A DNA stretch of 64,000 bases, taken from NCBI GenBank assembly GCA_965197525.1, contig OZ240211.1, forward strand, positions 480,001 through 544,000, read 5' to 3'. The notes beneath the pieces were generated by a model. That model did no database searches, had not been told where the DNA came from, and saw only the letters and a list, made by a program, of their open reading frames with translations. Every line of letters starts with the position of its first letter. The stretch's first letter is position 1. Shown in pieces: positions 1 through 64,000 of the stretch. This DNA comes from Nitrosopumilus sp. (GTDB lineage Archaea; Thermoproteota; Nitrososphaeria; Nitrososphaerales; Nitrosopumilaceae). Both the position numbers and the translations under genes were made by a program.

Positions 1-602
1 TGTATTGTGTTCTCCTTTATGGATAACAGTTTGTTTGTCTTGTAGACTGTCACCTCTTTCTCGTTCCCACACGTCACATTTCTTAGGTTTCTGTCTATTC
101 CCACTTGATTGGTGCACTCTATCTCTTGTACTGTTTTTGAAACACAAAGACTGATGTTCAGAGCAGTCAATGAAAACGAGCGCACCGTCAAGGCGGGATC
201 AGATAGGATTTTTTGGGTGTGATCGTTGAGTAAAATGTTGATTGGGTTATGTTTCTTGTATGAGATTGTTAATAGTGCACCGCTGTGTTGTATACCGTAA
301 CAGTTTGTCATAAAGGGATTTTTGAGTATTGGGTCTCTTATTCTGACACCTCGTTTGATTGATTGTTTTCTGTTTGATAACATGCCTGCAGCTCGTGATA
401 TTGCATTTAGTTTGTATGAAGACAGGATGTCATAATTACGTAATTCATGATAACATAACATGGACAACCTCTTCATATTGTGAGTGTCTTCTTTCAATCC
501 TGTCTTGATGCAATGATTGACCATCTTTGTGAATATAGCCATCATATCCATTAGATCAGAGTTTGGCGTATATTTCTGTGATATTGACTTTATCGCTTTC
601 AA
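1..602 (-). CDS. tnpB: TnpB-family RNA-guided nuclease, N-terminal 200 codons (truncated by window edge)
   Basis: Manual translation from TTG at 602: MKAIKSISQKYTPNSDL...VGIDRNLRNVTCG. Open to the edge, near-identical to 48445..49638, RuvC-I Asp present. Not in the ORF track. Confidence 0.9.
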   Translation of the reverse strand, partial: MKAIKSISQKYTPNSDLMDMMAIFTKMVNHCIKTGLKEDTHNMKRLSMLCYHELRNYDILSSYKLNAISRAAGMLSNRKQSIKRGVRIRDPILKNPFMTNCYGIQHSGALLTISYKKHNPINILLNDHTQKILSDPALTVRSFSLTALNISLCVSKTVQEIECTNQVGIDRNLRNVTCGNEKEVTVYKTNKLLSIKENTI

Positions 603-674
603 CGAATATCTTACGGTTTAGAGGTTTATACAATTTAGGGATTAACAGATAACCCTCGATAACTTCACAGAACC
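1..674 (-). mobile_element. TIR-bounded tnpB element E1 (left end present; runs off window start)
   Basis: Minus-strand end GGTTCTGTGAAGTTATCG at 674 followed by tnpB. Closely matches 48374-48445 and is the exact reverse complement of the outer 18 bp of the E5 right TIR. Confidence 0.85.
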
Positions 675-918
675 GTTGATAGCAATACTCTAATGCGTGT
701 CACAGCACTGCAGAATAATCGGATTCGACTAACTGTTTGACCTCTAAATCTCATTTTCGGTTCCTATCCAACAATGCAGTCATATAGATAATCATATTCT
801 TTGGTGAGACATACGTAACATGCATACTTTGTATGCCCAATATGCTTGGACTATTTCTCCTAGAATCTATCTTCAGATAGAATAGTAATTAAACACTACA
901 CATCGCCATATTTGTCTA

Positions 919-2456
919 TAGCAACGTGCATAAGTTTCTGTACATGATGTTTTAGGACCATCAATAGGCATAATGCCTCATGTCTGTGGAATATGCCAAA
1001 AGCACAATGCAAAATGCAGGGAAAATTAAAATTCGAATTCATGTATGGCTATACATATCACATTGGAACAAAATGCAGGCGCCAAATGATACATACAGAA
1101 GATCAAACTACGTACAATCATTGCTTTTGTGCAGGTTTAGACGATACCTGGTGTGATACAATGTCGGGATTTGGCAGGCGGCGGCGATCCATCTTTATGA
1201 ATGGCCGCATGATTCCTTTGGGCGGTTTTCTTTTCCAGAACTTTTTAAAATTATAATCAAATTTGTGTATCCGTATAAACTCGTATACTGCTGCCAGATG
1301 TGAATTCTTATCTGCATAACGTATGGAATGATTCATTGCACGTTTGAGTACGCTCCATACTTCCTCTACGGGATTCAGATATGGATGTCCTACAGGATAC
1401 CACAGGACAATAATGTCGCGTTTTGCAAAGAATTCTTCTGCATCATGGGATGTATGCCACGGTGCCTTGTCTAGTATCAGGACCATCTTGCCCACCTCCC
1501 TGTACACCTTTTCCATATGTTCTAGAAAGGAGACGGTGTTGACAGTCTGACAGTGATTAAAAAACTGTCTGCCGTCGTGTGTCATGCTGCATATCATTGA
1601 GAATCTATGAAATCCTCCACTCCATAACATGAATATGCGTAGGCATGTTTTTGCCCAATATTTTGCAGACATTACAGCATCCTTGAAGTGTGATTCATCC
1701 TGGGTTACAATTGTATATCCCATCTTTGTGTACCTTGCAATCTTTTGATACAGGCTGTTCCTCCATTTGTTCACCTCTTCTATTGGTGCTCTATTAACCA
1801 TGACTGGCTGTGTCTTTTTTCTAGAGTATCCCCATTGTATGGTATATCGCCTTATCTGCGACATGTCAAGGCTTTGTCCGGACATCTCTTCTAGTTTGTC
1901 GTGCAGTTCTACTAGTGTAAATGCGCGTCCCTTGCACCAACGCCTTGCTTTCTCTAGAATTTTTCTGTCTATTTTTGGTGGACGTCCTGACCGTGGTTTG
2001 TCTGAGAGGGCCTGTCGTATTCCATGGAATGATTTTGTAGCACATGCAAACCTGCAATACCACAGGGCAACAGTACGACGATCACAATAAGATATTTTGG
2101 CAGTATTGGCAAATGTTTTGATTACCATAAATGCCAACAGCATGAATAACCGACGTGATATACGGCCTACATGTTCTACTTTTTACACTTGTTTTAGCAT
2201 TTTACGTTCGTGCATATGTACATTTAAAGAAACGCGTTTTTGACTTTTCCTATTGAGCTAGTAACCGTACGGTTAAATTTACGTTCGTGTGTAATGCTGA
2301 GCTAGTCCAAGTCTACAAATTTGTGTAAAAAAAAAATATGTTGTAGGTATACAGATGCTGTTCGGAATGCAGGAGGCGGTGATTTACACATGATGTGATG
2401 GTCAATGGACGACGATGTCCAGAAATTAGCTGTACAGAAACTTATGCATATTGCTA
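919..2456 (-). mobile_element. IS630-family insertion sequence, apparently intact
   Basis: 26-bp TIRs: TAGCAACGTGCATAAGTTTCTGTACA (919-944) vs reverse complement of 2431-2456 (24/26). TA on both sides (917-918, 2457-2458). Contains a DDE transposase. Confidence 0.9.
1118..2143 (-). CDS. IS630/Tc1-mariner family transposase
   Basis: N-terminal HTH region (PRSGRPPK) and DDE motifs QDESHF, ILDKAPWH, PYLNPVEEVW. Confidence 0.92.
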   Translation of the reverse strand: MLLAFMVIKTFANTAKISYCDRRTVALWYCRFACATKSFHGIRQALSDKPRSGRPPKIDRKILEKARRWCKGRAFTLVELHDKLEEMSGQSLDMSQIRRYTIQWGYSRKKTQPVMVNRAPIEEVNKWRNSLYQKIARYTKMGYTIVTQDESHFKDAVMSAKYWAKTCLRIFMLWSGGFHRFSMICSMTHDGRQFFNHCQTVNTVSFLEHMEKVYREVGKMVLILDKAPWHTSHDAEEFFAKRDIIVLWYPVGHPYLNPVEEVWSVLKRAMNHSIRYADKNSHLAAVYEFIRIHKFDYNFKKFWKRKPPKGIMRPFIKMDRRRLPNPDIVSHQVSSKPAQKQ

Positions 2457-2825
2457 TATGTGCAAGCTGCTTTGGGAAAATACTGTTTTTGATATCTACA
2501 AAAAATTCTGTAATCTTATGATTTACTATTTTTGTCGGGCGTCCGGATCTTGATTTTTCATACAATCCCGCAACTCCAAATTCTTTAAATCGCATAACCC
2601 AATTTTTAACTGTGTTGTAAGATTTGTAAAACATATGTGTGATTGTTGAAATCGTTTCACCTTCCTCTACGACATTTAACACTGCAAGCATCCGTTCTTT
2701 TGCTTTTGAGTTTAATTCCTTCTTGTATACATATATTAATTCCATATTCTGGTTTTCCACGATAGGCGATAAATGTTTCAAGCTATAAATGTTTCTAGTG
2801 TTTTTGAAAATTGCAAAGACTTTTT
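2457..2825 (-). pseudogene. 5' remnant of a second IS630-type element, cut by the 919-2456 insertion
   Basis: Left end AAAAAGTCTTTGCAATT and HTH-coding part are homologous to 19292-19680. Homology stops at the TA of the inserted IS. ORF 2302..2781 is a chimera reading into the TIR. Confidence 0.85.
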
Positions 2826-2850
2826 GACATCACTCTATTATGGTACGTCC

Positions 2851-5800
2851 TCAATTCGTGGTGCGGACGGTGTAAGTATGATCAGCATCAGTAGGTGCAG
2901 TGTTTGTAAGAGGATTATTTGCTGCGTCTACAATACCGTGCCCTGACGATATCAGATCAAGGTTGTATGTGCCGTCTTGAGTTGCAGAGACTGTCACGTA
3001 ATACGTATTGCCAGAACCTGAGATCGATGTTACAGGGTTTGACGTATCGCTGCTGCTGCTGCTGCTACCAGGATTGATCGTAAGCGTCCAGCTGTTCAGG
3101 GTACCGTCATCGGCAGCTGCAAAGTTGTCGTTTATCTGTAGCGTCCAGGTACCTGCAATGGAGACACCTGCAAAGTTTGGTGTGTATGTCTGGTCTATGT
3201 CATTGGCGCTGCCTCCAGAGCGGTTGTGGAGGGTCCTAGTTGCACCATCAGGTGCAACAAGATCTATCTTGAGGTCGCCTATGTACGTGTGGGAGACGTC
3301 TATTGCAACTGAGACTGACGTAACAGTACCAGAGTCTGGGACTGTGATGGTATCTGTTATGGTGTTGGCGGCAGTTATGGCAATGGCAGGAGAACGTGTC
3401 TGTGTGAACTGACCGGAATCTGCGCCAGAACCGGTTCCGCCCGTGCTGTCAGAAGACAGGGTAAAGTCAGTCTTGTTCACTCCGGTTACATCCTCACTAA
3501 AGGTCACCTCGTAGACTAGTGTCTGGCTGTCAGTAGGTGCAGCAGCAGGATTGGATCTCTCAATTGATGTGAGTGTTGGTGCTGTGGTATCAGCAGGTAC
3601 TGTGTTGACCGTGTAGGTGTGGTCTGCTCCGGTGGTGGCAGTATCAGTTAGAGGATTGTCTGCCAAATCCTTGATGCCGTGGTTTTGTACAAGATCAAGG
3701 TTGTATGTGCCGTCCTGTGTGACAGAGACTGCCACGTAATACGTATTGCCAGAACCTGAGACCGATGTTACAGGGGTTGATGTACCACTACTACTACCAG
3801 GATTGATCGTAAGCGTCCAGCTGTTCAGGGTACCGTCATCTTCAGCTGCAAAGTTGTCGTTTATCTGTAGCGTCCAGATACCTGCAATTGGAATACCTGC
3901 AAAGTCTGGTGTGTATGTCTGGTCTATGTCATCGGCGCTGCCTCCAGAGCGGTTGTGGACGGTCTTGATTGTTCCATCAGGTGCAATAAGATCGACCTTG
4001 AGGTCGCCTTTGTACGTGTGAGAGACGTCCACGGCGACAGAGACTGACGTAACAGTACCAGAGCCGGTAACTGTGATGGTATCTGTTATGGTGTTAGCTG
4101 CAGTTATGGCAATGGCAGGAGAACGTGTCTGTGTGAACTGGGCAGAGCTTGATCCGCCCGTGCTATCAGAAGACAGGGCAAAGTCAGTCTTGTCCACTCC
4201 GGTTACATCCTCGCTAAAGGTCACCTTGTAGGTCAGCGTCTGGCTGTCGGTGCTTTCTGCAACGGGACTGTACCGCTCAATTGATGATAGTGTTGGCGCA
4301 GTGGTGTCATCAGGTACGGTATTGACGGTATACGTCTCGTCAGTACCTGTAGTTGGAGTCACGTCTGTTAGTGGATTGCTTGATTTATCAGTTATATCGT
4401 GCCCTGACGATATCAGATCAAGGTTGTATGTGCCGTCCTGTGTGGCCAAAACCGTCACTTGGTACGTGTCGCCAGAACCTGAGATCGATGTTACAGGGTT
4501 TGATGTATCACTGCTGCTACTACCAAGATTGATCGTAAGCGTCCAGCTGTTTAGGGTACCGTCGTCTGCGGTGGCATAGTTGTCGTTTATCCTTAAAGTC
4601 CAGATACCTGCAATTGGAATACCTGCAAAGTCTGGTGTGTATGTCTGGTCTATGTCATCGGCGCTGCCTCCAGAGCGGTTGTGGACGGTCTTGATTGTTC
4701 CATCAGGTGCAATAAGATCGACCTTGAGGTCGCCTTTGTACGTGTGAGAGACATCCACGGCGACAGAGACTGACGTAACAGTACCAGAGCCGGTAACTGT
4801 GATGGTATCTGTTATGGTGTTGGCTGCAGTTATGGCAATGGCAGGAGAACGTGTCTGTGTGAACTGGGCAGAGCTTGATCCGCCCGTGCTATCAGAAGAC
4901 AGGGCAAAGTCAGTCTTGTCCACTCCGGTTACATCCTCGCTAAAGGTCACCTTGTAGGTCAGCGTCTGGCTGTCGGTGCTTTCTGCAACGGGACTGTACC
5001 GCTCAATTGATGATAGTGTTGGCGCAGTGGTGTCATCAGGTACGGTATTGACGGTATACGTCTCGTCAGTACCTGTAGTTGGAGTCACGTCTGTTAGTGG
5101 ATTGCTTGATTTATCAGTTATATCGTGCCCTGACGATATCAGATCAAGGTTGTATGTGCCGTCCTGTGTGGCCAAAACCGTCACTTGGTACGTGTCGCCA
5201 GAACCTGAGATCGATGTTACAGGGTTTGATGTATCACTGCTGCTACTACCAAGATTGATCGTAAGCGTCCAGCTGTTCAGGGTACCGTCGTCTGCGGTGG
5301 CATAGTTGTCGTTTATCCTTAAAGTCCAGATACCTGCAATTGGAATACCTGCAAAGTCTGGTGTGTATGTCTGGTCTATGTCATCGGCGCTGCCTCCAGA
5401 GCGGTTGTGGACGGTCTTGATTGTTCCATCAGGTGCAATAAGATCGACCTTGAGGTCGCCTTTGTACGTGTGAGAGACATCCACGGCGACAGAGACTGAC
5501 GTAACAGTACCAGAGCCGGTAACTGTGATGGTATCTGTTATGGTGTTGGCTGCAGTTATGGCAATGGCAGGAGAACGTGTCTGTGTGAACTGGGCAGAGC
5601 TTGATCCGCCCGTGCTATCAGAAGACAGGGCAAAGTCAGTCTTGTCCACTCCGGTTACATCCTCGCTAAAGGTCACCTCGTAGACTAGTGTCTGGCTGTC
5701 AGTAGTTGCAGCAACAGGATTGTATCTCTCAATTGATGTGAGTGTTGGTGCAGTGGTGTCATCAGGTACGGTATTGACGGTATACGTCTCGTCAGTACCT

Positions 5801-8800
5801 GTAGTTGGAGTCACGTCTGTTAGTGGATTGCTTGATTTATCAGTTATATCGTGCCCTGACGATATCAGATCAAGGTTGTATGTGCCGTCCTGTGTGGCCA
5901 AAACCGTCACTTGGTACGTGTCGCCAGAACCTGAGATCGATGTTACAGGGTTTGATGTATCACTGCTGCTGCTACCAGGATTGATCGTAAGCGTCCAGCT
6001 GTTCAGGGTACCGTCGTCTGCGGTGGCATAGTTGTCGTTTATCCTTAAAGTCCAGATACCTGCAATTGGAATACCTGCAAAGTCTGGTGTGTATGTCTGG
6101 TCTATGTCATCGGCGCTGCCCCCAGAGCGGTTGTGGACGGTCTTGATTGTTCCATCAGGTGCAATAAGATCAACCTTGAGGTCGCCTTTGTACGTGTGAG
6201 AGACATCCACGGCGACAGAGACTGACGTAACAGTACCAGAGCCGGTAACTGTGATGGTATCTGTTATGGTGTTGGCTGCAGTTATGGCAATGGCAGGAGA
6301 ACGTGTCTGTGTGAACTGGGCAGAGCTTGATCCGCCCGTGCTATCAGAAGACAGGGCAAAGTCAGTCTTGTCCACTCCGGTTACATCCTCGCTAAAGGTC
6401 ACCTCGTAGACTAGTGTCTGGCTGTCAGTAGTTGCAGCAACAGGATTGTATCTCTCAATTGATGTGAGTGTTGGTGCAGTGGTGTCATCAGGTACGGTAT
6501 TGACGGTATACGTCTCGTCAGTACCTGTAGTTGGAGTCACGTCTGTTAGTGGATTGCTTGATTTATCAGTTATATCGTGCCCTGACGATATCAGATCAAG
6601 GTTGTATGTGCCGTCCTGTGTGGCCAAAACCGTCACTTGGTACGTGTCGCCAGAACCTGAGATCGATGTTACAGGGTTTGATGTATCACTGCTGCTGCTA
6701 CCAGGATTGATCGTAAGCGTCCAGCTGTTCAGGGTACCGTCGTCTGCGGTGGCATAGTTGTCGTTTATCCTTAAAGTCCAGATACCTGCAATTGGAATAC
6801 CTGCAAAGTCTGGTGTGTATGTCTGGTCTATGTCATCGGCGCTGCCTCCAGAGCGGTTGTGGACGGTCTTGATTGTTCCATCAGGTGCAATAAGATCAAC
6901 CTTGAGGTCGCCTTTGTACGTGTGAGAGACGTCCACGGCGACAGAGACTGACGTAACAGTACCAGAGCCGGTAACTGTGATGGTATCTGTTATGGTGTTG
7001 GCTGCAGTTATGGCAATGGCAGGAGAACGTGTCTGTGTGAACTGGGCAGAGCTTGATCCGCCCGTGCTATCAGAAGACAGGGCAAAGTCAGTCTTGTCCA
7101 CTCCGGTTACATCCTCGCTAAAGGTCACCTCGTAGACTAGTGTCTGGCTGTCAGTAGTTGCAGCAACAGGATTGTATCTCTCAATTGATGTGAGTGTTGG
7201 TGCTGTGGTATCAGCAGGTACTGTGTTGACCGTGTAGGTGTGGTCTACTCCGGTGGTGGCAGTATCAGTTAGAGGATTGTCTGCCGAATCCTCGATGCCG
7301 TGGTTTTGTACAAGATCAAGGTTGTATGTGCCGTCACTTGATGCAGAGACTGTCACAAAGTACTGGCTGCCAGAACCGGATATGGAGGTTACAGGATTGG
7401 GGACATCGGGGGTATCACCATAATTAATTGTGAGTGTCCAGCTGTTCAGAACGCCGTCATCTGCAGATGGATAGTCGTCGTTGATCTGTAGCGTCCATGT
7501 TCCTGATATTGAGGCGCCGTTAAAGTTCGGTGTGTATGTAGCTATGATATCGTCTGAACTACCGCCTGAACGATTGTGTAACGTTTTGGTTGTACCGTCG
7601 GGGGCAACCAAATCTACCTTTAGATCACTAATGTATGTATGAGTAATGTTTAGGTCAACTGAAACTGATGCAGCATTTCCAGAATTAGACACTGATATGG
7701 TATCAACAACGTCTTGATCACCTGCTATGGCAGTTGATGGTGAGTTGGTCTGAGTGAACTGGCCAGTACCAGTACCTGGGTCGGGACCGCCCGTGCTATC
7801 AGAAGACAGAACAAAGTCAGACTGTGTCACGCCGGTCACTGCTTCGCTAAAGGTTACCTCGTAGACTAGTGTCTGGCTGTCAGTAGTTGCAGCAACAGGA
7901 TTGTATCTCTCAATTGATGTGAGTGTTGGTGCTGTGGTATCAGCAGGTACTGTGTTGACCGTGTAGGTGTGGTCTACTCCGGTGGTGGCAGTATCAGTTA
8001 GAGGATTGTCTGCCGAATCCTCGATGCCGTGGTTTTGTACAAGATCAAGGTTGTATGTGCCGTCACTTGATGCAGAGACTGTCACAAAGTACTGGCTGCC
8101 AGAACCGGATATGGAGGTTACAGGATTGGGGACATCGGGGGTATCACCATAATTAATTGTGAGTGTCCAGCTGTTCAGAACGCCGTCATCTGCAGATGGA
8201 TAGTCGTCGTTGATCTGTAGCGTCCATGTTCCTGATATTGAGGCGCCGTTAAAGTTCGGTGTGTATGTAGCTATGATATCGTCTGAACTACCGCCTGAAC
8301 GATTGTGTAACGTTTTGGTTGTACCGTCGGGGGCAACCAAATCTACCTTTAGATCACTAATGTATGTATGAGTAATGTTTAGGTCAACTGAAACTGATGC
8401 AGCATTTCCAGAATTAGACACTGATATGGTATCAACAACGTCTTGATCACCTGCTATGGCAGTTGATGGTGAGTTGGTCTGAGTGAACTGGCCAGTACCA
8501 GTACCTGGGTCGGGACCGCCCGTGCTATCAGAAGACAGAACAAAGTCAGACTGTGTCACGCCGGTCACTGCTTCGCTAAAGGTTACCTCGTAGACTAGTG
8601 TCTGGCTGTCAGTAGTTGCAGCAACAGGATTGTATCTCTCAATTGATGTGAGTGTTGGTGCTGTGGTATCAGCAGGTACTGTGTTGACCGTGTAGGTGTG
8701 GTCTACTCCGGTGGTGGCAGTATCAGTTAGAGGATTGTCTGCCGAATCCTCGATGCCGTGGTTTTGTACAAGATCAAGGTTGTATGTGCCGTCACTTGAT

Positions 8801-11800
8801 GCAGAGACTGTCACAAAGTACTGGCTGCCAGAACCGGATATGGAGGTTACAGGATTGGGGACATCGGGGGTATCACCATAATTAATTGTGAGTGTCCAGC
8901 TGTTCAGAACGCCGTCATCTGCAGATGGATAGTCGTCGTTGATCTGTAGCGTCCATGTTCCTGATATTGAGGCGCCGTTAAAGTTCGGTGTGTATGTAGC
9001 TATGATATCGTCTGAACTACCGCCTGAACGATTGTGTAACGTTTTGGTTGTACCGTCGGGGGCAACCAAATCTACCTTTAGATCACTAATGTATGTATGA
9101 GTAATGTTTAGGTCAACTGAAACTGATGCAGCATTTCCAGAATTAGACACTGATATGGTATCAACAACGTCTTGATCACCTGCTATGGCAGTTGATGGTG
9201 AGTTGGTCTGAGTGAACTGGCCAGTACCAGTACCTGGGTCGGGACCGCCCGTGCTATCAGAAGACAGAACAAAGTCAGACTGTGTCACACCGGTCACTGC
9301 TTCGCTAAAGGTTACCTCGTAGACTAGTGTCTGGCTGTCAGTAGTTGCAGCAACAGGATTGTATCTCTCAATTGATGTGAGTGTTGGTGCTGTGGTATCA
9401 GCAGGTACTGTGTTGACCGTGTAGGTGTGGTCTACTCCGGTGGTGGCAGTATCAGTTAGAGGATTGTCTGCCGAATCCTCGATGCCGTGGTTTTGTACAA
9501 GATCAAGGTTGTATGTGCCGTCACTTGATGCAGAGACTGTTACAAAGTACTGGCTGCCAGAACCGGATATGGAAGTTATAGCATTAGCGGCAGTACCCGT
9601 ACTAGCGGAAGACAGAACAAAGTCAGACTGTGTCACGCCGGTTACATCTTCGCTAAAGGTTACCTCGTAGACTAGTGTCTGGGCGTCAGTAGTTGCGGCA
9701 GCAGGATTGTATCTCTCAATTGATGTGAGTGTTGGTGCAGTGGTATCAGCAGGTACCGTGTTGACCGTGTAGGTGTGGTCTACTCCGGTGGTGGCAGTAT
9801 CAGTTAGAGGGTTATCTGCCAAATCCTCGATGCCGTGGTTTTGTACAAGATCAAGGTTGTATGTGCCGTCCTGTGTGGCCAAAACCGTCACTTGGTACGT
9901 GTCGCCAGAACCTGAGATCGATGTTACAGGGTTTGATGTACCACTACTACTACTACTGCCACTATCAGGATTGATCGTAAGCGTCCAGCTGTTCAGGGTA
10001 CCGTCGTCGGCGGTGGCATAGTTGTCGTTTATCTGTAGCGTCCAGATACCTGCAATTGAAACACCGGCAAAGTCGGGTGTGTATGTCTGGTCTATGTCAT
10101 CGGCGCTGCCTCCAGAGCGGTTGTGGACGGTCTTGATGGTTCCATCAGGTGCAATAAGATCTATCTTGAGGTCGCCTTTGTACGTGTGAGAGACGTCCAC
10201 GGCGACAGAGACTGACGTAACAGTACCGGAATCGGTAACTGTGATGGTATCTGTTATGGTGTTGGCTGCAGTTATGGCAATGGCAGGAGAACGTGTCTGT
10301 GTGAACTGGGCAGAGCTTGATCCGCCCGTGCTATCAGAAGACAGGGCAAAGTCAGTCTTGTCCACTCCGGTTACATCCTCGCTGAAGATCACCTTGTAGG
10401 TCAGCGTCTGGCTGTCGGTGTTTTCTGTAGCTGGATTGTACCGCTCAATTGATGATAGTGTTGGTGCAGTGGTGTCAGCAGGTACCGTGTTGACAGTATA
10501 TGTCTGGTCTACTCCGGTGGTGGCAGTATCAGTTAGAGGGTTATCTGCCAAATCCTCGATGCCGTGGTTTTGTACAAGATCAAGGTTGTATGTGCCGTCA
10601 CTTGACGCAGAGACCGTTACAAAGTACTGGCTGCCAGAACCGGATATGGAGGTTACAGAATTAGCGGCAGTACCCGTGCTATCAGAAGACAGAACAAAGT
10701 CAGACTGTGTCACACCGGTTACATCCTCGCTAAAGGTTACCTTGTAGATTAGCGTCTGGTTGTCGGTGTTCTGGTCTGTGGGACTGTATCTTTCAATTGA
10801 CGTGACCGTCGGGGCAATCGTGTCAACAGTGTAGGTGTGGTCGGTTCCAGTTGTTGGGGCGGTGTCAACCAGAGGGTTGCTTGATTCGTCTGTGATGCCG
10901 TGCCCCGATGACACCAGATCAAGGTTGTAGGTGCCGTCCTGCGTCGCAGAGACTGTCACGTTGTATATATAGCCGGAGCCTGTCAGACCTGTTATGCTGC
11001 CTGCCCCTGTACTTCCAGGGGACAGGGCAAAGTCGGCTGAATGCACGCCAGTCACATTCTCGCTGAAAGTCACTCGGTAGATTAGCGTCTGACTAGAAGT
11101 TGTTGTACCTGACGGGCTGAACCGCTCTATCGACGAGATCGTGGGGGCGGTGGTGTCTGCAGGAATGGTGCTGACCGTGTAGGTGTGGTCGACCCCGGTG
11201 GAGGTGGTGTCAACCAGAGGGTTGCTTGATTCGTCTGTGATGCCGTGCCCCGATGACACCAGATCAAGGTTGTAGGTGCCGTCCTGCGTCGCAGAGACTG
11301 TCACGTTGTATATATAGCCGGAGCCTGTCAGACCTGTTATGCTGCCTGCCCCGGTACTTCCAGGGGACAGGGCAAAGTCGGCTGAATGCACGCCAGTCAC
11401 ATTCTCGCTGAAAGTCACTCGGTAGATTAGCGTCTGACTAGAAGTTGTTGTACCTGACGGGCTGAACCGCTCTATCGACGAGATCGTGGGGGCGGTGGTG
11501 TCTGCAGGAATGGTGCTGACCGTGTAGGTGTGGTCGACCCCGGTGGAGGTGGTGTCAACCAGAGGGTTGCTTGATTCGTCTGTGATGCCGTGCCCCGATG
11601 ACACCAGATCAAGGTTGTAGGTGCCGTCCTGCGTCGCAGAGACTGTCACGTTGTATATATAGCCGGAGCCTGTCAGACCTGTTATGCTGCCTGCCCCGGT
11701 ACTTCCAGGGGACAGGGCAAAGTCGGCTGAATGCACGCCAGTCACATTCTCGCTGAAAGTCACTCGGTAGATTAGCGTCTGACTAGAAGTTGTTGTACCT

Positions 11801-14800
11801 GACGGGCTGAACCGCTCTATCGACGAGATCGTGGGGGCGGTGGTGTCTGCAGGAATGGTGCTGACCGTGTAGGTGTGGTCGACCCCGGTGGAGGTGGTGT
11901 CAACCAGAGGGTTGCTTGATTCGCTGTGATGCCGTGCCCCGATGACACCAGATCAAGGTTGTAGGTGCCGTCCTGCGTCGCAGAGACTGTCACGTTGTAT
12001 ATATAGCCGGAGCCTGTCAGACCTGTTATGCTGCCTGCCCCGGTACTTCCAGGGGACAGGGCAAAGTCGGCTGAATGCACGCCAGTCACATTCTCGCTGA
12101 AAGTCACTCGGTAGATTAGCGTCTGACTAGAAGTTGTTGTACCTGACGGGCTGAACCGCTCTATCGACGAGATCGTGGGGGCGGTGGTGTCTGCAGGAAT
12201 GGTGCTGACCGTGTAGGTGTGGTCGACCCCGGTGGAGGTGGTGTCAACCAGAGGGTTGCTTGATTCGTCTGTGATGCCGTGCCCCGATGACACCAGATCA
12301 AGGTTGTAGGTGCCGTCCTGCGTCGCAGAGACTGTCACGTTGTATATATAGCCGGAGCCTGTCAGACCTGTTATGCTGCCTGCCCCGGTACTTCCAGGGG
12401 ACAGGGCAAAGTCGGCTGAATGCACGCCAGTCACATTCTCGCTGAAAGTCACTCGGTAGATTAGCGTCTGGCTGTCGGTGTTTTCTGATGTCGGATCGTG
12501 TCGTTCTATTGACGTGACTGTCGGGGAGGTGGTGTCAATACCTGTCACAGTCACGTTGTAGATGCGGTAATTGGAGGTACCAAAGTCTCCAGTAGAGGTT
12601 ATGTTGACCGTGTAACCGGGCTTGTCTGGTGATACTATCATGTTCAGGACGGAGCTGTCTGTGATATTAAACGAGTCAAAATCTTCTCCGTCTCCTATGT
12701 TGTATTTGGGGTTCTGCCTACCAAGCACCAAATTCTGCGCCGACATGTGCCCTACTACGCCGGGTGTGTTGTCGACATGTATCGTGGTGTTGTTCAGCAC
12801 AATGTACCAGTTGCCCAGATTTTGCCTGAATGCTGAGGCGCCATTGAACATGGAGCCCATGGATTTCACCGAGGAGACGTCCCAATCGGAAAGGTCGGAG
12901 TTGAAGGAGGAGGCGCCTTCGAACATTCTATACATGTTCTTCACATTGGAGACGTCCCAAGAGGAGATGTTGCCGTTGAAAGAGGAGGCGAGCATGAACA
13001 TGCCGCCCATGGATTTCACCGAGGAGACGTCCCAATCGGAAAGGTCGGAGTTGAAGGAGGAGGCTCCTAAAAACATATTAGACATTGCTCCTACGTTGGA
13101 GACGTCCCAAGAGGAGATGTTGCCGTTGAAAGAGGAGGCTTTAAACATGGCGCCCATGTGCCTCGCCGAGGAGACGTTCCAGGAGGAGATGTTGCCGTTG
13201 AAAGAGGAGGCGCCGTCGAACATTGCAGCCATGTTGACTACGTTTGAGACGTCCCAATCGGAAAGGTCGGAGTTGAAGGAGGAGGCATCATGGAACATGG
13301 CAATCATGGTGTCCACATTGGAGACGTCCCAGGAGGAGAGGTCGGAGTTGAAGGAGGAGGCGCCGCTGAACATGTCGATCATGGTGTCCACATTGGAGAC
13401 GTCCCAGGAGGAGAGGTCGGAGTTGAAGGAGGAGGCATCATGGAACATGTCACTCATGTTATCCACATTGGAGACGTCCCAGGAGGAGATGTTGCCGTTG
13501 AAAGAGGAGGCACCGCGGAACATGTCACTCATGTTATCCACATTGGAGACGTCCCAGGAGGAGATGTTGCCGTTGAAAGAGGAGGCACCGCGGAACATGT
13601 CACTCATGTTATCCACATTGGAGACGTCCCAGGAGGAGAGGTCGGAGTTGAAGGAGGAGGCACCGCGGAACATGTCACTCATGTTATCCACATTGGAGAC
13701 ATCCCAGGAGGAGAGGTCGGAGTTGAAGGAGGAGGCATCATGGAACATCCGATCCATGTTGGTTACATACGATACGTCCCAGTCGGAGAGGTCTGCATCA
13801 AAGGAGGAGGCGCCGCGGAACATTTGGTGCATGCGGCCCACATTGGAGACGTTCCAGGAGGAGAGGTCGGAGTTGAAGGAGGAGGCATCATGGAACATGA
13901 CATTCATGCCATACACATTGGAGACGTCCCAGGAGGAGAGGTCGGAGTTGAAGGAGGAGGCATCTAAGAACATGCCACCCATGAATCTCACAGAGGAGAC
14001 GTCCCAGGAGGAGAGGTCGCCATCAAAGGAGGAGGCACCATGGAACATACCATTCATGTATTCCACGCTGGAGACGTCCCAGGAGGAGAGGTCGGAGTTG
14101 AAGGAGGAGGCATCCTTGAATATTCCGTGCATGTTAGTCACAGACGAGACGTTCCAGTCAGAGAGGTCGGAGTTGAAGGAGGAGGCACCATGGAACATCC
14201 AGAGCATGTTATCCACATGGGAGACATTCCAGTCAGAGAGGTCGGAGTTGAAGGAGGAGGCACCATAAAACATGCGGTCGATGGTGTCCACATTGGAGAC
14301 GTTCCAGGAGGAGAGGTCGGAGTTGAAGGAGGAGGCGGCGAAGAACATCATGCTCATGTCGGTTACGCTGGAGACATCCCAGGAGGAGAGGTCGGAGTTG
14401 AAGGGAGTGACGGCTAACATATGGGACATGTTAGTCACGCTGGAGACATCCCAGGAGGAGAGGTCGGAGTTGAAGGAGGAGGCGTACATGAACATGTACG
14501 ACATGTCGGTGACAGATGCAAGGTCTGGCGTGTCGCTTGCATTGGAGACCATGTTCGCCGCGTTGCTAAACGCTCTAGACATTGACTCCCACTTTATATC
14601 CCCCCACTGCTCTATTGACTGTAGCTTCTCCGCGTTGTTCCTGTCTTGATACAGATTGATTCGCGTAAAGTTGCCAGATATCGAAACGGTGTAGGTTCCG
14701 GCATCGTCATAGATGTGCATCTGGTCACCGGTGACGTTGGCAGACACGGTTCCATCGCCCCAGTCGACCGTGTAGGCACCCGAGGCGCCGCCTCCAACCG

Positions 14801-17800
14801 GGATAGTTATGACCTCGTTTGCACTAGTAGTCTGCCATGTGGTGACAAAGGGCGCGTTACCTGTGTCCAGTATTGTGACCTCCACGGTATCGTCAGAAGA
14901 CGTGACACCGTCGTGCACAGTCAGGGTCAAGGTGACAGTCGTGTCAGAATGGACGCCGGGTGCCTCAAACCAAGTGGAAGGCGACGACGGGTCGTCAAGC
15001 GTTATGGCCACGGAACCGTCATGCGACCACTCGTACGTCAGCGAGTCCCCTTGGTCGGCATCTGATGCCGTGCCGGAGAGGCTAACAATCAAGCCCTCTG
15101 TTATGTCTTGGTTTACGCCGGCATCAACTATCGGGGGGTTGTTTATGACGACCTCGACCGTTCTGGAGTTGTTTGCGCCAAAGCCGCCAGTCGAGGTGAT
15201 GTTTACTGCATATGTGCGGCTTTCTGGCAGGCCACTGCCTGCATTTAGCACCAGTGTGGAGCCGTCTGTCTCAAAATAGCCCGAGTCTCCGCCGATTCCC
15301 ATGCCGTATGACGGGTTCTGGCCGTCGAGGTACGCGTTCTGCGCAGCAATACTGCCCACCGCTATGGTCGCATTACCTGCTCTGGCCGGCGTGTCATCTA
15401 GCACTATGTACCACGTCCCCAGATTCTGTGCAAACGAGTCGGCACCGTCGAACATGCCTGACATGTCAGTCACAGACGAGACGTTCCAGTCAGATAGGTC
15501 GGAGTTGAAGGAGGAGGCGCCTGAGAACATGCCTGACATGTCAGTCACAGACGAGACGTTCCAGTCAGATAGGTCGGAGTTGAAGGAGGAGGCGCCTGAG
15601 AACATGCCTGACATGTCAGTCACAGACGAGACGTTCCAGTCAGATAGGTCGGAGTTGAAGGAGGAGGCGCCTGAGAACATCGAGATCATGTAGGTAACGC
15701 CGGAAAGATCAGGCGAATCCGTTGCACTGTATGTCATGTTTGAGGCACCATTGAACGCAGACTCCATGGACTGCCACCGGGTGTCCCCCCACTGCACTAT
15801 TGAGTGCAATTTGGCCGCGTTGTTTGCATCGTCGCCCAGATTGATTCTCGTAAAGTCGCCGGATATCGAAACAGCGTGGGTTCCGGCACTGTCATAGGCG
15901 TGCGTCTGGTCACCGGCGACGTTGGCAGACACGGTTCCGTCGCCCCATTCCACCGAGTATGTGTCTGCCGCCCCGCCAGCAGGTATGATTATGGACTCGT
16001 TCTGCGCGATGGTGTTCCACACCATGACAAAAGTGTCATCACGGGAGGAAAACGGCAGTGTGCTGGCCAGGGCGTAGTTTTGTTCGGAGCGTCGAGGCGT
16101 GTCGATGTCTGTTCCCGTCACCGCTACCGTGCACGTGCCTGCCTCTGCAGGCACAAATACCGCAAACTCGTTGGACTGGTATGCCGACTGTGCAGATATC
16201 GTGTTCATTCCCGGGCAGTCGACGGTAAAGCCTAGGTCGGCAAAGTAATAGTCCCCGCCGGAGGAGCGGTAGCCATCATAGAACGGGTCGGCAGTCCACG
16301 ACAGTATCACCTTTACCGGGTTTTCGGTGTCGTGCACCTCAAACTGGTAGGCGTCCGCGTCAGAATTAGAGTGCAGGCTACCCTCTACAAGATGTCTGCC
16401 AGAGGCGCCGGTAACGTAATCAAGCGTCCTGCCCGCGTCAAGTATTCCAAAACCTACGTTATTTATTATTCCAAGTGAGTCAGCGTTGTTTGCCGTGTTC
16501 CAGTCTGTCGGTTGTCTTGCGTGGGAGCAGTTGTCTGTGGGGTGGTTCTCTTCATACTGCACCGATGTGCACGGCACAGGTCCCGTCCAGTTGGCCCCGA
16601 GAAGTACTGCCGCCTTGACGGTAGCCGGTTCCATGTCCCTTTCCTGCAGTGCCAGGGCAACGACTGCTGTTACTGCAGGGGCTGAAAAACTTGTCCCAGA
16701 GTTGGGTGCAGTGGTGCTGTTTGCCACAAACGAGGGTATATCTAACTTGTATGCAGGGGCCACCACCTCGGGCTTGAGTATCGGGTGGATGGTGCCACCT
16801 ACATTGTGGCTGGCAGGCCCCCTGCTTGATAGTATGTACATGCCGACATCATCCGGGTTGCGGTCGTCTATCCCGCCAACCGTGATGACGTTGTGTGCGC
16901 ATGCCAGCTCGCTGACGGACTTGTAGACAGGTACCACGGCATGACCGTTATGGATGGCGCCGTCGTTTCCGGCAGATATGACAACAGGCATTCCCAAATC
17001 CACTGCCTCTCCTGTGAGCAGTTGGGGTGTGGTGTCAAAGTTAACCTCGTGGCACCTTCCAGCACTGTAGCTCAGGTTTGACACATCCGCACCCATCTCA
17101 AGGAGCCATTCAAATGCATGCGAGCCGCTAGCAACGTTCGGAGAAGTACCACCACCGTGCCGCTTGATTCCGGCATCCAGAATGTCAACCCCGGGGGCGA
17201 TCCCGTTGTTGTCTGCAAGTCCGGATCCGGCAATGACCATTGCCACGCGCGTTCCATGCGAAGTCTGCAGGTTCCCTATGTCAGGTGCAGTTACGCCACT
17301 AGCCTGCGCGGGACTGCACCTGTGATCGGTGCACAGGACGCGGCCGATTACGCTGTCGTTTATCCAGTTAGGATGGTTTATGCCAGAATCCACCACGCCT
17401 ACTGTCACGCCAGAGCCTTCCACTGTTGTCCCGTCCGGCCTGCGCAAGTCGTCTGGAGTAGCCCCTATGGTCAGGCGCATCTCGTCTATGGTTGGGGTCA
17501 TCTGCGCCTGACCGTCGCCCATGCGGTACACCTGGCCGTGCCCGGATACCTCTAGGATGCGGTTTACCGGAACCGACGCGGTGACAAAGGAGAGAAGATC
17601 GGCGGCCTTGATGTCCCTAGCTCCAATATCCTTCAGTATCTTGACTACCGCGTCTTTGTTTGTCTCTGAGAAGTCGGTGCCGTCACGATCGTACTTGTTG
17701 ACGGTTATTATCACGTCATGGTGTGTCGTCGGGCTTTGCAGGTTTTCGTCTTGCGTCTGCTTCGTCAGTTTTTGCGCCTTACGTTCCGACTGAGGGGCAA

Positions 17801-18047
17801 AGGTGCTTTCAAGAAGGTTTTCGTCTTGCACCTGCTCCATCAGTTTTTGCACCAGAGCGTAAAAACCGGGGTCGAGTTTGTCAGGATCCCCAATACCATC
17901 CTGCGCGAAACCGGCAGACTTGTAGATACCCGGAACAGTACTGACTTTTGTCTGCTCTGTCTGGCTATGTGTCTCAAGAGGCGCCAGCGAAACGACTAGG
18001 ACAATGAAAACCAGCATGGCCACGGCGACGTGCGTGTTTTTGTCCAT
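2851..18047 (-). CDS. Giant secreted S8 subtilase with DUF285/BspA repeats, PKD/Ig-like repeats and 10 P-proprotein domains (one-base frameshift near 11923)
   Basis: ORFs 11817..18047 and 2851..11763 join if one T is restored between 11923 and 11924 (spacing of identical repeats 345,345,344,345), giving 5,065 aa. Signal peptide present. Catalytic motifs VVDSG, SHGT, AGND, GTSFSAP. Confidence 0.85.
3000..10450 (-). repeat. Array of Ig-like + P-domain modules (726-bp type A, 729-bp type B)
   Basis: Seven type A P-domains (QFTQTRSPAIAITAAN) and three type B (QFTQTNSPSTAIAGDQ). Periods are visible from shadow ORFs 4250/4976 and 7238/7967/8696/9425. Confidence 0.9.
10870..12470 (-). repeat. Five near-identical 345-bp (115-aa) Ig-like repeats
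   Basis: Marker GGGACAGGGCAAAGTCGGCTGA at about 11018, 11363, 11708, 12052 and 12397. Confidence 0.92.
12810..14530 (-). repeat. DUF285/BspA-type 25-aa repeat block (23 units, 75-bp period)
   Basis: Repeats of consensus ASSFNSDLSSWDVSNVxxMxxMFxx counted in the translation. Confidence 0.9.
15430..15720 (-). repeat. Short DUF285 block (three identical 75-bp units plus partials)
   Basis: ASSFNSDLSDWNVSSVTDMSGMF occurs three times. Confidence 0.85.
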
Positions 18048-18049
18048 TG

Positions 18050-18548
18050 TCAGTCACCACAAAGTTGCTTGATTACCAAGAAATAAACCCGGTTAGACGA
18101 TGTCTGCAAGTTCGACGGTGGCTGGGAGGGGTTCATTGGACTCACACTCACAGAACCGTCAGGTTCAGGACCGACTCTTGATGCTTGCTGCTGCTGTAGC
18201 GGCGTTGGAAGACAGATGTGTCCAAAAAAGCATTCATGGGTGATTCTGCCGAATCTGGTGTCTCTTGCCTCCAACTTTTCAATGAACGTCCCGGATTGCC
18301 AAGTCGATAAACTAAGATAAGTTGGTGGTGCTTGGGTCGACTTGCCTGTTGATTGCATCCTTGATCCTGTCTGCCAGACTGCCTCCCCCCCCCCCCACAA
18401 CAACATTCTTCAGACTAGCTAAAACTATAGTCAATATTGCAGTCAGAGAGGAGTTTAAGAATGGGATATTGTATGTATAGAGTCTGTTTTTACTATTCTT
18501 GGCAGTATCATTGTCAGTATTGTTATTATTAACATAGTTTGCAGTCAT
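18050..18548 (-). other. Leader ORF(s) upstream of the giant protease, split at a G12 tract
   Basis: ORF 18312..18548 (78 aa, hydrophobic segment) and ORF 18050..18406 would fuse with 11 G. The stop at 18050-52 is 2 nt before the giant gene ATG. Confidence 0.35.
18385..18396. repeat. C12 (G12 on coding strand) homopolymer
   Basis: GCCTCCCCCCCCCCCCACAA read directly. Confidence 0.9.
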
Positions 18549-18929
18549 GACTGTTCACCATATCTTTTGTAAACAACGATACGGTAATTGACTGAAGGTT
18601 TTTTTTATCGTATTTTTGACAACTTGAAGCTTTACCAAGTACTTTGTCTTGATTGGGATCAGTAACAACACTACTTGAAAGAATTATAAAAGTCACATTC
18701 AGTATTAAAAACAGTCATCATATAACAAAGAGGTCATTTAAACTAGTCTTAGACTAGTAAGTACACATTAGAGATTATTGGTAGTATTGGACAAAAAGCT
18801 GTTCATTTTTCAATCAAAATGACATTATGCAATAAGCACTACTAGATCTTTAATCTGAACAGGTTTTTATCTTGTGTAAAAAACTTGAAATCAAAAGTTC
18901 ATCAAGATCGGGGATTTCCTGCCAACATA

Positions 18930-19200
18930 TCTCATCGCACTAAGCTTTGGTTCCTATGTCCTGATGCCTTAAAATAACACGTGACGCATATTTTCAAACG
19001 TAGTATAATATTCTGACACCAGTGTCATGTTTTGCCTGATGCCAATATTTCTCAATGGCGCCAAGCTCTGGCAGTTGGTAGGTATAACATCCTCACATCC
19101 TTGTTTTGGGATACAAAATCAACAAGTTCACGTCCCCTCTTGATTTGTGTCTATGGGAAGATCTATGTGGATTGCAGTTAGGCACGGATTAAGGGATGAC
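18930..19200 (-). pseudogene. Degenerate IS630 transposase C-terminal remnant
   Basis: Minus strand yields MLYLPT, then with a frame change PELGAIEKYWHQAK, matching the IS630 P-x-LN-x-IE-x-x-W motif. Boundaries approximate. Confidence 0.55.
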
Positions 19201-19291
19201 ATGAACACCAGAGATTATGGATAATCGATTATAATATATGTGTATTACACTTTTTAATAACATATGTGTAAACAATAAAACAATTTATGAG

Positions 19292-20367
19292 AAAAAGTCT
19301 TTGCAATTTTCAAAAACACTAGAAACACTTATAGCTTGAAACACTTATAGCTTGAAATATTTATCACCCATAGTGGAAAACCAGAATGTGGCATTAATGT
19401 ATGTATATAAGAGGGAATTAAACCCAAAAGCAAAAGAACGAATGCTTTGCAGTGTTAAATGTCGTAGAGGAAGGTGAAACGATTTCAACAATCGCACAAC
19501 TGTTTTACAAATCCTACAACACAATTAAAAATTAGGTTATGCGATTTAAAGAATTTGGAGTTGCAGGATTGTATGAGAAACCAAGATCCGGACGTCCGCC
19601 AAAAATAGCAAATCATAAGATTACAGAATTTTTTACAAATGTTAAAAACGGCATTTTTCCAAAGCAGTTTGTACATAAAATAAAAAAAGATATAGGAGTA
19701 AAATACACCGAATCTGGAATACGTGACATATTGTGTCGTCATAACTTTACTCCAAAGGTACCCGGATTCCACACACAAAAACAAGGCATCTACTGAACAG
19801 ATAGAAGAGTGGCAAAAATCCCTGAAATGGTGGATTTCATGCGTAAAACGGGACGGTTTTGAGCTGTATGTACAGGATGAGTCAATATTGATGCACGACT
19901 ATGTCACAAAGCGCGGTCCATGGTAGCCGGTGGGTCAAAAAATACTCCGAGTTTATTTTGGAGACATCGGAGACGTGTAATTTATGGTGCAATATCAGAC
20001 TCGTATCAATATTTTTTACAGAAAAAAAAAATCAACGGTCCGACGTTTCTCAAATTTGTCAAAAAACTATTGGAACTATGACAAGGTAGCCATTGTAATG
20101 GATGCAGCACCCAGCATAAAACAAAGAAGTTTAAAAAATTTGTAAAAGCAAACAGTTCTAGACTGCGAATAATGTACTTGCCTACAGGATGTCCTGAATT
20201 TAATGCAATTGAAGAATGTTGGCATCAGTTAAAGATTCAACCTTTCATGTATGAACACCATGAACATGTTAGTGACCGTGCACGAGCCGCAATGATATAT
20301 CTAAGAACCGCTACATTCAATCAGAATATTGAACAGTATATGTTCAGAAAAGCAATTGCAAAGACTT
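19292..20367 (+). mobile_element. IS630-family element with a multiply frameshifted transposase
   Basis: IRs AAGTCTTTGCAATT (19295-19308) and AATTGCAAAGACTT (20354-20367). Fragments 19539..19796, 19723..19926 (QDES) and 20172..20369 (PEFNAIEECW). Confidence 0.88.
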
Positions 20368-20379
20368 AATGACGCCACT

Positions 20380-20703
20380 CTATCTCTCTTTTACAGTGTC
20401 TGGCATGTGCTCTTTTATGGAATCTAATTTTTCTTCCATCTTTTGGTGCTTGTCTCTGCGTGAATCTATCTTGATTACTATCTCAACTCTAGCAATACCC
20501 AGATTATGAACCGTTTCAATCATTGCAGATGTTGCAGAATGTATTACGTCGATATTGTCAGATTCTAATGTGGTACCCATCGAATTAATGACATATCTCA
20601 GGTTGGGAACATCGTGAATTGACTCGATTGCTTTGGCAATGTAAAAACTAGCACTAGGAGTCGGAGTAGCCATCGGATAGATACTAATTTCAGCATGAAT
20701 CAA
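20380..20703 (-). CDS. MTH1187/YkoF thiamine-binding family protein
   Basis: AEISIYP...MGTTLE...RVEIVIKIDSRRDK...KL motif pattern of this family. Confidence 0.8.
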   Translation of the reverse strand: MIHAEISIYPMATPTPSASFYIAKAIESIHDVPNLRYVINSMGTTLESDNIDVIHSATSAMIETVHNLGIARVEIVIKIDSRRDKHQKMEEKLDSIKEHMPDTVKER

Positions 20704-20852
20704 CTAGATAGAGATTATTTTACATAAATAATAATGTGCACTAGTGTTTTAGAATCACACCACTAGCAAGCATACAAAATAAAACATATTACAAGAGGCA
20801 CAAAAGAATAACAAAATGCCTAATATATGGCAAAGTACTTGAAATAATATAG

Positions 20853-21137
20853 ATGATTCTTGTCGATAAAAGAATTCTGCTAGGAGGTCTTGCAATGCTT
20901 ATTGTAGGAATAGGACTAACAATAATAATCAACGATACAGTCCCTGCAGGACAAACAGGAATGACAGAAGAAGAGATATTTGACTTGCTGCTAGCAGAAC
21001 AGGAGAATCGAGACTATAACACTCTAGCAGGAATTCTAATAGGATTGGGATTTTTGTTGATATTGATTAGTTTTGGTACAAGAAGAAGACGAGATAATGT
21101 AAAAAAACAAGAGAAAAAACCTGCTAAAAAACAGTGA
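20853..21137 (+). CDS. Small two-TM membrane protein
   Basis: Two hydrophobic helices and a basic tail. Confidence 0.7.
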   Translation: MILVDKRILLGGLAMLIVGIGLTIIINDTVPAGQTGMTEEEIFDLLLAEQENRDYNTLAGILIGLGFLLILISFGTRRRRDNVKKQEKKPAKKQ

Positions 21138-21142
21138 TTTAT

Positions 21143-21253
21143 TTATTTACGATACAACTCGAACTTTTTTTTGCACGTACCGCAAAAGCGCTGTTTGGTT
21201 TTTCTACTCTCAGTGCCTAACGGGGCACCGCATCTGTCACACTTTGCTTTCAT
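21143..21253 (-). CDS. 36-aa CxxC-CxxC zinc-finger microprotein
   Basis: Manual translation MKAKCDRCGAPLGTESRKTKQRFCGTCKKKFELYRK*. Below the ORF-track cutoff. Confidence 0.6.
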   Translation of the reverse strand: MKAKCDRCGAPLGTESRKTKQRFCGTCKKKFELYRK

Positions 21254-21469
21254 GAGTTATTGAATCTCCATGATCATGCCATCATTATGCCATTGAATAA
21301 TATTGAATCTTTCAAGGTTGTTTTGTAGATTGTTTGACAACTTTTTAAACGTATGCTATTAACATGGTTTGCAGATAGTTTTAGGAGATGTATGGTACGC
21401 TCTAATTAAAAAATCACAGATGTGGTCTAGATTCAATATTTATACATCTACAAACACGTTTTTGTCAGA

Positions 21470-21760
21470 CTAGAATCCTTCAGGCGGTTTCTGAACAAAG
21501 ACGTTACATACCAAGGCGTCAGTCTTGCCATCTCTATATTGTACATTACAAGAGACAAACTTTCCTTTCAGAGCTCGTTCTAGATCCTCTTTTGTGGTTT
21601 CTCCATATTGAGGTTCGTCAGGATCATCGATCTTTCCAATAGTTACCTTTTCAACCCTGCCATAATCATCCTGATTGTCTTTTCTTGTGTGACTAACTAG
21701 CAGTTCAAAAGTATTGTTTGTAAGCACACCGATCACTGCACCGCCGATACCGTCACCCAT
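21470..21760 (-). CDS. Hypothetical protein, thermonuclease(SNase)-like fold suspected
   Basis: 96 aa. The pattern V-x-I-x-x-ID-x-PE...L..AL.GK.V.C resembles SNase homologues; catalytic residues unclear. Confidence 0.5.
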   Translation of the reverse strand: MGDGIGGAVIGVLTNNTFELLVSHTRKDNQDDYGRVEKVTIGKIDDPDEPQYGETTKEDLERALKGKFVSCNVQYRDGKTDALVCNVFVQKPPEGF

Positions 21761-21790
21761 GATAATAGCATGTTTGTTCCATAATAATAA

Positions 21791-22618
21791 TCACTTGGCG
21801 GCAATACTAATCTTAAAGTCAGGAACCAGGCATTGATTTTGTGCCATTTTGAATAACGTTCTAATGGATTCCTCGCCTGCATCGCCCATGTTAACGGTGA
21901 CAGGGTTGACGTACATCTTTACAAACTTTGCAATGAGATCGCGCGGTTTGCTTCTAGAGTACTGCATTGCATAATCTAGCGCATCATCAAAATTTGCCAG
22001 TCCAAACTCAATTGATGATTGAAGATATCTGTCAAACTGTACAATTGTATCCATGCCAATATCAGTTCGCATTACATTAATTCCCAGCGGAACAGGCAGA
22101 CCATTAGTTAACTTGTGCCACCACTCTCCAACATCTAAGATTTTGAGATTGCCCTCTTGTTCATATGAGAGCTGTGTCTCATGAATTACAAGACCGGCGT
22201 CAACTTTACCGGATCTGACGGCGTTTGGAATATCACTGAAATTCATCTCAACATAGTCAAACTTGCCAATCATTAGCTGCAGCAATAAAAATGCAGATGT
22301 CATCTTGCCTGGAATTGCAATCTTGCACTCTCGAAGTTTATCGACACTCATATGCTCTCGGGCAGTGACGATGGGACCGTAGTTAATCCCAAAACTCCCA
22401 CCGCTCCTCAATATAGTATATTCAGGAATGTATGCACATGCGTGAACTGAAACTGCAGTAACATCTAGTTTTACCAGTGTGGCCGTATTGTTTAATCTCT
22501 CAATGTCTTCGATGACGTGTTTTACTGTGAACTCCGGAGATGGCACCTTGCCTGTAAACATTCCGTAAAACATGAATGCATCATCAGAATCAGGGGTATG
22601 TCCCACAGAAATTTCCAT
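21791..22618 (-). CDS. mqnD: 1,4-dihydroxy-6-naphthoate synthase (futalosine menaquinone pathway)
   Basis: ISVGHTPDSDDAFMF, GFGINYGP-like SFGINYGP, GLVIHE and LPVPLG motifs. The ATG at 22618 is more likely than the ORF-track start 22717. Confidence 0.85.
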   Translation of the reverse strand: MEISVGHTPDSDDAFMFYGMFTGKVPSPEFTVKHVIEDIERLNNTATLVKLDVTAVSVHACAYIPEYTILRSGGSFGINYGPIVTAREHMSVDKLRECKIAIPGKMTSAFLLLQLMIGKFDYVEMNFSDIPNAVRSGKVDAGLVIHETQLSYEQEGNLKILDVGEWWHKLTNGLPVPLGINVMRTDIGMDTIVQFDRYLQSSIEFGLANFDDALDYAMQYSRSKPRDLIAKFVKMYVNPVTVNMGDAGEESIRTLFKMAQNQCLVPDFKISIAAK

Positions 22619-22849
22619 ATCTCTTGGTAATAGTGACGTTATAAATATCAAAATTAGGAAAGGGTGCAAAATATTTGAAAGACGGTGTAATTCTTTGATT
22701 AAAAACTCATCATACATTCGTAGGTTGAGCTCTATGATACCATGGATTGAATTGTACTTTATTGTTACAAATCTATTCTAGAGAAAGAGGTATTTTTTAA
22801 TCTAATTTATTTCGTCAAATGATTTGTTCTTGGGATGGTTTGCGTATCT

Positions 22850-23764
22850 TTATTTTTGGCTCTTTGTACGTCTTTTATGCCATCTGTAAAGCCCAAACAG
22901 ACCTAGTGGCAGTCCAATAAAAGTACCCAAGCTGATAGTTGGTGTAAAATAAAAATTACCTAACCAAAAACCACCTTCCGATCCAAACTCAAAAAATGCT
23001 TTTGGTCTGAGAAGAATCGAGACAGTCTCAGAAGTAGAACGTACAGTGTCAGTATCATCAGTATAATCTACAGTAATTTGAAATGGGATGTAATGCTCAT
23101 AGTCAACTTCTTCCTCAGTTGAGGCAGTGACTAGTTCTGAACGCAGAGATATGGGGGTATCTCTGTCAATAGAGGAAAACGTATGTTGGGTTTGTCCCCT
23201 AAATGTAACAATCTCTGGAGGAATTATTTTTATGGTAACGTCATGTAGAGTGGAACCCTGACTTTCAATGGTTACGATAAATGGAAATTCTGCATTAGAG
23301 TAAATGGAATCTTGTACACTTGTGCTTATTACAAGTTTCGGTTCTCCACGAATGGTTATCGGTAAGGCCACACTAGAAAAGCGTTCGTTATCCCCATCCA
23401 TGTGAGATAAATCCACATTAATGAAATGGTCCCCAAGAGTAGAATTTGGAAAACTGTATACAGTGATTGTTTTGCCGTATGAACTTTTACCAGCTATCCG
23501 CTCATAAAACCATGCTAGCTCATCATTAGAGCTAAAAATTTTTTCAGGAAACGTTATCTTTACGGTAGCATTGAGTCTATCAACTGAGTGTGGGTTTTCA
23601 GTTAGTAGAGATATATTGAAGTCTGATCCTCTTACCACACCTTCAGGATGTATTATAGAAGTCTTAATGGAACCATCATCCACTAGTTTTGTTGCAGAGT
23701 ATGCATTTGGGAGAAAGAACAGCGAAAAACCCAATACGACGAGGATAAAAAGTTCTAGTTTCAT
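22850..23764 (-). CDS. Secreted/membrane-anchored Ig-like (COG1361-type) hypothetical protein
   Basis: Signal peptide, beta-rich repeats, C-terminal TM helix and basic tail. Confidence 0.6.
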   Translation of the reverse strand: MKLELFILVVLGFSLFFLPNAYSATKLVDDGSIKTSIIHPEGVVRGSDFNISLLTENPHSVDRLNATVKITFPEKIFSSNDELAWFYERIAGKSSYGKTITVYSFPNSTLGDHFINVDLSHMDGDNERFSSVALPITIRGEPKLVISTSVQDSIYSNAEFPFIVTIESQGSTLHDVTIKIIPPEIVTFRGQTQHTFSSIDRDTPISLRSELVTASTEEEVDYEHYIPFQITVDYTDDTDTVRSTSETVSILLRPKAFFEFGSEGGFWLGNFYFTPTISLGTFIGLPLGLFGLYRWHKRRTKSQK

Positions 23765-23824
23765 ACCGTTTAAGTGGTTTTGATAATATTAAAAGATCGT
23801 ATTAGCAGCCATAAGAGTATAAAC

Positions 23825-23850
23825 GGTTCTGTCAGGTTATCGAGATCTAA
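23825..23850 (+). mobile_element. Orphan TIR end of the tnpB element family (E2)
   Basis: GGTTCTGTCAGGTTATCGAGATCTAA vs E4 left end GGTTCTGTTGGGTTATCGAGATCTAA (24/26). No partner end found. Confidence 0.7.
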
Positions 23851-23869
23851 TGTATTAACTCAAAAATTG

Positions 23870-24010
23870 GTAACCGTGTAGTTTTTTGAAATCCATGACT
23901 ACAATAAGGAAATTTGCGCTCAAACTTACATCTCTCATAAAACAAATAGTAATGATTGGTTGATATATTGTGTGTAGATCCTAGTTTACTTCAAAAAACT
24001 ATATAGTTAC
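23870..24010. mobile_element. 141-bp MITE-like segment with 21-bp imperfect IRs
   Basis: GTAACCGTGTAGTTTTTTGAA (23870-23890) vs reverse complement of 23990-24010, GTAACTATATAGTTTTTTGAA (18/21). Confidence 0.5.
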
Positions 24011-24077
24011 GAATATTCTTTGCAGTGTGTGTAATAAGAGTACATTTTCAACTTCTAACATAGATAACCTCTTACTT

Positions 24078-24560
24078 TTATTTGTCGATGGAACCGAGCG
24101 TAGAATTTGATGTGAGATTAGACATGCCTTCAGAAAGAGTTTTTTTATTAATTATGCTAACCGAATTTTTCATAACGTATCTTAGGATAGGATTATCGTC
24201 TTGATTTTTCTTATCTGTAATGAATATTTTTTCGATTATTGGTACCAGAATAATCAAAGATTTTTCTGTTTCATATAGGTTGATTATTTGATTGGTCATG
24301 TTAAATTCTAACTCTTTTACCTGGTTTTTTGCAGTTACATCTTCTGGTCTAGCCATCTCCAAGTTTGAAGTATCAATAGGAGTTGAGCTAAAAACACGAG
24401 AAATCTCATTGAAACTTATCGCACTATTTTCTTTGTCATCATCCTGAATCTTAATGATCTCTACAACTGATAGCTTTACGCGTAAAGTTTGCCCATTTTC
24501 ACATTCAAAAGTACTGAAATCCTCACGAATTGTTACAAAAGGAATCTGGGACTTGTTCAT
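24078..24560 (-). CDS. Hypothetical protein with an internally duplicated beta-rich domain
   Basis: 160 aa. ATGA overlap with the restored PIN stop; the two halves are loosely similar. Confidence 0.65.
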   Translation of the reverse strand: MNKSQIPFVTIREDFSTFECENGQTLRVKLSVVEIIKIQDDDKENSAISFNEISRVFSSTPIDTSNLEMARPEDVTAKNQVKELEFNMTNQIINLYETEKSLIILVPIIEKIFITDKKNQDDNPILRYVMKNSVSIINKKTLSEGMSNLTSNSTLGSIDK

Positions 24561-25122
24561 ATTCTGTAAACCTCTTTTATCGCCAATTGCTGAACTTCTG
24601 AATTTACTTCTGCAAAATCACTATCAAAACTTGCAATTTTACAACATTTGAAAATCTTTGCTAATTCTACATGCAATGAATCTACAGTGGAAATCCCTTT
24701 ATGTTTATTTTTCTTTTTGTTTCATCAAATTTTACTGTGCCCGGATATTTTTCCATTAAAGCATATGCTTTATTCGAAATTGTTCCAAACATCAGATCTT
24801 TTTCATTACATGTTGAATCAGTAATATTGCCAGAAACAATTTCAATTTGTTTGTCATTCAACGCAAAAATTTTCCTCAGTGCCTCCTCTCTTTTTCTTTT
24901 CCATTGTGCAGGTTCTGTTTTTCCTTGATCTGCCATCATATTGCTAATAATTTTTAACAATTCATTTAATGTCAGATATGATATGATTCCCACATATCTT
25001 CCATTTAAAACATCCTTTATGAATTCAGTAGCGGGTTTTGCACTAGTTGCAGTAGATCCAAACAACCAATTAAACAACACATTTGTATCGATGTAGATTC
25101 TATTGTTCCTTGATTCGGACAT
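24557..25122 (-). pseudogene. PIN-domain (VapC-like) ribonuclease with a -1 frameshift
   Basis: N-terminal IYIDTNVL. The C-terminal PIN motif (DSLHVELA...IASFDSDF) lies in the -1 frame after the A-run at about 24712-24722. Confidence 0.8.
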
Positions 25123-25134
25123 TTCTAAAATGAA

Positions 25135-25533
25135 TTAATCCTCGTCAGCTTTATCAACTGCTGCCTGAATGTCAGCAGGTGTTATATCTAGATCTTGGCT
25201 CAAAGATCCTGCAAACAGTTCAGCTGCATTAGGTACAGTAGCAGGTAATGGCTCTAACCCAAAAATATTTTGCCAGAAATGCTTTCTGCTTTCACTAGGG
25301 TCATAACGTGTAGCTGGAATATTGTCTTCTGGTGAAAAAATTGCTTTGACGATGTCGATTGTTATATACTCCGAATCTCTAACTATAATTTTCTCAGATC
25401 GTTCCATTTTTTGGAAGATTTTAATTGGTTGTGGTTCTTGATTTAGTAATAATACGGTTTGCAAGATATTGTGTAATCTGCATTGTTTCCTTTTAAATCT
25501 GCCTATCGTATAGGTGTAAACACTCAGGTCCAA
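25135..25533 (-). CDS. Hypothetical protein, putative antitoxin partner (likely start 25407, MERSEK)
   Basis: Lies directly upstream of the PIN gene in the same orientation; acidic C-terminus. Confidence 0.5.
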   Translation of the reverse strand: MDLSVYTYTIGRFKRKQCRLHNILQTVLLLNQEPQPIKIFQKMERSEKIIVRDSEYITIDIVKAIFSPEDNIPATRYDPSESRKHFWQNIFGLEPLPATVPNAAELFAGSLSQDLDITPADIQAAVDKADED

Positions 25534-26057
25534 GATTCATCTAGGCACGGATCGTCTAATCCGGCATATATTTTGTGCCTAAAAACACGAGGATCTGAGT
25601 CCATACGTCTAGGTGCTGTCCAAATCCTAGTTTTTCAGGCCTGCAGGAATTCTTCATACTGTTTGTCGGGGAACATACAAGCCCGTCTCTGCGTATGCCA
25701 TAACTTTTGCAATCGCCGTACCATTATAGTGACATACACTGATGTGAACTGCACATCACGTGTACATGATTTGCAGCTGTCATTTTGAAATATTGCCTCA
25801 AATATTACACTCATTCCACATGACATACGTATCCTTTCCAGGGTTGTCGCATATATGTCTGCACGACCAAGACTAACATGCGTTTGCAACATCATGATGT
25901 TGTTGGTGAAGTCACTACTTTACATCATCATCGTCGCCATCATTGTCATCATCATCAAGTTGGCCTAATTTGGTAACATAATCGACTAAATTTTAGGCAC
26001 ATTTCCACCTACTGCACGAAGGCTAAGATTTAATACCTGAAAATAGGGTCTGCGAAT

Positions 26058-28250
26058 ATGGCAAAATTCAAGTCAACAGGCGACGTTTTGAAGATAATAA
26101 AAAACAAGGATCAGATTAGAAATTTTGGAGTCATAGCACATGTTGACCATGGAAAGACTACCATGAGTGACAGCCTTTTGGCATACTCTGGAATTATTGC
26201 ACCATCAACTGCAGGAAAAGCATTAGCAATGGATTTTGACAAGGAAGAGCAAGAGAGAGGAATTACAATTTATCAGGCAAATGTAACATTACACTTTACT
26301 AGCAAAGATAAAGAGTACGTCATCAATATGATAGATACCCCAGGACATGTAGATTTCAGCGGAAGGGTGATTCGCAGCCTTCGAGCAATTGATGGGGCAG
26401 TTGTAGTATGCGATGCAGTGGAAGGCATCATGACACAGACTGAGACGGTAACTAGAATGGCACTAGAAGAACGCGTAAAACCGGTATTATTCATCAACAA
26501 AGTTGACAGGCTCATAAAAGAACTGAGATTGACACCAGAAAAGATGCAGGCACAACTAGTAGAGGTAGTATCAAACTTTAATCAATTAATTGACACGTAT
26601 GCAGAACCGCAATACAGGGAAGCATGGAAAGTATCAATCCAAGATGCAAGTGTGACATTTGGTTCTGCAAAGGACAGATGGGCAATCAACATCGATCTGA
26701 TGAAAGAACGAGGTATCACATTCAAGGATGTAATTGACTCGTATAACAATGAGACAGTATCAGACCTAGTTGAAAAAGCACCACTGGCAGACGCAGTACT
26801 AGGAATGGTGGTAAAACACCATCCAGCACCACATGAGGCAGTAAAGTATAGAATTCCGCAGATATGGAAAGGGGATCTAGAATCAGATGTTGGAAAGGCA
26901 CTACTGGCGTGCGATGATAATGGTCCTACAATAATGATGGTAGTAAACATGGTACTGGATCCGGCAGCAGGCCCTGTAGCAATCGGACGACTGTTCTCTG
27001 GAACCATCAAAGATGGACAGACAATTAACATCATAGACGAAAAACGGGAAGGTCGTGTCCAATCAGTCAACTTTTTCATGGGAAATCAACGTGAGCAAGT
27101 AAAAGAGTTAGGAGCAGGAAATATTCCAGCATTACTAGGATTAAGTGAATGTAGGGCAGGAAATACCCTATCATCAGTTAAAGGAATTCCAATGTTTGAA
27201 GGAGTAAAGTATGTCTCAGAGCCAGTAGTTCAGATAGCAATAGAACCAAAGCATCCCAAAGATCTTCCAAAACTAGTAGATATTCTAAAACAGCTGACAA
27301 TAGAGGACCCAAACCTGATTGTAAAGATTGATGAGGAGAGCGGTGAGACAATAGTTGCAGGAATGGGTGTATTGCACTTGGACGTTGCAACACACAGAAT
27401 ACAAGACGCAAAATGTGAGATTGTAACATCAGAACCATTAATCAACTACAGAGAGACAGTAAAGGGAACCTGTGAGCCAGTCATGGCAAAGTCACCTAAC
27501 CGACACAATAAGATATTCATGACAGTCGAGCCATTAGAACCCCAGATTGCACATATGCTAAGAACAGGGGAGATAAGCGACATGAAAGACAAGAAATTTA
27601 TCTCAGATGTACTCAAAAAAATGGGATGGGATACTGATACCATCAAACGCGTCTTAAAATTCGATTCACGCGGCAATGTGTTGATTAACGGAACCAAAGG
27701 TGTACAATTTGTCCAAGAGTCAACTGACTCTATAAACTCTGGATTCGAAGAGGTCATGAAAGAAGGACCCCTATGCAAAGAGCAGATGAGAAACTGTAAA
27801 TTTATCTTTACACATTTTGTACCACACGAGGATACTGCACACAGGGGCCTATCACAGTTAGGACCAGCATCACGCCGTGCCTGCATGGGCGCACTGTTGA
27901 CAGCTGGAACTGCAGTTTTAGAGCCAACGCTAGCAATAGAGGTTCGTGTTCCAACTGACCTAGTAGGAAACGTTGCAACCATTATCTCAGGCAAACGCGG
28001 CAAAGTACTTGACATGTCACAAAAGGGCGCATCAAGTATTGTTATCGGCGAGATTCCAGCATCAGAGACCTTTAACCTATCAGAGGCTATGAGAGGTCAG
28101 ACTGCAGGACGTGCAACTTGGAATACATCATTTAAAGAGTGGACCGAAGTCCCAAAATCGATGTTAGATACTGCAGTAGCTGAAATACGAAAGAGAAAAG
28201 GTCTGGCACCAAATCCGCCAACTGCTAATGAATTCATAGACAAGGAATAA
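26058..28250 (+). CDS. fusA: Translation elongation factor 2
   Basis: AHVDHGKT, RGITI and DTPGH motifs; diphthamide loop HEDTAHRG. Confidence 0.98.
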   Translation: MAKFKSTGDVLKIIKNKDQIRNFGVIAHVDHGKTTMSDSLLAYSGIIAPSTAGKALAMDFDKEEQERGITIYQANVTLHFTSKDKEYVINMIDTPGHVDFSGRVIRSLRAIDGAVVVCDAVEGIMTQTETVTRMALEERVKPVLFINKVDRLIKELRLTPEKMQAQLVEVVSNFNQLIDTYAEPQYREAWKVSIQDASVTFGSAKDRWAINIDLMKERGITFKDVIDSYNNETVSDLVEKAPLADAVLGMVVKHHPAPHEAVKYRIPQIWKGDLESDVGKALLACDDNGPTIMMVVNMVLDPAAGPVAIGRLFSGTIKDGQTINIIDEKREGRVQSVNFFMGNQREQVKELGAGNIPALLGLSECRAGNTLSSVKGIPMFEGVKYVSEPVVQIAIEPKHPKDLPKLVDILKQLTIEDPNLIVKIDEESGETIVAGMGVLHLDVATHRIQDAKCEIVTSEPLINYRETVKGTCEPVMAKSPNRHNKIFMTVEPLEPQIAHMLRTGEISDMKDKKFISDVLKKMGWDTDTIKRVLKFDSRGNVLINGTKGVQFVQESTDSINSGFEEVMKEGPLCKEQMRNCKFIFTHFVPHEDTAHRGLSQLGPASRRACMGALLTAGTAVLEPTLAIEVRVPTDLVGNVATIISGKRGKVLDMSQKGASSIVIGEIPASETFNLSEAMRGQTAGRATWNTSFKEWTEVPKSMLDTAVAEIRKRKGLAPNPPTANEFIDKE

Positions 28251-28328
28251 CACACACAAAGATTTGTGTCTTATGGGCGGGTTCATAAATTATTCACTGT
28301 GTGTTTTGTTTATTACAAGATATACAAA

Positions 28329-29993
28329 TCAAGACGATGTATCGGTTTTTTGTGTCACTAGTTTTGTTGCCAATGCAATCATTTTATCAAACTCTGTTTT
28401 ATCTACTGGGGATTTGGCAAATTCAACCAAGCTAGAACGCTTGAAGCATTCTGCTATCTGCTCAACAGGATTTGTTGCACCATCAAGGTGTGATAAGATA
28501 TCTTCGTTTGTAATCTCTTTTTTAAGACCCAACTCGTAACTCAGATACAGTCTAATTGATTGAGCAATCTTACTGTAAGCGTCTTTGTACTGTTGGTTAT
28601 CAAAATCTATCTTTGCTTGTGTTATGAGGTTACTTGATGCTGTGATATAATCAAACTCTTTGTGGTCTTTGTAGGATACCGCATCTGGTGGTGATGATGT
28701 TGTTGTTGTTGTTTTATTTGTATAAAATCGCCTATACAGCATATAACCTACAACACCACACAGTATCACAGCAAAGACAACAAACAGACTCAGATAGTCA
28801 AACGGTCTCTCTAATTCTATACCTACAAGGTTGTCACCCTCATCAAATATTGCAGTAATTGTAGCGTCGTCTTGATTTTTGTTATTATACTGTAGAGACA
28901 GAGTGGTTGTACCATCACCATCATTCGGATAGCTAAATTCTACTCCCTCTCTTACAAAACCGTCCAGAGTCAGACTTTCCTCATACTCTTGAAAACGCTT
29001 GTCAGATTCAAGTCTTTCTAGTAATAGGTCATTTTGTAGTTGAGAGGTCTGTTTTATATCAGTCAGAGTTCCATTGACCATGCTGCCCTGAAATTTAGTC
29101 CATTGTTGTTGCTGTTGATCTTGATAATTGACCTCAAAAGTGCCAGTATGTTCTGATGTCGGGTTTAAAGTGGCGTTTGTAACACCGTTCCCTTGGGCCA
29201 AAATACTGTTATGTATCTCTTGAAAATCTTCGTTTGATACTAGCGCTCCTTCGAACTGTTCGCGTAAGTGATTTTCTTCTTGCACATGTTGTTGTAACTC
29301 TTGTTTTAACGCACTGGTATCCTGAGGCAGTTGACTGTTTTGAAGTCGTTGCTGAGTATCAGAAGGATTGTTTGCTTCTTCTTGATTGATTTGGTTCTGC
29401 TGCATCTGTTGTTGAGCGGATTGTTGGGATGATTGACTGCCGGCTTGATTGTTATTAGACTGAGATGATGAGCTCTGCGTCGGGTTTTGTGTGTTGTTTT
29501 GCTCAGATTCGTCTGAAACAAAATTAACGACGATTGAATCCAAGGATACGTGTATGTCATCAGTGGTATATCCTAAATCCAACACAAAAGATGACGGAGT
29601 ATCGCTAGTACCAAAATCCAGAGATATCGTTTGTGTTCCATTGACAAGTGTCAATGAAGATGACTGTGTACGAGTAGTTGAAAATTGCCCAATTGTTTGA
29701 GTAACGGTAGATTGTAAGAGCCCATTTACAGAATATCCGTAACTGTTTTCAATATCTAATGAGATTATTGCGTTTTGGTCCACTAGAAAATAATATTCAG
29801 ATTGTGGAACAATCATCACTATGTTGTCTTCATTGTCTTCTGCTGCATCTGTTTGATTATCGTCATGACTGGTAGCATAAGCATCCTCATTACCAACAAC
29901 AACAACAACAAGAACATCAACAACAGTAACAACCCCAACAGACATAGACACGCATAGAATAAACAGCAAACCCAAAGATGTCAATCCATTCAT
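28329..29993 (-). CDS. Membrane-anchored Gln/Ser-rich hypothetical protein (BatD-like position in the operon)
   Basis: N-terminal hydrophobic segment, QQSAQQQMQQ tract, C-proximal TM. Overlaps the vWA gene stop. Confidence 0.6.
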   Translation of the reverse strand: MNGLTSLGLLFILCVSMSVGVVTVVDVLVVVVVGNEDAYATSHDDNQTDAAEDNEDNIVMIVPQSEYYFLVDQNAIISLDIENSYGYSVNGLLQSTVTQTIGQFSTTRTQSSSLTLVNGTQTISLDFGTSDTPSSFVLDLGYTTDDIHVSLDSIVVNFVSDESEQNNTQNPTQSSSSQSNNNQAGSQSSQQSAQQQMQQNQINQEEANNPSDTQQRLQNSQLPQDTSALKQELQQHVQEENHLREQFEGALVSNEDFQEIHNSILAQGNGVTNATLNPTSEHTGTFEVNYQDQQQQQWTKFQGSMVNGTLTDIKQTSQLQNDLLLERLESDKRFQEYEESLTLDGFVREGVEFSYPNDGDGTTTLSLQYNNKNQDDATITAIFDEGDNLVGIELERPFDYLSLFVVFAVILCGVVGYMLYRRFYTNKTTTTTSSPPDAVSYKDHKEFDYITASSNLITQAKIDFDNQQYKDAYSKIAQSIRLYLSYELGLKKEITNEDILSHLDGATNPVEQIAECFKRSSLVEFAKSPVDKTEFDKMIALATKLVTQKTDTSS

Positions 29994-30940
29994 TGAATAA
30001 CTCTTCCCCGTCCATATCTTGCGTAAATTTGTACAAACAACAATCCTAGAGCAGCAACAAAGAACCAGTCTTTTATATAAGTCTCCTCTTGTTCGCGTTG
30101 GATATCCTGACTAATATTTTCATAGATACCGTCAAGCGTCTGAGAATCTACGGATTTAAAGTACTTGCCGCCGGTATTCTCTGCAATTGCCTGTAATGTG
30201 GCCTCGTCTAACTCTGCATATTGAGGCCTGCCAAAAACATCATATCCGAACACAACTCGTTCTGCTGAACCAAGACCAATTGTATAAACCTGGATGTCAT
30301 TTGATTGGGCAAATGCAACTGCCTCTCTGGGCGTTATCACCCCTGCATTATTAACCCCATCACTGAGGAGTATGACTACTTTTTGTTTATTTGGAACTGA
30401 GACTGCCATATCAATTCCGAGACTGAGCCCGTCACCTATTGCGGTTCTTCCATCTCGCGGCAAGATATCGTATAGTTTCTCTATAACCCGGTCTTTGTAT
30501 GGACTAAGATACGCAGCAGTAGTGGCGCCTGTCTCAAATACCACAATACCTGCATTGTCTTTTGGTTGCAACGAGTTTAGCAATATCTCAGCAGAATTTT
30601 TAGCAGATTCCAGCCTATTTGGAGGATAATCCTGCGCTTGCATACTGCCAGAAATATCAATTACCAGTACAACGTTGACTCCTTCTTTGGTCTGCTCTAA
30701 CGGAATGTGTGGATCTGCAAATCCTATAATCATTAATGCGATAACACTAATTGAGAGATAAAACAAGAGCGAGTCACGCCTGGTCTTTTTCTTACCCCCT
30801 ATGGCAGATTTGACATAAGACAAATTGCTAAATCGTATTGCAGCTTTTTTCTTTCTTTTTAGAATTTTATTATACACATAAAATAAAATAGGTATTACAA
30901 GCAAAAAGAGTAGATAAAGTTCGTTATCAAATCCCGCCAT
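29990..30940 (-). CDS. vWA domain membrane protein (BatA-like)
   Basis: MIDAS motif DISGSM, TAIGDGL, LLSDGVNN, and TM segments. Confidence 0.88.
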   Translation of the reverse strand: MAGFDNELYLLFLLVIPILFYVYNKILKRKKKAAIRFSNLSYVKSAIGGKKKTRRDSLLFYLSISVIALMIIGFADPHIPLEQTKEGVNVVLVIDISGSMQAQDYPPNRLESAKNSAEILLNSLQPKDNAGIVVFETGATTAAYLSPYKDRVIEKLYDILPRDGRTAIGDGLSLGIDMAVSVPNKQKVVILLSDGVNNAGVITPREAVAFAQSNDIQVYTIGLGSAERVVFGYDVFGRPQYAELDEATLQAIAENTGGKYFKSVDSQTLDGIYENISQDIQREQEETYIKDWFFVAALGLLFVQIYARYGRGRVIQ

Positions 30941-30943
30941 CTC

Positions 30944-31819
30944 TTATCTCCTCTTAAACAGGTGTTTTAGTGGCAGGATGTAATCCTGATCAGTTAACAA
31001 TGTTACAGCATCAATCTTGCTATTCATCATACTAGTCTTGAATTGAGAGTTGTTTTTATTGACCAGTTCAGAGTATGCGTCTCTGAATATCTCATCAGAT
31101 GTATCCACAAGAATCTGTTCCCCTGTCTCCTCATCTTCTAGCTCTATAAGACCCACATCAGGAATTTCAATCTCCCTTTTATCGACTATACGTAACGCAA
31201 TGACATCATGATACTGTCCGAGTATCTTCAGAGACATGGTAAATTGAGTGTCATCCAAAAAATCGGATATAACAAAAACAAGACTCTTTCTTTTGATGAT
31301 TTTAAATATGTGTTTGAGGGATCGCTGCAGATCAGTATTGACAGAATTTGGTGTAAATGCAGAGATAATACTCAGAGATTGGAGTATGTGCCGTTTACCT
31401 TTTCTTAAGGGAATAAACTTTTCAATGTCATCAGATACCAAAAATACCCCAACTCCGTTATTATCCCTGAGTGCGGCAAACATGAGGGTTGCAATTATCT
31501 CAAGGGAACGGTCCCTCTTTGAGATGTTTGAGCCAAAACTGTTAGAGCCAGACACGTCAATTACAAAGTAGATTTGTAAATCTCGCTCCTCGATAAACTC
31601 CTTTATGTAAGGACGGTTAAACCTAGCAGTAACATTCCAGTCTATTGCTCGCACGTCATCGCCTGGTCCATACTCCCTAAGATCTGAGAATTCTAACCCC
31701 TGTCCCTTGAATACGGAATGATGCTTGCCGACTACTAAACCCTCAACTAGATGTTTTGTTGTAATATCCACTCTATGCAACTTTTTTAAGATTTGAGTTA
31801 TTGGAGACATAATGCACAC
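30944..31819 (-). CDS. DUF58 family protein
   Basis: GQGLEFSDLREYGPGDDVRAIDWNVTAR motif. Confidence 0.92.
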   Translation of the reverse strand: MCIMSPITQILKKLHRVDITTKHLVEGLVVGKHHSVFKGQGLEFSDLREYGPGDDVRAIDWNVTARFNRPYIKEFIEERDLQIYFVIDVSGSNSFGSNISKRDRSLEIIATLMFAALRDNNGVGVFLVSDDIEKFIPLRKGKRHILQSLSIISAFTPNSVNTDLQRSLKHIFKIIKRKSLVFVISDFLDDTQFTMSLKILGQYHDVIALRIVDKREIEIPDVGLIELEDEETGEQILVDTSDEIFRDAYSELVNKNNSQFKTSMMNSKIDAVTLLTDQDYILPLKHLFKRR

Positions 31820-31843
31820 ATATTAAATATTTGAAATATGCCA

Positions 31844-32830
31844 CTATGGCACTTTGATCTTCTCTAAGATTTTTTGTATAATGTCGTCAGGTGTGATCCG
31901 TTCTGCTTCGGCTTCATATGTTAGAATGATTCGATGACGAAGGACATCGTAGGCTATATTTTGTACATCTTGCGGAGTTACGTATCCTCTTCCTTGCAGT
32001 AAAGCGTTAGATTTAGCTGAGATGGTAATCCATATGGACGCTCGAGGTGATGCACCATATTCAATATAATTAGATATGTCAAGGTCATATTTGGCAGGGA
32101 ATCGTGTTGCATCTACGATCTCTGTAATGTAATTGTAAATAGTATCATCAACGTAAATCTCTCCTACAAAATCTTGTATTGAGATCATCTCATCAGTTGA
32201 TAAAATTTTTGCAGGGTGAGGGGTCATACCAGTTGTGAATCGTTGGATAATCTCGGATTCCTGCTCCCTGTTTGGATATGAGATTAATAATTTGAACATG
32301 AAACGATCTAATTGTGCTTCAGGAAGTCGGTACGTTCCTTCAGACTCTATCGGGTTTTGGGTGGCCATTACAAAGAACGGTTTTTCTAGGATGTGTGTCT
32401 CTCCTTGGATACTTACTTGGTTCTCCTGCATTGCCTCAAGCAATGCTGATTGTACCTTTGGAGGGGCACGATTAATCTCGTCAGCTAGTATAAAGTTTGA
32501 AAATATTGGGCCTTGTAGCGTGTTAAATGACGCTGTGGTATGATCATAAATTTTGGTTCCGGTAATGTCTGCAGGTAGCAGATCAGGAGTGAATTGTAGT
32601 CGTACAAACTCGGCACTTGTGCAATCAGATAATGTCTGAACAAGTAACGTCTTGGCCAGTCCTGGAACGCCTTCAAGCAGAACGTGACCATTAGATAGCA
32701 AGGCAATGATTAATTTTTCAATTACTTTGTCTTGGCCTACAATAACCTTTGAGATCTCATCGTGAAGTTCTTTGATTTTGACAGACAATTCCCGAGATTT
32801 GGTAGTTAATGCTTGAATTTCTTGACTCAT
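31844..32830 (-). CDS. moxR: MoxR family AAA+ ATPase
   Basis: GVPGLAKT, QFTPDLLPAD, ADEINRAPPKVQSALLEAM motifs. Confidence 0.95.
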   Translation of the reverse strand: MSQEIQALTTKSRELSVKIKELHDEISKVIVGQDKVIEKLIIALLSNGHVLLEGVPGLAKTLLVQTLSDCTSAEFVRLQFTPDLLPADITGTKIYDHTTASFNTLQGPIFSNFILADEINRAPPKVQSALLEAMQENQVSIQGETHILEKPFFVMATQNPIESEGTYRLPEAQLDRFMFKLLISYPNREQESEIIQRFTTGMTPHPAKILSTDEMISIQDFVGEIYVDDTIYNYITEIVDATRFPAKYDLDISNYIEYGASPRASIWITISAKSNALLQGRGYVTPQDVQNIAYDVLRHRIILTYEAEAERITPDDIIQKILEKIKVP

Positions 32831-32899
32831 ATCTCTTGACCACGTAATATTGAATATAATAAAATTGGGAAAGGTTATCTTATATAAATTGCGTTTTTT

Positions 32900-33158
32900 G
32901 GTTCTGTAACATCTTCGAGACCCTTAGTGATGTTATCGCTGGCCTAAATATACCATTCAAACTATCCTCTAGGTTTAGGGATAGTCGAGATGACATAGAT
33001 GAAGCGAAGTCTGGCATTTTTGAGCCAGCGATGTTGGAATCTTGCAGATCAGTAATCTAGATAGTCGATATGTCAAAGTCGAGTGATAGAGAGAAAACAA
33101 TTTGTTAATAATACAACAAAATTTCTTTGTTGATAGGTGTCTATAACCAGACAGAACC
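32900..33158 (+). mobile_element. MITE-like deletion derivative of the tnpB element (E3, 259 bp)
   Basis: Ends GGTTCTGT...ACAGAACC. The interior is homologous to the tnpB 3' end from the RuvC-III codons (GATGTTATCGCT) through GATATGTCAAAGTC. Confidence 0.85.
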
Positions 33159-33269
33159 GTCATCCCAGTTTTGAAGACTATTTTGCGTTAGTTGATCCAC
33201 ATCGTTTTCTGCTTTATCTAGCGTTTTGTTATCATCAGGTAGTCGCTGTGATTCTGTAAATAAGAGATG

Positions 33270-34268
33270 CTATTCTTTGGAATCAGGCCACATCATTTTA
33301 CGCATGGCTTTACCAACTTTTTCAATCTGATGTGCATCATAATCTTGCATATATTTGTCAAAGGAGGCCTTGCCATTCTTTTGATACTCAGATATCCATT
33401 CTTTGTTAAATGTGCCGTCCTGAATCATATCAAGGACTTTTTTCATCTTTTCTTTATTTGCAGAGTCCATAACCATTGGTCCTCTAGTGAGTCCGCCATA
33501 TCTTGCAGTCTCACTTACACGTCTCCACATTCCGTTGATGCCATACTTTTGAATTAGATCTACAATGAGTTTCAGCTCGTGTAACACCTCAAAATATGCA
33601 ATCTCAGGTTGATAACCTGCCTCAACAAGTGTTTCAAACGCATTTGTAACCATGGATGCAGCACCACCACACAGATCAGCTTGTTCTCCAAACCAGTCAG
33701 TCTCTACCTCTTCTTTGAAACTAGTCTTGATCAATCCGGCCCTTGCACTACCTATACCTTTTGCAATGCCTAACGTTCTATCCCAAGCCTTTCCTGTAAA
33801 ATCTTGTTCTACTGCAACAATTGACGGAGTCCCAAAATTATCAAGATATGTCTCTCTTACTTTGGAACCCGGTCCCTTTGGTGCAACCATGATTATATCA
33901 ACATCAGATGGCGCCTCTATCCATTTCCAATAGATTGCAGCAGCATGTGAGAATGACAGTGATTTACCAGTTGAAAGATTTGGCTGTATCTCATCTTTGT
34001 ATACCTGACCTTGAATCATGTCAGGGATTAGTATATGAATAATGTCTGCCTGTTTTGTCGCATCTGCAACTGTTAATACTTTATGGCCATCGGATTCTGC
34101 CTTTCTCCAAGTGTTGCTACCTTTTTTGAGTCCAACTATCACGTTAAGACCGGAATCGCGCATGTTGTTGGCTTGTGCATCGCCTTGAATACCGTAGCCA
34201 ATCACAGCAATGACCTCGTCTTTGATAGAGTCAAGACTGATGTCATTATCTTTCCATACTTGTGCCAT
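33270..34268 (-). CDS. ilvC: Ketol-acid reductoisomerase
   Basis: IGYGIQG and ETDWFGEQADLCG motifs. Confidence 0.97.
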   Translation of the reverse strand: MAQVWKDNDISLDSIKDEVIAVIGYGIQGDAQANNMRDSGLNVIVGLKKGSNTWRKAESDGHKVLTVADATKQADIIHILIPDMIQGQVYKDEIQPNLSTGKSLSFSHAAAIYWKWIEAPSDVDIIMVAPKGPGSKVRETYLDNFGTPSIVAVEQDFTGKAWDRTLGIAKGIGSARAGLIKTSFKEEVETDWFGEQADLCGGAASMVTNAFETLVEAGYQPEIAYFEVLHELKLIVDLIQKYGINGMWRRVSETARYGGLTRGPMVMDSANKEKMKKVLDMIQDGTFNKEWISEYQKNGKASFDKYMQDYDAHQIEKVGKAMRKMMWPDSKE

Positions 34269-34304
34269 AATGATACCAAAAATACTGCAAATATTAACTA
34301 TGAT

Positions 34305-34442
34305 TTAGATTTGAATGATTTTGCCACATGAACGGCACTTTACAGTGACTATTTTTTCTGCTAGTCTTATAAACCGATTTGAGCCACATTCAGGACATAT
34401 GGGGCATGCGCGAATTTTATCCATGGTGCATGTATGAGCCAT
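34305..34442 (-). CDS. 45-aa zinc-ribbon microprotein
   Basis: Manual translation MAHTCTMDKIRACPICPECGSNRFIRLAEKIVTVKCRSCGKIIQI*. Ends 36 bp upstream of ilvC. Confidence 0.55.
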   Translation of the reverse strand: MAHTCTMDKIRACPICPECGSNRFIRLAEKIVTVKCRSCGKIIQI

Positions 34443-35134
34443 ACCAAATTAAAGATTACACTAAACTGATACTCAAAGTGTGATTTTGACAATGGTATCA
34501 GATGATACAGCATATAACCACGTTGGTCTAATAGTAGTTTGCTAGTACCATTTTCAGCCAAGATCAAAAATTGGATAGTATGGTCTGGGATTATGATGAC
34601 CAAGAATCACGTATCAACACGCTAGGACAAAATACAGGTTTTTGCATTAGAGGATTTACAATAATCGAATCAGATATTCATATAAAATAAAATTTGCAGG
34701 AATCAGATTCATAACTGTTTGGCGATACACGAGATATAACCACGTCTGCCAGTTTGAGAAAGTTGATGCGATATAATTGATTTTGACAACATTGAAATTA
34801 ATTTTACTAACGATTAAAACATTCATCAACATCATAAGATCATTCCAACATGATAAAGATGTTTTATTGATAGTGTATATAGATGATTTGCGATTTTTGT
34901 AACTGATAAAAGTTTTGTAAATATGTCAAAGAATGCGTATTTAGTGTGACAGTTCTAAAATAAAGTTATGTTTTTGATATACATACAAGCATATATGACG
35001 TGGCATGTATTAGCAGATCAATCTTTAGTATCACATTATAATAATAGATTGTGTAATGTGACACATCGCACTCATTTAATATTGGATGGATGATAATTTC
35101 AGGTGTATGGGTAAAGATAAATCAAGCTATAACA

Positions 35135-36055
35135 CTATGTAATAATACCGCTTCCAAGTATTCTAATAGTAGGGGATTCGGGTTTTAGAACCACGGCAAT
35201 CTGGTTCTTTTTACACACAATTGGTTTTTCAAACTCTAGTATTAACGGAGATATTGATAAAAATTTGGCAGATCTAACTTGCAAGCCAATACCAACCAGA
35301 CATCCTTGATTTACAGATATGTCATGTTTATAGAATGGGCTTTTTTTAAAATCTAATTGGATGGTTGAGACTATATCAACTAATCCCTCTTCGGTTATGA
35401 TATCGCCGCGCCCTACATCATCAGGTTTAGCGCCCTTTAATGCCAACCCCACACGTGCGGGTGCAGATGATACAGTGACTGGGTCATCATGCATTTGGAT
35501 AGATTTTATCATGACATCAACGCCTGCAGGGTACAGTTTGAGGTTATCATACTGGTTTACCTTACCATGTGTTACCTTGCCTAAAACAACTGTCCCGACA
35601 CCCTTGACGTCAAAACAGTGATCAACTACTATCTCAGCAGGCTCATCGTTTTGGACAGGCTCAAATTTATTTATCTCCTCTTTGATTTTATCATAATCAA
35701 CTTTGATGTACCCGTCTAGAACGGTATCTTTTATCATAGCGTCTAATCGGGACTCATCTACATCAAATGCGTGTGATAATATACCACGCTCCTTTTTTAA
35801 ACAGTCCAATGCAACGATCTGCTCTCCGGTAAATTTATCGAGCTTATCAACGTGAAAAATCACATACTCTGCTAAACTTATTGCCTGTAGCAGAGGTTGA
35901 ATTTTGTCAGGAAAACCACTAGGGGCAACCCAAGTTTTTATGATATCAGACTCTTTTCTGTCATAAAGTGTAATATCAGTCCGTGTTCCTACTTTTCCGA
36001 GATCAGATGCAATATTTTGATCACCCAAAACTACGAAATTGACAGATTTGACCAT
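35135..36055 (-). CDS. SelB-like / EF-Tu domain II protein with a degenerate G-domain
   Basis: VDHCFDVKGVGTVVLG and IKSIQMHD motifs. No GxxxxGK P-loop. Confidence 0.8.
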   Translation of the reverse strand: MVKSVNFVVLGDQNIASDLGKVGTRTDITLYDRKESDIIKTWVAPSGFPDKIQPLLQAISLAEYVIFHVDKLDKFTGEQIVALDCLKKERGILSHAFDVDESRLDAMIKDTVLDGYIKVDYDKIKEEINKFEPVQNDEPAEIVVDHCFDVKGVGTVVLGKVTHGKVNQYDNLKLYPAGVDVMIKSIQMHDDPVTVSSAPARVGLALKGAKPDDVGRGDIITEEGLVDIVSTIQLDFKKSPFYKHDISVNQGCLVGIGLQVRSAKFLSISPLILEFEKPIVCKKNQIAVVLKPESPTIRILGSGIIT

Positions 36056-36349
36056 ACGATCAAGATAACAGTTGTATCTTATGAAGTTTTGAATTTAGTA
36101 GGCAAACTATACGTAGAGTAATTAACTGATACATTGAGGTACTCGATAATGAACAGGTTTAAAATATGACACCATATCAACACGGATACTCAGAGAGATC
36201 ATCTTCGTTGTCCTGTTGCTCGTCTAAAATTCGAAGATGGTATAGTATCGATTTGTTGCCAGATGCCATAGCAAATTATGATAGAGAGGGTATAAAAACA
36301 TGTTGTATGTAGCCATACCCTCCCCCACTTACATTATTAGATATAGATA

Positions 36350-36380
36350 CCCCCTCCCCCTCCCCTCCAAATACCCGCCC
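36350..36380 (-). other. Potential G-quadruplex motif
   Basis: Minus strand GGGCGGGTATTTGGAGGGGAGGGGGAGGGGG in AT-rich intergenic DNA. Confidence 0.4.
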
Positions 36381-36418
36381 ATTTATCTGTGCATCTATCC
36401 ATATTCCAGTACATCATC

Positions 36419-36798
36419 GGGTTCTGTTGGGTTATCGAGATCTAAAACATAGAAATAAATACTTTTAATCATTACCATAATCATTGAACAGCACGAACAC
36501 GCAATATCCAGGATGCGGAAAGAAACTCCAAGAGGATATTATGCAACAACATCATAAATTATCGTGTACTAATTGTGGATTGTTCATTGATATGAACGCA
36601 TCTCACAAGCTGTCCCCTAGGTTTAGGGATAGTAGAGATGACATACATGAAGCGCAGTCTGGCACTTTTGAGTCAGCAATGTCGGAACCCAGCACACCGT
36701 CGGTAATCCGAATAGTCGATATGTCAAAGTCAGGTTATATGGAGAGGAACTTTGTTAATACACAACAAATTTCAGGTCTCGATAACCCAACAGAACCC
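36419..36798 (+). mobile_element. MITE-like deletion derivative of the tnpB element (E4, 380 bp)
   Basis: Perfect 22-bp TIRs GGGTTCTGTTGGGTTATCGAGA (36419-36440 and 36777-36798). The interior is the decayed tnpB zinc finger and 3' end. Confidence 0.92.
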
Positions 36799-36800
36799 TA

Positions 36801-37556
36801 CTATGGAAAAGAGTTCAGGGCAGATACATAGCTTGCAAATCGGTGATTTTTTGGCTTGACCTTTTTGTCATGGTATTTAACGGCGGATTTTTTGTTTACT
36901 GCACCATAAAGACCAAGTGGCGTATATCTAGGCAAGTTGTCGTGCGCCCAGCCAAGAACTTCATCATTTGGTGCATAATAGTTTACAGTTTTTGTTTTGA
37001 TGATTGATTTGAATATTTTAGAGTATTGCAGGGATGAGGGTACATCATGGGTAATTGATGCACCAAAAAAATATACGCTGTTAATAATTCCAGTGTTTGT
37101 TTTCTTTCTTGCAAGATACGACAAAGTACTGAGGATTACCTGGGATCCAAGAGAGTGACCAAGCAGACGAATTCTAGTGCCAGGACTTGCGAGTTTAAAA
37201 TCTTCAATGAATGCTCCAAGATTTTTACCGTTTTTCTTGGCAATAACTTGACCTACTGCCAAAGCATGTTTTTGGTGTTTTGTGCTGTACGCACCTACGG
37301 TGTTTGAGTCGTAGCTGAATCCGATGACTGGGTGCATATAGCCTAATCTACGTAGTCGAGTTTTGGCCAAGAGAGCTTTGGCAATGGCGCCTGCATTGTT
37401 GTTTCTAAAACCATGAATCATTATTACGAGTTCTTTTGAGCCGACTAATCCCTTAAAACCATTTTTTGGGTAAATACGATACAAGTCATTACGTAGGGCA
37501 GTGCCGTCAGATAGGTCATAGCATCCTCTGGTTGTGACTCGTAAAATGGGTTTCAT
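36801..37556 (-). CDS. Alpha/beta hydrolase (DUF726/DUF900-like)
   Basis: MIHGF, nucleophile motif GHSLG, C-terminal HRFASY. Confidence 0.8.
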   Translation of the reverse strand: MKPILRVTTRGCYDLSDGTALRNDLYRIYPKNGFKGLVGSKELVIMIHGFRNNNAGAIAKALLAKTRLRRLGYMHPVIGFSYDSNTVGAYSTKHQKHALAVGQVIAKKNGKNLGAFIEDFKLASPGTRIRLLGHSLGSQVILSTLSYLARKKTNTGIINSVYFFGASITHDVPSSLQYSKIFKSIIKTKTVNYYAPNDEVLGWAHDNLPRYTPLGLYGAVNKKSAVKYHDKKVKPKNHRFASYVSALNSFP

Positions 37557-39319
37557 GATATGTCAGATGTTGTTGATGTTGATTGGGGTGACGATGGTCC
37601 TAGGCGTTTTTTATGCTCTTCAATATCAGATGGGTCAACCTTGGTAAAGAGTGGAGAAGACTCGCCTATAGTATGTGAAGATGTTACACCAAACGCAGAG
37701 ATATCACCCCATGAAGAATCTGAAACTGTTCCATCAAATCCAAGCTGAGACCACATCTTTTGCGCAGATTCGGGTATAAACGGAGACAATGCGATTGCTA
37801 GACTCTTGACGGCATTTACGGAAAAATACACACAGTTTGCAGTACCGGTACCTCTCTTCCATGGTTCCTTGTGTTGAAAATATTGATTAAAAAACGATGA
37901 GAATTCTAAGATCTTCTTCAAGGCCCTATCAAGATGATTCTGTTCTAGCAGGATACGCGTCTCAGAAGCGACATTCTGAATTCTAGTCTTTGCTTGTATG
38001 TCGTGTTCATCAAGGGAGTCAGCATCAGGAACGATACCGTTGTATGTCTTTTTAGTAAATCCTAATGCGCGATTAACAAAGTTGCCAATATTGCCAATCA
38101 ATTCAGAGTTTATCCGTAGAGTAAAATCATCCCAGTCAAAGTTCAGATCATCTTGAGAGTACGGATTAATTGAAACAAGATAAAACCTTAGATAGTCAGC
38201 AGGATAGTATCCCAGAAACTCTTTTAGACCGATATACCAATTTCTGCTTTTGGAGATCTTTTTGGCTTGTAGTGTCAAATGTCCACGGGTAGGAATGTAA
38301 TCAGGAAGTTTGTACTCGCTGTCTATACCCAATCGCATTGCAGGTAAAAATAGATAATGGTGATACACGATATCCTTTCCGATGAAATGATAAATATCAG
38401 CAGAATTCCAAAACTCTTTGCCATTGATTCCTTTTTCGTTTAAGAACTTTAGTGCAGTAGAGATGTATGCAAGATGATTATCAAACCATCCGTAAAAGAC
38501 TTTGTTTGATGGAGTGGTAATAGATGTATTGCCATTATCATGATGGCCGTCAGCATTATGATCGTCGTGCTGGGAATCATCATCATCGGAGGTAATTGAT
38601 GGAACAGGAACCCCCCAAGGGATATCCCTAGTGATATCCCAATCAATCAATCCGGATTTGATCCAGTTTTGAACATATTTTTTAACATCCTTTTGAAGCA
38701 AGTCATTATTATCAAGCCATTGAGATATAGAATCAGAAAAGTTTGTAAGTTTGAAAAAGTAATGCCGGGTCTTTTCTTTGGTTGGAGGTTTACTACACAA
38801 AGAACATTTTGGGTTAACTATCTCATCAGGTACACGGCTACAACTCTCGCACAGATCAGAGTACTGGTCATCAGCATGACAGTAAGGACAGGTACCCTTT
38901 ACATATCTGTCAGGTAAAAATTTCTTGTCGTAATTACAGTAAAACTGGATGATATCTTGTTCGTATATGTGACCTGCAGCATTTAATTTTTTAAAGACGT
39001 CTTGTACAAACGCTATATTTTCAGACGAGCTGGTCTTGTAAAAATAGTCAAACTGTATATTACACGCCTTAAAGTCATCCAAATCTTGTTTGTTCCAGTA
39101 CGCAACATACTGGGCAGGAGTCTTGCCTTCCTTTTCTGATTGGATTAGAATAGGAGTGCCAAAGTCATCAGATGCACAGAAATAGTATGCATCAACGCCG
39201 TTTAGTCTCAAAAACCTAGTTGTAACATCGGCAGGAAGATAGGTTGATGCAATATGCCCCAAATGGATATCGCCATTAGAGTAGGGTAATGCACTTGTAA
39301 TGATAGCTCTTTTATTCAT
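37553..39319 (-). CDS. metG: Methionyl-tRNA synthetase
   Basis: LPYSNGDIHLGH, zinc knuckles, KISKS motifs. Confidence 0.97.
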   Translation of the reverse strand: MNKRAIITSALPYSNGDIHLGHIASTYLPADVTTRFLRLNGVDAYYFCASDDFGTPILIQSEKEGKTPAQYVAYWNKQDLDDFKACNIQFDYFYKTSSSENIAFVQDVFKKLNAAGHIYEQDIIQFYCNYDKKFLPDRYVKGTCPYCHADDQYSDLCESCSRVPDEIVNPKCSLCSKPPTKEKTRHYFFKLTNFSDSISQWLDNNDLLQKDVKKYVQNWIKSGLIDWDITRDIPWGVPVPSITSDDDDSQHDDHNADGHHDNGNTSITTPSNKVFYGWFDNHLAYISTALKFLNEKGINGKEFWNSADIYHFIGKDIVYHHYLFLPAMRLGIDSEYKLPDYIPTRGHLTLQAKKISKSRNWYIGLKEFLGYYPADYLRFYLVSINPYSQDDLNFDWDDFTLRINSELIGNIGNFVNRALGFTKKTYNGIVPDADSLDEHDIQAKTRIQNVASETRILLEQNHLDRALKKILEFSSFFNQYFQHKEPWKRGTGTANCVYFSVNAVKSLAIALSPFIPESAQKMWSQLGFDGTVSDSSWGDISAFGVTSSHTIGESSPLFTKVDPSDIEEHKKRLGPSSPQSTSTTSDIS

Positions 39320-39357
39320 CAGATATATAGTGTGGCAAAGTTGGTGTTATTGAATTT

Positions 39358-40608
39358 TTACCAGCTAGAGGCATACTTGAGCTGCTCAGAGTTGAGTTTA
39401 TCTATTTTGACATGCATTGCTTGTAGAGCATCAGCTGCTACCTGTCTATCGATCTCTTCGGGGACATTAATAATCTTGTTTTCCATATTTGCGTGGTTTT
39501 TGAGGATATATAGAATAGACAGGATCTGGTTTGAGAATGATTGTGCCATGACTTCAGGAGGATGCCCTTCTGCTGCAACTAAATTCGCAAGACGGCCTTG
39601 TCCTATCAGATATACCACTTTGCCATTCGTTAATGTACACTCATCCAGGTTTTCTCTCACTGTTCTGACAGATTTTGATGACTCTAACAAGAATTTACTG
39701 TCTATCTCTACATCAAAGTGCCCCACATTGCCCATTATAGCCCCATCTCTCATCTGTAAGATGTGTTCTTTTCGAACTACACTAGTCATGCCAGTACATG
39801 TAACGAAGAGATCACCAATCTTTGCAGCTTGGGACATGGGCATGACATCAAACCCGTCCATGTGTGCCTCTAGTGCCTTTACGGGATCAATTTCGGTGAC
39901 TATAACTTTTGAACCCATGCCATGAAATCGCGCGGCAACTCCACGTCCTACCCAACCATATCCTGCAACTACAACACGCTTTGATGCCATGAGAAGATTC
40001 ATCGCACGCAGATAGCCATCAATGGTACTCTGACCGGTACCATACCTATTATCAAACATGTGTTTGGTGTATGCCTCATTGACTAAGATTACAGGATATC
40101 TAAGTTTGCCCTGATTCTCAACTGCACGAATTCTAGTAACACCTGCTGTTGTCTCTTCAGTAGCTCCTAGAATTTTCATAGATGAGAATCGTTTGTCAAA
40201 GTGAGCCTTGATATTCATATCAGCGCCATCATCAGTAAGAATGACAGGACTGTGTTTTAGTACCTGGTCAATACACCAATCATACTCTTTTACTGATTGA
40301 TCATTCCAAGAGTAAACATGAATGCCTTGAGATGCTAAAAATGCAGCAATATCATTTTGTGTAGTCAATGGATTTCCACCACAGCATGCAACAGTTGCAC
40401 CTAGTTCTTTGGCACCCATGAGCAGTACTGATGTCTCCTTGGTAATATGCAGGCAAAAGCCCAATGTGACACCTTTGAGAGGTTGGGATTTTTTATAGCG
40501 ATTAATGGTATTGGACAGAATCGGCATATGGGACTTTGCCCATTGGTAGGACAAACTACCTTTATTGATCAGTTTTGCACTAGTCTTTACTTTACTCAAT
40601 GATTTCAC
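39358..40608 (-). CDS. ahcY: S-adenosylhomocysteine hydrolase
   Basis: EETTAG, FDNRYGTGQS, GYGWVGRG and AAEGHP motifs. Confidence 0.97.
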   Translation of the reverse strand: MKSLSKVKTSAKLINKGSLSYQWAKSHMPILSNTINRYKKSQPLKGVTLGFCLHITKETSVLLMGAKELGATVACCGGNPLTTQNDIAAFLASQGIHVYSWNDQSVKEYDWCIDQVLKHSPVILTDDGADMNIKAHFDKRFSSMKILGATEETTAGVTRIRAVENQGKLRYPVILVNEAYTKHMFDNRYGTGQSTIDGYLRAMNLLMASKRVVVAGYGWVGRGVAARFHGMGSKVIVTEIDPVKALEAHMDGFDVMPMSQAAKIGDLFVTCTGMTSVVRKEHILQMRDGAIMGNVGHFDVEIDSKFLLESSKSVRTVRENLDECTLTNGKVVYLIGQGRLANLVAAEGHPPEVMAQSFSNQILSILYILKNHANMENKIINVPEEIDRQVAADALQAMHVKIDKLNSEQLKYASSW

Positions 40609-40779
40609 GCAAGAGTTAGACTATAAAATTCTATAGAGAATGTAGGATTACAAAAAACCGGTTGCGGTAATATCGTAGTAGAGTAACAGAATTTTAGGCG
40701 ATACTAACATGTCATACATTACTAAAAATACTTTCAGATTACACCGCCATCACGCAGAACCTAAATAAACAGCGATGAT

Positions 40780-41100
40780 ATGGCAAATATATTGACCTGG
40801 AAGAAGATTGCAGAAAAAGGAGCAGTATCGGCAGGAAAAGGAAAAGCATTCAAGATTGACGGAAAGCAGATTGCGATATTTAATCAGGGTAATCAGCACC
40901 ATGCAATAGACGACCTCTGCGTTCATCAGGACGGCTCAATTGCACCAGGCAAGTTAGACGGAGATATTGTAGAGTGTCCATTGCACTTTTGGCACTATAA
41001 TATAAAGACAGGTCAACTAGTCGATTATCTCAAAGATGTAAAGTTAGAGACATACCCAGTAGAGATAAGAGACGATGGAATATACGTCGATATAGAATGA
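40780..41100 (+). CDS. Rieske [2Fe-2S] ferredoxin
   Basis: C-V-H...C-P-L-H ligands. Confidence 0.9.
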   Translation: MANILTWKKIAEKGAVSAGKGKAFKIDGKQIAIFNQGNQHHAIDDLCVHQDGSIAPGKLDGDIVECPLHFWHYNIKTGQLVDYLKDVKLETYPVEIRDDGIYVDIE

Positions 41101-41345
41101 TTGCGTCTTGACAAACCATCAAGAGTCACCAATCTTGGCAGGCATGAACAGAATACGGTACAGATACGACAACTAACATAAATGTATACAGTCGTGATAA
41201 TACAATTAAATTCATCAAAAAATGTAAATCAAAATACAAGAGTGCAACAATCTTGTTTAGCATTCATAATACAATCTGGAATCATACCATATCTACAAAA
41301 AAAGAGAGACAAAAGGTTTATTCTCATATATTATAAAGAGAATTA

Positions 41346-42143
41346 TTGAATCAAGATATCATAAATGAGATCATAAATCAAGATTACAAGGCCATTGCAG
41401 ACAAAATTGAAAAGTTTGTACTAGATGCAGTAAATAATAGTCATGCAAGAGGAGTCGTTTTAGGGTTAAGTGGGGGCATAGATTCGGCAGTTTTAGCATA
41501 TATCTGTAAAAACAAATTGCAAAAGGAGACGCTTGTACTGGTAATGCCAGACACTGACATCACACCACAAACAGAGACACAGGATGCGTTAAAGATGGTC
41601 TCACTGACTGGTATACAATCCAAACTAGTTGACATTAAACCGATCATAGAAGAGTATTCGAAATATTTGGAACCAGATGAAACCTCCAAAGGCAATCTTC
41701 GTGCAAGGGTCAGAACCAACATACTATACTACTATGCCAATGCAAAAAACTATCTGGTTTTAGGTTCAAGCGACAAGAGTGAGTACATGATAGGATACTT
41801 TACAAAATTCGGAGATGGTGCATCAGATATAGCACCGATTGCGTCACTGTACAAACTTCAGATAAGAGAGATTGCAAAGTATTTAGGCGTACCAAAAGAG
41901 ATCATCGCAAAAAAGAGCAGTCCGCACCTATGGAAGGAGCATCAGGCAGAAAAAGAGATCGGGTTATCATACGAGGAGATCGACTCGATACTTTACTGCC
42001 TCATTGAGAAAAAGTTATCACTCAAAGAGACGGAGACTGCCACTCAGATAGACGAGGCGTCCATCAAAAAGATAAATCAATTACAGACAGACAGCGAACA
42101 TAAACGATCAACTATACATAAACTAGATGTGAGACAAGCATGA
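41346..42143 (+). CDS. nadE: NH3-dependent NAD+ synthetase
   Basis: GLSGGIDS, GNLRARVR, GYFTKFGDG motifs. Confidence 0.96.
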   Translation: MNQDIINEIINQDYKAIADKIEKFVLDAVNNSHARGVVLGLSGGIDSAVLAYICKNKLQKETLVLVMPDTDITPQTETQDALKMVSLTGIQSKLVDIKPIIEEYSKYLEPDETSKGNLRARVRTNILYYYANAKNYLVLGSSDKSEYMIGYFTKFGDGASDIAPIASLYKLQIREIAKYLGVPKEIIAKKSSPHLWKEHQAEKEIGLSYEEIDSILYCLIEKKLSLKETETATQIDEASIKKINQLQTDSEHKRSTIHKLDVRQA

Positions 42144-43558
42144 GGATACGGGATACACTATCAAAGTTGCATCAAGAGTTGGATGTTTCAAAGAACGTTA
42201 GAATTTACTTGTGTGGAGTTACAGTTTATGATGAATCACACATAGGACATGCAAGAACGATCATAGTTTTTGATGTTCTTCGAAGATATTTGGAGAGTAA
42301 AGATGTAAAGATAGAGTTTGTTCAAAACTTTACAGATGTTGATGACAAAATCATACAACGCGCACGACAAGAAAACACAACTGCTGATAATATCAGCACC
42401 AGATACATAAACAACTACTTTAGGGACTTTGACGGACTGAATGTAAAACGTGCTACAATGTATCCAAAGGCGACGCAGCATATTGATGACATCATCAGAG
42501 TCATACAAAAGCTAGTCGATGAAGACGCAGCATATACTACAGGCAACGGAGTGTATTTTGCAGTATCAAAATTTCCAGAATACGGCAAATTATCAAAAAA
42601 GAAGATAGAAGAGCTGCAGTCAGGGGCAAGAATAGAGATAGACGAGCAAAAACGAGATCCGCTTGATTTTGCGCTGTGGAAGAAGTCCTCAGACGTAGCA
42701 CCGACATGGCCTAGTCCATGGGGGACAGGAAGGCCCGGATGGCATATCGAATGCTCTGCAATGAGTATAAAGTATCTAGGAGAGAATTTTGAGATTCATG
42801 GCGGTGGACGAGACCTGATATTCCCACACCACGAAAATGAGATTGCACAGTCTGAGTCATATACCTGTGTGCCGTTTGCAAAAATTTGGATGCACGTTGG
42901 AATGGTAACAATAAACGGGGAGAAGATGTCCAAATCCATAGGAAACGTAAAGTCGATTAGAACAGTCTCTGATAGATGGGGTCCTAACATAGTTAGACTG
43001 TTCTGTCTGTCAGGGCATTACTCTAAGCCAATCGACTATTCTGAAGAGCTGTTAATGGAGAACTTGACAAAATGGAGGCAGGCAGAGGCGTGTTATTACG
43101 AATTGATTCATGCTTCTTCTTCTTCTAATGAGGAGGATGTAACAATCAATCTTGACATACAGAAAATAGTAGCAAGATTTGATGATGCGCTAGATGATGA
43201 TTTAAACACACATCTTGCGTTAACAGCGTTTTTTGAGGTGGCAAAAGAGACTAACAGGATAGTAGCTGCAAACCAAAGAATTGGAATAAGTGATGCAAAG
43301 ATGATCAAAATAGAATTTGAACGGATGCAAAAAATTTTAGGGCTAAGAGTTCAACAAATAACTACTGACGAAAAACAAGAGATCGACGAATTGCTTGCAA
43401 AAAGAGAACTACACAGAGAGAGAAAAGAGTTTGAAGAAGCTGATACAATTCGTAGACGACTAAACGAGATGAATATAGAGCTAGTTGATCATAAAGATAA
43501 AACGATTTGGATACGAAAAGAGATTATCAAAGCAGAGACTGAAAAAAACGAGATTTAG
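42140..43558 (+). CDS. cysS: Cysteinyl-tRNA synthetase
   Basis: CGVTVYD, HIGH, GRPGWHIECSAM and KMSKS motifs. Confidence 0.97.
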   Translation: MRIRDTLSKLHQELDVSKNVRIYLCGVTVYDESHIGHARTIIVFDVLRRYLESKDVKIEFVQNFTDVDDKIIQRARQENTTADNISTRYINNYFRDFDGLNVKRATMYPKATQHIDDIIRVIQKLVDEDAAYTTGNGVYFAVSKFPEYGKLSKKKIEELQSGARIEIDEQKRDPLDFALWKKSSDVAPTWPSPWGTGRPGWHIECSAMSIKYLGENFEIHGGGRDLIFPHHENEIAQSESYTCVPFAKIWMHVGMVTINGEKMSKSIGNVKSIRTVSDRWGPNIVRLFCLSGHYSKPIDYSEELLMENLTKWRQAEACYYELIHASSSSNEEDVTINLDIQKIVARFDDALDDDLNTHLALTAFFEVAKETNRIVAANQRIGISDAKMIKIEFERMQKILGLRVQQITTDEKQEIDELLAKRELHRERKEFEEADTIRRRLNEMNIELVDHKDKTIWIRKEIIKAETEKNEI

Positions 43559-43736
43559 AATTGTGCATAATTTCTAGTAGTTTTATTCTGTAGGAAACTA
43601 AATTGCATGCTAGTTGCATTAACGCTCTTGAATCGCATCATTAAGAACTTGGATATAATTACTTGACATAGAAAACAATGACTACAAAATAAATATAGAG
43701 ATTTACAAGATGGCAGTACTGTAGTTATAGTTAATC

Positions 43737-45290
43737 CTATATCAGAAACAAAAATACCGAGGCAGGTATAATTACGTAATCAGTTTTAGATTCCAAATCG
43801 AGTTTTGACAAAACAATCCCGGTTTTTTTCACATCATTACGAAAGCTTGTTAATCCAGATAATTCCTTGGCGTTAATTTTTTGTCTAAACTTTACTTCGA
43901 TTGGAATTTCAATATCTCCAACTGAAAGCACGAAATCTACTTCCTTGTTGTTTTTACTCTTCCAGTAAAAGACATGGTTATGGTATTGAAAAATATGCTT
44001 TTTTGTACTCAGAGCAAAAGCTAATCTGATTAGGTGGTCGGCTACTATGCCTTCCACCATCTTTCCCTTATTTGCCTCGTCTTGTACGTACTGTAAGCTA
44101 AGATCAAAACTGTTCATTTGATCTGCCCATCCATTAAAAATATGGAGTAAAAATGGATCTCGGAAATAAAACTTCCGATCATTTTGGATTCTAGGCATCT
44201 TGTTTTTGGTACCGTATAGATACACGATTGATAAGACAAATAGATCATCTAATGTGTATGCATAGTCTGCCACAGTGTTTGGACTACCTATTGCAGATTC
44301 ACGGGAGAGATTGGTCCAAGAGGTATGGCTAGTCAAACCATTAATTATTGTTCTTCCAAATTGCCCAAGTAATGTTTCATTTTTAGATTGGCGACTCCAT
44401 TCGCCGGTAATGCCATTAAGATATTCATAGTAGATATTTTCGTCTAATATGCCGGTCGTGATCTTTTTATTAATTATGTAAGGAGTTCCTCCAGTGAGCA
44501 TATATTCATTTAACAAATCATTTAATTCATTTTGGTACGCATTAATTTTGTCAATATTTGAATGTATACTGAGATTAGTAAGATCCAGAAGAATGTTTTT
44601 CTTGTTTTGAGTACAATGTAATTTTAGATCTGAATGGAGTGATTTTAGTTCACTATTTTGCATGCAGACAAACTCAGAAAATTTCATAGGTAGCAAAATC
44701 TTATCATAGGTATCTGTTATTGTTCCCCTTCTGTTGGGTAGTCTTTCAGATGCATTCTTCAATCCAATTGCTTGTGAACCCGTAGCTACTAGTGTAACAT
44801 TGGGGATTTTATGCTGATCCACTAACCATTTGATACTTTTCTGCCAATCAATTACTGAAGTTGCTTCATCTAAAAAGATATACCGTCTATCGCTTTCTCG
44901 CAATTTTGGTGTTAATTTAAAATAAATTTCTATAACATCTACAATATCTTGTTTTGTATCATCAATGTCCAAAGAGTAATAGCATATCTGCCACGGCGAT
45001 ATTCCTTTGTCTAAAAAATCTTTGATCTGTAACATCAGTAATGTGGTTTTGCCAATTTGTCTAGGTCCACGTAGCGTATAGACTACGGTGTTAGTTGTAC
45101 TGAAATCCCACTTGATCTTATCTTTCAGTTCTGGAACATATTTCATCATAGATTTATGCCACTCGTAGATTTTTTGGTTATCGTTAATCTTGCTTGCATT
45201 CTTCCACCAAGGATTCATATCCCTTATTCGGTATTCGCTGACCATACAGGACATACTGAACGGTTCTTTATATATTACAGTCGGATCCAC
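43737..45290 (-). CDS. AAA ATPase, AAA_14 + DUF4143 family
   Basis: NPWW, GPRQIGKTT, IFLDE, TGGTP, KFYFRDP, EVDF and IPIEVK motifs. Start is GTG 45290 or ATG 45254. Confidence 0.88.
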   Translation of the reverse strand: MDPTVIYKEPFSMSCMVSEYRIRDMNPWWKNASKINDNQKIYEWHKSMMKYVPELKDKIKWDFSTTNTVVYTLRGPRQIGKTTLLMLQIKDFLDKGISPWQICYYSLDIDDTKQDIVDVIEIYFKLTPKLRESDRRYIFLDEATSVIDWQKSIKWLVDQHKIPNVTLVATGSQAIGLKNASERLPNRRGTITDTYDKILLPMKFSEFVCMQNSELKSLHSDLKLHCTQNKKNILLDLTNLSIHSNIDKINAYQNELNDLLNEYMLTGGTPYIINKKITTGILDENIYYEYLNGITGEWSRQSKNETLLGQFGRTIINGLTSHTSWTNLSRESAIGSPNTVADYAYTLDDLFVLSIVYLYGTKNKMPRIQNDRKFYFRDPFLLHIFNGWADQMNSFDLSLQYVQDEANKGKMVEGIVADHLIRLAFALSTKKHIFQYHNHVFYWKSKNNKEVDFVLSVGDIEIPIEVKFRQKINAKELSGLTSFRNDVKKTGIVLSKLDLESKTDYVIIPASVFLFLI

Positions 45291-45430
45291 TGAACGGTTC
45301 TTTATATATTACAGTCGGATCCACTGAACGGTTCTTTATATATTACAGTCGGATCCACTGAACGGTTCTTTATATATTACAGTCGGATCCACTGAACGGT
45401 TCTTTATATATTACAGTCGGATCCACTGAA
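45255..45430. repeat. Perfect 34-bp tandem repeat x5 (+6 bp)
   Basis: Unit ACTGAACGGTTCTTTATATATTACAGTCGGATCC with no spacers. Confidence 0.95.
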
Positions 45431-45574
45431 TTATTTGCCAACTTTATGATTTCCAAGGTTTGTGATCAGAGATCATGATATCTACCGTCTCGCTAGCCTG
45501 CACAAGTATTTGGCTATTCTGAATTTAATTACTTTGAGGGTAAATTGTAATTAGTAAAGAGATTACCAACTAGA

Positions 45575-47596
45575 TTACATCATGTTAGGAACTCGGATTC
45601 CAAGAAGAAACAACGCCTTCTCTAGAGTAATCTTAAAAGAGTTTACAAGACAGAGACGGGCAGATTCAAGCGAATCATCATCTAAATTCAAAACTTTGAC
45701 ATGCTCATAAAACGAATTAAATGAGACGGCCAAGTCATGAGAGTATCGTGCAATGACTTTGGGGGATAAATTGTTTGCAGCGTCACGAACTTTGAGATTA
45801 AAGAGACCTATATTTTGAATCAAATCTAGTTCAGAGGATTCTTTTAGATGAGAGAAATCAACGTCTATTGAAGGCGTTCTTTTAGATCTCTCTAAAATTC
45901 TCAATGCCCTAACAAAAGTATATTGGATGTACGGAGCAGTGTCACCATCTAAACTAAGGGATTTTTTCAGATCAAATGTGATTACCTTGTCCAAATCCTG
46001 TTTTATCATCTCATATCTCAAAGTACCAACTGAAATAGAATGTGCAATATCTTCAATCGCACTGTCAGATATATCAGGATGTCGTCTTTTAGTCTCTTCC
46101 ATCGACTTTGTTTTTAACATGTCATACATCGAATCGGCACTAACATACAGACCTTTTCTACCAGACATCTGAACTTGTTTGCCTCCGGTATCCAAGCCAA
46201 GCATCTCTGCAGTATCAGAGCTTAGTATAACTGACTCATAACCGAGATGAATGTATGAGTCAGGTGCAGATTTGAATCTATCCATTAACAATGTTATGAT
46301 CTTTTGCAATCCAGCTTGCCGTGAATCAATTACAGTGATAACGCGTGATGCAGTAAAATCTTTTTTGATATTATTAGCATCAGAGTTAACAAGACTGGTT
46401 TGCCATAAAATACGAGGGGCAGGTTGTTGTTGTTGTTGTGTTACATCATATTTGGTATAAGTGAACGGATCATCGACTAGTCCTAGTTTCCAAGCAGCGT
46501 ACGGAATGTCTTTGGCAATGTATGTTGCAGTGCCGTTACTCCTAATAATCACGGTATCAGGATTGCCATCATAAGTATTGTTAGTGTAGCGGACAGCATT
46601 GTCATCATCAACAGTATCAACAATTACGCTAGTACCACTAGTATCACCACCAGAACTATCGTGTCTCCTACTACCGCTACTGTTGCTATGACCTCGAATA
46701 ACCCAGCATCCGGTATTATCGCCCTCTGTCTCAAACTCGATTAACTTCATGGCCTTGAGCTTTTCAAATATTTGAGCCCATAGCCCCGAACGAATAATCT
46801 GAGATTCAAAGTTCAAACAGTCATAAGATACGCCCAGATTCCAGCATGTCTCAAGCTGCCCTGCCAAAACCCTTCGGGTAATCTTGTCTGCAAACCTTGC
46901 AGTATCAGAGGTTCCATCCTCTAACTCTTTGAGTATATCTCGCCTAACACTCTCAAGGCTGGGATCTTTTTCTATTTGCAAAGTAGTTTTTACATAGATG
47001 TCATCACCACAATAATGATCAAATTTTTTCTCATTAGGAGGTGTCAAATCATACTTGAGATGCATGAATCCAAGTAGAATGTCTGCCACTTGAAGTCCCG
47101 AATCATCAATGTAATTTAGTATGTTGACTTTGTAATTGGATTTTTTTAGTATTCTAGAGACCGTATCACCAATAACAATATTTCTTACATGTCCAATGTG
47201 TAATGCTTTGTTTGGGTTTACACTAGTATGTTCGACTGTAATGGTAGAGCCATTGCCAATATCAACATCGCCAAAAGTGTCAAGGTGTGATTCACAGATG
47301 ATCAATTCGTTTAGCTTGTCCCAATCAGCAAAAAAGTTGAGATATCCTGATCTATGAGCATTACTAGTCTTAACAAGTGTACTCATACAAGAGTCATATT
47401 TGTCAGATAGCATCTGGGCAATATCAAAAGGGTTTTGCTTGAGTTTCTTTGCAAGTAAAAACGCAATATTAGAGGTAACGTCACCAAAACCAGGTTTTGC
47501 AGGTTCGACTGAAAAGGAGACACCCGAGATCTCAAGATCGGATAATATCTTGTTTAGATTGTTTCGAATTTCATCAAGAATTGATTGGAACGTCAT
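45575..47596 (-). CDS. argS: Arginyl-tRNA synthetase
   Basis: VEHTSVNPNKALHIGH, RSNGTATY, MSGRKG and APYIQY motifs. Confidence 0.97.
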   Translation of the reverse strand: MTFQSILDEIRNNLNKILSDLEISGVSFSVEPAKPGFGDVTSNIAFLLAKKLKQNPFDIAQMLSDKYDSCMSTLVKTSNAHRSGYLNFFADWDKLNELIICESHLDTFGDVDIGNGSTITVEHTSVNPNKALHIGHVRNIVIGDTVSRILKKSNYKVNILNYIDDSGLQVADILLGFMHLKYDLTPPNEKKFDHYCGDDIYVKTTLQIEKDPSLESVRRDILKELEDGTSDTARFADKITRRVLAGQLETCWNLGVSYDCLNFESQIIRSGLWAQIFEKLKAMKLIEFETEGDNTGCWVIRGHSNSSGSRRHDSSGGDTSGTSVIVDTVDDDNAVRYTNNTYDGNPDTVIIRSNGTATYIAKDIPYAAWKLGLVDDPFTYTKYDVTQQQQQPAPRILWQTSLVNSDANNIKKDFTASRVITVIDSRQAGLQKIITLLMDRFKSAPDSYIHLGYESVILSSDTAEMLGLDTGGKQVQMSGRKGLYVSADSMYDMLKTKSMEETKRRHPDISDSAIEDIAHSISVGTLRYEMIKQDLDKVITFDLKKSLSLDGDTAPYIQYTFVRALRILERSKRTPSIDVDFSHLKESSELDLIQNIGLFNLKVRDAANNLSPKVIARYSHDLAVSFNSFYEHVKVLNLDDDSLESARLCLVNSFKITLEKALFLLGIRVPNMM

Positions 47597-47611
47597 AACA
47601 TATCATCATCG

Positions 47612-48307
47612 TCATAATAACAGCTGCGGCGCTAATTTATCTAATGCCTCAAGAATACCATCACCTGCATGTCCAGGTACAGTCATTGTAGCATGGGATT
47701 TTACCTGTTCTGAAGCATTACCCAATGCAATACTTGTCTTTGCCACTTGGAATAATGGAACGTCAGTTAGGCTATCGCCTATAGCTATAACGTCATCAAG
47801 AGTAATAGACATCCTATTCATAATATTAGTAAATCCAGTACCCTTGTTAATACCTAAAGAATTGATATGATACGCATAACGACTGTCAGATAATACAACA
47901 CCAATGTTACGCTCAGCTAGTATATCTCTTGCAAGGTCTAGATCAAATGTTCTCTCCAAAATAACTTCAGTCATTCGAGGAAACACAGACATCTGTCGTA
48001 CGTCATCAAGATTGCTCTGAAGTACCGCAAATGCATTTTTACACGCTGTAATATCTCCTAACAGCGTATGGCTGTTAGTGTTATCGGTAATGCATCCGCC
48101 ATTCTCACCGACTGCAATCTTTGTAGTGCCAGCAGTAACTGCAAGCAGAAAACCTTCAACGGATGAACGGCCGGTTACAAAGATGACATTGTGGCCCATC
48201 TCAGTTAAGCGTCTTAATGCTGCAAGTGCCTCAAGGTTAATTGTCATACTTTGATTGTCTTCGGTAATTGTACCATCAATATCGACTGCAAATGTCTTGG
48301 GCTTCAT
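47612..48307 (-). CDS. HAD phosphatase (phosphoglycolate phosphatase, TA0175/SPP-like)
   Basis: DIDGT, TGR, GINKG and IGDSLTD motifs. Confidence 0.9.
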   Translation of the reverse strand: MKPKTFAVDIDGTITEDNQSMTINLEALAALRRLTEMGHNVIFVTGRSSVEGFLLAVTAGTTKIAVGENGGCITDNTNSHTLLGDITACKNAFAVLQSNLDDVRQMSVFPRMTEVILERTFDLDLARDILAERNIGVVLSDSRYAYHINSLGINKGTGFTNIMNRMSITLDDVIAIGDSLTDVPLFQVAKTSIALGNASEQVKSHATMTVPGHAGDGILEALDKLAPQLLL

Positions 48308-48414
48308 ACGTATTCTTCAGAGAACCCCGATAATATCTGCTACGCTAGCAAGTAATACGGTTTTATTTGAAAAGGTTTTGTGAAGTTATCGGGAGTTATA
48401 TGTCATCCCTAAAA

Positions 48415-48422
48415 TGTATAAA
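48415..48422 (+). promoter_or_regulatory. Putative TATA box of tnpB
   Basis: TGTATAAA 22 nt before the TTG start, conserved in E1 (625-632, minus strand). Confidence 0.45.
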
Positions 48423-48444
48423 CCTCTGAACCGTAAGATATTCG

Positions 48445-49638
48445 TTGAGAGCGATAAAGTCAATATCACAGAAATATGCGCAAAACTCTGATCTAATGGA
48501 TATGATGGCTATATTCACAAAGATGGTCAATCATTGCATCAAGATAGGGTTGAAAGAAGACACTCACAATATGAAGAGGTTGTCCATGTTATGTTATCAT
48601 GAATTACGTAACTATGGCATTTTATCAACATACAAGATATGTGCAATATCAAGAGCTGCAGGCATATTATCAAACAGAAAACAATCAATCAAACGAGGTG
48701 TCAGAATAAGAGACCCAATAGTCAAAAATCCCTTTATGACAAACTGTTACGGCATAAAACACAACGGTGCACTACTAACAATCCCATACAAGAAACATAA
48801 CCCAATCAGCATTTTACTCAACGATCACACCCAAAAAATCCTATCTGATCCCGCCTTGACGGTGCGCTCGTTTTCATTGACTGCTCTCAACATCAGTCTT
48901 TGTGTTTCAAAAACAGTACAAGAGATAGAGTGCACCAAGAAGGTGGGAATAGACAGAAACCTAAGAAATGTGACGTGTGGGGACGAGGAAGAGGTGACAG
49001 TCTACAAGACAAACAAACTGTTATCCATAAAGGAGAACACAATACACGCCAGGGCAGGCTTCCACAGAAATGATCGCAGGAAGAAAAATCAGTTCTACAA
49101 GGAAAAACAGAGAAGACTGACTAACAGAGCAAAGCAGTACATCCACAGAATCTCAAAGGATATAGTAGACAACGCAGTCAAAAACAAGACTGCAATCGTC
49201 ATGGAAAACCTGAAAGGAATAAGAAAATTGTACCGAAAAGGAAACACTCAAGGTAACAAGTACAGACGTAGATTGAACGGGTGGCAATTCTACGAGTTAC
49301 AACGCCAAATAGAATACAAAGCCCAATGGGTCGGACTACCTCCAGTCGAGACAGTAGACCCAAGAAACACGAGCACGCAGTGTCCACAATGCGGAAAGAG
49401 ACTCCAAGAGGACATGCAACAACATCGTAAATTGTCGTGTAATAATTGCGGTTTGTTTATGGACAGGGACATCATCGCTGCCATGAACATATCACGCAAA
49501 CTGCCCCCTAGGTTTAGGGGTAGTAGAGGTGACATAGATGAAGCACAGTCCGGCACTTTTGAGCAGGCGATGACGGAACCCAGCACACCATTGGTAATCC
49601 GAATAGTCGATATGTCAAAGTCGAGTTATAGGGGTTAA
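48445..49638 (+). CDS. tnpB: TnpB-family RNA-guided nuclease, catalytically intact
   Basis: RuvC D (GIDRN), E (MENL) and D (DRDIIAAMNI). Zinc finger CPQCG...CNNCG. Confidence 0.93.
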   Translation: MRAIKSISQKYAQNSDLMDMMAIFTKMVNHCIKIGLKEDTHNMKRLSMLCYHELRNYGILSTYKICAISRAAGILSNRKQSIKRGVRIRDPIVKNPFMTNCYGIKHNGALLTIPYKKHNPISILLNDHTQKILSDPALTVRSFSLTALNISLCVSKTVQEIECTKKVGIDRNLRNVTCGDEEEVTVYKTNKLLSIKENTIHARAGFHRNDRRKKNQFYKEKQRRLTNRAKQYIHRISKDIVDNAVKNKTAIVMENLKGIRKLYRKGNTQGNKYRRRLNGWQFYELQRQIEYKAQWVGLPPVETVDPRNTSTQCPQCGKRLQEDMQQHRKLSCNNCGLFMDRDIIAAMNISRKLPPRFRGSRGDIDEAQSGTFEQAMTEPSTPLVIRIVDMSKSSYRG

Positions 49639-49660
49639 CTCCCGATAACTTCACAGAACC
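49505..49660 (+). ncRNA. Predicted omegaRNA region overlapping the tnpB 3' end
   Basis: A ~118-nt block (CCCTA-GGTT-TAGGG hairpin to GATATGTCAAAGTC) is conserved in E3, E4, E5 and E6. TnpB omegaRNAs are known to overlap the gene 3' end. Expression not shown. Confidence 0.5.
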
Positions 49661-49688
49661 AAAAGAATAGTAAAAAAGATGAAGATTA

Positions 49689-50804
49689 TTGGGAATTCCT
49701 GAAAAGATCAAAGCCATACAAGATGAAATGGCAAAGACGCAGATCAACAAGGCAACAGAGCACCACATAGGATTACTCAAAGCAAAGATTGCCAAGCTCA
49801 AAAGAGAACAAGAAGCAGATGCTGTCAAAAAATCAGGCATGAAGCAAGATGGATTTGATGTAAGGCGTAGCGGAGATGCGACAGTGGTATTCATAGGACT
49901 GCCAAGTGTCGGAAAATCTACACTGTTAAACAAGATGACTGGTGCTAACTCAACCATAGGGGCTTTCCAATTTACAACACTGACTGTTGTTCCGGGGATG
50001 ATGGAGTACAGGGGCGCAAAGATCCAAGTATTGGATCTGCCAGGGATCATAAAAGGTGCATCAACAGGCAAAGGATTAGGAAAGAGAATATTATCAGTTG
50101 CAAGATCAGCTGACCTAGTACTGTTGATGTTAGATGTATTTCAACCATATCACGAGGACGTGTTAATAAATGAATTAGGCAATATTGGAATAAGATTAAA
50201 CCGCCTACCACCGAACATCACAATTGAAAAAGCATCAATGGGAGGAATTGCAGTTGCGCAACAAGTAAAATTAACAAAGATCACAGAGAAACATCTCAAA
50301 GACATATTACATCTGTACGGATTGGTTAGCGCACGCGTGGTAATAAGAGAAGATATAACATCTGAACAATTGGCAGATCATATTGCAGGAAATATTAGTT
50401 ATTCAAAAGCTATCACGATACTAAACAAGATTGATCTAGTGGATAAAGTATTTCTCAATAATTTAAAAACAAAGATAAAATCAGACGTAGTAGAGGTGTC
50501 TGCAAATGCAGATATCAACATTGAACTACTCAAAGAAAAGATATATCAGAAATTAAAATTTATTAGAATATATATGAGACCCAAGGGCGGAGAGACTGAT
50601 TTTAAAGAACCGTTAATTGCAAGAGAAGGTGACACAGTTGAAGAAATTTGTAACAAACTTCATCGCAGGTTAAGAAGAGAGTTCAGATACGGTTTAGTTT
50701 GGGGCAAGAGTGTAAAGTTTGGAGGACAGCGAGTGGGATTAAGTCACATTTTAGTCGATGAGGATGTGCTCACCATAATAAAAAAGCGTGGAAGTACTGT
50801 ATAA
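49689..50804 (+). CDS. DRG/Rbg family Obg-like GTPase with TGS domain
   Basis: GLPSVGKST, FQFTTL, DLPG and NKID motifs; C-terminal TGS domain. Confidence 0.93.
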   Translation: MGIPEKIKAIQDEMAKTQINKATEHHIGLLKAKIAKLKREQEADAVKKSGMKQDGFDVRRSGDATVVFIGLPSVGKSTLLNKMTGANSTIGAFQFTTLTVVPGMMEYRGAKIQVLDLPGIIKGASTGKGLGKRILSVARSADLVLLMLDVFQPYHEDVLINELGNIGIRLNRLPPNITIEKASMGGIAVAQQVKLTKITEKHLKDILHLYGLVSARVVIREDITSEQLADHIAGNISYSKAITILNKIDLVDKVFLNNLKTKIKSDVVEVSANADINIELLKEKIYQKLKFIRIYMRPKGGETDFKEPLIAREGDTVEEICNKLHRRLRREFRYGLVWGKSVKFGGQRVGLSHILVDEDVLTIIKKRGSTV

Positions 50805-51009
50805 CTAGAAAAAATCAAGCGTATGCTGTGCTGCGTGTGCCTGTATGACACCATAACGAGAGTCTTATTCATAATTGAAAGCTCCATGTGTAGAAAAATT
50901 GTAGAAAAAATACACGATTAAAGGAGAAATTTACTTTATAATTTATAATCAAATTGTGTAAACTTTTTTAGTGTAGTAATTCAAAAATGGGAAAAAGCTC
51001 AACATTGCA

Positions 51010-51570
51010 ATGGCTATAAGAAAAACTTCTACAGCTAAACGTAGAACAGCTAAGAAAACTACTGCAAGAAAGACATCTACAAAGAAAGCAGCTCCTAGAC
51101 GAAGTGCAGCAAAGAAAGCAGCTCCTAGACGAAGTGCAGCAAAGAAAGCAGCTCCTAGACGAAGTGCAGCAAAGAAAGCAGCTCCTAGACGAAGTGCAGC
51201 AAAGAAAGCAGCTCCTAGACGAAGTGCAGCAAAGAAAGCAGCTCCTAGACGAAGTGCAGCAAAGAAAGCAGCTCCTAGACGAAGTGCAGCAAAGAAAGCA
51301 GCTCCTAGACGAAGTGCAGCAAAGAAAGCAGCTCCTAGACGAAGTGCAGCAAAGAAAGCAGCTCCTAGACGAAGTGCAGCAAAGAAAGCAGCTCCTAGAC
51401 GAAGTGCAGCAAAGAAAGCAGCTCCTAGACGAAGTGCAGCAAAGAAAGCAGCTCCTAGACGAAGTGCAGCAAAGAAAGCAGCTCCTAGACGAAGTGCAGC
51501 AAAGAAAGCAGCTCCTAGACGAAGTGCAGCAAAGAAAGCAGCTCCTAGACGAAGTGCAAAGAGACGATAA
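51010..51570 (+). CDS. Histone H1-like basic repeat protein
   Basis: 186 aa: K/R/A/T-rich N-terminus plus 16 x KKAAPRRS(AA). No acidic residues. Confidence 0.8.
   Translation: MAIRKTSTAKRRTAKKTTARKTSTKKAAPRRSAAKKAAPRRSAAKKAAPRRSAAKKAAPRRSAAKKAAPRRSAAKKAAPRRSAAKKAAPRRSAAKKAAPRRSAAKKAAPRRSAAKKAAPRRSAAKKAAPRRSAAKKAAPRRSAAKKAAPRRSAAKKAAPRRSAAKKAAPRRSAAKKAAPRRSAKRR
51081..51558 (+). repeat. Perfect 30-bp tandem repeat x15.9
   Basis: Unit AAAGAAAGCAGCTCCTAGACGAAGTGCAGC, identical in all copies. Confidence 0.95.
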
Positions 51571-51799
51571 ATTCGTTAACACAATTAACAATCATCGGAC
51601 AAACGACGGATTGTTTTCTATTTTTCTAAATGACTCAGTATTAACTATAAAGTATTAAACTCGATTTTAGTTTTTTAAGATTTGTAATCATAAAATTTTA
51701 AAAAATTATTAATTATCAAACATATGACAGAATCAATAATTATAGAGATATTGCATATTGCATATTTTTGATGAATAGTTTATTGTTTGAAGAAGCACG

Positions 51800-53479
51800 T
51801 CAATAAAGATAACTCATTAATTTAATCTCTTCTTCAGTGCTAATGATGTTTTTAGCTGTTAGAACTTCTAACAGATCCTTAAAAAGTGCTTTTTGCTCAC
51901 TAGACATTCCACCGGTAGGACCCTTATCACCTGGTAATCCCGGAGGACCTCGTGGGCCTGGAGGACCTAATGGGCCTTGCTCACCTGGAGGACCTTGCTC
52001 ACCTAGAGGGCCTAATGGGCCTTTTGAACCTCGCTCTCCTTGAGGACCCTGAATTCCTTGTGGGCCTTGTGGGCCTTTCTCACCTGCAGGACCGGTAGGA
52101 CCTCGCTCTCCTTGGGAACCTTGTGGGCCTTGTGGGCCTTTGGCGCCTACAGGACCTAGTGGGCCGGTAGAGCCTCGCTCTCCAATCTGTCCGACACGTC
52201 CCTTCTCACCTCGCTCACCCTGTATTCCTGGAACGCCTGTCATTCCTTTCTCACCTGGAGGACCTTGTGGGCCTTGTGGACCAGTCTCACCTTGTGGACC
52301 ATCAACGCCCTTGTTTCCTTTCTCACCGGGGGGACCAGTTGGACCTGCTAGTCCTTTTGGACCTTTGTCGCCTTGTGGACCCGTAACACCTGTTAATCCT
52401 TTTGAGCCTGTGGCGCCCTGCGGGCCTTGTAGACCCTTCTCACCTGGAGAACCTTTGTCACCAGTTGGGCCTTTCTCACCCGTAGCACCTTGTGGGCCAA
52501 GTAAACCTTGTGGACCTTTGTCGCCTTTGATTCCAACAGGACCTGTTAATCCTTTTGAACCCACAGGACCGGGGGAACCTTGCGGACCTTTGTCGCCCGG
52601 AGAACCGAGTTGGCCTGTAGGGCCTTTTGAACCCTTATCCCCCATATGACCATGAGGACCTTTGTCACCTATAGGGCCTTTGTCACCAGTTGGACCCTTG
52701 GTGCCCACAGGACCTGCAGGACCTTGCAGTCCTTTGTCACCCTGAATTCCAGGAAAGCCAGTTGGGCCCTTTTCACCAGCAGGTCCAGGTGGACCGGTAA
52801 GTCCTTTGTCACCAGGCATGCCCTGTGGGCCTTTGTCACCCTTATCGCCAATAACCCCGCGTAAACCAAGAGGGCCTTTGTCGCCAAGAGGACCTTTGTC
52901 ACCTGGAGGACCACGCTCACCTTGCACACCTGAAGGTCCAGATGGACCTTTGTCACCTTTAGAACCCATACGTCCAGAGGATCCAGTAGAAACGGCAATA
53001 TCAGATGAGCCTTCAGGCGTGGATGGTTTTTGTCGTCCAGATGAGGGTTTGGTAATAGTAGAAGAGGAGGAGGAGGAAGAGGAAGATGCAGGAGGAACAA
53101 TAGACATGCCAGATTTAACATCATGTGTAGCAGAAGCATCTGCATCCTTGCTGGATTTATCAGTTTTTAGAGCCTTCTTTTTCAAAGAGACCTCAAATAC
53201 AGTATGTGCAGAAGAGAACGAATCATATGCGACAATCCAAATTTTATCTAGTGCGTCAATTGACGGAGGCAGTGGATTTAGTGCAGACCCCAGCGTTTCA
53301 AAAAACACGCCATCGCGTACGCGTAGATGAAAGTGGTCTTTCCAGAGATATTTGAACTGTTTTGACATTATGGAATCATCAGTAGGCTTGGATGTTGTGA
53401 TAGCAATTTCAGTCTCATAGACTCCAGGCTGGGTTATTGGCGCAGGTCCGCTTACCTCTAACTTTGATGCAGATGACAC
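51800..53479 (-). CDS. Collagen triple-helix repeat protein
   Basis: About 119 uninterrupted Gly-X-Y triplets, a small N-terminal domain, a Ser-rich linker and a short helical C-terminus. No signal peptide. Confidence 0.9.
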
Positions 53480-53595
53480 AATGTTCGTAGGCGCTTCATG
53501 TATTTTTGTATTTAGATCGTCTATGTTGATGCCAAATATGGGATATAATTTCCATTAAGATTGGTATTTAACTAGATAATGTCATAATTTGAGCT

Positions 53596-54717
53596 GTGAA
53601 GAAACTATTTGGTAAAAAATCAAAGGAAGAAAAAGAACCAAAAGAGAAGATAATTCCAAAAGAGAGAAGTTTGATAGATTCAGACTATAACCGCAAGAGA
53701 TTGTTCAAAAAGGGAATTAACCTGATGGCAGATGAAAAGTTAGAAGAAGCAGTAGATGTATTTCAGCAAGCACTACGAATTGAGCCAGACAATATTGAAA
53801 CACTGATGAAGTTAGGATATGCGAGATTTCATCTAGATGATCATTCAGAGGCATTGCGGATTTATGATAGAATTTTAGAAATCGATGTGGCCAATCCCGA
53901 AGCATGGAATCTAAAAGGACTAGTACATTATGAACAAAAAAAATATGCTAAAGCATTAGATGCGGTAGAAAAAGCAATAGAGTCAGATCCAACATACGGA
54001 ATGGCATGGTATAATCATGCATGTTTCTTGTCACTGTTAAATCAGGTTCCAGAATCACTTGAGTCATTAAAACGTTCTATTGAGATAGATGTAAAAAATG
54101 CAAGAAGATCAATACGTGATAAAGATTTTGTAAATGTGCGAATTGAAGAAGGGTTCAAAAGAATACAAGAAGTGGTGGTTTTGGAATCAATTAAACAAGG
54201 ATATCACACACTTGGTGCAATTGTATGGCCAACATTTCTTGATAAAGCAGACGCAGAAAACGCATTAAAAAAATTATTAGAGAAAGGATTAATTGTACAA
54301 AATGAAAAACGTGAGGGTTTAAGCAGGATTCCAGTTTATGATCTTGCAGACAACGTAGCAGAAAAAATAGGCAAGGAGAAAAAAGGATTATTTGGAATTA
54401 CCAGAAAAACATTACCCAAACCAATAAAACACTTAAAAGAACTAGGACAGGCAATTCAAGCGGTCAAAGAAGCCATAGAAGATGAAGATCTAGAAAAGAC
54501 CACAAAGTGCTTTGATGTATTCATAGATCCTGCAAAGTCAGGTGAGCAGATGATTGAGATTTTCTTTGATGAACACAGAGAGATAAGATTGTGGAAGATT
54601 AGGTTAAAGGACAGAGGTGTAGACTATCTAATCGATAACAAAGAAAAGATGTTGACTCTATTTGATAACATAGAAGGTACTGTAACTAAAAAACTTCGTA
54701 ACGAGATATCATCCTAG
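53596..54717 (+). CDS. TPR-repeat protein
   Basis: TPR motifs (ALRIEPDN, NPEAWNLKG, MAWYNHAC). Confidence 0.88.
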   Translation: MKKLFGKKSKEEKEPKEKIIPKERSLIDSDYNRKRLFKKGINLMADEKLEEAVDVFQQALRIEPDNIETLMKLGYARFHLDDHSEALRIYDRILEIDVANPEAWNLKGLVHYEQKKYAKALDAVEKAIESDPTYGMAWYNHACFLSLLNQVPESLESLKRSIEIDVKNARRSIRDKDFVNVRIEEGFKRIQEVVVLESIKQGYHTLGAIVWPTFLDKADAENALKKLLEKGLIVQNEKREGLSRIPVYDLADNVAEKIGKEKKGLFGITRKTLPKPIKHLKELGQAIQAVKEAIEDEDLEKTTKCFDVFIDPAKSGEQMIEIFFDEHREIRLWKIRLKDRGVDYLIDNKEKMLTLFDNIEGTVTKKLRNEISS

Positions 54718-54831
54718 TATTCAGTAAAGAAGCAGAGTCATTGGATAACCACAAGATACAGATGATTTAACGTACATTGACTAGGAAAAAAATGAACGTA
54801 TAATTTTGTAGCAAGAGCGAGATTATTGGTC

Positions 54832-56637
54832 TCAGGCAGCGCATTCGCCTTTTCCAGTCTTTGTATGGTAGCTAGTGTCATTACCATAATCAAGATAAAA
54901 GTCAGGATCATCTTGTTTTGTAGGGGGAATGACTAGGGGTGCTAATATTTTTTTGATATCAAGAATGGATGTAATCTGGGAGTCTTCATTATCATTTACA
55001 ACCCTATGAATCCAGGACTTTAGAGTGTCATCGGATTTTTTATTCTCTTTGAATAACTCGATGATCTTCAGTATAACAGGTATGACTCTTTTTGCCGGAA
55101 CACGAAGGCATATTTTTCCAAGCATGGTATCACCATCAGAGCGCCCACCCAATGACATCTGATAGTTTGCATACATGTCCTTCCCAATGCGTCCTCCGCC
55201 GCCAAAGAATCCAATAGTTGCAATACCGTGCTGGCCACAAGAGTTAGGACAGCCACTTATCTTTATAGAGGAATCATATAGATCCTCGTCTTCGTCGAAT
55301 TTTAATTCAAGGAGCTTTCTTTGAATCTCTTTTGCTAATCTGTGAGAATTTGTCAAGGCAAGATTGCACGAGGTAGTACCAGAGCATCCAATAGGTGTAG
55401 TCATGGTTAACGCACCAGATTTTGCCAGTCCTACCTGAATCAGGGCAGAGTACAAACGTGGCAGGTCGTCCTCATGCACAAAGCGTAATGAAATGTTTTG
55501 TGAAAAACCACACCTAGCCTTACCTTCAGCAGAAAAGTTACGAATTATATCAGCCAGCGAATGTAGCTGACTGGCAGTAATGTCACCTGCCTCCAAAGTT
55601 AAAAATGCACTACGATATCCTGGCTGCGATTGTTTTTCAGTATTAGTCTTTAGCCACCGAGCATATCCTTCTAAAGGTCCGTCGCCGCCGCTCTCGTCTG
55701 ATATTGTAATTGGTCGCTTTATGTCAGCCGGGGTAGTGTTAATATCCAATTGCGTAACTATTGATTGAGTACTCCTTACAAGAGCCCTCTCTTTGAGAAC
55801 AAGATTCTTGAACTTTTCCCAGCCCATATCGTTGACAAGATAACGCATTCTATTTCGTGCGAGATTTTTCCTATCGCCTAATCTGTCAAATATTCTCAAT
55901 ACAGAAATAGATGTATACAACAGATCATCTTCAGGTGTAAATTCTTCTAGTTGATGTCCTACAAATGACTTGTTTCCCAATCCTCCACCTAGAAAAATTT
56001 TGAATCCTCTTTGAGATACGCCATCGATTTGACGAATCTGTGGAGCTAATCCAACATCAACCATTCTTACCATGCCATGTTTCTCACAACAAGTAAAATT
56101 GAACTTGAATTTACGTGGAAGAGATTGTGCCATTGGGTTCCTTAAAAAGAATTTTGCAGTTGCAAGCGCATAAGGAGTTGAATCAAATAACTCATCAGGA
56201 CATACACCAGACAATGGGCTGCACATGACATTTCTTACAGAGTTTCCGCATGCCTCTCGAGATGTCAAGCCAACTTCGGCAAGACCCCGAAATATTTCAG
56301 AGACATCCTCAAGTACCACCCAGTGAAGCTGAATATTCTCCCGAGTGGAGAAATGTGCGCTTCCAATAGAGTACTGTTCACTTAGTTGAGATATCTTTTC
56401 GAGTTGTTCGGGATACACCTCGCCTGCAGGGAGTTTGATTCTTACCATTGCATAGTCAGAGGTCATCCTAGTGCCATACGCTCCGTGCTGGAGTCTAAAT
56501 CGTCTGAAACTATCCTCAGAGTACTTGCCCTGACGGAATAATTTTACTGTGGCAGCAAAGTTATCGGCCTCTTCAATTCTAGCCCAATTGATAGAGGGTT
56601 TTGAAATATGTTGTACTTTGGTATCAGACAAGGTCAA
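54832..56637 (-). CDS. Ferredoxin-dependent nitrite/sulfite reductase (siroheme, 4Fe-4S)
   Basis: RLQHGAYG, STRENIQ, LPRKFK and CSGTTSC...GCPNSCG motifs. Confidence 0.92.
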   Translation of the reverse strand: MTLSDTKVQHISKPSINWARIEEADNFAATVKLFRQGKYSEDSFRRFRLQHGAYGTRMTSDYAMVRIKLPAGEVYPEQLEKISQLSEQYSIGSAHFSTRENIQLHWVVLEDVSEIFRGLAEVGLTSREACGNSVRNVMCSPLSGVCPDELFDSTPYALATAKFFLRNPMAQSLPRKFKFNFTCCEKHGMVRMVDVGLAPQIRQIDGVSQRGFKIFLGGGLGNKSFVGHQLEEFTPEDDLLYTSISVLRIFDRLGDRKNLARNRMRYLVNDMGWEKFKNLVLKERALVRSTQSIVTQLDINTTPADIKRPITISDESGGDGPLEGYARWLKTNTEKQSQPGYRSAFLTLEAGDITASQLHSLADIIRNFSAEGKARCGFSQNISLRFVHEDDLPRLYSALIQVGLAKSGALTMTTPIGCSGTTSCNLALTNSHRLAKEIQRKLLELKFDEDEDLYDSSIKISGCPNSCGQHGIATIGFFGGGGRIGKDMYANYQMSLGGRSDGDTMLGKICLRVPAKRVIPVILKIIELFKENKKSDDTLKSWIHRVVNDNEDSQITSILDIKKILAPLVIPPTKQDDPDFYLDYGNDTSYHTKTGKGECAA

Positions 56638-56778
56638 TGTAAAGAAAATCCATAGAGCGGTTATAAATTTTTAAGAATAGGATATTATTGACTAAAAAAT
56701 TTGTAAATATACAGAATATTCCTATTTTAACGCATAATACTCAAACATCCATATCATATTTTGAAGATATTGTATAGG

Positions 56779-58129
56779 GGTTCTGTCTAATCATAGTGAG
56801 ATAAAATCTAAACTCCGAAAAAAAGTTTTGTTGTAATATTAACAAAGTGTCTTTTTCCCATCAGTTGACTTTGACATATCGACTATTTGGATTACCGGTG
56901 TACAGGGTTCCAACATCGCTAACTCAAAAACATTAGACTTCGCTTCACTTATGCCAACTCTACTATCCCTAAACCTAGGGGACAGTTTGTGAGGTATATT
57001 TATAGCAGCAATAACGTCTCTGTCCATAAACAACCCACAATTATTGCACGACTTTTTACGATGGTGTTGCAAGTCCTCTTGGAGTTTCTTTCCGCATCTT
57101 GGACATTGCGAGCTCGTGTTTTTTGGGTCTACAAATTTTACTGGAAGCCCTACCCATTGGGCTTTGTATTGTATTTGTCTTTGAAATTCAAAGAATTGCC
57201 ATCCGTTTAATCTACGTCTGTACTTGTTACCTTGACCATTGCCTTTCTTGTATAATTTTCTTATTCCTTTTAGATCTTCTAGAATAATCATGGTTTTGTT
57301 TTTGACTGCTCGTTCTACAATATCTTTTGAGATTCTATGTATGTATTGTTTGGTTCTTTGAGACATTCTTCTCTGCTTTATCTTCCAGAACTGATCTTTC
57401 TTTCTACGGTCATTTCTATGAAATCCAGCTCTAGCGTGTATTGTATTTTCTTTAATTGATAGTAATTTATTTGTCTTGTATACTATAACTTTTTTCTCAT
57501 TCCCACAAGTGACATTTCTAAGATTTCTGTCTAATTCCTACCGGTACATTAGTACATTCTATTTCTTCAACTTTTTTTGAAACACAAAAACTGATACTTT
57601 TTTCATTCATAATAAATGATCTTATATTTAAATCAGGATTAGATAGTATTTTTTGAGTGTGATCATTTAATAATATGTTTATGGGGTTTCTATTTTTGTA
57701 TGGTATTGTCATTAAACTACCATTATGTTTGATACCATAACAATTTGTAATAAATAACTTTTTTACAACTAGGTCTCTTACTGTAACACCACGCTTTATT
57801 GACTGTTTTCTGTTAGATAGTATGCCAACAGCACGTGATATTGCATTTATTTTATATGAACCTAAAACATCATAGTCTCTAAATTCATGATAACAAAGTG
57901 GAGACAACTGTTTCAAACTATGTACGTCTTCTCTTAACCCTATTCTAATGGAACGATTTACCATTTTTATGAATATCTCCATCAACTCTTTTAGATCAGA
58001 ATTTGGTGTATGTTTCTGTGTTATTGATTTTAATGCCTTCATACTACTAGAACATGTTTTATTTTTTTAATAAAGGTACTTTTTTTGAAATTATTTTTAT
58101 TCTTTGCCACTTGATAATCCAATAAAACC
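56779..58129 (-). mobile_element. Diverged TIR-bounded tnpB element E6 (1,351 bp)
   Basis: Right end GGTTCTGTCTAATC at 56779. Left end GGTTTTATTGGATTATCAAG at 58129 (16/20 to the E4 TIR). Confidence 0.8.
56839..58042 (-). pseudogene. tnpB: Frameshifted tnpB
   Basis: ORFs 57518..58042 and 56839..57366 join if one extra T (GGAATTAGAC vs GGAATAGAC) is removed just before the RuvC-I Asp codon. Confidence 0.88.
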
Positions 58130-58205
58130 ATTATTTGTTATTGTAAATCTAGATAAAAATTTATCTCCCTATAAATAGACAGAACACTGTATAGGTAAGT
58201 ATTAA

Positions 58206-59048
58206 TTGTTTATGCTACAAGAATACAATATGCAAAAGGCGACCATAGCAGAGCAATCAACTAAGATATTTACAGATGTTCGTGAAGTAGATATTACACG
58301 TGCAATTGCAGATGAATTTCACAGTGTACTCGTCGATAGAGCAGATTCAGATGTTATAATAATTGGAGCAGGGCCTGCAGGGCTAACTGCAAGCAGAGAA
58401 CTATCAAACATGGGTTTTAAAGTTCTAGTCATTGAACAAAATAACTATCTAGGAGGAGGTTATTGGCTGGGAGGATATATGATGAATCCAGTCACAGTAA
58501 GAGAACCGGCACAGAAGATTTGGGATGAGCTGGGAATACCCTACAAAAAAGTTGCAGATGGATTGTATTTGACGCCAGGTCCACATGCCGTATCAAAATT
58601 GATTGCAGCAGCATGTGATGCAGGAGTAAAGTTCCTCAATCTTACAAAATTCGACGATCTAGTTATGAAAAATAATAGGGTTGCAGGAATTGTAGTTAAC
58701 TGGATGCCGGTATCAGCATTACCACGCAACATTACATGTGTAGATCCAGTTGCATTTGAGGCAAAGATAATCATTGATGCATCAGGCCATGATTCAGTAG
58801 CTGTAAAAAGATTGGTAGATAGAGGACTAGTCAACTGGAAAGGAATGAACCCAATGTATGTCAACGAAGGAGAAGAACACGTGGTAAACAAGACAGGCGA
58901 GGTATACCCAGGACTAATTGCAGCAGGGATGTCAGTGACTGAAACACACGGATTGGCAAGGATGGGACCTACATTTGGTTCAATGCTTTACTCTGGTAAA
59001 AAAGCAGCAGATATTACAGCAATGAAGATCAAAGAGATGGAAAGATAA
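58206..59048 (+). CDS. thi4: Thiazole synthase Thi4 (Cys-type)
   Basis: GAGPAG, GGGYWLGG, TCVDP, ARMGPTFGSM motifs. Confidence 0.93.
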   Translation: MFMLQEYNMQKATIAEQSTKIFTDVREVDITRAIADEFHSVLVDRADSDVIIIGAGPAGLTASRELSNMGFKVLVIEQNNYLGGGYWLGGYMMNPVTVREPAQKIWDELGIPYKKVADGLYLTPGPHAVSKLIAAACDAGVKFLNLTKFDDLVMKNNRVAGIVVNWMPVSALPRNITCVDPVAFEAKIIIDASGHDSVAVKRLVDRGLVNWKGMNPMYVNEGEEHVVNKTGEVYPGLIAAGMSVTETHGLARMGPTFGSMLYSGKKAADITAMKIKEMER

Positions 59049-59238
59049 GCGATAACAAAGTTCAGATATAATGTAACATGTTCAAAAACTAGATTTTTTT
59101 CAAATAACATCCAGATCAAGCACAAAAATAGATGCAGTTAGAAGATTGTGAAAATAACGTACGACGAATACGAACTAGGAAAAACAAAGGATAAAAGTAG
59201 AAAAAAATGAATAGCGTGTCATCTGCAGATGATCGGCA

Positions 59239-60093
59239 ATGCCTGAAATATCTAAGATTATTTTATATGACGAGGCGGCAGTTTCTGAAACTCAACTAGA
59301 CGACATAAAGAAATTCATAGCTGATACGTTTTCAATAAAGGTAGAATCAAAAAGAGGCATAGTTCAAACACTGAATAACTCAGATGACAAAAATAAGATA
59401 TTAGAAGAAATATCAAGTACAAAAATTTTTGATTTAAAAAAACAGTTTCAAAAACAAAAAAATGTTTTGGCAAATACGAATATACAAACAGAGATAGTAA
59501 AAAAAAATATCATAAATAACAGTGTGGCAGCAATAAAAGAAAGCAATAATGCAATGACGACATTGTATGACGGATTTGAATTACAAAAGACTATTACAAA
59601 ATTCCTTCCAAAAGACGAGGATGCGATAGATATCTTGCATGTAATTGTTACAAACAAACTTGTATGTACATTTGATGATGAAGACTATAGATATCATGCA
59701 AGAGCGTTAATTAGCGCAAATCCCACGATAATTTCAACAAGCGGGATTGTTGAAGCTCCTGCAAAGCCAAAGCAATACTATATTGACATGATTACATGCT
59801 ATTCAAAAGAGCAGAGCCGAGAGATCAATGCAAGATATCAAGATGAGTTTTTAAAATATAATGATTCAAGATTAAACGATGTCATAAAAGGATACGTGCT
59901 ACAGGCCATAATATATTATTATTATGCAGAAGAAGCATTTTGTAAGAATAAAGAATGTAGACTGTTTAATGCACATTGGCAAAAAGATCTGATTTATTCA
60001 CAGGTTACAAACAAAAAGTTTTGTAAAAAACATGCAGATATGATAGATAAACTCAAGGATAGATGTTCTGCAAAGTCAGCTGGAGACAAATAG
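59239..60093 (+). CDS. Thaumarchaeal DUF6775-type putative metallopeptidase
   Basis: DYRYHARALI, GIVEAPAKPKQYY and CRLFNAHWQ motifs recalled for this family. Confidence 0.65.
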   Translation: MPEISKIILYDEAAVSETQLDDIKKFIADTFSIKVESKRGIVQTLNNSDDKNKILEEISSTKIFDLKKQFQKQKNVLANTNIQTEIVKKNIINNSVAAIKESNNAMTTLYDGFELQKTITKFLPKDEDAIDILHVIVTNKLVCTFDDEDYRYHARALISANPTIISTSGIVEAPAKPKQYYIDMITCYSKEQSREINARYQDEFLKYNDSRLNDVIKGYVLQAIIYYYYAEEAFCKNKECRLFNAHWQKDLIYSQVTNKKFCKKHADMIDKLKDRCSAKSAGDK

Positions 60094-60164
60094 TTTTGTT
60101 GAGAAACCATACCATAGGGCACAAAATGTTAAAAAATACAAAAAATCATTCTTCAAGTAATAAA

Positions 60165-61178
60165 TTACTCTACAACCGACGAACCAAATACATAACCTAA
60201 TCTAAGAACAAGCCAAATACGTTCTGACTCTTCATCAGCTGTATCAGGATCGTCATAGACTATCCAAGTCCGACGATGATCTTGAAGATCAGCCATAATA
60301 TCTTCAGACGAACGTGCTGTATTATCAAGTATGTCTGATGTTTGTCCTTTGGCGTTTTGGTCAGAACCATCTGCCACTATGGTGTAATCATCAGAGTCCA
60401 AGACAAACAAGTGGTTGGTACTAGTACTGCTGTCTAATCCATTAATAGTTGCAAATGTTAGTGTTGTGCCCTTGTCTCTGAACAGATCAAGGTATTCATC
60501 AACTATATTTTGAGCTCTAACGGCAGAGGTCAGATAGTATCCGGAACCAAATATGTAATCATCATGTAATAACAGTCGAGTATGTTTGATGTGAGGGGTA
60601 TTATTAAACTCAATAGTATATTCAACCCAAGTAGCGCCGTTAAGTGCAAGATCTTCTAGTATCTAGCTGTTCGGCCTGTCAGGATTTGCAAGAATATCTA
60701 AAAGCGGTACAGGAACATCATCACCTGCATCAGATACAATATTCATGTCAGAATCCAGTATGAATGGGAACGTGGGACCAAGATACAATAGCGTAGGCAA
60801 GTTCAAATAATAAATGATGCCAGGAAGTGCATCATATAAATTTGCGTATGCTTTTGTTAGAGATTCAACTATAAGTTTAGAAGGAACATAGTAGCCAGAA
60901 CCATAGTAGCCATTGCTATAAACTAGTGTGGCTTCTTTGTGTTGTATTGTATTAGTTGCAGGATTGATAAATGGATATCTTAATATTATTTCATCAGATA
61001 ATGCGCGAAAATCAAACCTATCTACGTTAATATTTCCATTGAAGAGGAAATCACTAGCGTTTGTGTTTACAAGATCAGGATATGCACCTTCTGCAACCAC
61101 GGTTAATGTATCAGCATCAATAACAAACGGATATGGCGAATCATCAACACTATTCAATCCGTTGATGGTATCAAACAC
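60165..61178 (-). pseudogene. Tandem Cache-domain protein, 5'-truncated with an in-frame TAG
   Basis: Three repeats ending YYGSGYY, YIFGSGYY and YVFGS. TAG at 60663-65 is followed by in-frame ILEDLALNGATWVEY that joins ORF 60165..60410. Confidence 0.7.
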
Positions 61179-61348
61179 TGCTTGTCCGTCATGATATTAA
61201 ATAATGACTAGTACCATATGGATTGAATTGTAAATCCGCGCATTACTATAGCATAATTCAAATCTCCATTTGATTGGGCCCTCGAGATTGTTTCTGACTA
61301 ATGAGAATAGTATATTGACTTAAATTATTGAAAGAAAAGATATAGCAT

Positions 61349-62374
61349 ATGATGGCAGCAGATGCTGGAACGACAGCAATGATACAAACAAAGGGAGACG
61401 AGGGAGGCAAAGACAAAGGGCCAGCAGTGCCAGAGAGGAAAAAGACAAAATTCGATGTTATAATCATTGGAGCAGGCCCTTCAGGATATACTGCAGGAAT
61501 TTACTGTTCTAGAGCAGGGTATGAAACCTTGATTTTATCAGGAATACTACCAGGAGGGCAGCTAGTCAACACAACAGACGTAGAGAACTATCCGGGATTT
61601 GAAGATGGTATAATGGGTCCAGATTTGATGATCGAGATGAGAAAACAAACTCAAAGAATGGGAACAACGATTATCGATGATGAGGTAGTAGATGTAGATT
61701 TTAGACGAAGACCGTTAAAAGTACTAACAGCATCAGAAGAATACGAAGGACGTGCTGTCATCATTGCAACAGGTGCAAATCCAAAAAAGATGGGGTTAGA
61801 AGGAGAGACAACATTTGCAGGAAAAGGTGTATCGTACTGTGCAACATGCGATGGGCCATTCTTTAGAAATCAGGAAATAATAGTTGTTGGAGGGGGAGAC
61901 TCTGCAATAGAAGAAGCAACATTTTTGACAAAATTTGCAACTAACGTACATCTAGTACATAGACGAGATGAATTACGTGCCAGTAAGGTAATGCAGAAAA
62001 GAGCAACGAATAATGAAAAGATAAAGTTCCATTGGAATTCAGTTATAACTCAAATAAATGGAGATCAGAAGATGAAACAAGTGACGTTAAAGAACATCAA
62101 GACAGACAAAGAGACAGTACTTGATGCAGGTGCTTTGTTTGTTGCAATTGGACATACACCAAATACAAAATTATTCAGTAGTCAAATTGAACTAGATGAA
62201 CAAGGATACATCATATTAAAAGAAAAAACATCTACCAATATTCAAGGAGTCTTTGCAGCAGGTGATGTGCATGACAAGAATTATCGACAAGCAGTTACAG
62301 CAGCAGGATATGGATGTATGGCAGCAATTGATGTTGACAAGTATCTCACAGAAAGTGTAGATACACAAGAATGA
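61349..62374 (+). CDS. trxB: Thioredoxin-disulfide reductase
   Basis: GAGPSG, CATCDG, GGGDSA and FAAGDV motifs. Confidence 0.96.
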   Translation: MMAADAGTTAMIQTKGDEGGKDKGPAVPERKKTKFDVIIIGAGPSGYTAGIYCSRAGYETLILSGILPGGQLVNTTDVENYPGFEDGIMGPDLMIEMRKQTQRMGTTIIDDEVVDVDFRRRPLKVLTASEEYEGRAVIIATGANPKKMGLEGETTFAGKGVSYCATCDGPFFRNQEIIVVGGGDSAIEEATFLTKFATNVHLVHRRDELRASKVMQKRATNNEKIKFHWNSVITQINGDQKMKQVTLKNIKTDKETVLDAGALFVAIGHTPNTKLFSSQIELDEQGYIILKEKTSTNIQGVFAAGDVHDKNYRQAVTAAGYGCMAAIDVDKYLTESVDTQE

Positions 62375-62533
62375 TTTGATGTCAACAAGTATTTTAAAAA
62401 TTTACAACTTGATATATAGATAGAACACTATATTGTATCAAGGAAAATAATAGAGATAACTAGGATTATAGGATGAGACAGTATATTAAAAATAAAAATT
62501 CAAATTCTTATTACATGTATAAATATACAAAGT

Positions 62534-63007
62534 ATGAAAGAGAAGACAAATGATCAAAGAAAACAAATGAAAGAATGCAGTGATGTATTAGCAGAGATAG
62601 GATCAGAATTAGCCAATATACAATTTAGTTACAAGGTAAAAGAGATAGCCTCAAAGGAGTATTGGGAAAGCAGAATTGACCATTTTAAGAGATATACCGA
62701 AAAAGGATTAGAATATTACAATCAAGCGTATAACATGATGAATATGATAAATAGATATGAGGCACAGATGTTTTTATTAAATATAAGTAAATTCAGACAA
62801 CAAAGTAAGGCATTAGTTAAAGTTATGGAAAAGATAATTGAGAATCCATCAATAATCGATTATAAAGATAAACAGCAAAGCAGATGGAGTAGAGAGATCA
62901 AAAATCGGATAATACAGGATAGCGATAATGCTTTACAGCATGAAAAGAGAATGAACACCATATTTAGAGAATTTTGTGATAAACATTTGAAAGATATGGA
63001 AAAGTAA
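62534..63007 (+). CDS. Hypothetical helical protein
   Basis: 157-aa ORF with typical composition. Confidence 0.65.
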   Translation: MKEKTNDQRKQMKECSDVLAEIGSELANIQFSYKVKEIASKEYWESRIDHFKRYTEKGLEYYNQAYNMMNMINRYEAQMFLLNISKFRQQSKALVKVMEKIIENPSIIDYKDKQQSRWSREIKNRIIQDSDNALQHEKRMNTIFREFCDKHLKDMEK

Positions 63008-63079
63008 TCATTATTGTTGAATTAGCGGGTTATCAAGACTGTTGTTGTTGTTGTTATTGCCATCTATTGCTATTGTTGT

Positions 63080-64000
63080 CTAATATTCCAATTTAGACAT
63101 GTATTTTGCAGATGTAACATAATTATCAAATTCGTCTGCAGTCATGACATTCTGGTCTGTGTAAATGCTTTTGAATTTTCTTCCATCATCAGCAAAGATT
63201 CCCACAACACATGCATCTTTAGAAACAGGATATTTTTTCATACATGCATAAACAGCTGCAGATGACGGACTAATCAACAGTTGATCCTCCTGAAACACCG
63301 TAGTTACTACAGAGAATGCCTCATTATTATCAGCATATATCCAATCATCAACTACATTTTCTCGTTTTAAGAATAGATCAGGTTTTGCAGATTCGTCAAA
63401 ATTTCTCAATCCTTGAATAAGATGATTTTGCTGGGGTTGGCAGCCAATAATTTTTACATCCGGATTTTTACTTTTAAGAAAAGCACCAACGCCGGTAATC
63501 GTACCACCAGTGCCAACACCAGTAAAAAAATGAGTTGCTTTGCCATCAGTCTGTTTCCAGATCTCAGGCCCTGTTCCAATATAATGTCCTTTAAAATTTG
63601 CCTCATTAGCGTATTGATTTGGAGAGTAATATGTTTCAGGTCTAGATGATGCAATGGATGTTGCAAGTGCAATACTTTGATCAGTACCAGAACCTACTTT
63701 AGGGCACAAGTCATCGCTTGTCTCAAATATTTTAGCACCCAATCTTCTGATTATGTCTTTTGTCTCATTACTTGCTTTCTCAGGAATTACAATCTCAACT
63801 TTATAGTCCAATGCATTTGCAATCCCAGTTAGGGCAATACCAGTATTGCCTGAAGTTGGCTCTATAATTATACTGGATCCTTTTTTTAAAATTTGTCTCT
63901 CTTCAGCGTCTTTGATCATTTGATATGCAGCTCTATCTTTAACAGAGCCAAATGGGTTATGGCCCTCTAATTTGGCAAAATAATTTATTGTGTCATGAGA
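63080..64000 (-). CDS. PLP-dependent cysteine synthase family protein (5' end beyond the window)
   Basis: The frame is open to the edge: KLEGHNPFGSVKDR (PLP Lys), EPTSGNTG, GVGTGGT. Confidence 0.92.
   Translation of the reverse strand, partial: SHDTINYFAKLEGHNPFGSVKDRAAYQMIKDAEERQILKKGSSIIIEPTSGNTGIALTGIANALDYKVEIVIPEKASNETKDIIRRLGAKIFETSDDLCPKVGSGTDQSIALATSIASSRPETYYSPNQYANEANFKGHYIGTGPEIWKQTDGKATHFFTGVGTGGTITGVGAFLKSKNPDVKIIGCQPQQNHLIQGLRNFDESAKPDLFLKRENVVDDWIYADNNEAFSVVTTVFQEDQLLISPSSAAVYACMKKYPVSKDACVVGIFADDGRKFKSIYTDQNVMTADEFDNYVTSAKYMSKLEY

Follow-up and report, generated by a model that had tools for sequence, protein, structure and literature searches.

Activity in trans has been reported for stand-alone omegaRNAs (Altae-Tran et al. 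2021, as summarized in PMC10691335). PATEs, described from Haloquadratum as elements derived by deletion (PMC3119063), "often encode omegaRNAs", for which TnpB has to be supplied in trans (Meers et al., PMC10055086). TnpB is also reported to process its own mRNA into omegaRNA (PMC10278001), and section 9 of PMC10691335 describes DDE-associated TnpBs with inverted repeats, as well as solo TnpBs with matching ends. The only DDE partner named in that section is IS630 (DDE-6 branch), and the account given there names no IS6/IS240-type partner, no TAM-like motif abutting a target duplication and no omega-only MITEs.

The idea of an element that carries only a guide RNA is thus already published, in the form of stand-alone omegaRNAs and PATEs, and it is with these that we compare a 259-bp element of Nitrosopumilus sp., which lies at positions 32900–33158 of a 64,000-nucleotide stretch of its genome (the window). 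Like the stand-alone omegaRNAs, this element has a guide-RNA scaffold without an effector or transposase gene and resides in a genome with compatible effectors. Stand-alone omegaRNAs were described for IS200/IS605, whereas the 259-bp copy belongs to a family with IS6-type terminal inverted repeats (TIRs) and 8-bp target duplications, is itself known from sequence alone and shows no sign of movement. With the IS200/IS605 PATEs it shares the lack of any protein, derivation from tnpB by loss of the core, retention of the ends and (in PATEs often) of the omegaRNA, and dependence on TnpB and transposase in trans. PATEs, however, have subterminal palindromes, no TIRs, no target duplication and a Y1 TnpA, and the Nitrosopumilus family has TIRs and duplications and no Y1. 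As with the DDE-associated TnpBs, tnpB lies within 250 bp of an inverted-repeat end and solo elements share the ends of transposase-bearing elements, which points to mobilization in trans. What is new from the 259-bp copy is a minimal whole-scaffold unit and a hybrid structure.

We lean, with modest confidence, toward reading the 259-bp copy as a nuclease-less deletion derivative with IS6-type ends, whose omegaRNA is loaded in trans by a TnpB of the same family.

A tnpB family with IS6-type ends

Transposons of the IS6 family have short TIRs beginning GG and make 8-bp target duplications. The elements described here resemble them and their MITEs in both respects, as well as in the DDE_Tnp_IS240 transposase and in the loss of duplications through rearrangement; classical IS6 elements carry a transposase only, whereas here most elements with such ends carry tnpB and omegaRNA, or omegaRNA alone.

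The host genome (one contig, 2.21 Mb, 39.6% G+C, 99%-complete) has 52 nhmmer matches to the conserved 3′ block of the family, 51 of them besides the 259-bp copy. It contains about 37 long tnpB-only elements, and the frame is open, which we define as at least 390 codons, in 33. Full-length copies have TIRs of 22–26 bp that match within an element and differ between subfamilies, and the 8-bp target duplication matches at 7 or 8 of 8 positions in 27 of 45 copies. Searches for Y1 (PF01797) and serine TnpA, both positive in control genomes, found neither in this genome. Seven DDE_Tnp_IS240 genes score above the Pfam cut-off. An IS240-type element at genome 746475–748444 has TIRs that match at 26 of 26 positions and an 8/8 duplication, and other DDE_Tnp_IS240 elements lie at genome 699962–703151, 583727–588872 and 1956395–1960520. 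Ends of the GGTTCTGT type are common to four transposase-bearing elements, with 8/8 duplications in two, and the transposase-bearing elements do not have the omegaRNA block. Because of the TIRs, the 8-bp duplications, the ends shared with DDE_Tnp_IS240 elements and the lack of a TnpA, we take tnpB and its RNA to be the cargo of non-autonomous IS6-like elements. The family is IS6-like, and the same features overturn the IS200/IS605-like type that had been assumed when the locus was first read from its letters (the sequence-only reading).

IS1595 was considered as the transposase partner and rejected. The genome has two IS1595-family DDE transposase genes, at genome 338527–338940 (E 6e-35) and 615649–616077 (E 1e-33), and neither has a clean GGTTCTGT inverted-repeat pair; the first adjoins a GATTCTGT-type end, for which no matching second end was found. 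With these two genes also present, the IS240-type transposases are the putative partners of the individual TIR subtypes.

In the window the family is represented by three further copies. An intact 1287-bp tnpB element (48374–49660, plus strand) encodes, at 48445–49638, a TnpB of 397 aa with D-E-D catalytic motifs, the translation being the sole basis for RuvC-I. This protein has a Cas12f1-like TNB domain (Pfam, E 7e-21) and a weak, sub-threshold OrfB_IS605 match, and the catalytic residues are kept in the TnpBs of the family. The second copy is a frameshifted 1408-bp tnpB element (56779–58186, minus strand), and the third is a sister 378-bp omega-only element (36420–36797, plus strand) with a twin at genome 870887–871264. 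A second Nitrosopumilus genome, OZ245003.1, has 13 exact copies of the conserved core with the same TIRs and 8-bp duplications. A DNA search of 60 other species of the genus gave block matches in two, both weak; the plasmid collection gave no match, and the 20-nt core had no match in the metagenome collection.

Several other structures were seen alongside the family. The element at genome 699962–703151 (3.2 kb, IS6-like, 26/26 TIRs) has a passenger DNA methylase (N6_N4_Mtase, E 1e-42), beside whose gene lies that of a 383-aa transposase with a SWIM zinc finger, and the 5.1-kb element at genome 583727–588872 (perfect 26-bp TIRs) has an rve-type integrase (386 aa), an IS240-type transposase and several unassigned ORFs. 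Three elements of ~58 bp, at genome 1581561–1581618, 1606862–1606919 and 1607236–1607293, consist of little beyond two GGTTCTGT-type inverted ends, and one of them has a 7/8 target duplication. The left part of the element at genome 1780161–1781610 includes, at its positions 56–146, an unrelated ~90-nt repeat that is also found near genome 750539, 1101674, 1458295, 1835421 and 1904269. Two 1291-bp tnpB elements of OZ245003.1 (L061 and L064) have swapped 8-bp flanks, TAGAAACT and TTATGTTA, which is the footprint of inversion by recombination between the two copies. In the window itself, an orphan right-end fragment (GGTTCTGTCAGGTTATCGAGATCTAATG... on the minus strand) lies at 23825–23875 with no omega block beside it, and two adjacent giant ORFs of 2970 and 2076 aa occupy 2851–18047, also on the minus strand.

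Structure and locus of the 259-bp element

The 259-bp copy begins with GGTTCTGT (32900–32907) and ends with ACAGAACC (33151–33158), the terminus that closes nearly every detected copy and is lacking in two 5′-truncated fragments. Read on the plus strand, it comprises a 25-nt left-end TIR (32900–32924), 33 nt of decayed RuvC-III coding sequence, a complete scaffold and the right-end TIR (33129–33158). Its tnpB part (32929–33090, plus strand) is a dead 3′ remnant that in a tblastn comparison with the 397-aa TnpB of the window matches residues 342–396 only, at 65% identity. The remnant begins at the RuvC-III motif (SDVIAGLNI, vs DRDIIAAMNI in intact copies), as had been read from the letters, and holds about the last 55 codons, or ~165 nt, somewhat longer than the ~150 nt given at that time. 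Translation shows a sole in-frame stop, TAG at 33058–33060; with residues 342–396 only and this stop, the copy has no effector gene. Translation and tblastn otherwise bear out what the sequence-only reading had placed here, namely the two ends, the tnpB 3′ remnant, the conserved block and the TTTGTT..AACAAA hairpin.

The two ends form a perfect inverted repeat over the terminal 8 nt, which are common to IS240-type elements. Beyond these 8 nt they match poorly (16 of 30 positions overall), and positions 9–17 of the two ends are those of different subfamilies. The 8-bp target duplication is absent, the flanks being CGTTTTTT on the left and GTCATCCC on the right, which match at 1 of 8 positions. 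The label MITE that had been given to the element suits its length and its 8-nt inverted termini, suits its ends less well beyond these, and does not suit its missing duplication.

In sequence the 259-bp copy differs by 16–20% from every other copy, and its parts have separate affinities. The first 20 nt of the left end are the TIR of the subfamily at genome 1780161–1781610, whereas the right end and terminal hairpin are of the type common to the 378-, 487- and 497-bp copies and the frameshifted element at window 56779–58186. The copy is flanked by genes for a MoxR-like AAA ATPase and a ketol-acid reductoisomerase (KARI), the latter at 33270–34268 on the minus strand and so convergent with the element. 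None of the seven relatives with both genes has MoxR-like and KARI side by side, so that the ancestral insertion cannot be reconstructed; KARI's neighbor in four relatives maps ~397 kb away in the host genome. A search for a reciprocal recombination partner found no ends with swapped 8-bp flanks, and none at the other breakpoint near genome 116118, and a junction-specific 22-mer of the copy is absent from the genome and metagenome collections. The 259-bp copy is single and has no duplication; it is the 378- and 388-bp sister types that have signs of mobilization. We conclude that the copy is probably a hybrid, in which recombination or deletion joined parts of two members of the family; the simplest account of it is that these two rearranged with each other.

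Such a history also suits a different account, which we consider possible though doubtful. The 259-bp piece would then be an inert relic, a decaying junction without RNA function, whose 3′ end was retained for mechanical reasons and not by selection. Gap repair that ran inward from the right end and was aborted, truncation at the 5′ side, or a recombination event involving two copies could each have left such a piece. The missing duplication, the mismatched TIRs and the lack of MoxR-like/KARI adjacency in the seven relatives are all in its favor, and further evidence on this account is given with the scaffold and the other short copies below.

The 259-bp copy lacks the part of the left end that has the tnpB promoter region. 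Since the upstream MoxR-like gene also points away, the only place for a promoter would be the 70-nt spacer between that gene and the element, where an A/T-rich TTATATAA at 32880–32887 is a candidate promoter box.

The omegaRNA-like scaffold and its retention

Judged by covariation among the aligned copies, the block that has been kept is an omegaRNA-like scaffold. In a 31-copy alignment, 94.6% of the cells of its three helices are paired, vs about 33% (29–39%) when the partners are slid by 1–3 columns, and 11 pairs have changes on both sides. Stem A (32961–32968 with 32978–32985, plus strand, as are all features of the scaffold) is paired in 97.8% of cells, has compensatory changes at 2 pairs and keeps 8 of 8 pairs in the 259-bp copy; its loop, CTAGGTTTA, hardly varies among the copies, the 487-bp copy having one G-to-A change. 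Stem B (33011–33015 with 33024–33028) has compensatory changes in all five of its pairs, which are included among the 11, and in the 259-bp copy it is CTGGC/GCCAG with 5/5 paired. Stem C (33035–33041 with 33051–33059, including a two-base bulge) is paired in 99% of cells; it is closed by a CG pair in 18 copies and by a UA pair in 11, and 6 of its 7 pairs are kept in the 259-bp copy. Next comes the nearly invariant 20-nt core ATAGTCGATATGTCAAAGTC (33061–33080), in which 30 of 31 aligned copies agree fully and the 487-bp copy has one change. Per-copy folds and the listing of ends place a variable terminal hairpin at 33081–33148, with TTTGTT at 33101–33106 and AACAAA at 33115–33120, and the 3′ arm of this hairpin is the inner part of the right TIR.

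Overlap with the 3′ end of tnpB, extension to the right end and covarying stems are all features of TnpB omegaRNAs that are seen here. Of the 20 pairs, 19 are still formed in the 259-bp copy, which also has the conserved core, in spite of a scaffold divergence of 16–20%; this is not what an inert relic would lead one to expect. A covariance model of the block, a check that the sequence-only reading had named, recovers exactly four copies in the window, with the 259-bp copy at 177.7 bits; because all four were training sequences, this result is one of consistency and not independent support. The fold of the 259-bp copy alone is unremarkable (z = −1.6), and the scaffold has no Rfam match, a scan of 32600–33500 giving sub-threshold snoRNA noise only.

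Two further structures were considered. An upstream helix (alignment columns 1–36) was kept out of the scaffold because it is weakly supported and is absent in the 259- and 378-bp copies. The stem A loop (GGTTT) could pair with the right-end terminus (AGAACC), forming a candidate pseudoknot, on which covariation is uninformative because those positions scarcely vary among copies.

Substitution patterns bear on whether the RNA has been maintained. Private substitutions, by which we mean residues never seen in full-length copies, occur in the 259-bp copy at 7 of 33 positions of the coding-only stretch, which lies upstream of stem A, vs 6 of 121 positions of the scaffold (Fisher P = 0.007), so that the former has decayed about four times faster than the latter, again counter to an inert relic. 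A pooled test on four non-coding copies, with the 378-bp pair excluded, gives P = 0.003, the 487-bp copy having a trend opposite to the other copies in the pool. Of five private changes at paired positions of the 259-bp copy, four preserve pairing (P about 0.03), and these pair-preserving changes may be older than the deletion. The corresponding comparison in the sister copies shows a weak effect, their remaining upstream coding sequence being just slightly more divergent than their scaffold. We regard the evidence for purifying selection on the RNA as moderate.

The short copies as a group also retain this block. Ten TIR-bounded short copies, from eight independent deletions, have the whole of it (259, 358, 378 twice, 388 twice, 419, 487, 497 and 655/795 bp); on the left they keep 24 to ~100 nt, the longest having ~300 nt of unassigned sequence, and on the right 230 to ~395 nt. 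The 378- and 388-bp types are each found at two different sites, with an 8-bp duplication at one member of each pair. Since two short types each occur twice at different sites, omega-only forms do spread, a further point against an inert relic. At the protein level the C-terminal end is present in 14 of 14 partial tnpB copies, and a search with positions 30–700 of full elements found no copies with the 5′ part of tnpB only. Thus the partial copies include no 5′-only or random tnpB segments; random segments were the outcome that the sequence-only reading would have counted against itself. The 259-bp copy is the smallest retained unit with a whole scaffold seen, which puts the 5′ boundary of the functional RNA close to 32961. 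One heavily decayed element (genome 1394563–1396016, 1454 bp) has good TIRs, an 8/8 duplication and the whole omega block, and the TnpB match in its interior is limited to residues 355–394.

Retention is not absolute. In three shorter derivatives, one of 208 bp with a perfect duplication, one of 237 bp and a remnant, the 5′ half of the block is gone, which makes the block dispensable for the survival of an element, and such cuts into it are in line with an inert relic. TIR-only elements of 58–171 bp are also present in the genome. Because 5′-truncated copies without a left end exist in both genomes (at genome 78731, 207516 and 453707, and L066 and L069 in OZ245003.1), the 3′-end polarity could be partly mechanical; mobility cannot be selected in copies of this kind, and the polarity that they display is in favor of a relic.

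The polarity could in principle have a third cause, which we consider unlikely: the ~200 nt next to the right end might be a cis-acting site that the DDE transposase needs besides the TIR for movement. Every TIR-bounded tnpB derivative does have right-end-proximal sequence, and none has left-end-proximal sequence. However, elements that are TIR-bounded and duplicated (7–8/8) with no block or half of it are found at genome 883991–884841 (851 bp), 1581561–1581618 (58 bp) and 1385894–1386101 (208 bp); the transposase-bearing elements themselves do without the block, and its covariation is of the RNA type.

Predicted guide, TAM-like motif and possible role

A TAM-like motif, TTG at 32889–32891 (plus strand), lies immediately 5′ of the 8 bp where a left target duplication of the 259-bp copy would lie. 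In the family as a whole a (T/A)TR motif abuts the 5′ side of the left target duplication, where a TnpB TAM would lie, and it does so on the left side only. The left-flank logo has T at −11 in 35 of 45 copies, T at −10 in 41 of 45 and a purine at −9 in 42 of 45; the full TTR at −11 to −9 is present in 31 of 45, vs a background of 4.4%. TTR is also found in 6 of 9 scorable copies of OZ245003.1 and is absent beside the four IS6-type transposase elements.

By analogy with other TnpB systems, the guide would be the host DNA just past the right end, and for an RNA reading out of that end of the 259-bp copy the predicted guide is GTCATCCCAGTTTTGAAGAC (33159–33178, plus strand). With a guide so placed, the empty site would read TTR, 8 bp and right flank, that is, TAM plus target, whereas the occupied site has ...GAACC at the TAM position. 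No second site in the genome matches the predicted guide with an adjacent TTR; a 14-nt guide match at genome 369577 is isolated, has no adjacent TTR and was treated as chance.

The predicted guide and any read-out transcript would run antisense into the 3′ region of the convergent KARI gene, and this raises the thought of a host-adopted regulatory RNA, such as an antisense RNA or a TnpB-guided repressor acting on KARI. We judge such a role very improbable, given that the search of 60 other species of the genus did not find the 259-bp copy conserved (the two weak matches being to the block), that no second target site with TTR was found and that the TnpBs of the family keep their catalytic residues.

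The reading we favor is that of a nuclease-less derivative served in trans, and its steps would be as follows. DDE transposases with genes at other sites of the genome would move the family of tnpB/omegaRNA cassettes in trans, and a transcript crossing the 259-bp copy would be bound, and probably trimmed, by TnpB from the ~33 open-frame copies. Loading in trans is plausible because the scaffold core is common to all subfamilies, and since TnpB reportedly releases omegaRNA from its own mRNA, any RNA that spans the element might serve. With host DNA beyond the right end as its guide, the protein-less element would share in the action of TnpB on behalf of the family. The (T/A)TR motif suggests what this may be: TnpB would cut the unoccupied allele and repair would copy the element in, as homing or retention. 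Transcription, loading in trans, the location of the guide and homing are steps that we infer from the features above and from TnpB biology.

This agrees in part with the proposal of the sequence-only reading that the element supplies a guide in trans. It is nuclease-less, keeps its scaffold and shares the genome with 33 open-frame tnpB elements; the 259-bp form is, on the other side, single, without a duplication, mismatched in its TIRs and located at a break in synteny. The corollary that each insertion would add a guide is better replaced by that of a mini-element hitch-hiking on TnpB for its own benefit.

A wider proposal can be put forward tentatively, namely that TnpB and omegaRNA drive the spread of copy-in DDE (IS6-like) transposons as well as that of the peel-and-paste IS200/IS605 elements. 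The (T/A)TR beside the duplication would then be the footprint of RNA-guided cutting of empty alleles or of target choice with the help of TnpB. Omega-only MITEs like the 259-bp copy would be parasites of the TnpB drive, and the strict 3′-end polarity of all truncated copies would be a scar left by gap repair that proceeds from the right end into the element.

Because DDE-type ends leave no excision scar to repair, this family is a direct test of the role of TnpB outside IS200/IS605. Copies of the 259-bp type take part in genome rearrangement. Guide-only elements mean that an OMEGA RNA and its nuclease can be inherited and selected separately, and such separate inheritance bears on how CRISPR-like guide arrays could have arisen.

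Follow-up and report, generated by a model that had tools for sequence, protein, structure and literature searches.

For transposons with scarless excision (IS605, IS607), the selfish role of TnpB is understood; its role in DDE transposons that duplicate their target is treated as open in recent reviews. The locus described here raises this question in compact form: what moves a unit that carries tnpB alone between IS6-like inverted ends, and what might TnpB do for it? The unit lies at positions 48374–49660 of the window, by which we mean the whole stretch of 64,000 nucleotides that was analyzed. The host is a sponge-associated Nitrosopumilus whose genome is a single 2.21-Mb contig (GC 39.6%, 99% complete), with pieces at 99% identity or more in sponge metatranscriptome libraries. 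The unit is probably a non-autonomous member of an IS6-like DDE family, with TnpB and an omegaRNA-like scaffold running into the right end as its sole cargo.

The element spans 1,287 bp, and its 25-bp inverted ends match at 24 of 25 positions. The left end (48374–48398) reads GGTTTTGTGAAGTTATCGGGAGTTA, the right end (49636–49660) is the reverse complement of GGTTCTGTGAAGTTATCGGGAGTTA, and the mismatch is a C at the fifth base of the right 25-mer; a 24/25 match between ends was absent from all shuffles of the window. The sole gene between both ends is tnpB, whose stop codon TAA (49636–49638) forms the first three bases of the right end. An earlier note on this DNA had described just such a tnpB-only unit, with the stop codon at the inner edge of the right end, and the sequence confirms it. 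The parts of the element and its immediate flanks are as follows.

48370–48373, plus strand: left copy of the 4-bp duplication AAAA, from empty-site comparison
48374–48398, plus strand: left terminal inverted repeat, with its outer edge at the empty-site junction
48445–49638, plus strand: tnpB, 397 aa, TTG start, RuvC D/E/D and zinc ribbon intact
49636–49660, minus strand: right terminal inverted repeat, whose inner part can pair with the last tnpB codons
49661–49664, plus strand: right copy of AAAA, from empty-site comparison, and start of the presumed guide-template flank

The open reading frame at 48445–49638 is a TnpB, that is, a predicted RNA-guided nuclease. It scored 125.4 bits against the NCBIfam model guided_TnpB (cut-off 100) and matched Pfam Cas12f1-like_TNB (PF07282) at 7e-21; it contains the RuvC motifs GIDRN, MENL, and DRDIIAAMNI together with a CxxC..CxxC zinc ribbon, and the nearest solved structures, by sequence, are those of Cas12f and TnpB. 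Across the genome, the open TnpB frame is kept in 25 of the 27 full end-paired copies. Between subfamilies, dS was 0.7–1.1 and dN/dS about 0.1, a ratio that points to purifying selection and thus to a protein that stayed under selection while the element spread.

We then asked where the mobile unit begins and ends. The element occupies a 91-bp divergent intergenic region between a HAD-type hydrolase gene and a DRG-type GTPase gene. In at least five genomes of the same genus (other species), the flanks are contiguous and joined at the outer edges of the inverted ends: the empty sites read ...ACGGTTTTATTTGAAAAGAAT..., while the source genome reads ...TTTGAAAA, the 1,287-bp element, and AAAAGAAT.... 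Likewise, an 11.6-kb contig from a public DNA run, with flanks about 95% identical, joins 48369 to 49661. Since the flanks are joined exactly where the ends stop, the whole end-to-end unit of 1,287 bp is the insert, and not an inner IS605-type unit. The comparison of empty and filled sites, which the earlier note had proposed for mapping the boundaries, thus placed them at the outer end edges. It also revealed a target duplication: the empty sites read ...TTATTTGAAAAGAAT..., and AAAA (4 bp) is duplicated in the filled allele. The earlier view that this copy lacks a duplication was therefore wrong, and cointegration need not be invoked for the lack of an 8-bp duplication here. A perfect 8-bp duplication was sought for this copy and was absent, the empty sites showing 4 bp; AAAA may be what remained of an original 8-bp duplication after a later loss of 4 bp. 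As a separate observation on the locus, the start codon of the DRG-type GTPase gene lies 29 bp from the element (49661–49689), inside the 91-bp divergent promoter region, and its expression may now rely on read-through out of the element.

The element belongs to a family of considerable size. Its own subfamily has 17 copies in the genome (92–99% identity), and we found about 20 full-length copies of diverged subfamilies (76–85% identity) and about 12 short derivatives of 208–655 bp, all of them, full or short, bounded by ends starting GGTTCTGT. Diverged TnpBs are paired with matching diverged ends, an association that the earlier note had suggested and that is seen across copies. The further traces it had listed within the window (674, 23825, 32900/33158, 36419/36798, and 56779/58129) are all real, except that the sixth trace ends at 58186 and not at 58129:

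1–674, minus strand: another member of the same subfamily (95% identity), truncated at the window edge; in the full genome sequence, the 8-bp duplication CTATCAAC flanks it, with TTG before it
23825–23870, plus strand: isolated right end of a short-derivative subfamily, read on the opposite strand
32900–33158, plus strand: short derivative (259 bp), hybrid ends, RNA core retained; on the left TTG and 8 nt, no duplication
36420–36797, plus strand: 378-bp short derivative with both ends and the 3' RNA region, without TnpB
56779–58186, minus strand: diverged copy, 72–80% identical, tnpB frameshifted; a 1-nt shift gives the duplication CCTATACA, with TTA before it

To obtain a genome-wide view, we catalogued 46 end pairs, of which 37 are TnpB-type elements that could be oriented by tnpB or by an RNA remnant. 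A perfect 8-bp target duplication flanks 21 of these 37, and the family thus makes 8-bp target duplications. It is also polymorphic between close strains. Among the 15 duplication-less copies of this genome, no reciprocal exchange of flanks was found. In the Nitrosopumilus MAG OZ245003.1, two TnpB copies (L052 and L055) have exchanged flanks: the 8-mer tagaaact stands on the left of one copy and on the right of the other, and ttatgtta shows the reverse arrangement. Recombination between copies can therefore erase duplications. The swap is consistent with such recombination and does not by itself imply a replicative cointegrate pathway. Separately, a second TnpB-only family of about seven copies was seen, with one member at 545581–547217 of the genome, 1.6 kb past the end of the window; its inverted ends are different, 13 bp long (GGGAATTAYATAC), and its 8-bp duplications are often AAT-rich.

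Prokaryotic tnpB usually travels with Y1 or serine transposases, and this general rule is the one argument for reading the locus as an IS200/IS605- or IS607-type tnpB element nested in an unrelated MITE, with the inner unit alone being mobile. We consider this reading hardly tenable. The empty sites, whose junctions coincide exactly with the outer edges of the inverted repeats, refute it; 8-bp duplications flank those ends in 21 copies, and diverged TnpBs have diverged ends to match. Moreover, the 99%-complete genome contains no match to the Y1 transposase (PF01797) and none to the serine recombinase (PF00239). The element accordingly differs from IS200/IS605, including its IS1341 group, in having 25-bp inverted ends, 8-bp duplications in 21 copies, and no Y1 match, and from IS607 in having inverted ends and duplications without a serine recombinase. 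It resembles IS1341-group elements in that tnpB is the only gene and that a predicted guide-RNA scaffold overlaps its 3' end; those elements, in contrast, have asymmetric hairpin ends, no duplication, and a Y1 TnpA.

The genome does encode candidate DDE partners. Seven ORFs scored above the cut-off for Pfam DDE_Tnp_IS240, one of them in a 1,970-bp element at genome positions 746475–748444, whose ends start GGTTCTGTGTAATCTTCG and match perfectly over 29 bp and which is flanked by the 8-bp duplication CTATTGTG. Over its first 18 nt, this element has the same sequence as the ends of one TnpB subfamily. Its transposase (genome 746963–748096) is a 378-aa protein with an extra cysteine-rich N-terminal region, which scored 42 bits against DDE_Tnp_IS240 (cut-off 27) and whose best NCBIfam match was transpos_IS6, at 102.8 bits and thus below the cut-off of 125. 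When the protein was used in a tblastn search of plasmids, 389 of 389 matches were annotated as IS6 family, at 26–29% identity. Two further DDE elements of the same genome, at 699962–703151 (3.2 kb) and 583727–588872 (5.1 kb), have GGTTCTGTTAAC-type ends; they belong to two of four other IS240-type ORFs, all four of which lacked clear ends in a narrower local-alignment search.

In the genus, the transposase was found in 31 of 81 genomes, our own included, and several of the elements encoding it have GGTTCTGT ends, 8-bp duplications, and cargo. Restriction-modification cargo was observed in elements of other Nitrosopumilus genomes (L135:5229–9070, L137:4891–8063, L138:5207–8433, and L140:1256–6056) and in 699962–703151 and 583727–588872 of our own; the cargo is either an N6/N4 methylase paired with a CfrBI-type endonuclease, or other methylases, or HsdM/HsdS of a type I system. 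For nearly every TnpB end subtype, a DDE element with a near-identical end exists somewhere in the genus. For the end of subfamily A, the closest DDE-element match is 20 nt long and lies in another species, and no DDE element of its own genome matches that end past the first 9 nt. The search for a DDE transposase with matching ends, as called for in the earlier note, thus yielded IS6-like elements with GGTTCTGT ends and 8-bp duplications in both genome and genus. Together with the empty sites, these elements support the idea of a non-autonomous, DDE-mobilized TnpB carrier of the TIR type. Mobilization in trans by a transposase encoded in another element is well supported by these sequence comparisons, and a transposase encoded elsewhere most likely moves the 1,287-bp element.

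How closely does this partner resemble IS6? Like IS26, IS257, and ISS1 (Varani et al. 2021, PMC7986276), the elements have ends starting GGTTCTGT, 8-bp duplications, and a transposase that matches IS6 models best. ISS1S, a bona fide IS6 member, ends in GGTTCTGTTGCAAAGTTT, of which 12 nt are common to one TnpB subfamily, and the ends of one TnpB subfamily, GGTTCTGTTGCA..., are short inverted ends of the IS6 type (GGTTCTG). Duplications of 8 bp, as in IS6, flank 21 of the 37 TnpB-type elements as well as DDE elements, the copy at 48374–49660 having 4 bp. The two differ in size and content. IS6 members measure 700–890 bp with the transposase alone, and the review lists one passenger case, two MITEs, and no TnpB; here, in contrast, the DDE elements span 1.97–5.1 kb, cargo consists of restriction-modification genes or TnpB, and the transposase, of about 380 aa, has its cysteine-rich N-terminus and scores below the cut-off.

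We next examined the 3' end of tnpB, since its last ~140 nt are far more conserved than the remainder of the gene.

49493–49634, plus strand: structured RNA (omegaRNA-like scaffold, predicted) inside the tnpB 3' end, with an invariant 30-nt core at 49593–49622

The 30-nt core is present in 50 copies in the genome, 28 of them exact, though synonymous sites elsewhere are near saturation, and every short derivative has retained the 3' RNA region while lacking the 5' portion of tnpB. To assess folding, we aligned 24 diverse copies and used as controls the same alignment with the pairing partners slid. Five helices emerged, in which 97.7% of cells were paired, compared to 27–37% in the slid controls, and compensatory changes were seen at 10 of 32 pairs, compared to 1–2 in the controls. 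A covariance model built on this fold found the tnpB 3' end, on the sense strand, in Nitrososphaerales and Bathyarchaeia relatives (E 6e-8 to 0.02) whose TnpB proteins are 38–47% identical; it gave no match in bacterial TnpB loci or in DDE-cargo elements, and an Rfam search of the element returned no relevant match. Covariation thus indicates that the RNA is structured, and it is retained even where derivatives have lost TnpB; we predict that it serves as an omegaRNA-like scaffold. An omegaRNA scaffold normally abuts the guide. Here, in contrast, the stretch between core and tip, right end included, varies from 36 to 102 nt, which is unusual; in subfamily A, base pairing between this stretch and the final tnpB codons is possible. 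In two sponge metatranscriptome runs, contigs of the family had more depth over the 3' part, with zero depth on the flanks of 48374–49660; these contigs represent a multi-copy family, DNA runs gave a similar though weaker excess, and DNA carry-over is possible.

A guide read from the flank would call for a recognition motif, and the flanks of the oriented elements contain one on a single side. At positions -11 to -9 from the left end, directly 5' of the left duplication, T, T, and a purine occur in 28, 34, and 35 of 37 elements, respectively. The full motif TTA/TTG (TTR) is found there in 25/37 (26 after a 1-nt re-reading of 56779–58186), compared to 4.4% in the genome and 5.6% at neighboring flank positions (binomial p ~1e-25). 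At the mirror position on the right side, it was seen in 6/37 (16%). DDE-cargo elements without the RNA had TTR at 5 of 23 ends (22%), two distal and three proximal to the transposase gene, a significantly lower frequency than on the left side of TnpB elements (Fisher p = 4e-4). The motif is thus one-sided, immediately 5' of the left duplication. The rule also held in 7 of 10 elements of another Nitrosopumilus genome, and one Bathyarchaeota copy with 42% protein identity has TTG and an 8-bp duplication. In the copy at 48374–49660, TTG abuts the duplicated AAAA and TTA occupies -11 to -9, so this copy satisfies either reading.

48363–48369, plus strand: candidate TAM positions, TTA at -11 to -9 and TTG at -7 to -5 from the left end

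The second TnpB family (~7 copies, 8-bp duplications) has no TTR-like motif beside its copies and is therefore uninformative as an independent test of the motif idea. A host-promoter reading of the flank was also considered and rejected: the AT-rich signal at -20 to -14 is too near the element to be a TATA box for transcription starting there, and is much weaker than TTR.

By analogy with known TnpB systems, the one-sided TTR would sit where the recognition motif of the nuclease is expected, and we favor, with some reserve, the view that it is the TAM. Cas12f nucleases recognize NTTR or TTTR PAMs, T-T-purine 5' of the target being required in that group; unlike in Cas12f systems, no CRISPR array is involved here, and the guide would come from the transposon flank. 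In the mechanism that we propose, the IS6-like transposase of another element would bind the GGTTCTGT ends and move the unit in trans. Transcription of tnpB would read out of the right end, and the guide would then consist of the duplicated 8 nt and the next flank bases. In an allele without the element, the guide-matching sequence would directly follow TTA/TTG as the TAM. TnpB could cut such empty alleles, after which recombination with a filled copy would put the insertion back or spread it further. Cutting would spare the filled site, as the left match is only 8 nt long and the right one is preceded by AACC. With empty alleles cut and filled sites spared, insertions beside the motif would be the ones retained. 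IS6 members are thought to move replicatively (PMC7986276); such movement would leave no empty donor site, and the need for homing would then be weaker.

The same motif can be accounted for without TnpB. A DDE-moved passenger might be flanked by TTA/TTG because of a target preference of its transposase or an asymmetric transpososome, an account that we consider unlikely, though not negligible. On the right of TnpB elements (6/37), as at RNA-less DDE-cargo ends (5/23), TTR does exceed the ~5% found nearby, and the flanks are AT-rich; part of the bias may therefore stem from the transposase or from AT-rich targets, and a weak intrinsic target bias of the transposase, at the 16–22% seen at other ends, is probably present as well. 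What this account leaves unexplained is orientation: in cargo elements, TTR falls on either side of the gene and at a third of the frequency, while in elements with TnpB or the RNA, it follows the orientation of the RNA, even in TnpB-less derivatives. The inverted ends are, moreover, identical over ~24 nt, which offers no obvious basis for an end-specific contact with the target.

TnpB could also act earlier, at insertion, if the protein, with or without its RNA, were bound at TTR and positioned an IS6-like transpososome whose 8-bp staggered cut fell beside the motif. The fixed distance between motif and end in ~70% of copies, very recent ones (98–99% identity) included, speaks for such assistance, as does the great strength that a post-insertion filter would need to produce this frequency. 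We still judge it very improbable, since the short derivatives without TnpB obey the same rule (though TnpB could act in trans) and no sign of contact between TnpB and the transposase was seen; we also know of no TnpB that takes part in choosing a transposon target. If it were true, each new insertion would be born with a working pair of TAM and guide, and the system would represent a minimal, guide-independent forerunner of CRISPR-associated transposons. Our preferred reading is still that a DDE transposase moves the unit in trans and that TnpB acts on empty alleles after insertion.

The element adds to a class that has already been published. In PNAS, Altae-Tran et al. (2023, PMC10691335) describe six DDE-associated TnpB branches (DDE-1 to DDE-6), all within inverted terminal repeats, and solo TnpBs within ends near-identical to those of transposase-bearing elements, which they propose to be "mobilized in trans"; ends in common with DDE-transposase-bearing elements are likewise found here. 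The novelty that the earlier note had claimed for a TIR-type TnpB carrier is therefore overstated. In the same account, the 3' end of TnpB lies less than 250 bp from the element end, and TnpB clusters above 30 copies are lacking, compared to ~50 RNA modules in this genome. The main text names IS630; it does not mention IS6, nor does it describe a one-sided motif beside a variable duplication. A 2026 review gives ISL2, IS630, and IS1031 as DDE partners of TnpB, and our literature searches for TnpB with Nitrosopumilus, Thaumarchaeota, or IS6 found no paper. Two features may thus be new, namely a partner of the IS6 type and the position of the candidate TAM immediately beyond a variable duplication. 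In eukaryotes, Fanzor is TnpB-type cargo of DDE TIR transposons, and the 5' duplication adjoins the target (PMC13565253); in that case, the duplication is fixed (TA, TTAA) and belongs to the TAM, whereas here it varies and the candidate TAM lies just outside it.

For the role of TnpB in target-duplicating transposons, the family offers a testable answer, namely that the target would begin with the duplicated 8 nt and that the TAM would lie just outside. It is large and young, with its RNA modules spread over 2.2 Mb and most TnpB genes intact, and the genus supplies natural controls in the form of IS6-like elements with restriction-modification cargo and without the RNA module. Its TnpB is, moreover, a compact archaeal protein for which a short TAM is predicted.

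Several other features of the window were observed. Positions 2900–15900 hold tandem repeats of great length (periods 726/729, 345, and 75 bp; identity up to 100%), which probably encode one or more giant repetitive surface proteins; this region is bracketed by an inverted repeat of ~370 bp (2457–2830 and 19287–19677, 88–92% identity, arms 16.5 kb apart). On the minus strand, 51800–53479 encodes a 559-aa protein with collagen triple-helix repeats (Pfam 1e-59), adjoined by a 30-bp tandem array of ~23 units (50945–51648). Finally, at 45221–45464, just 3' of the arginyl-tRNA synthetase gene, a 34-bp unit is repeated in six tandem copies, of which four are identical.
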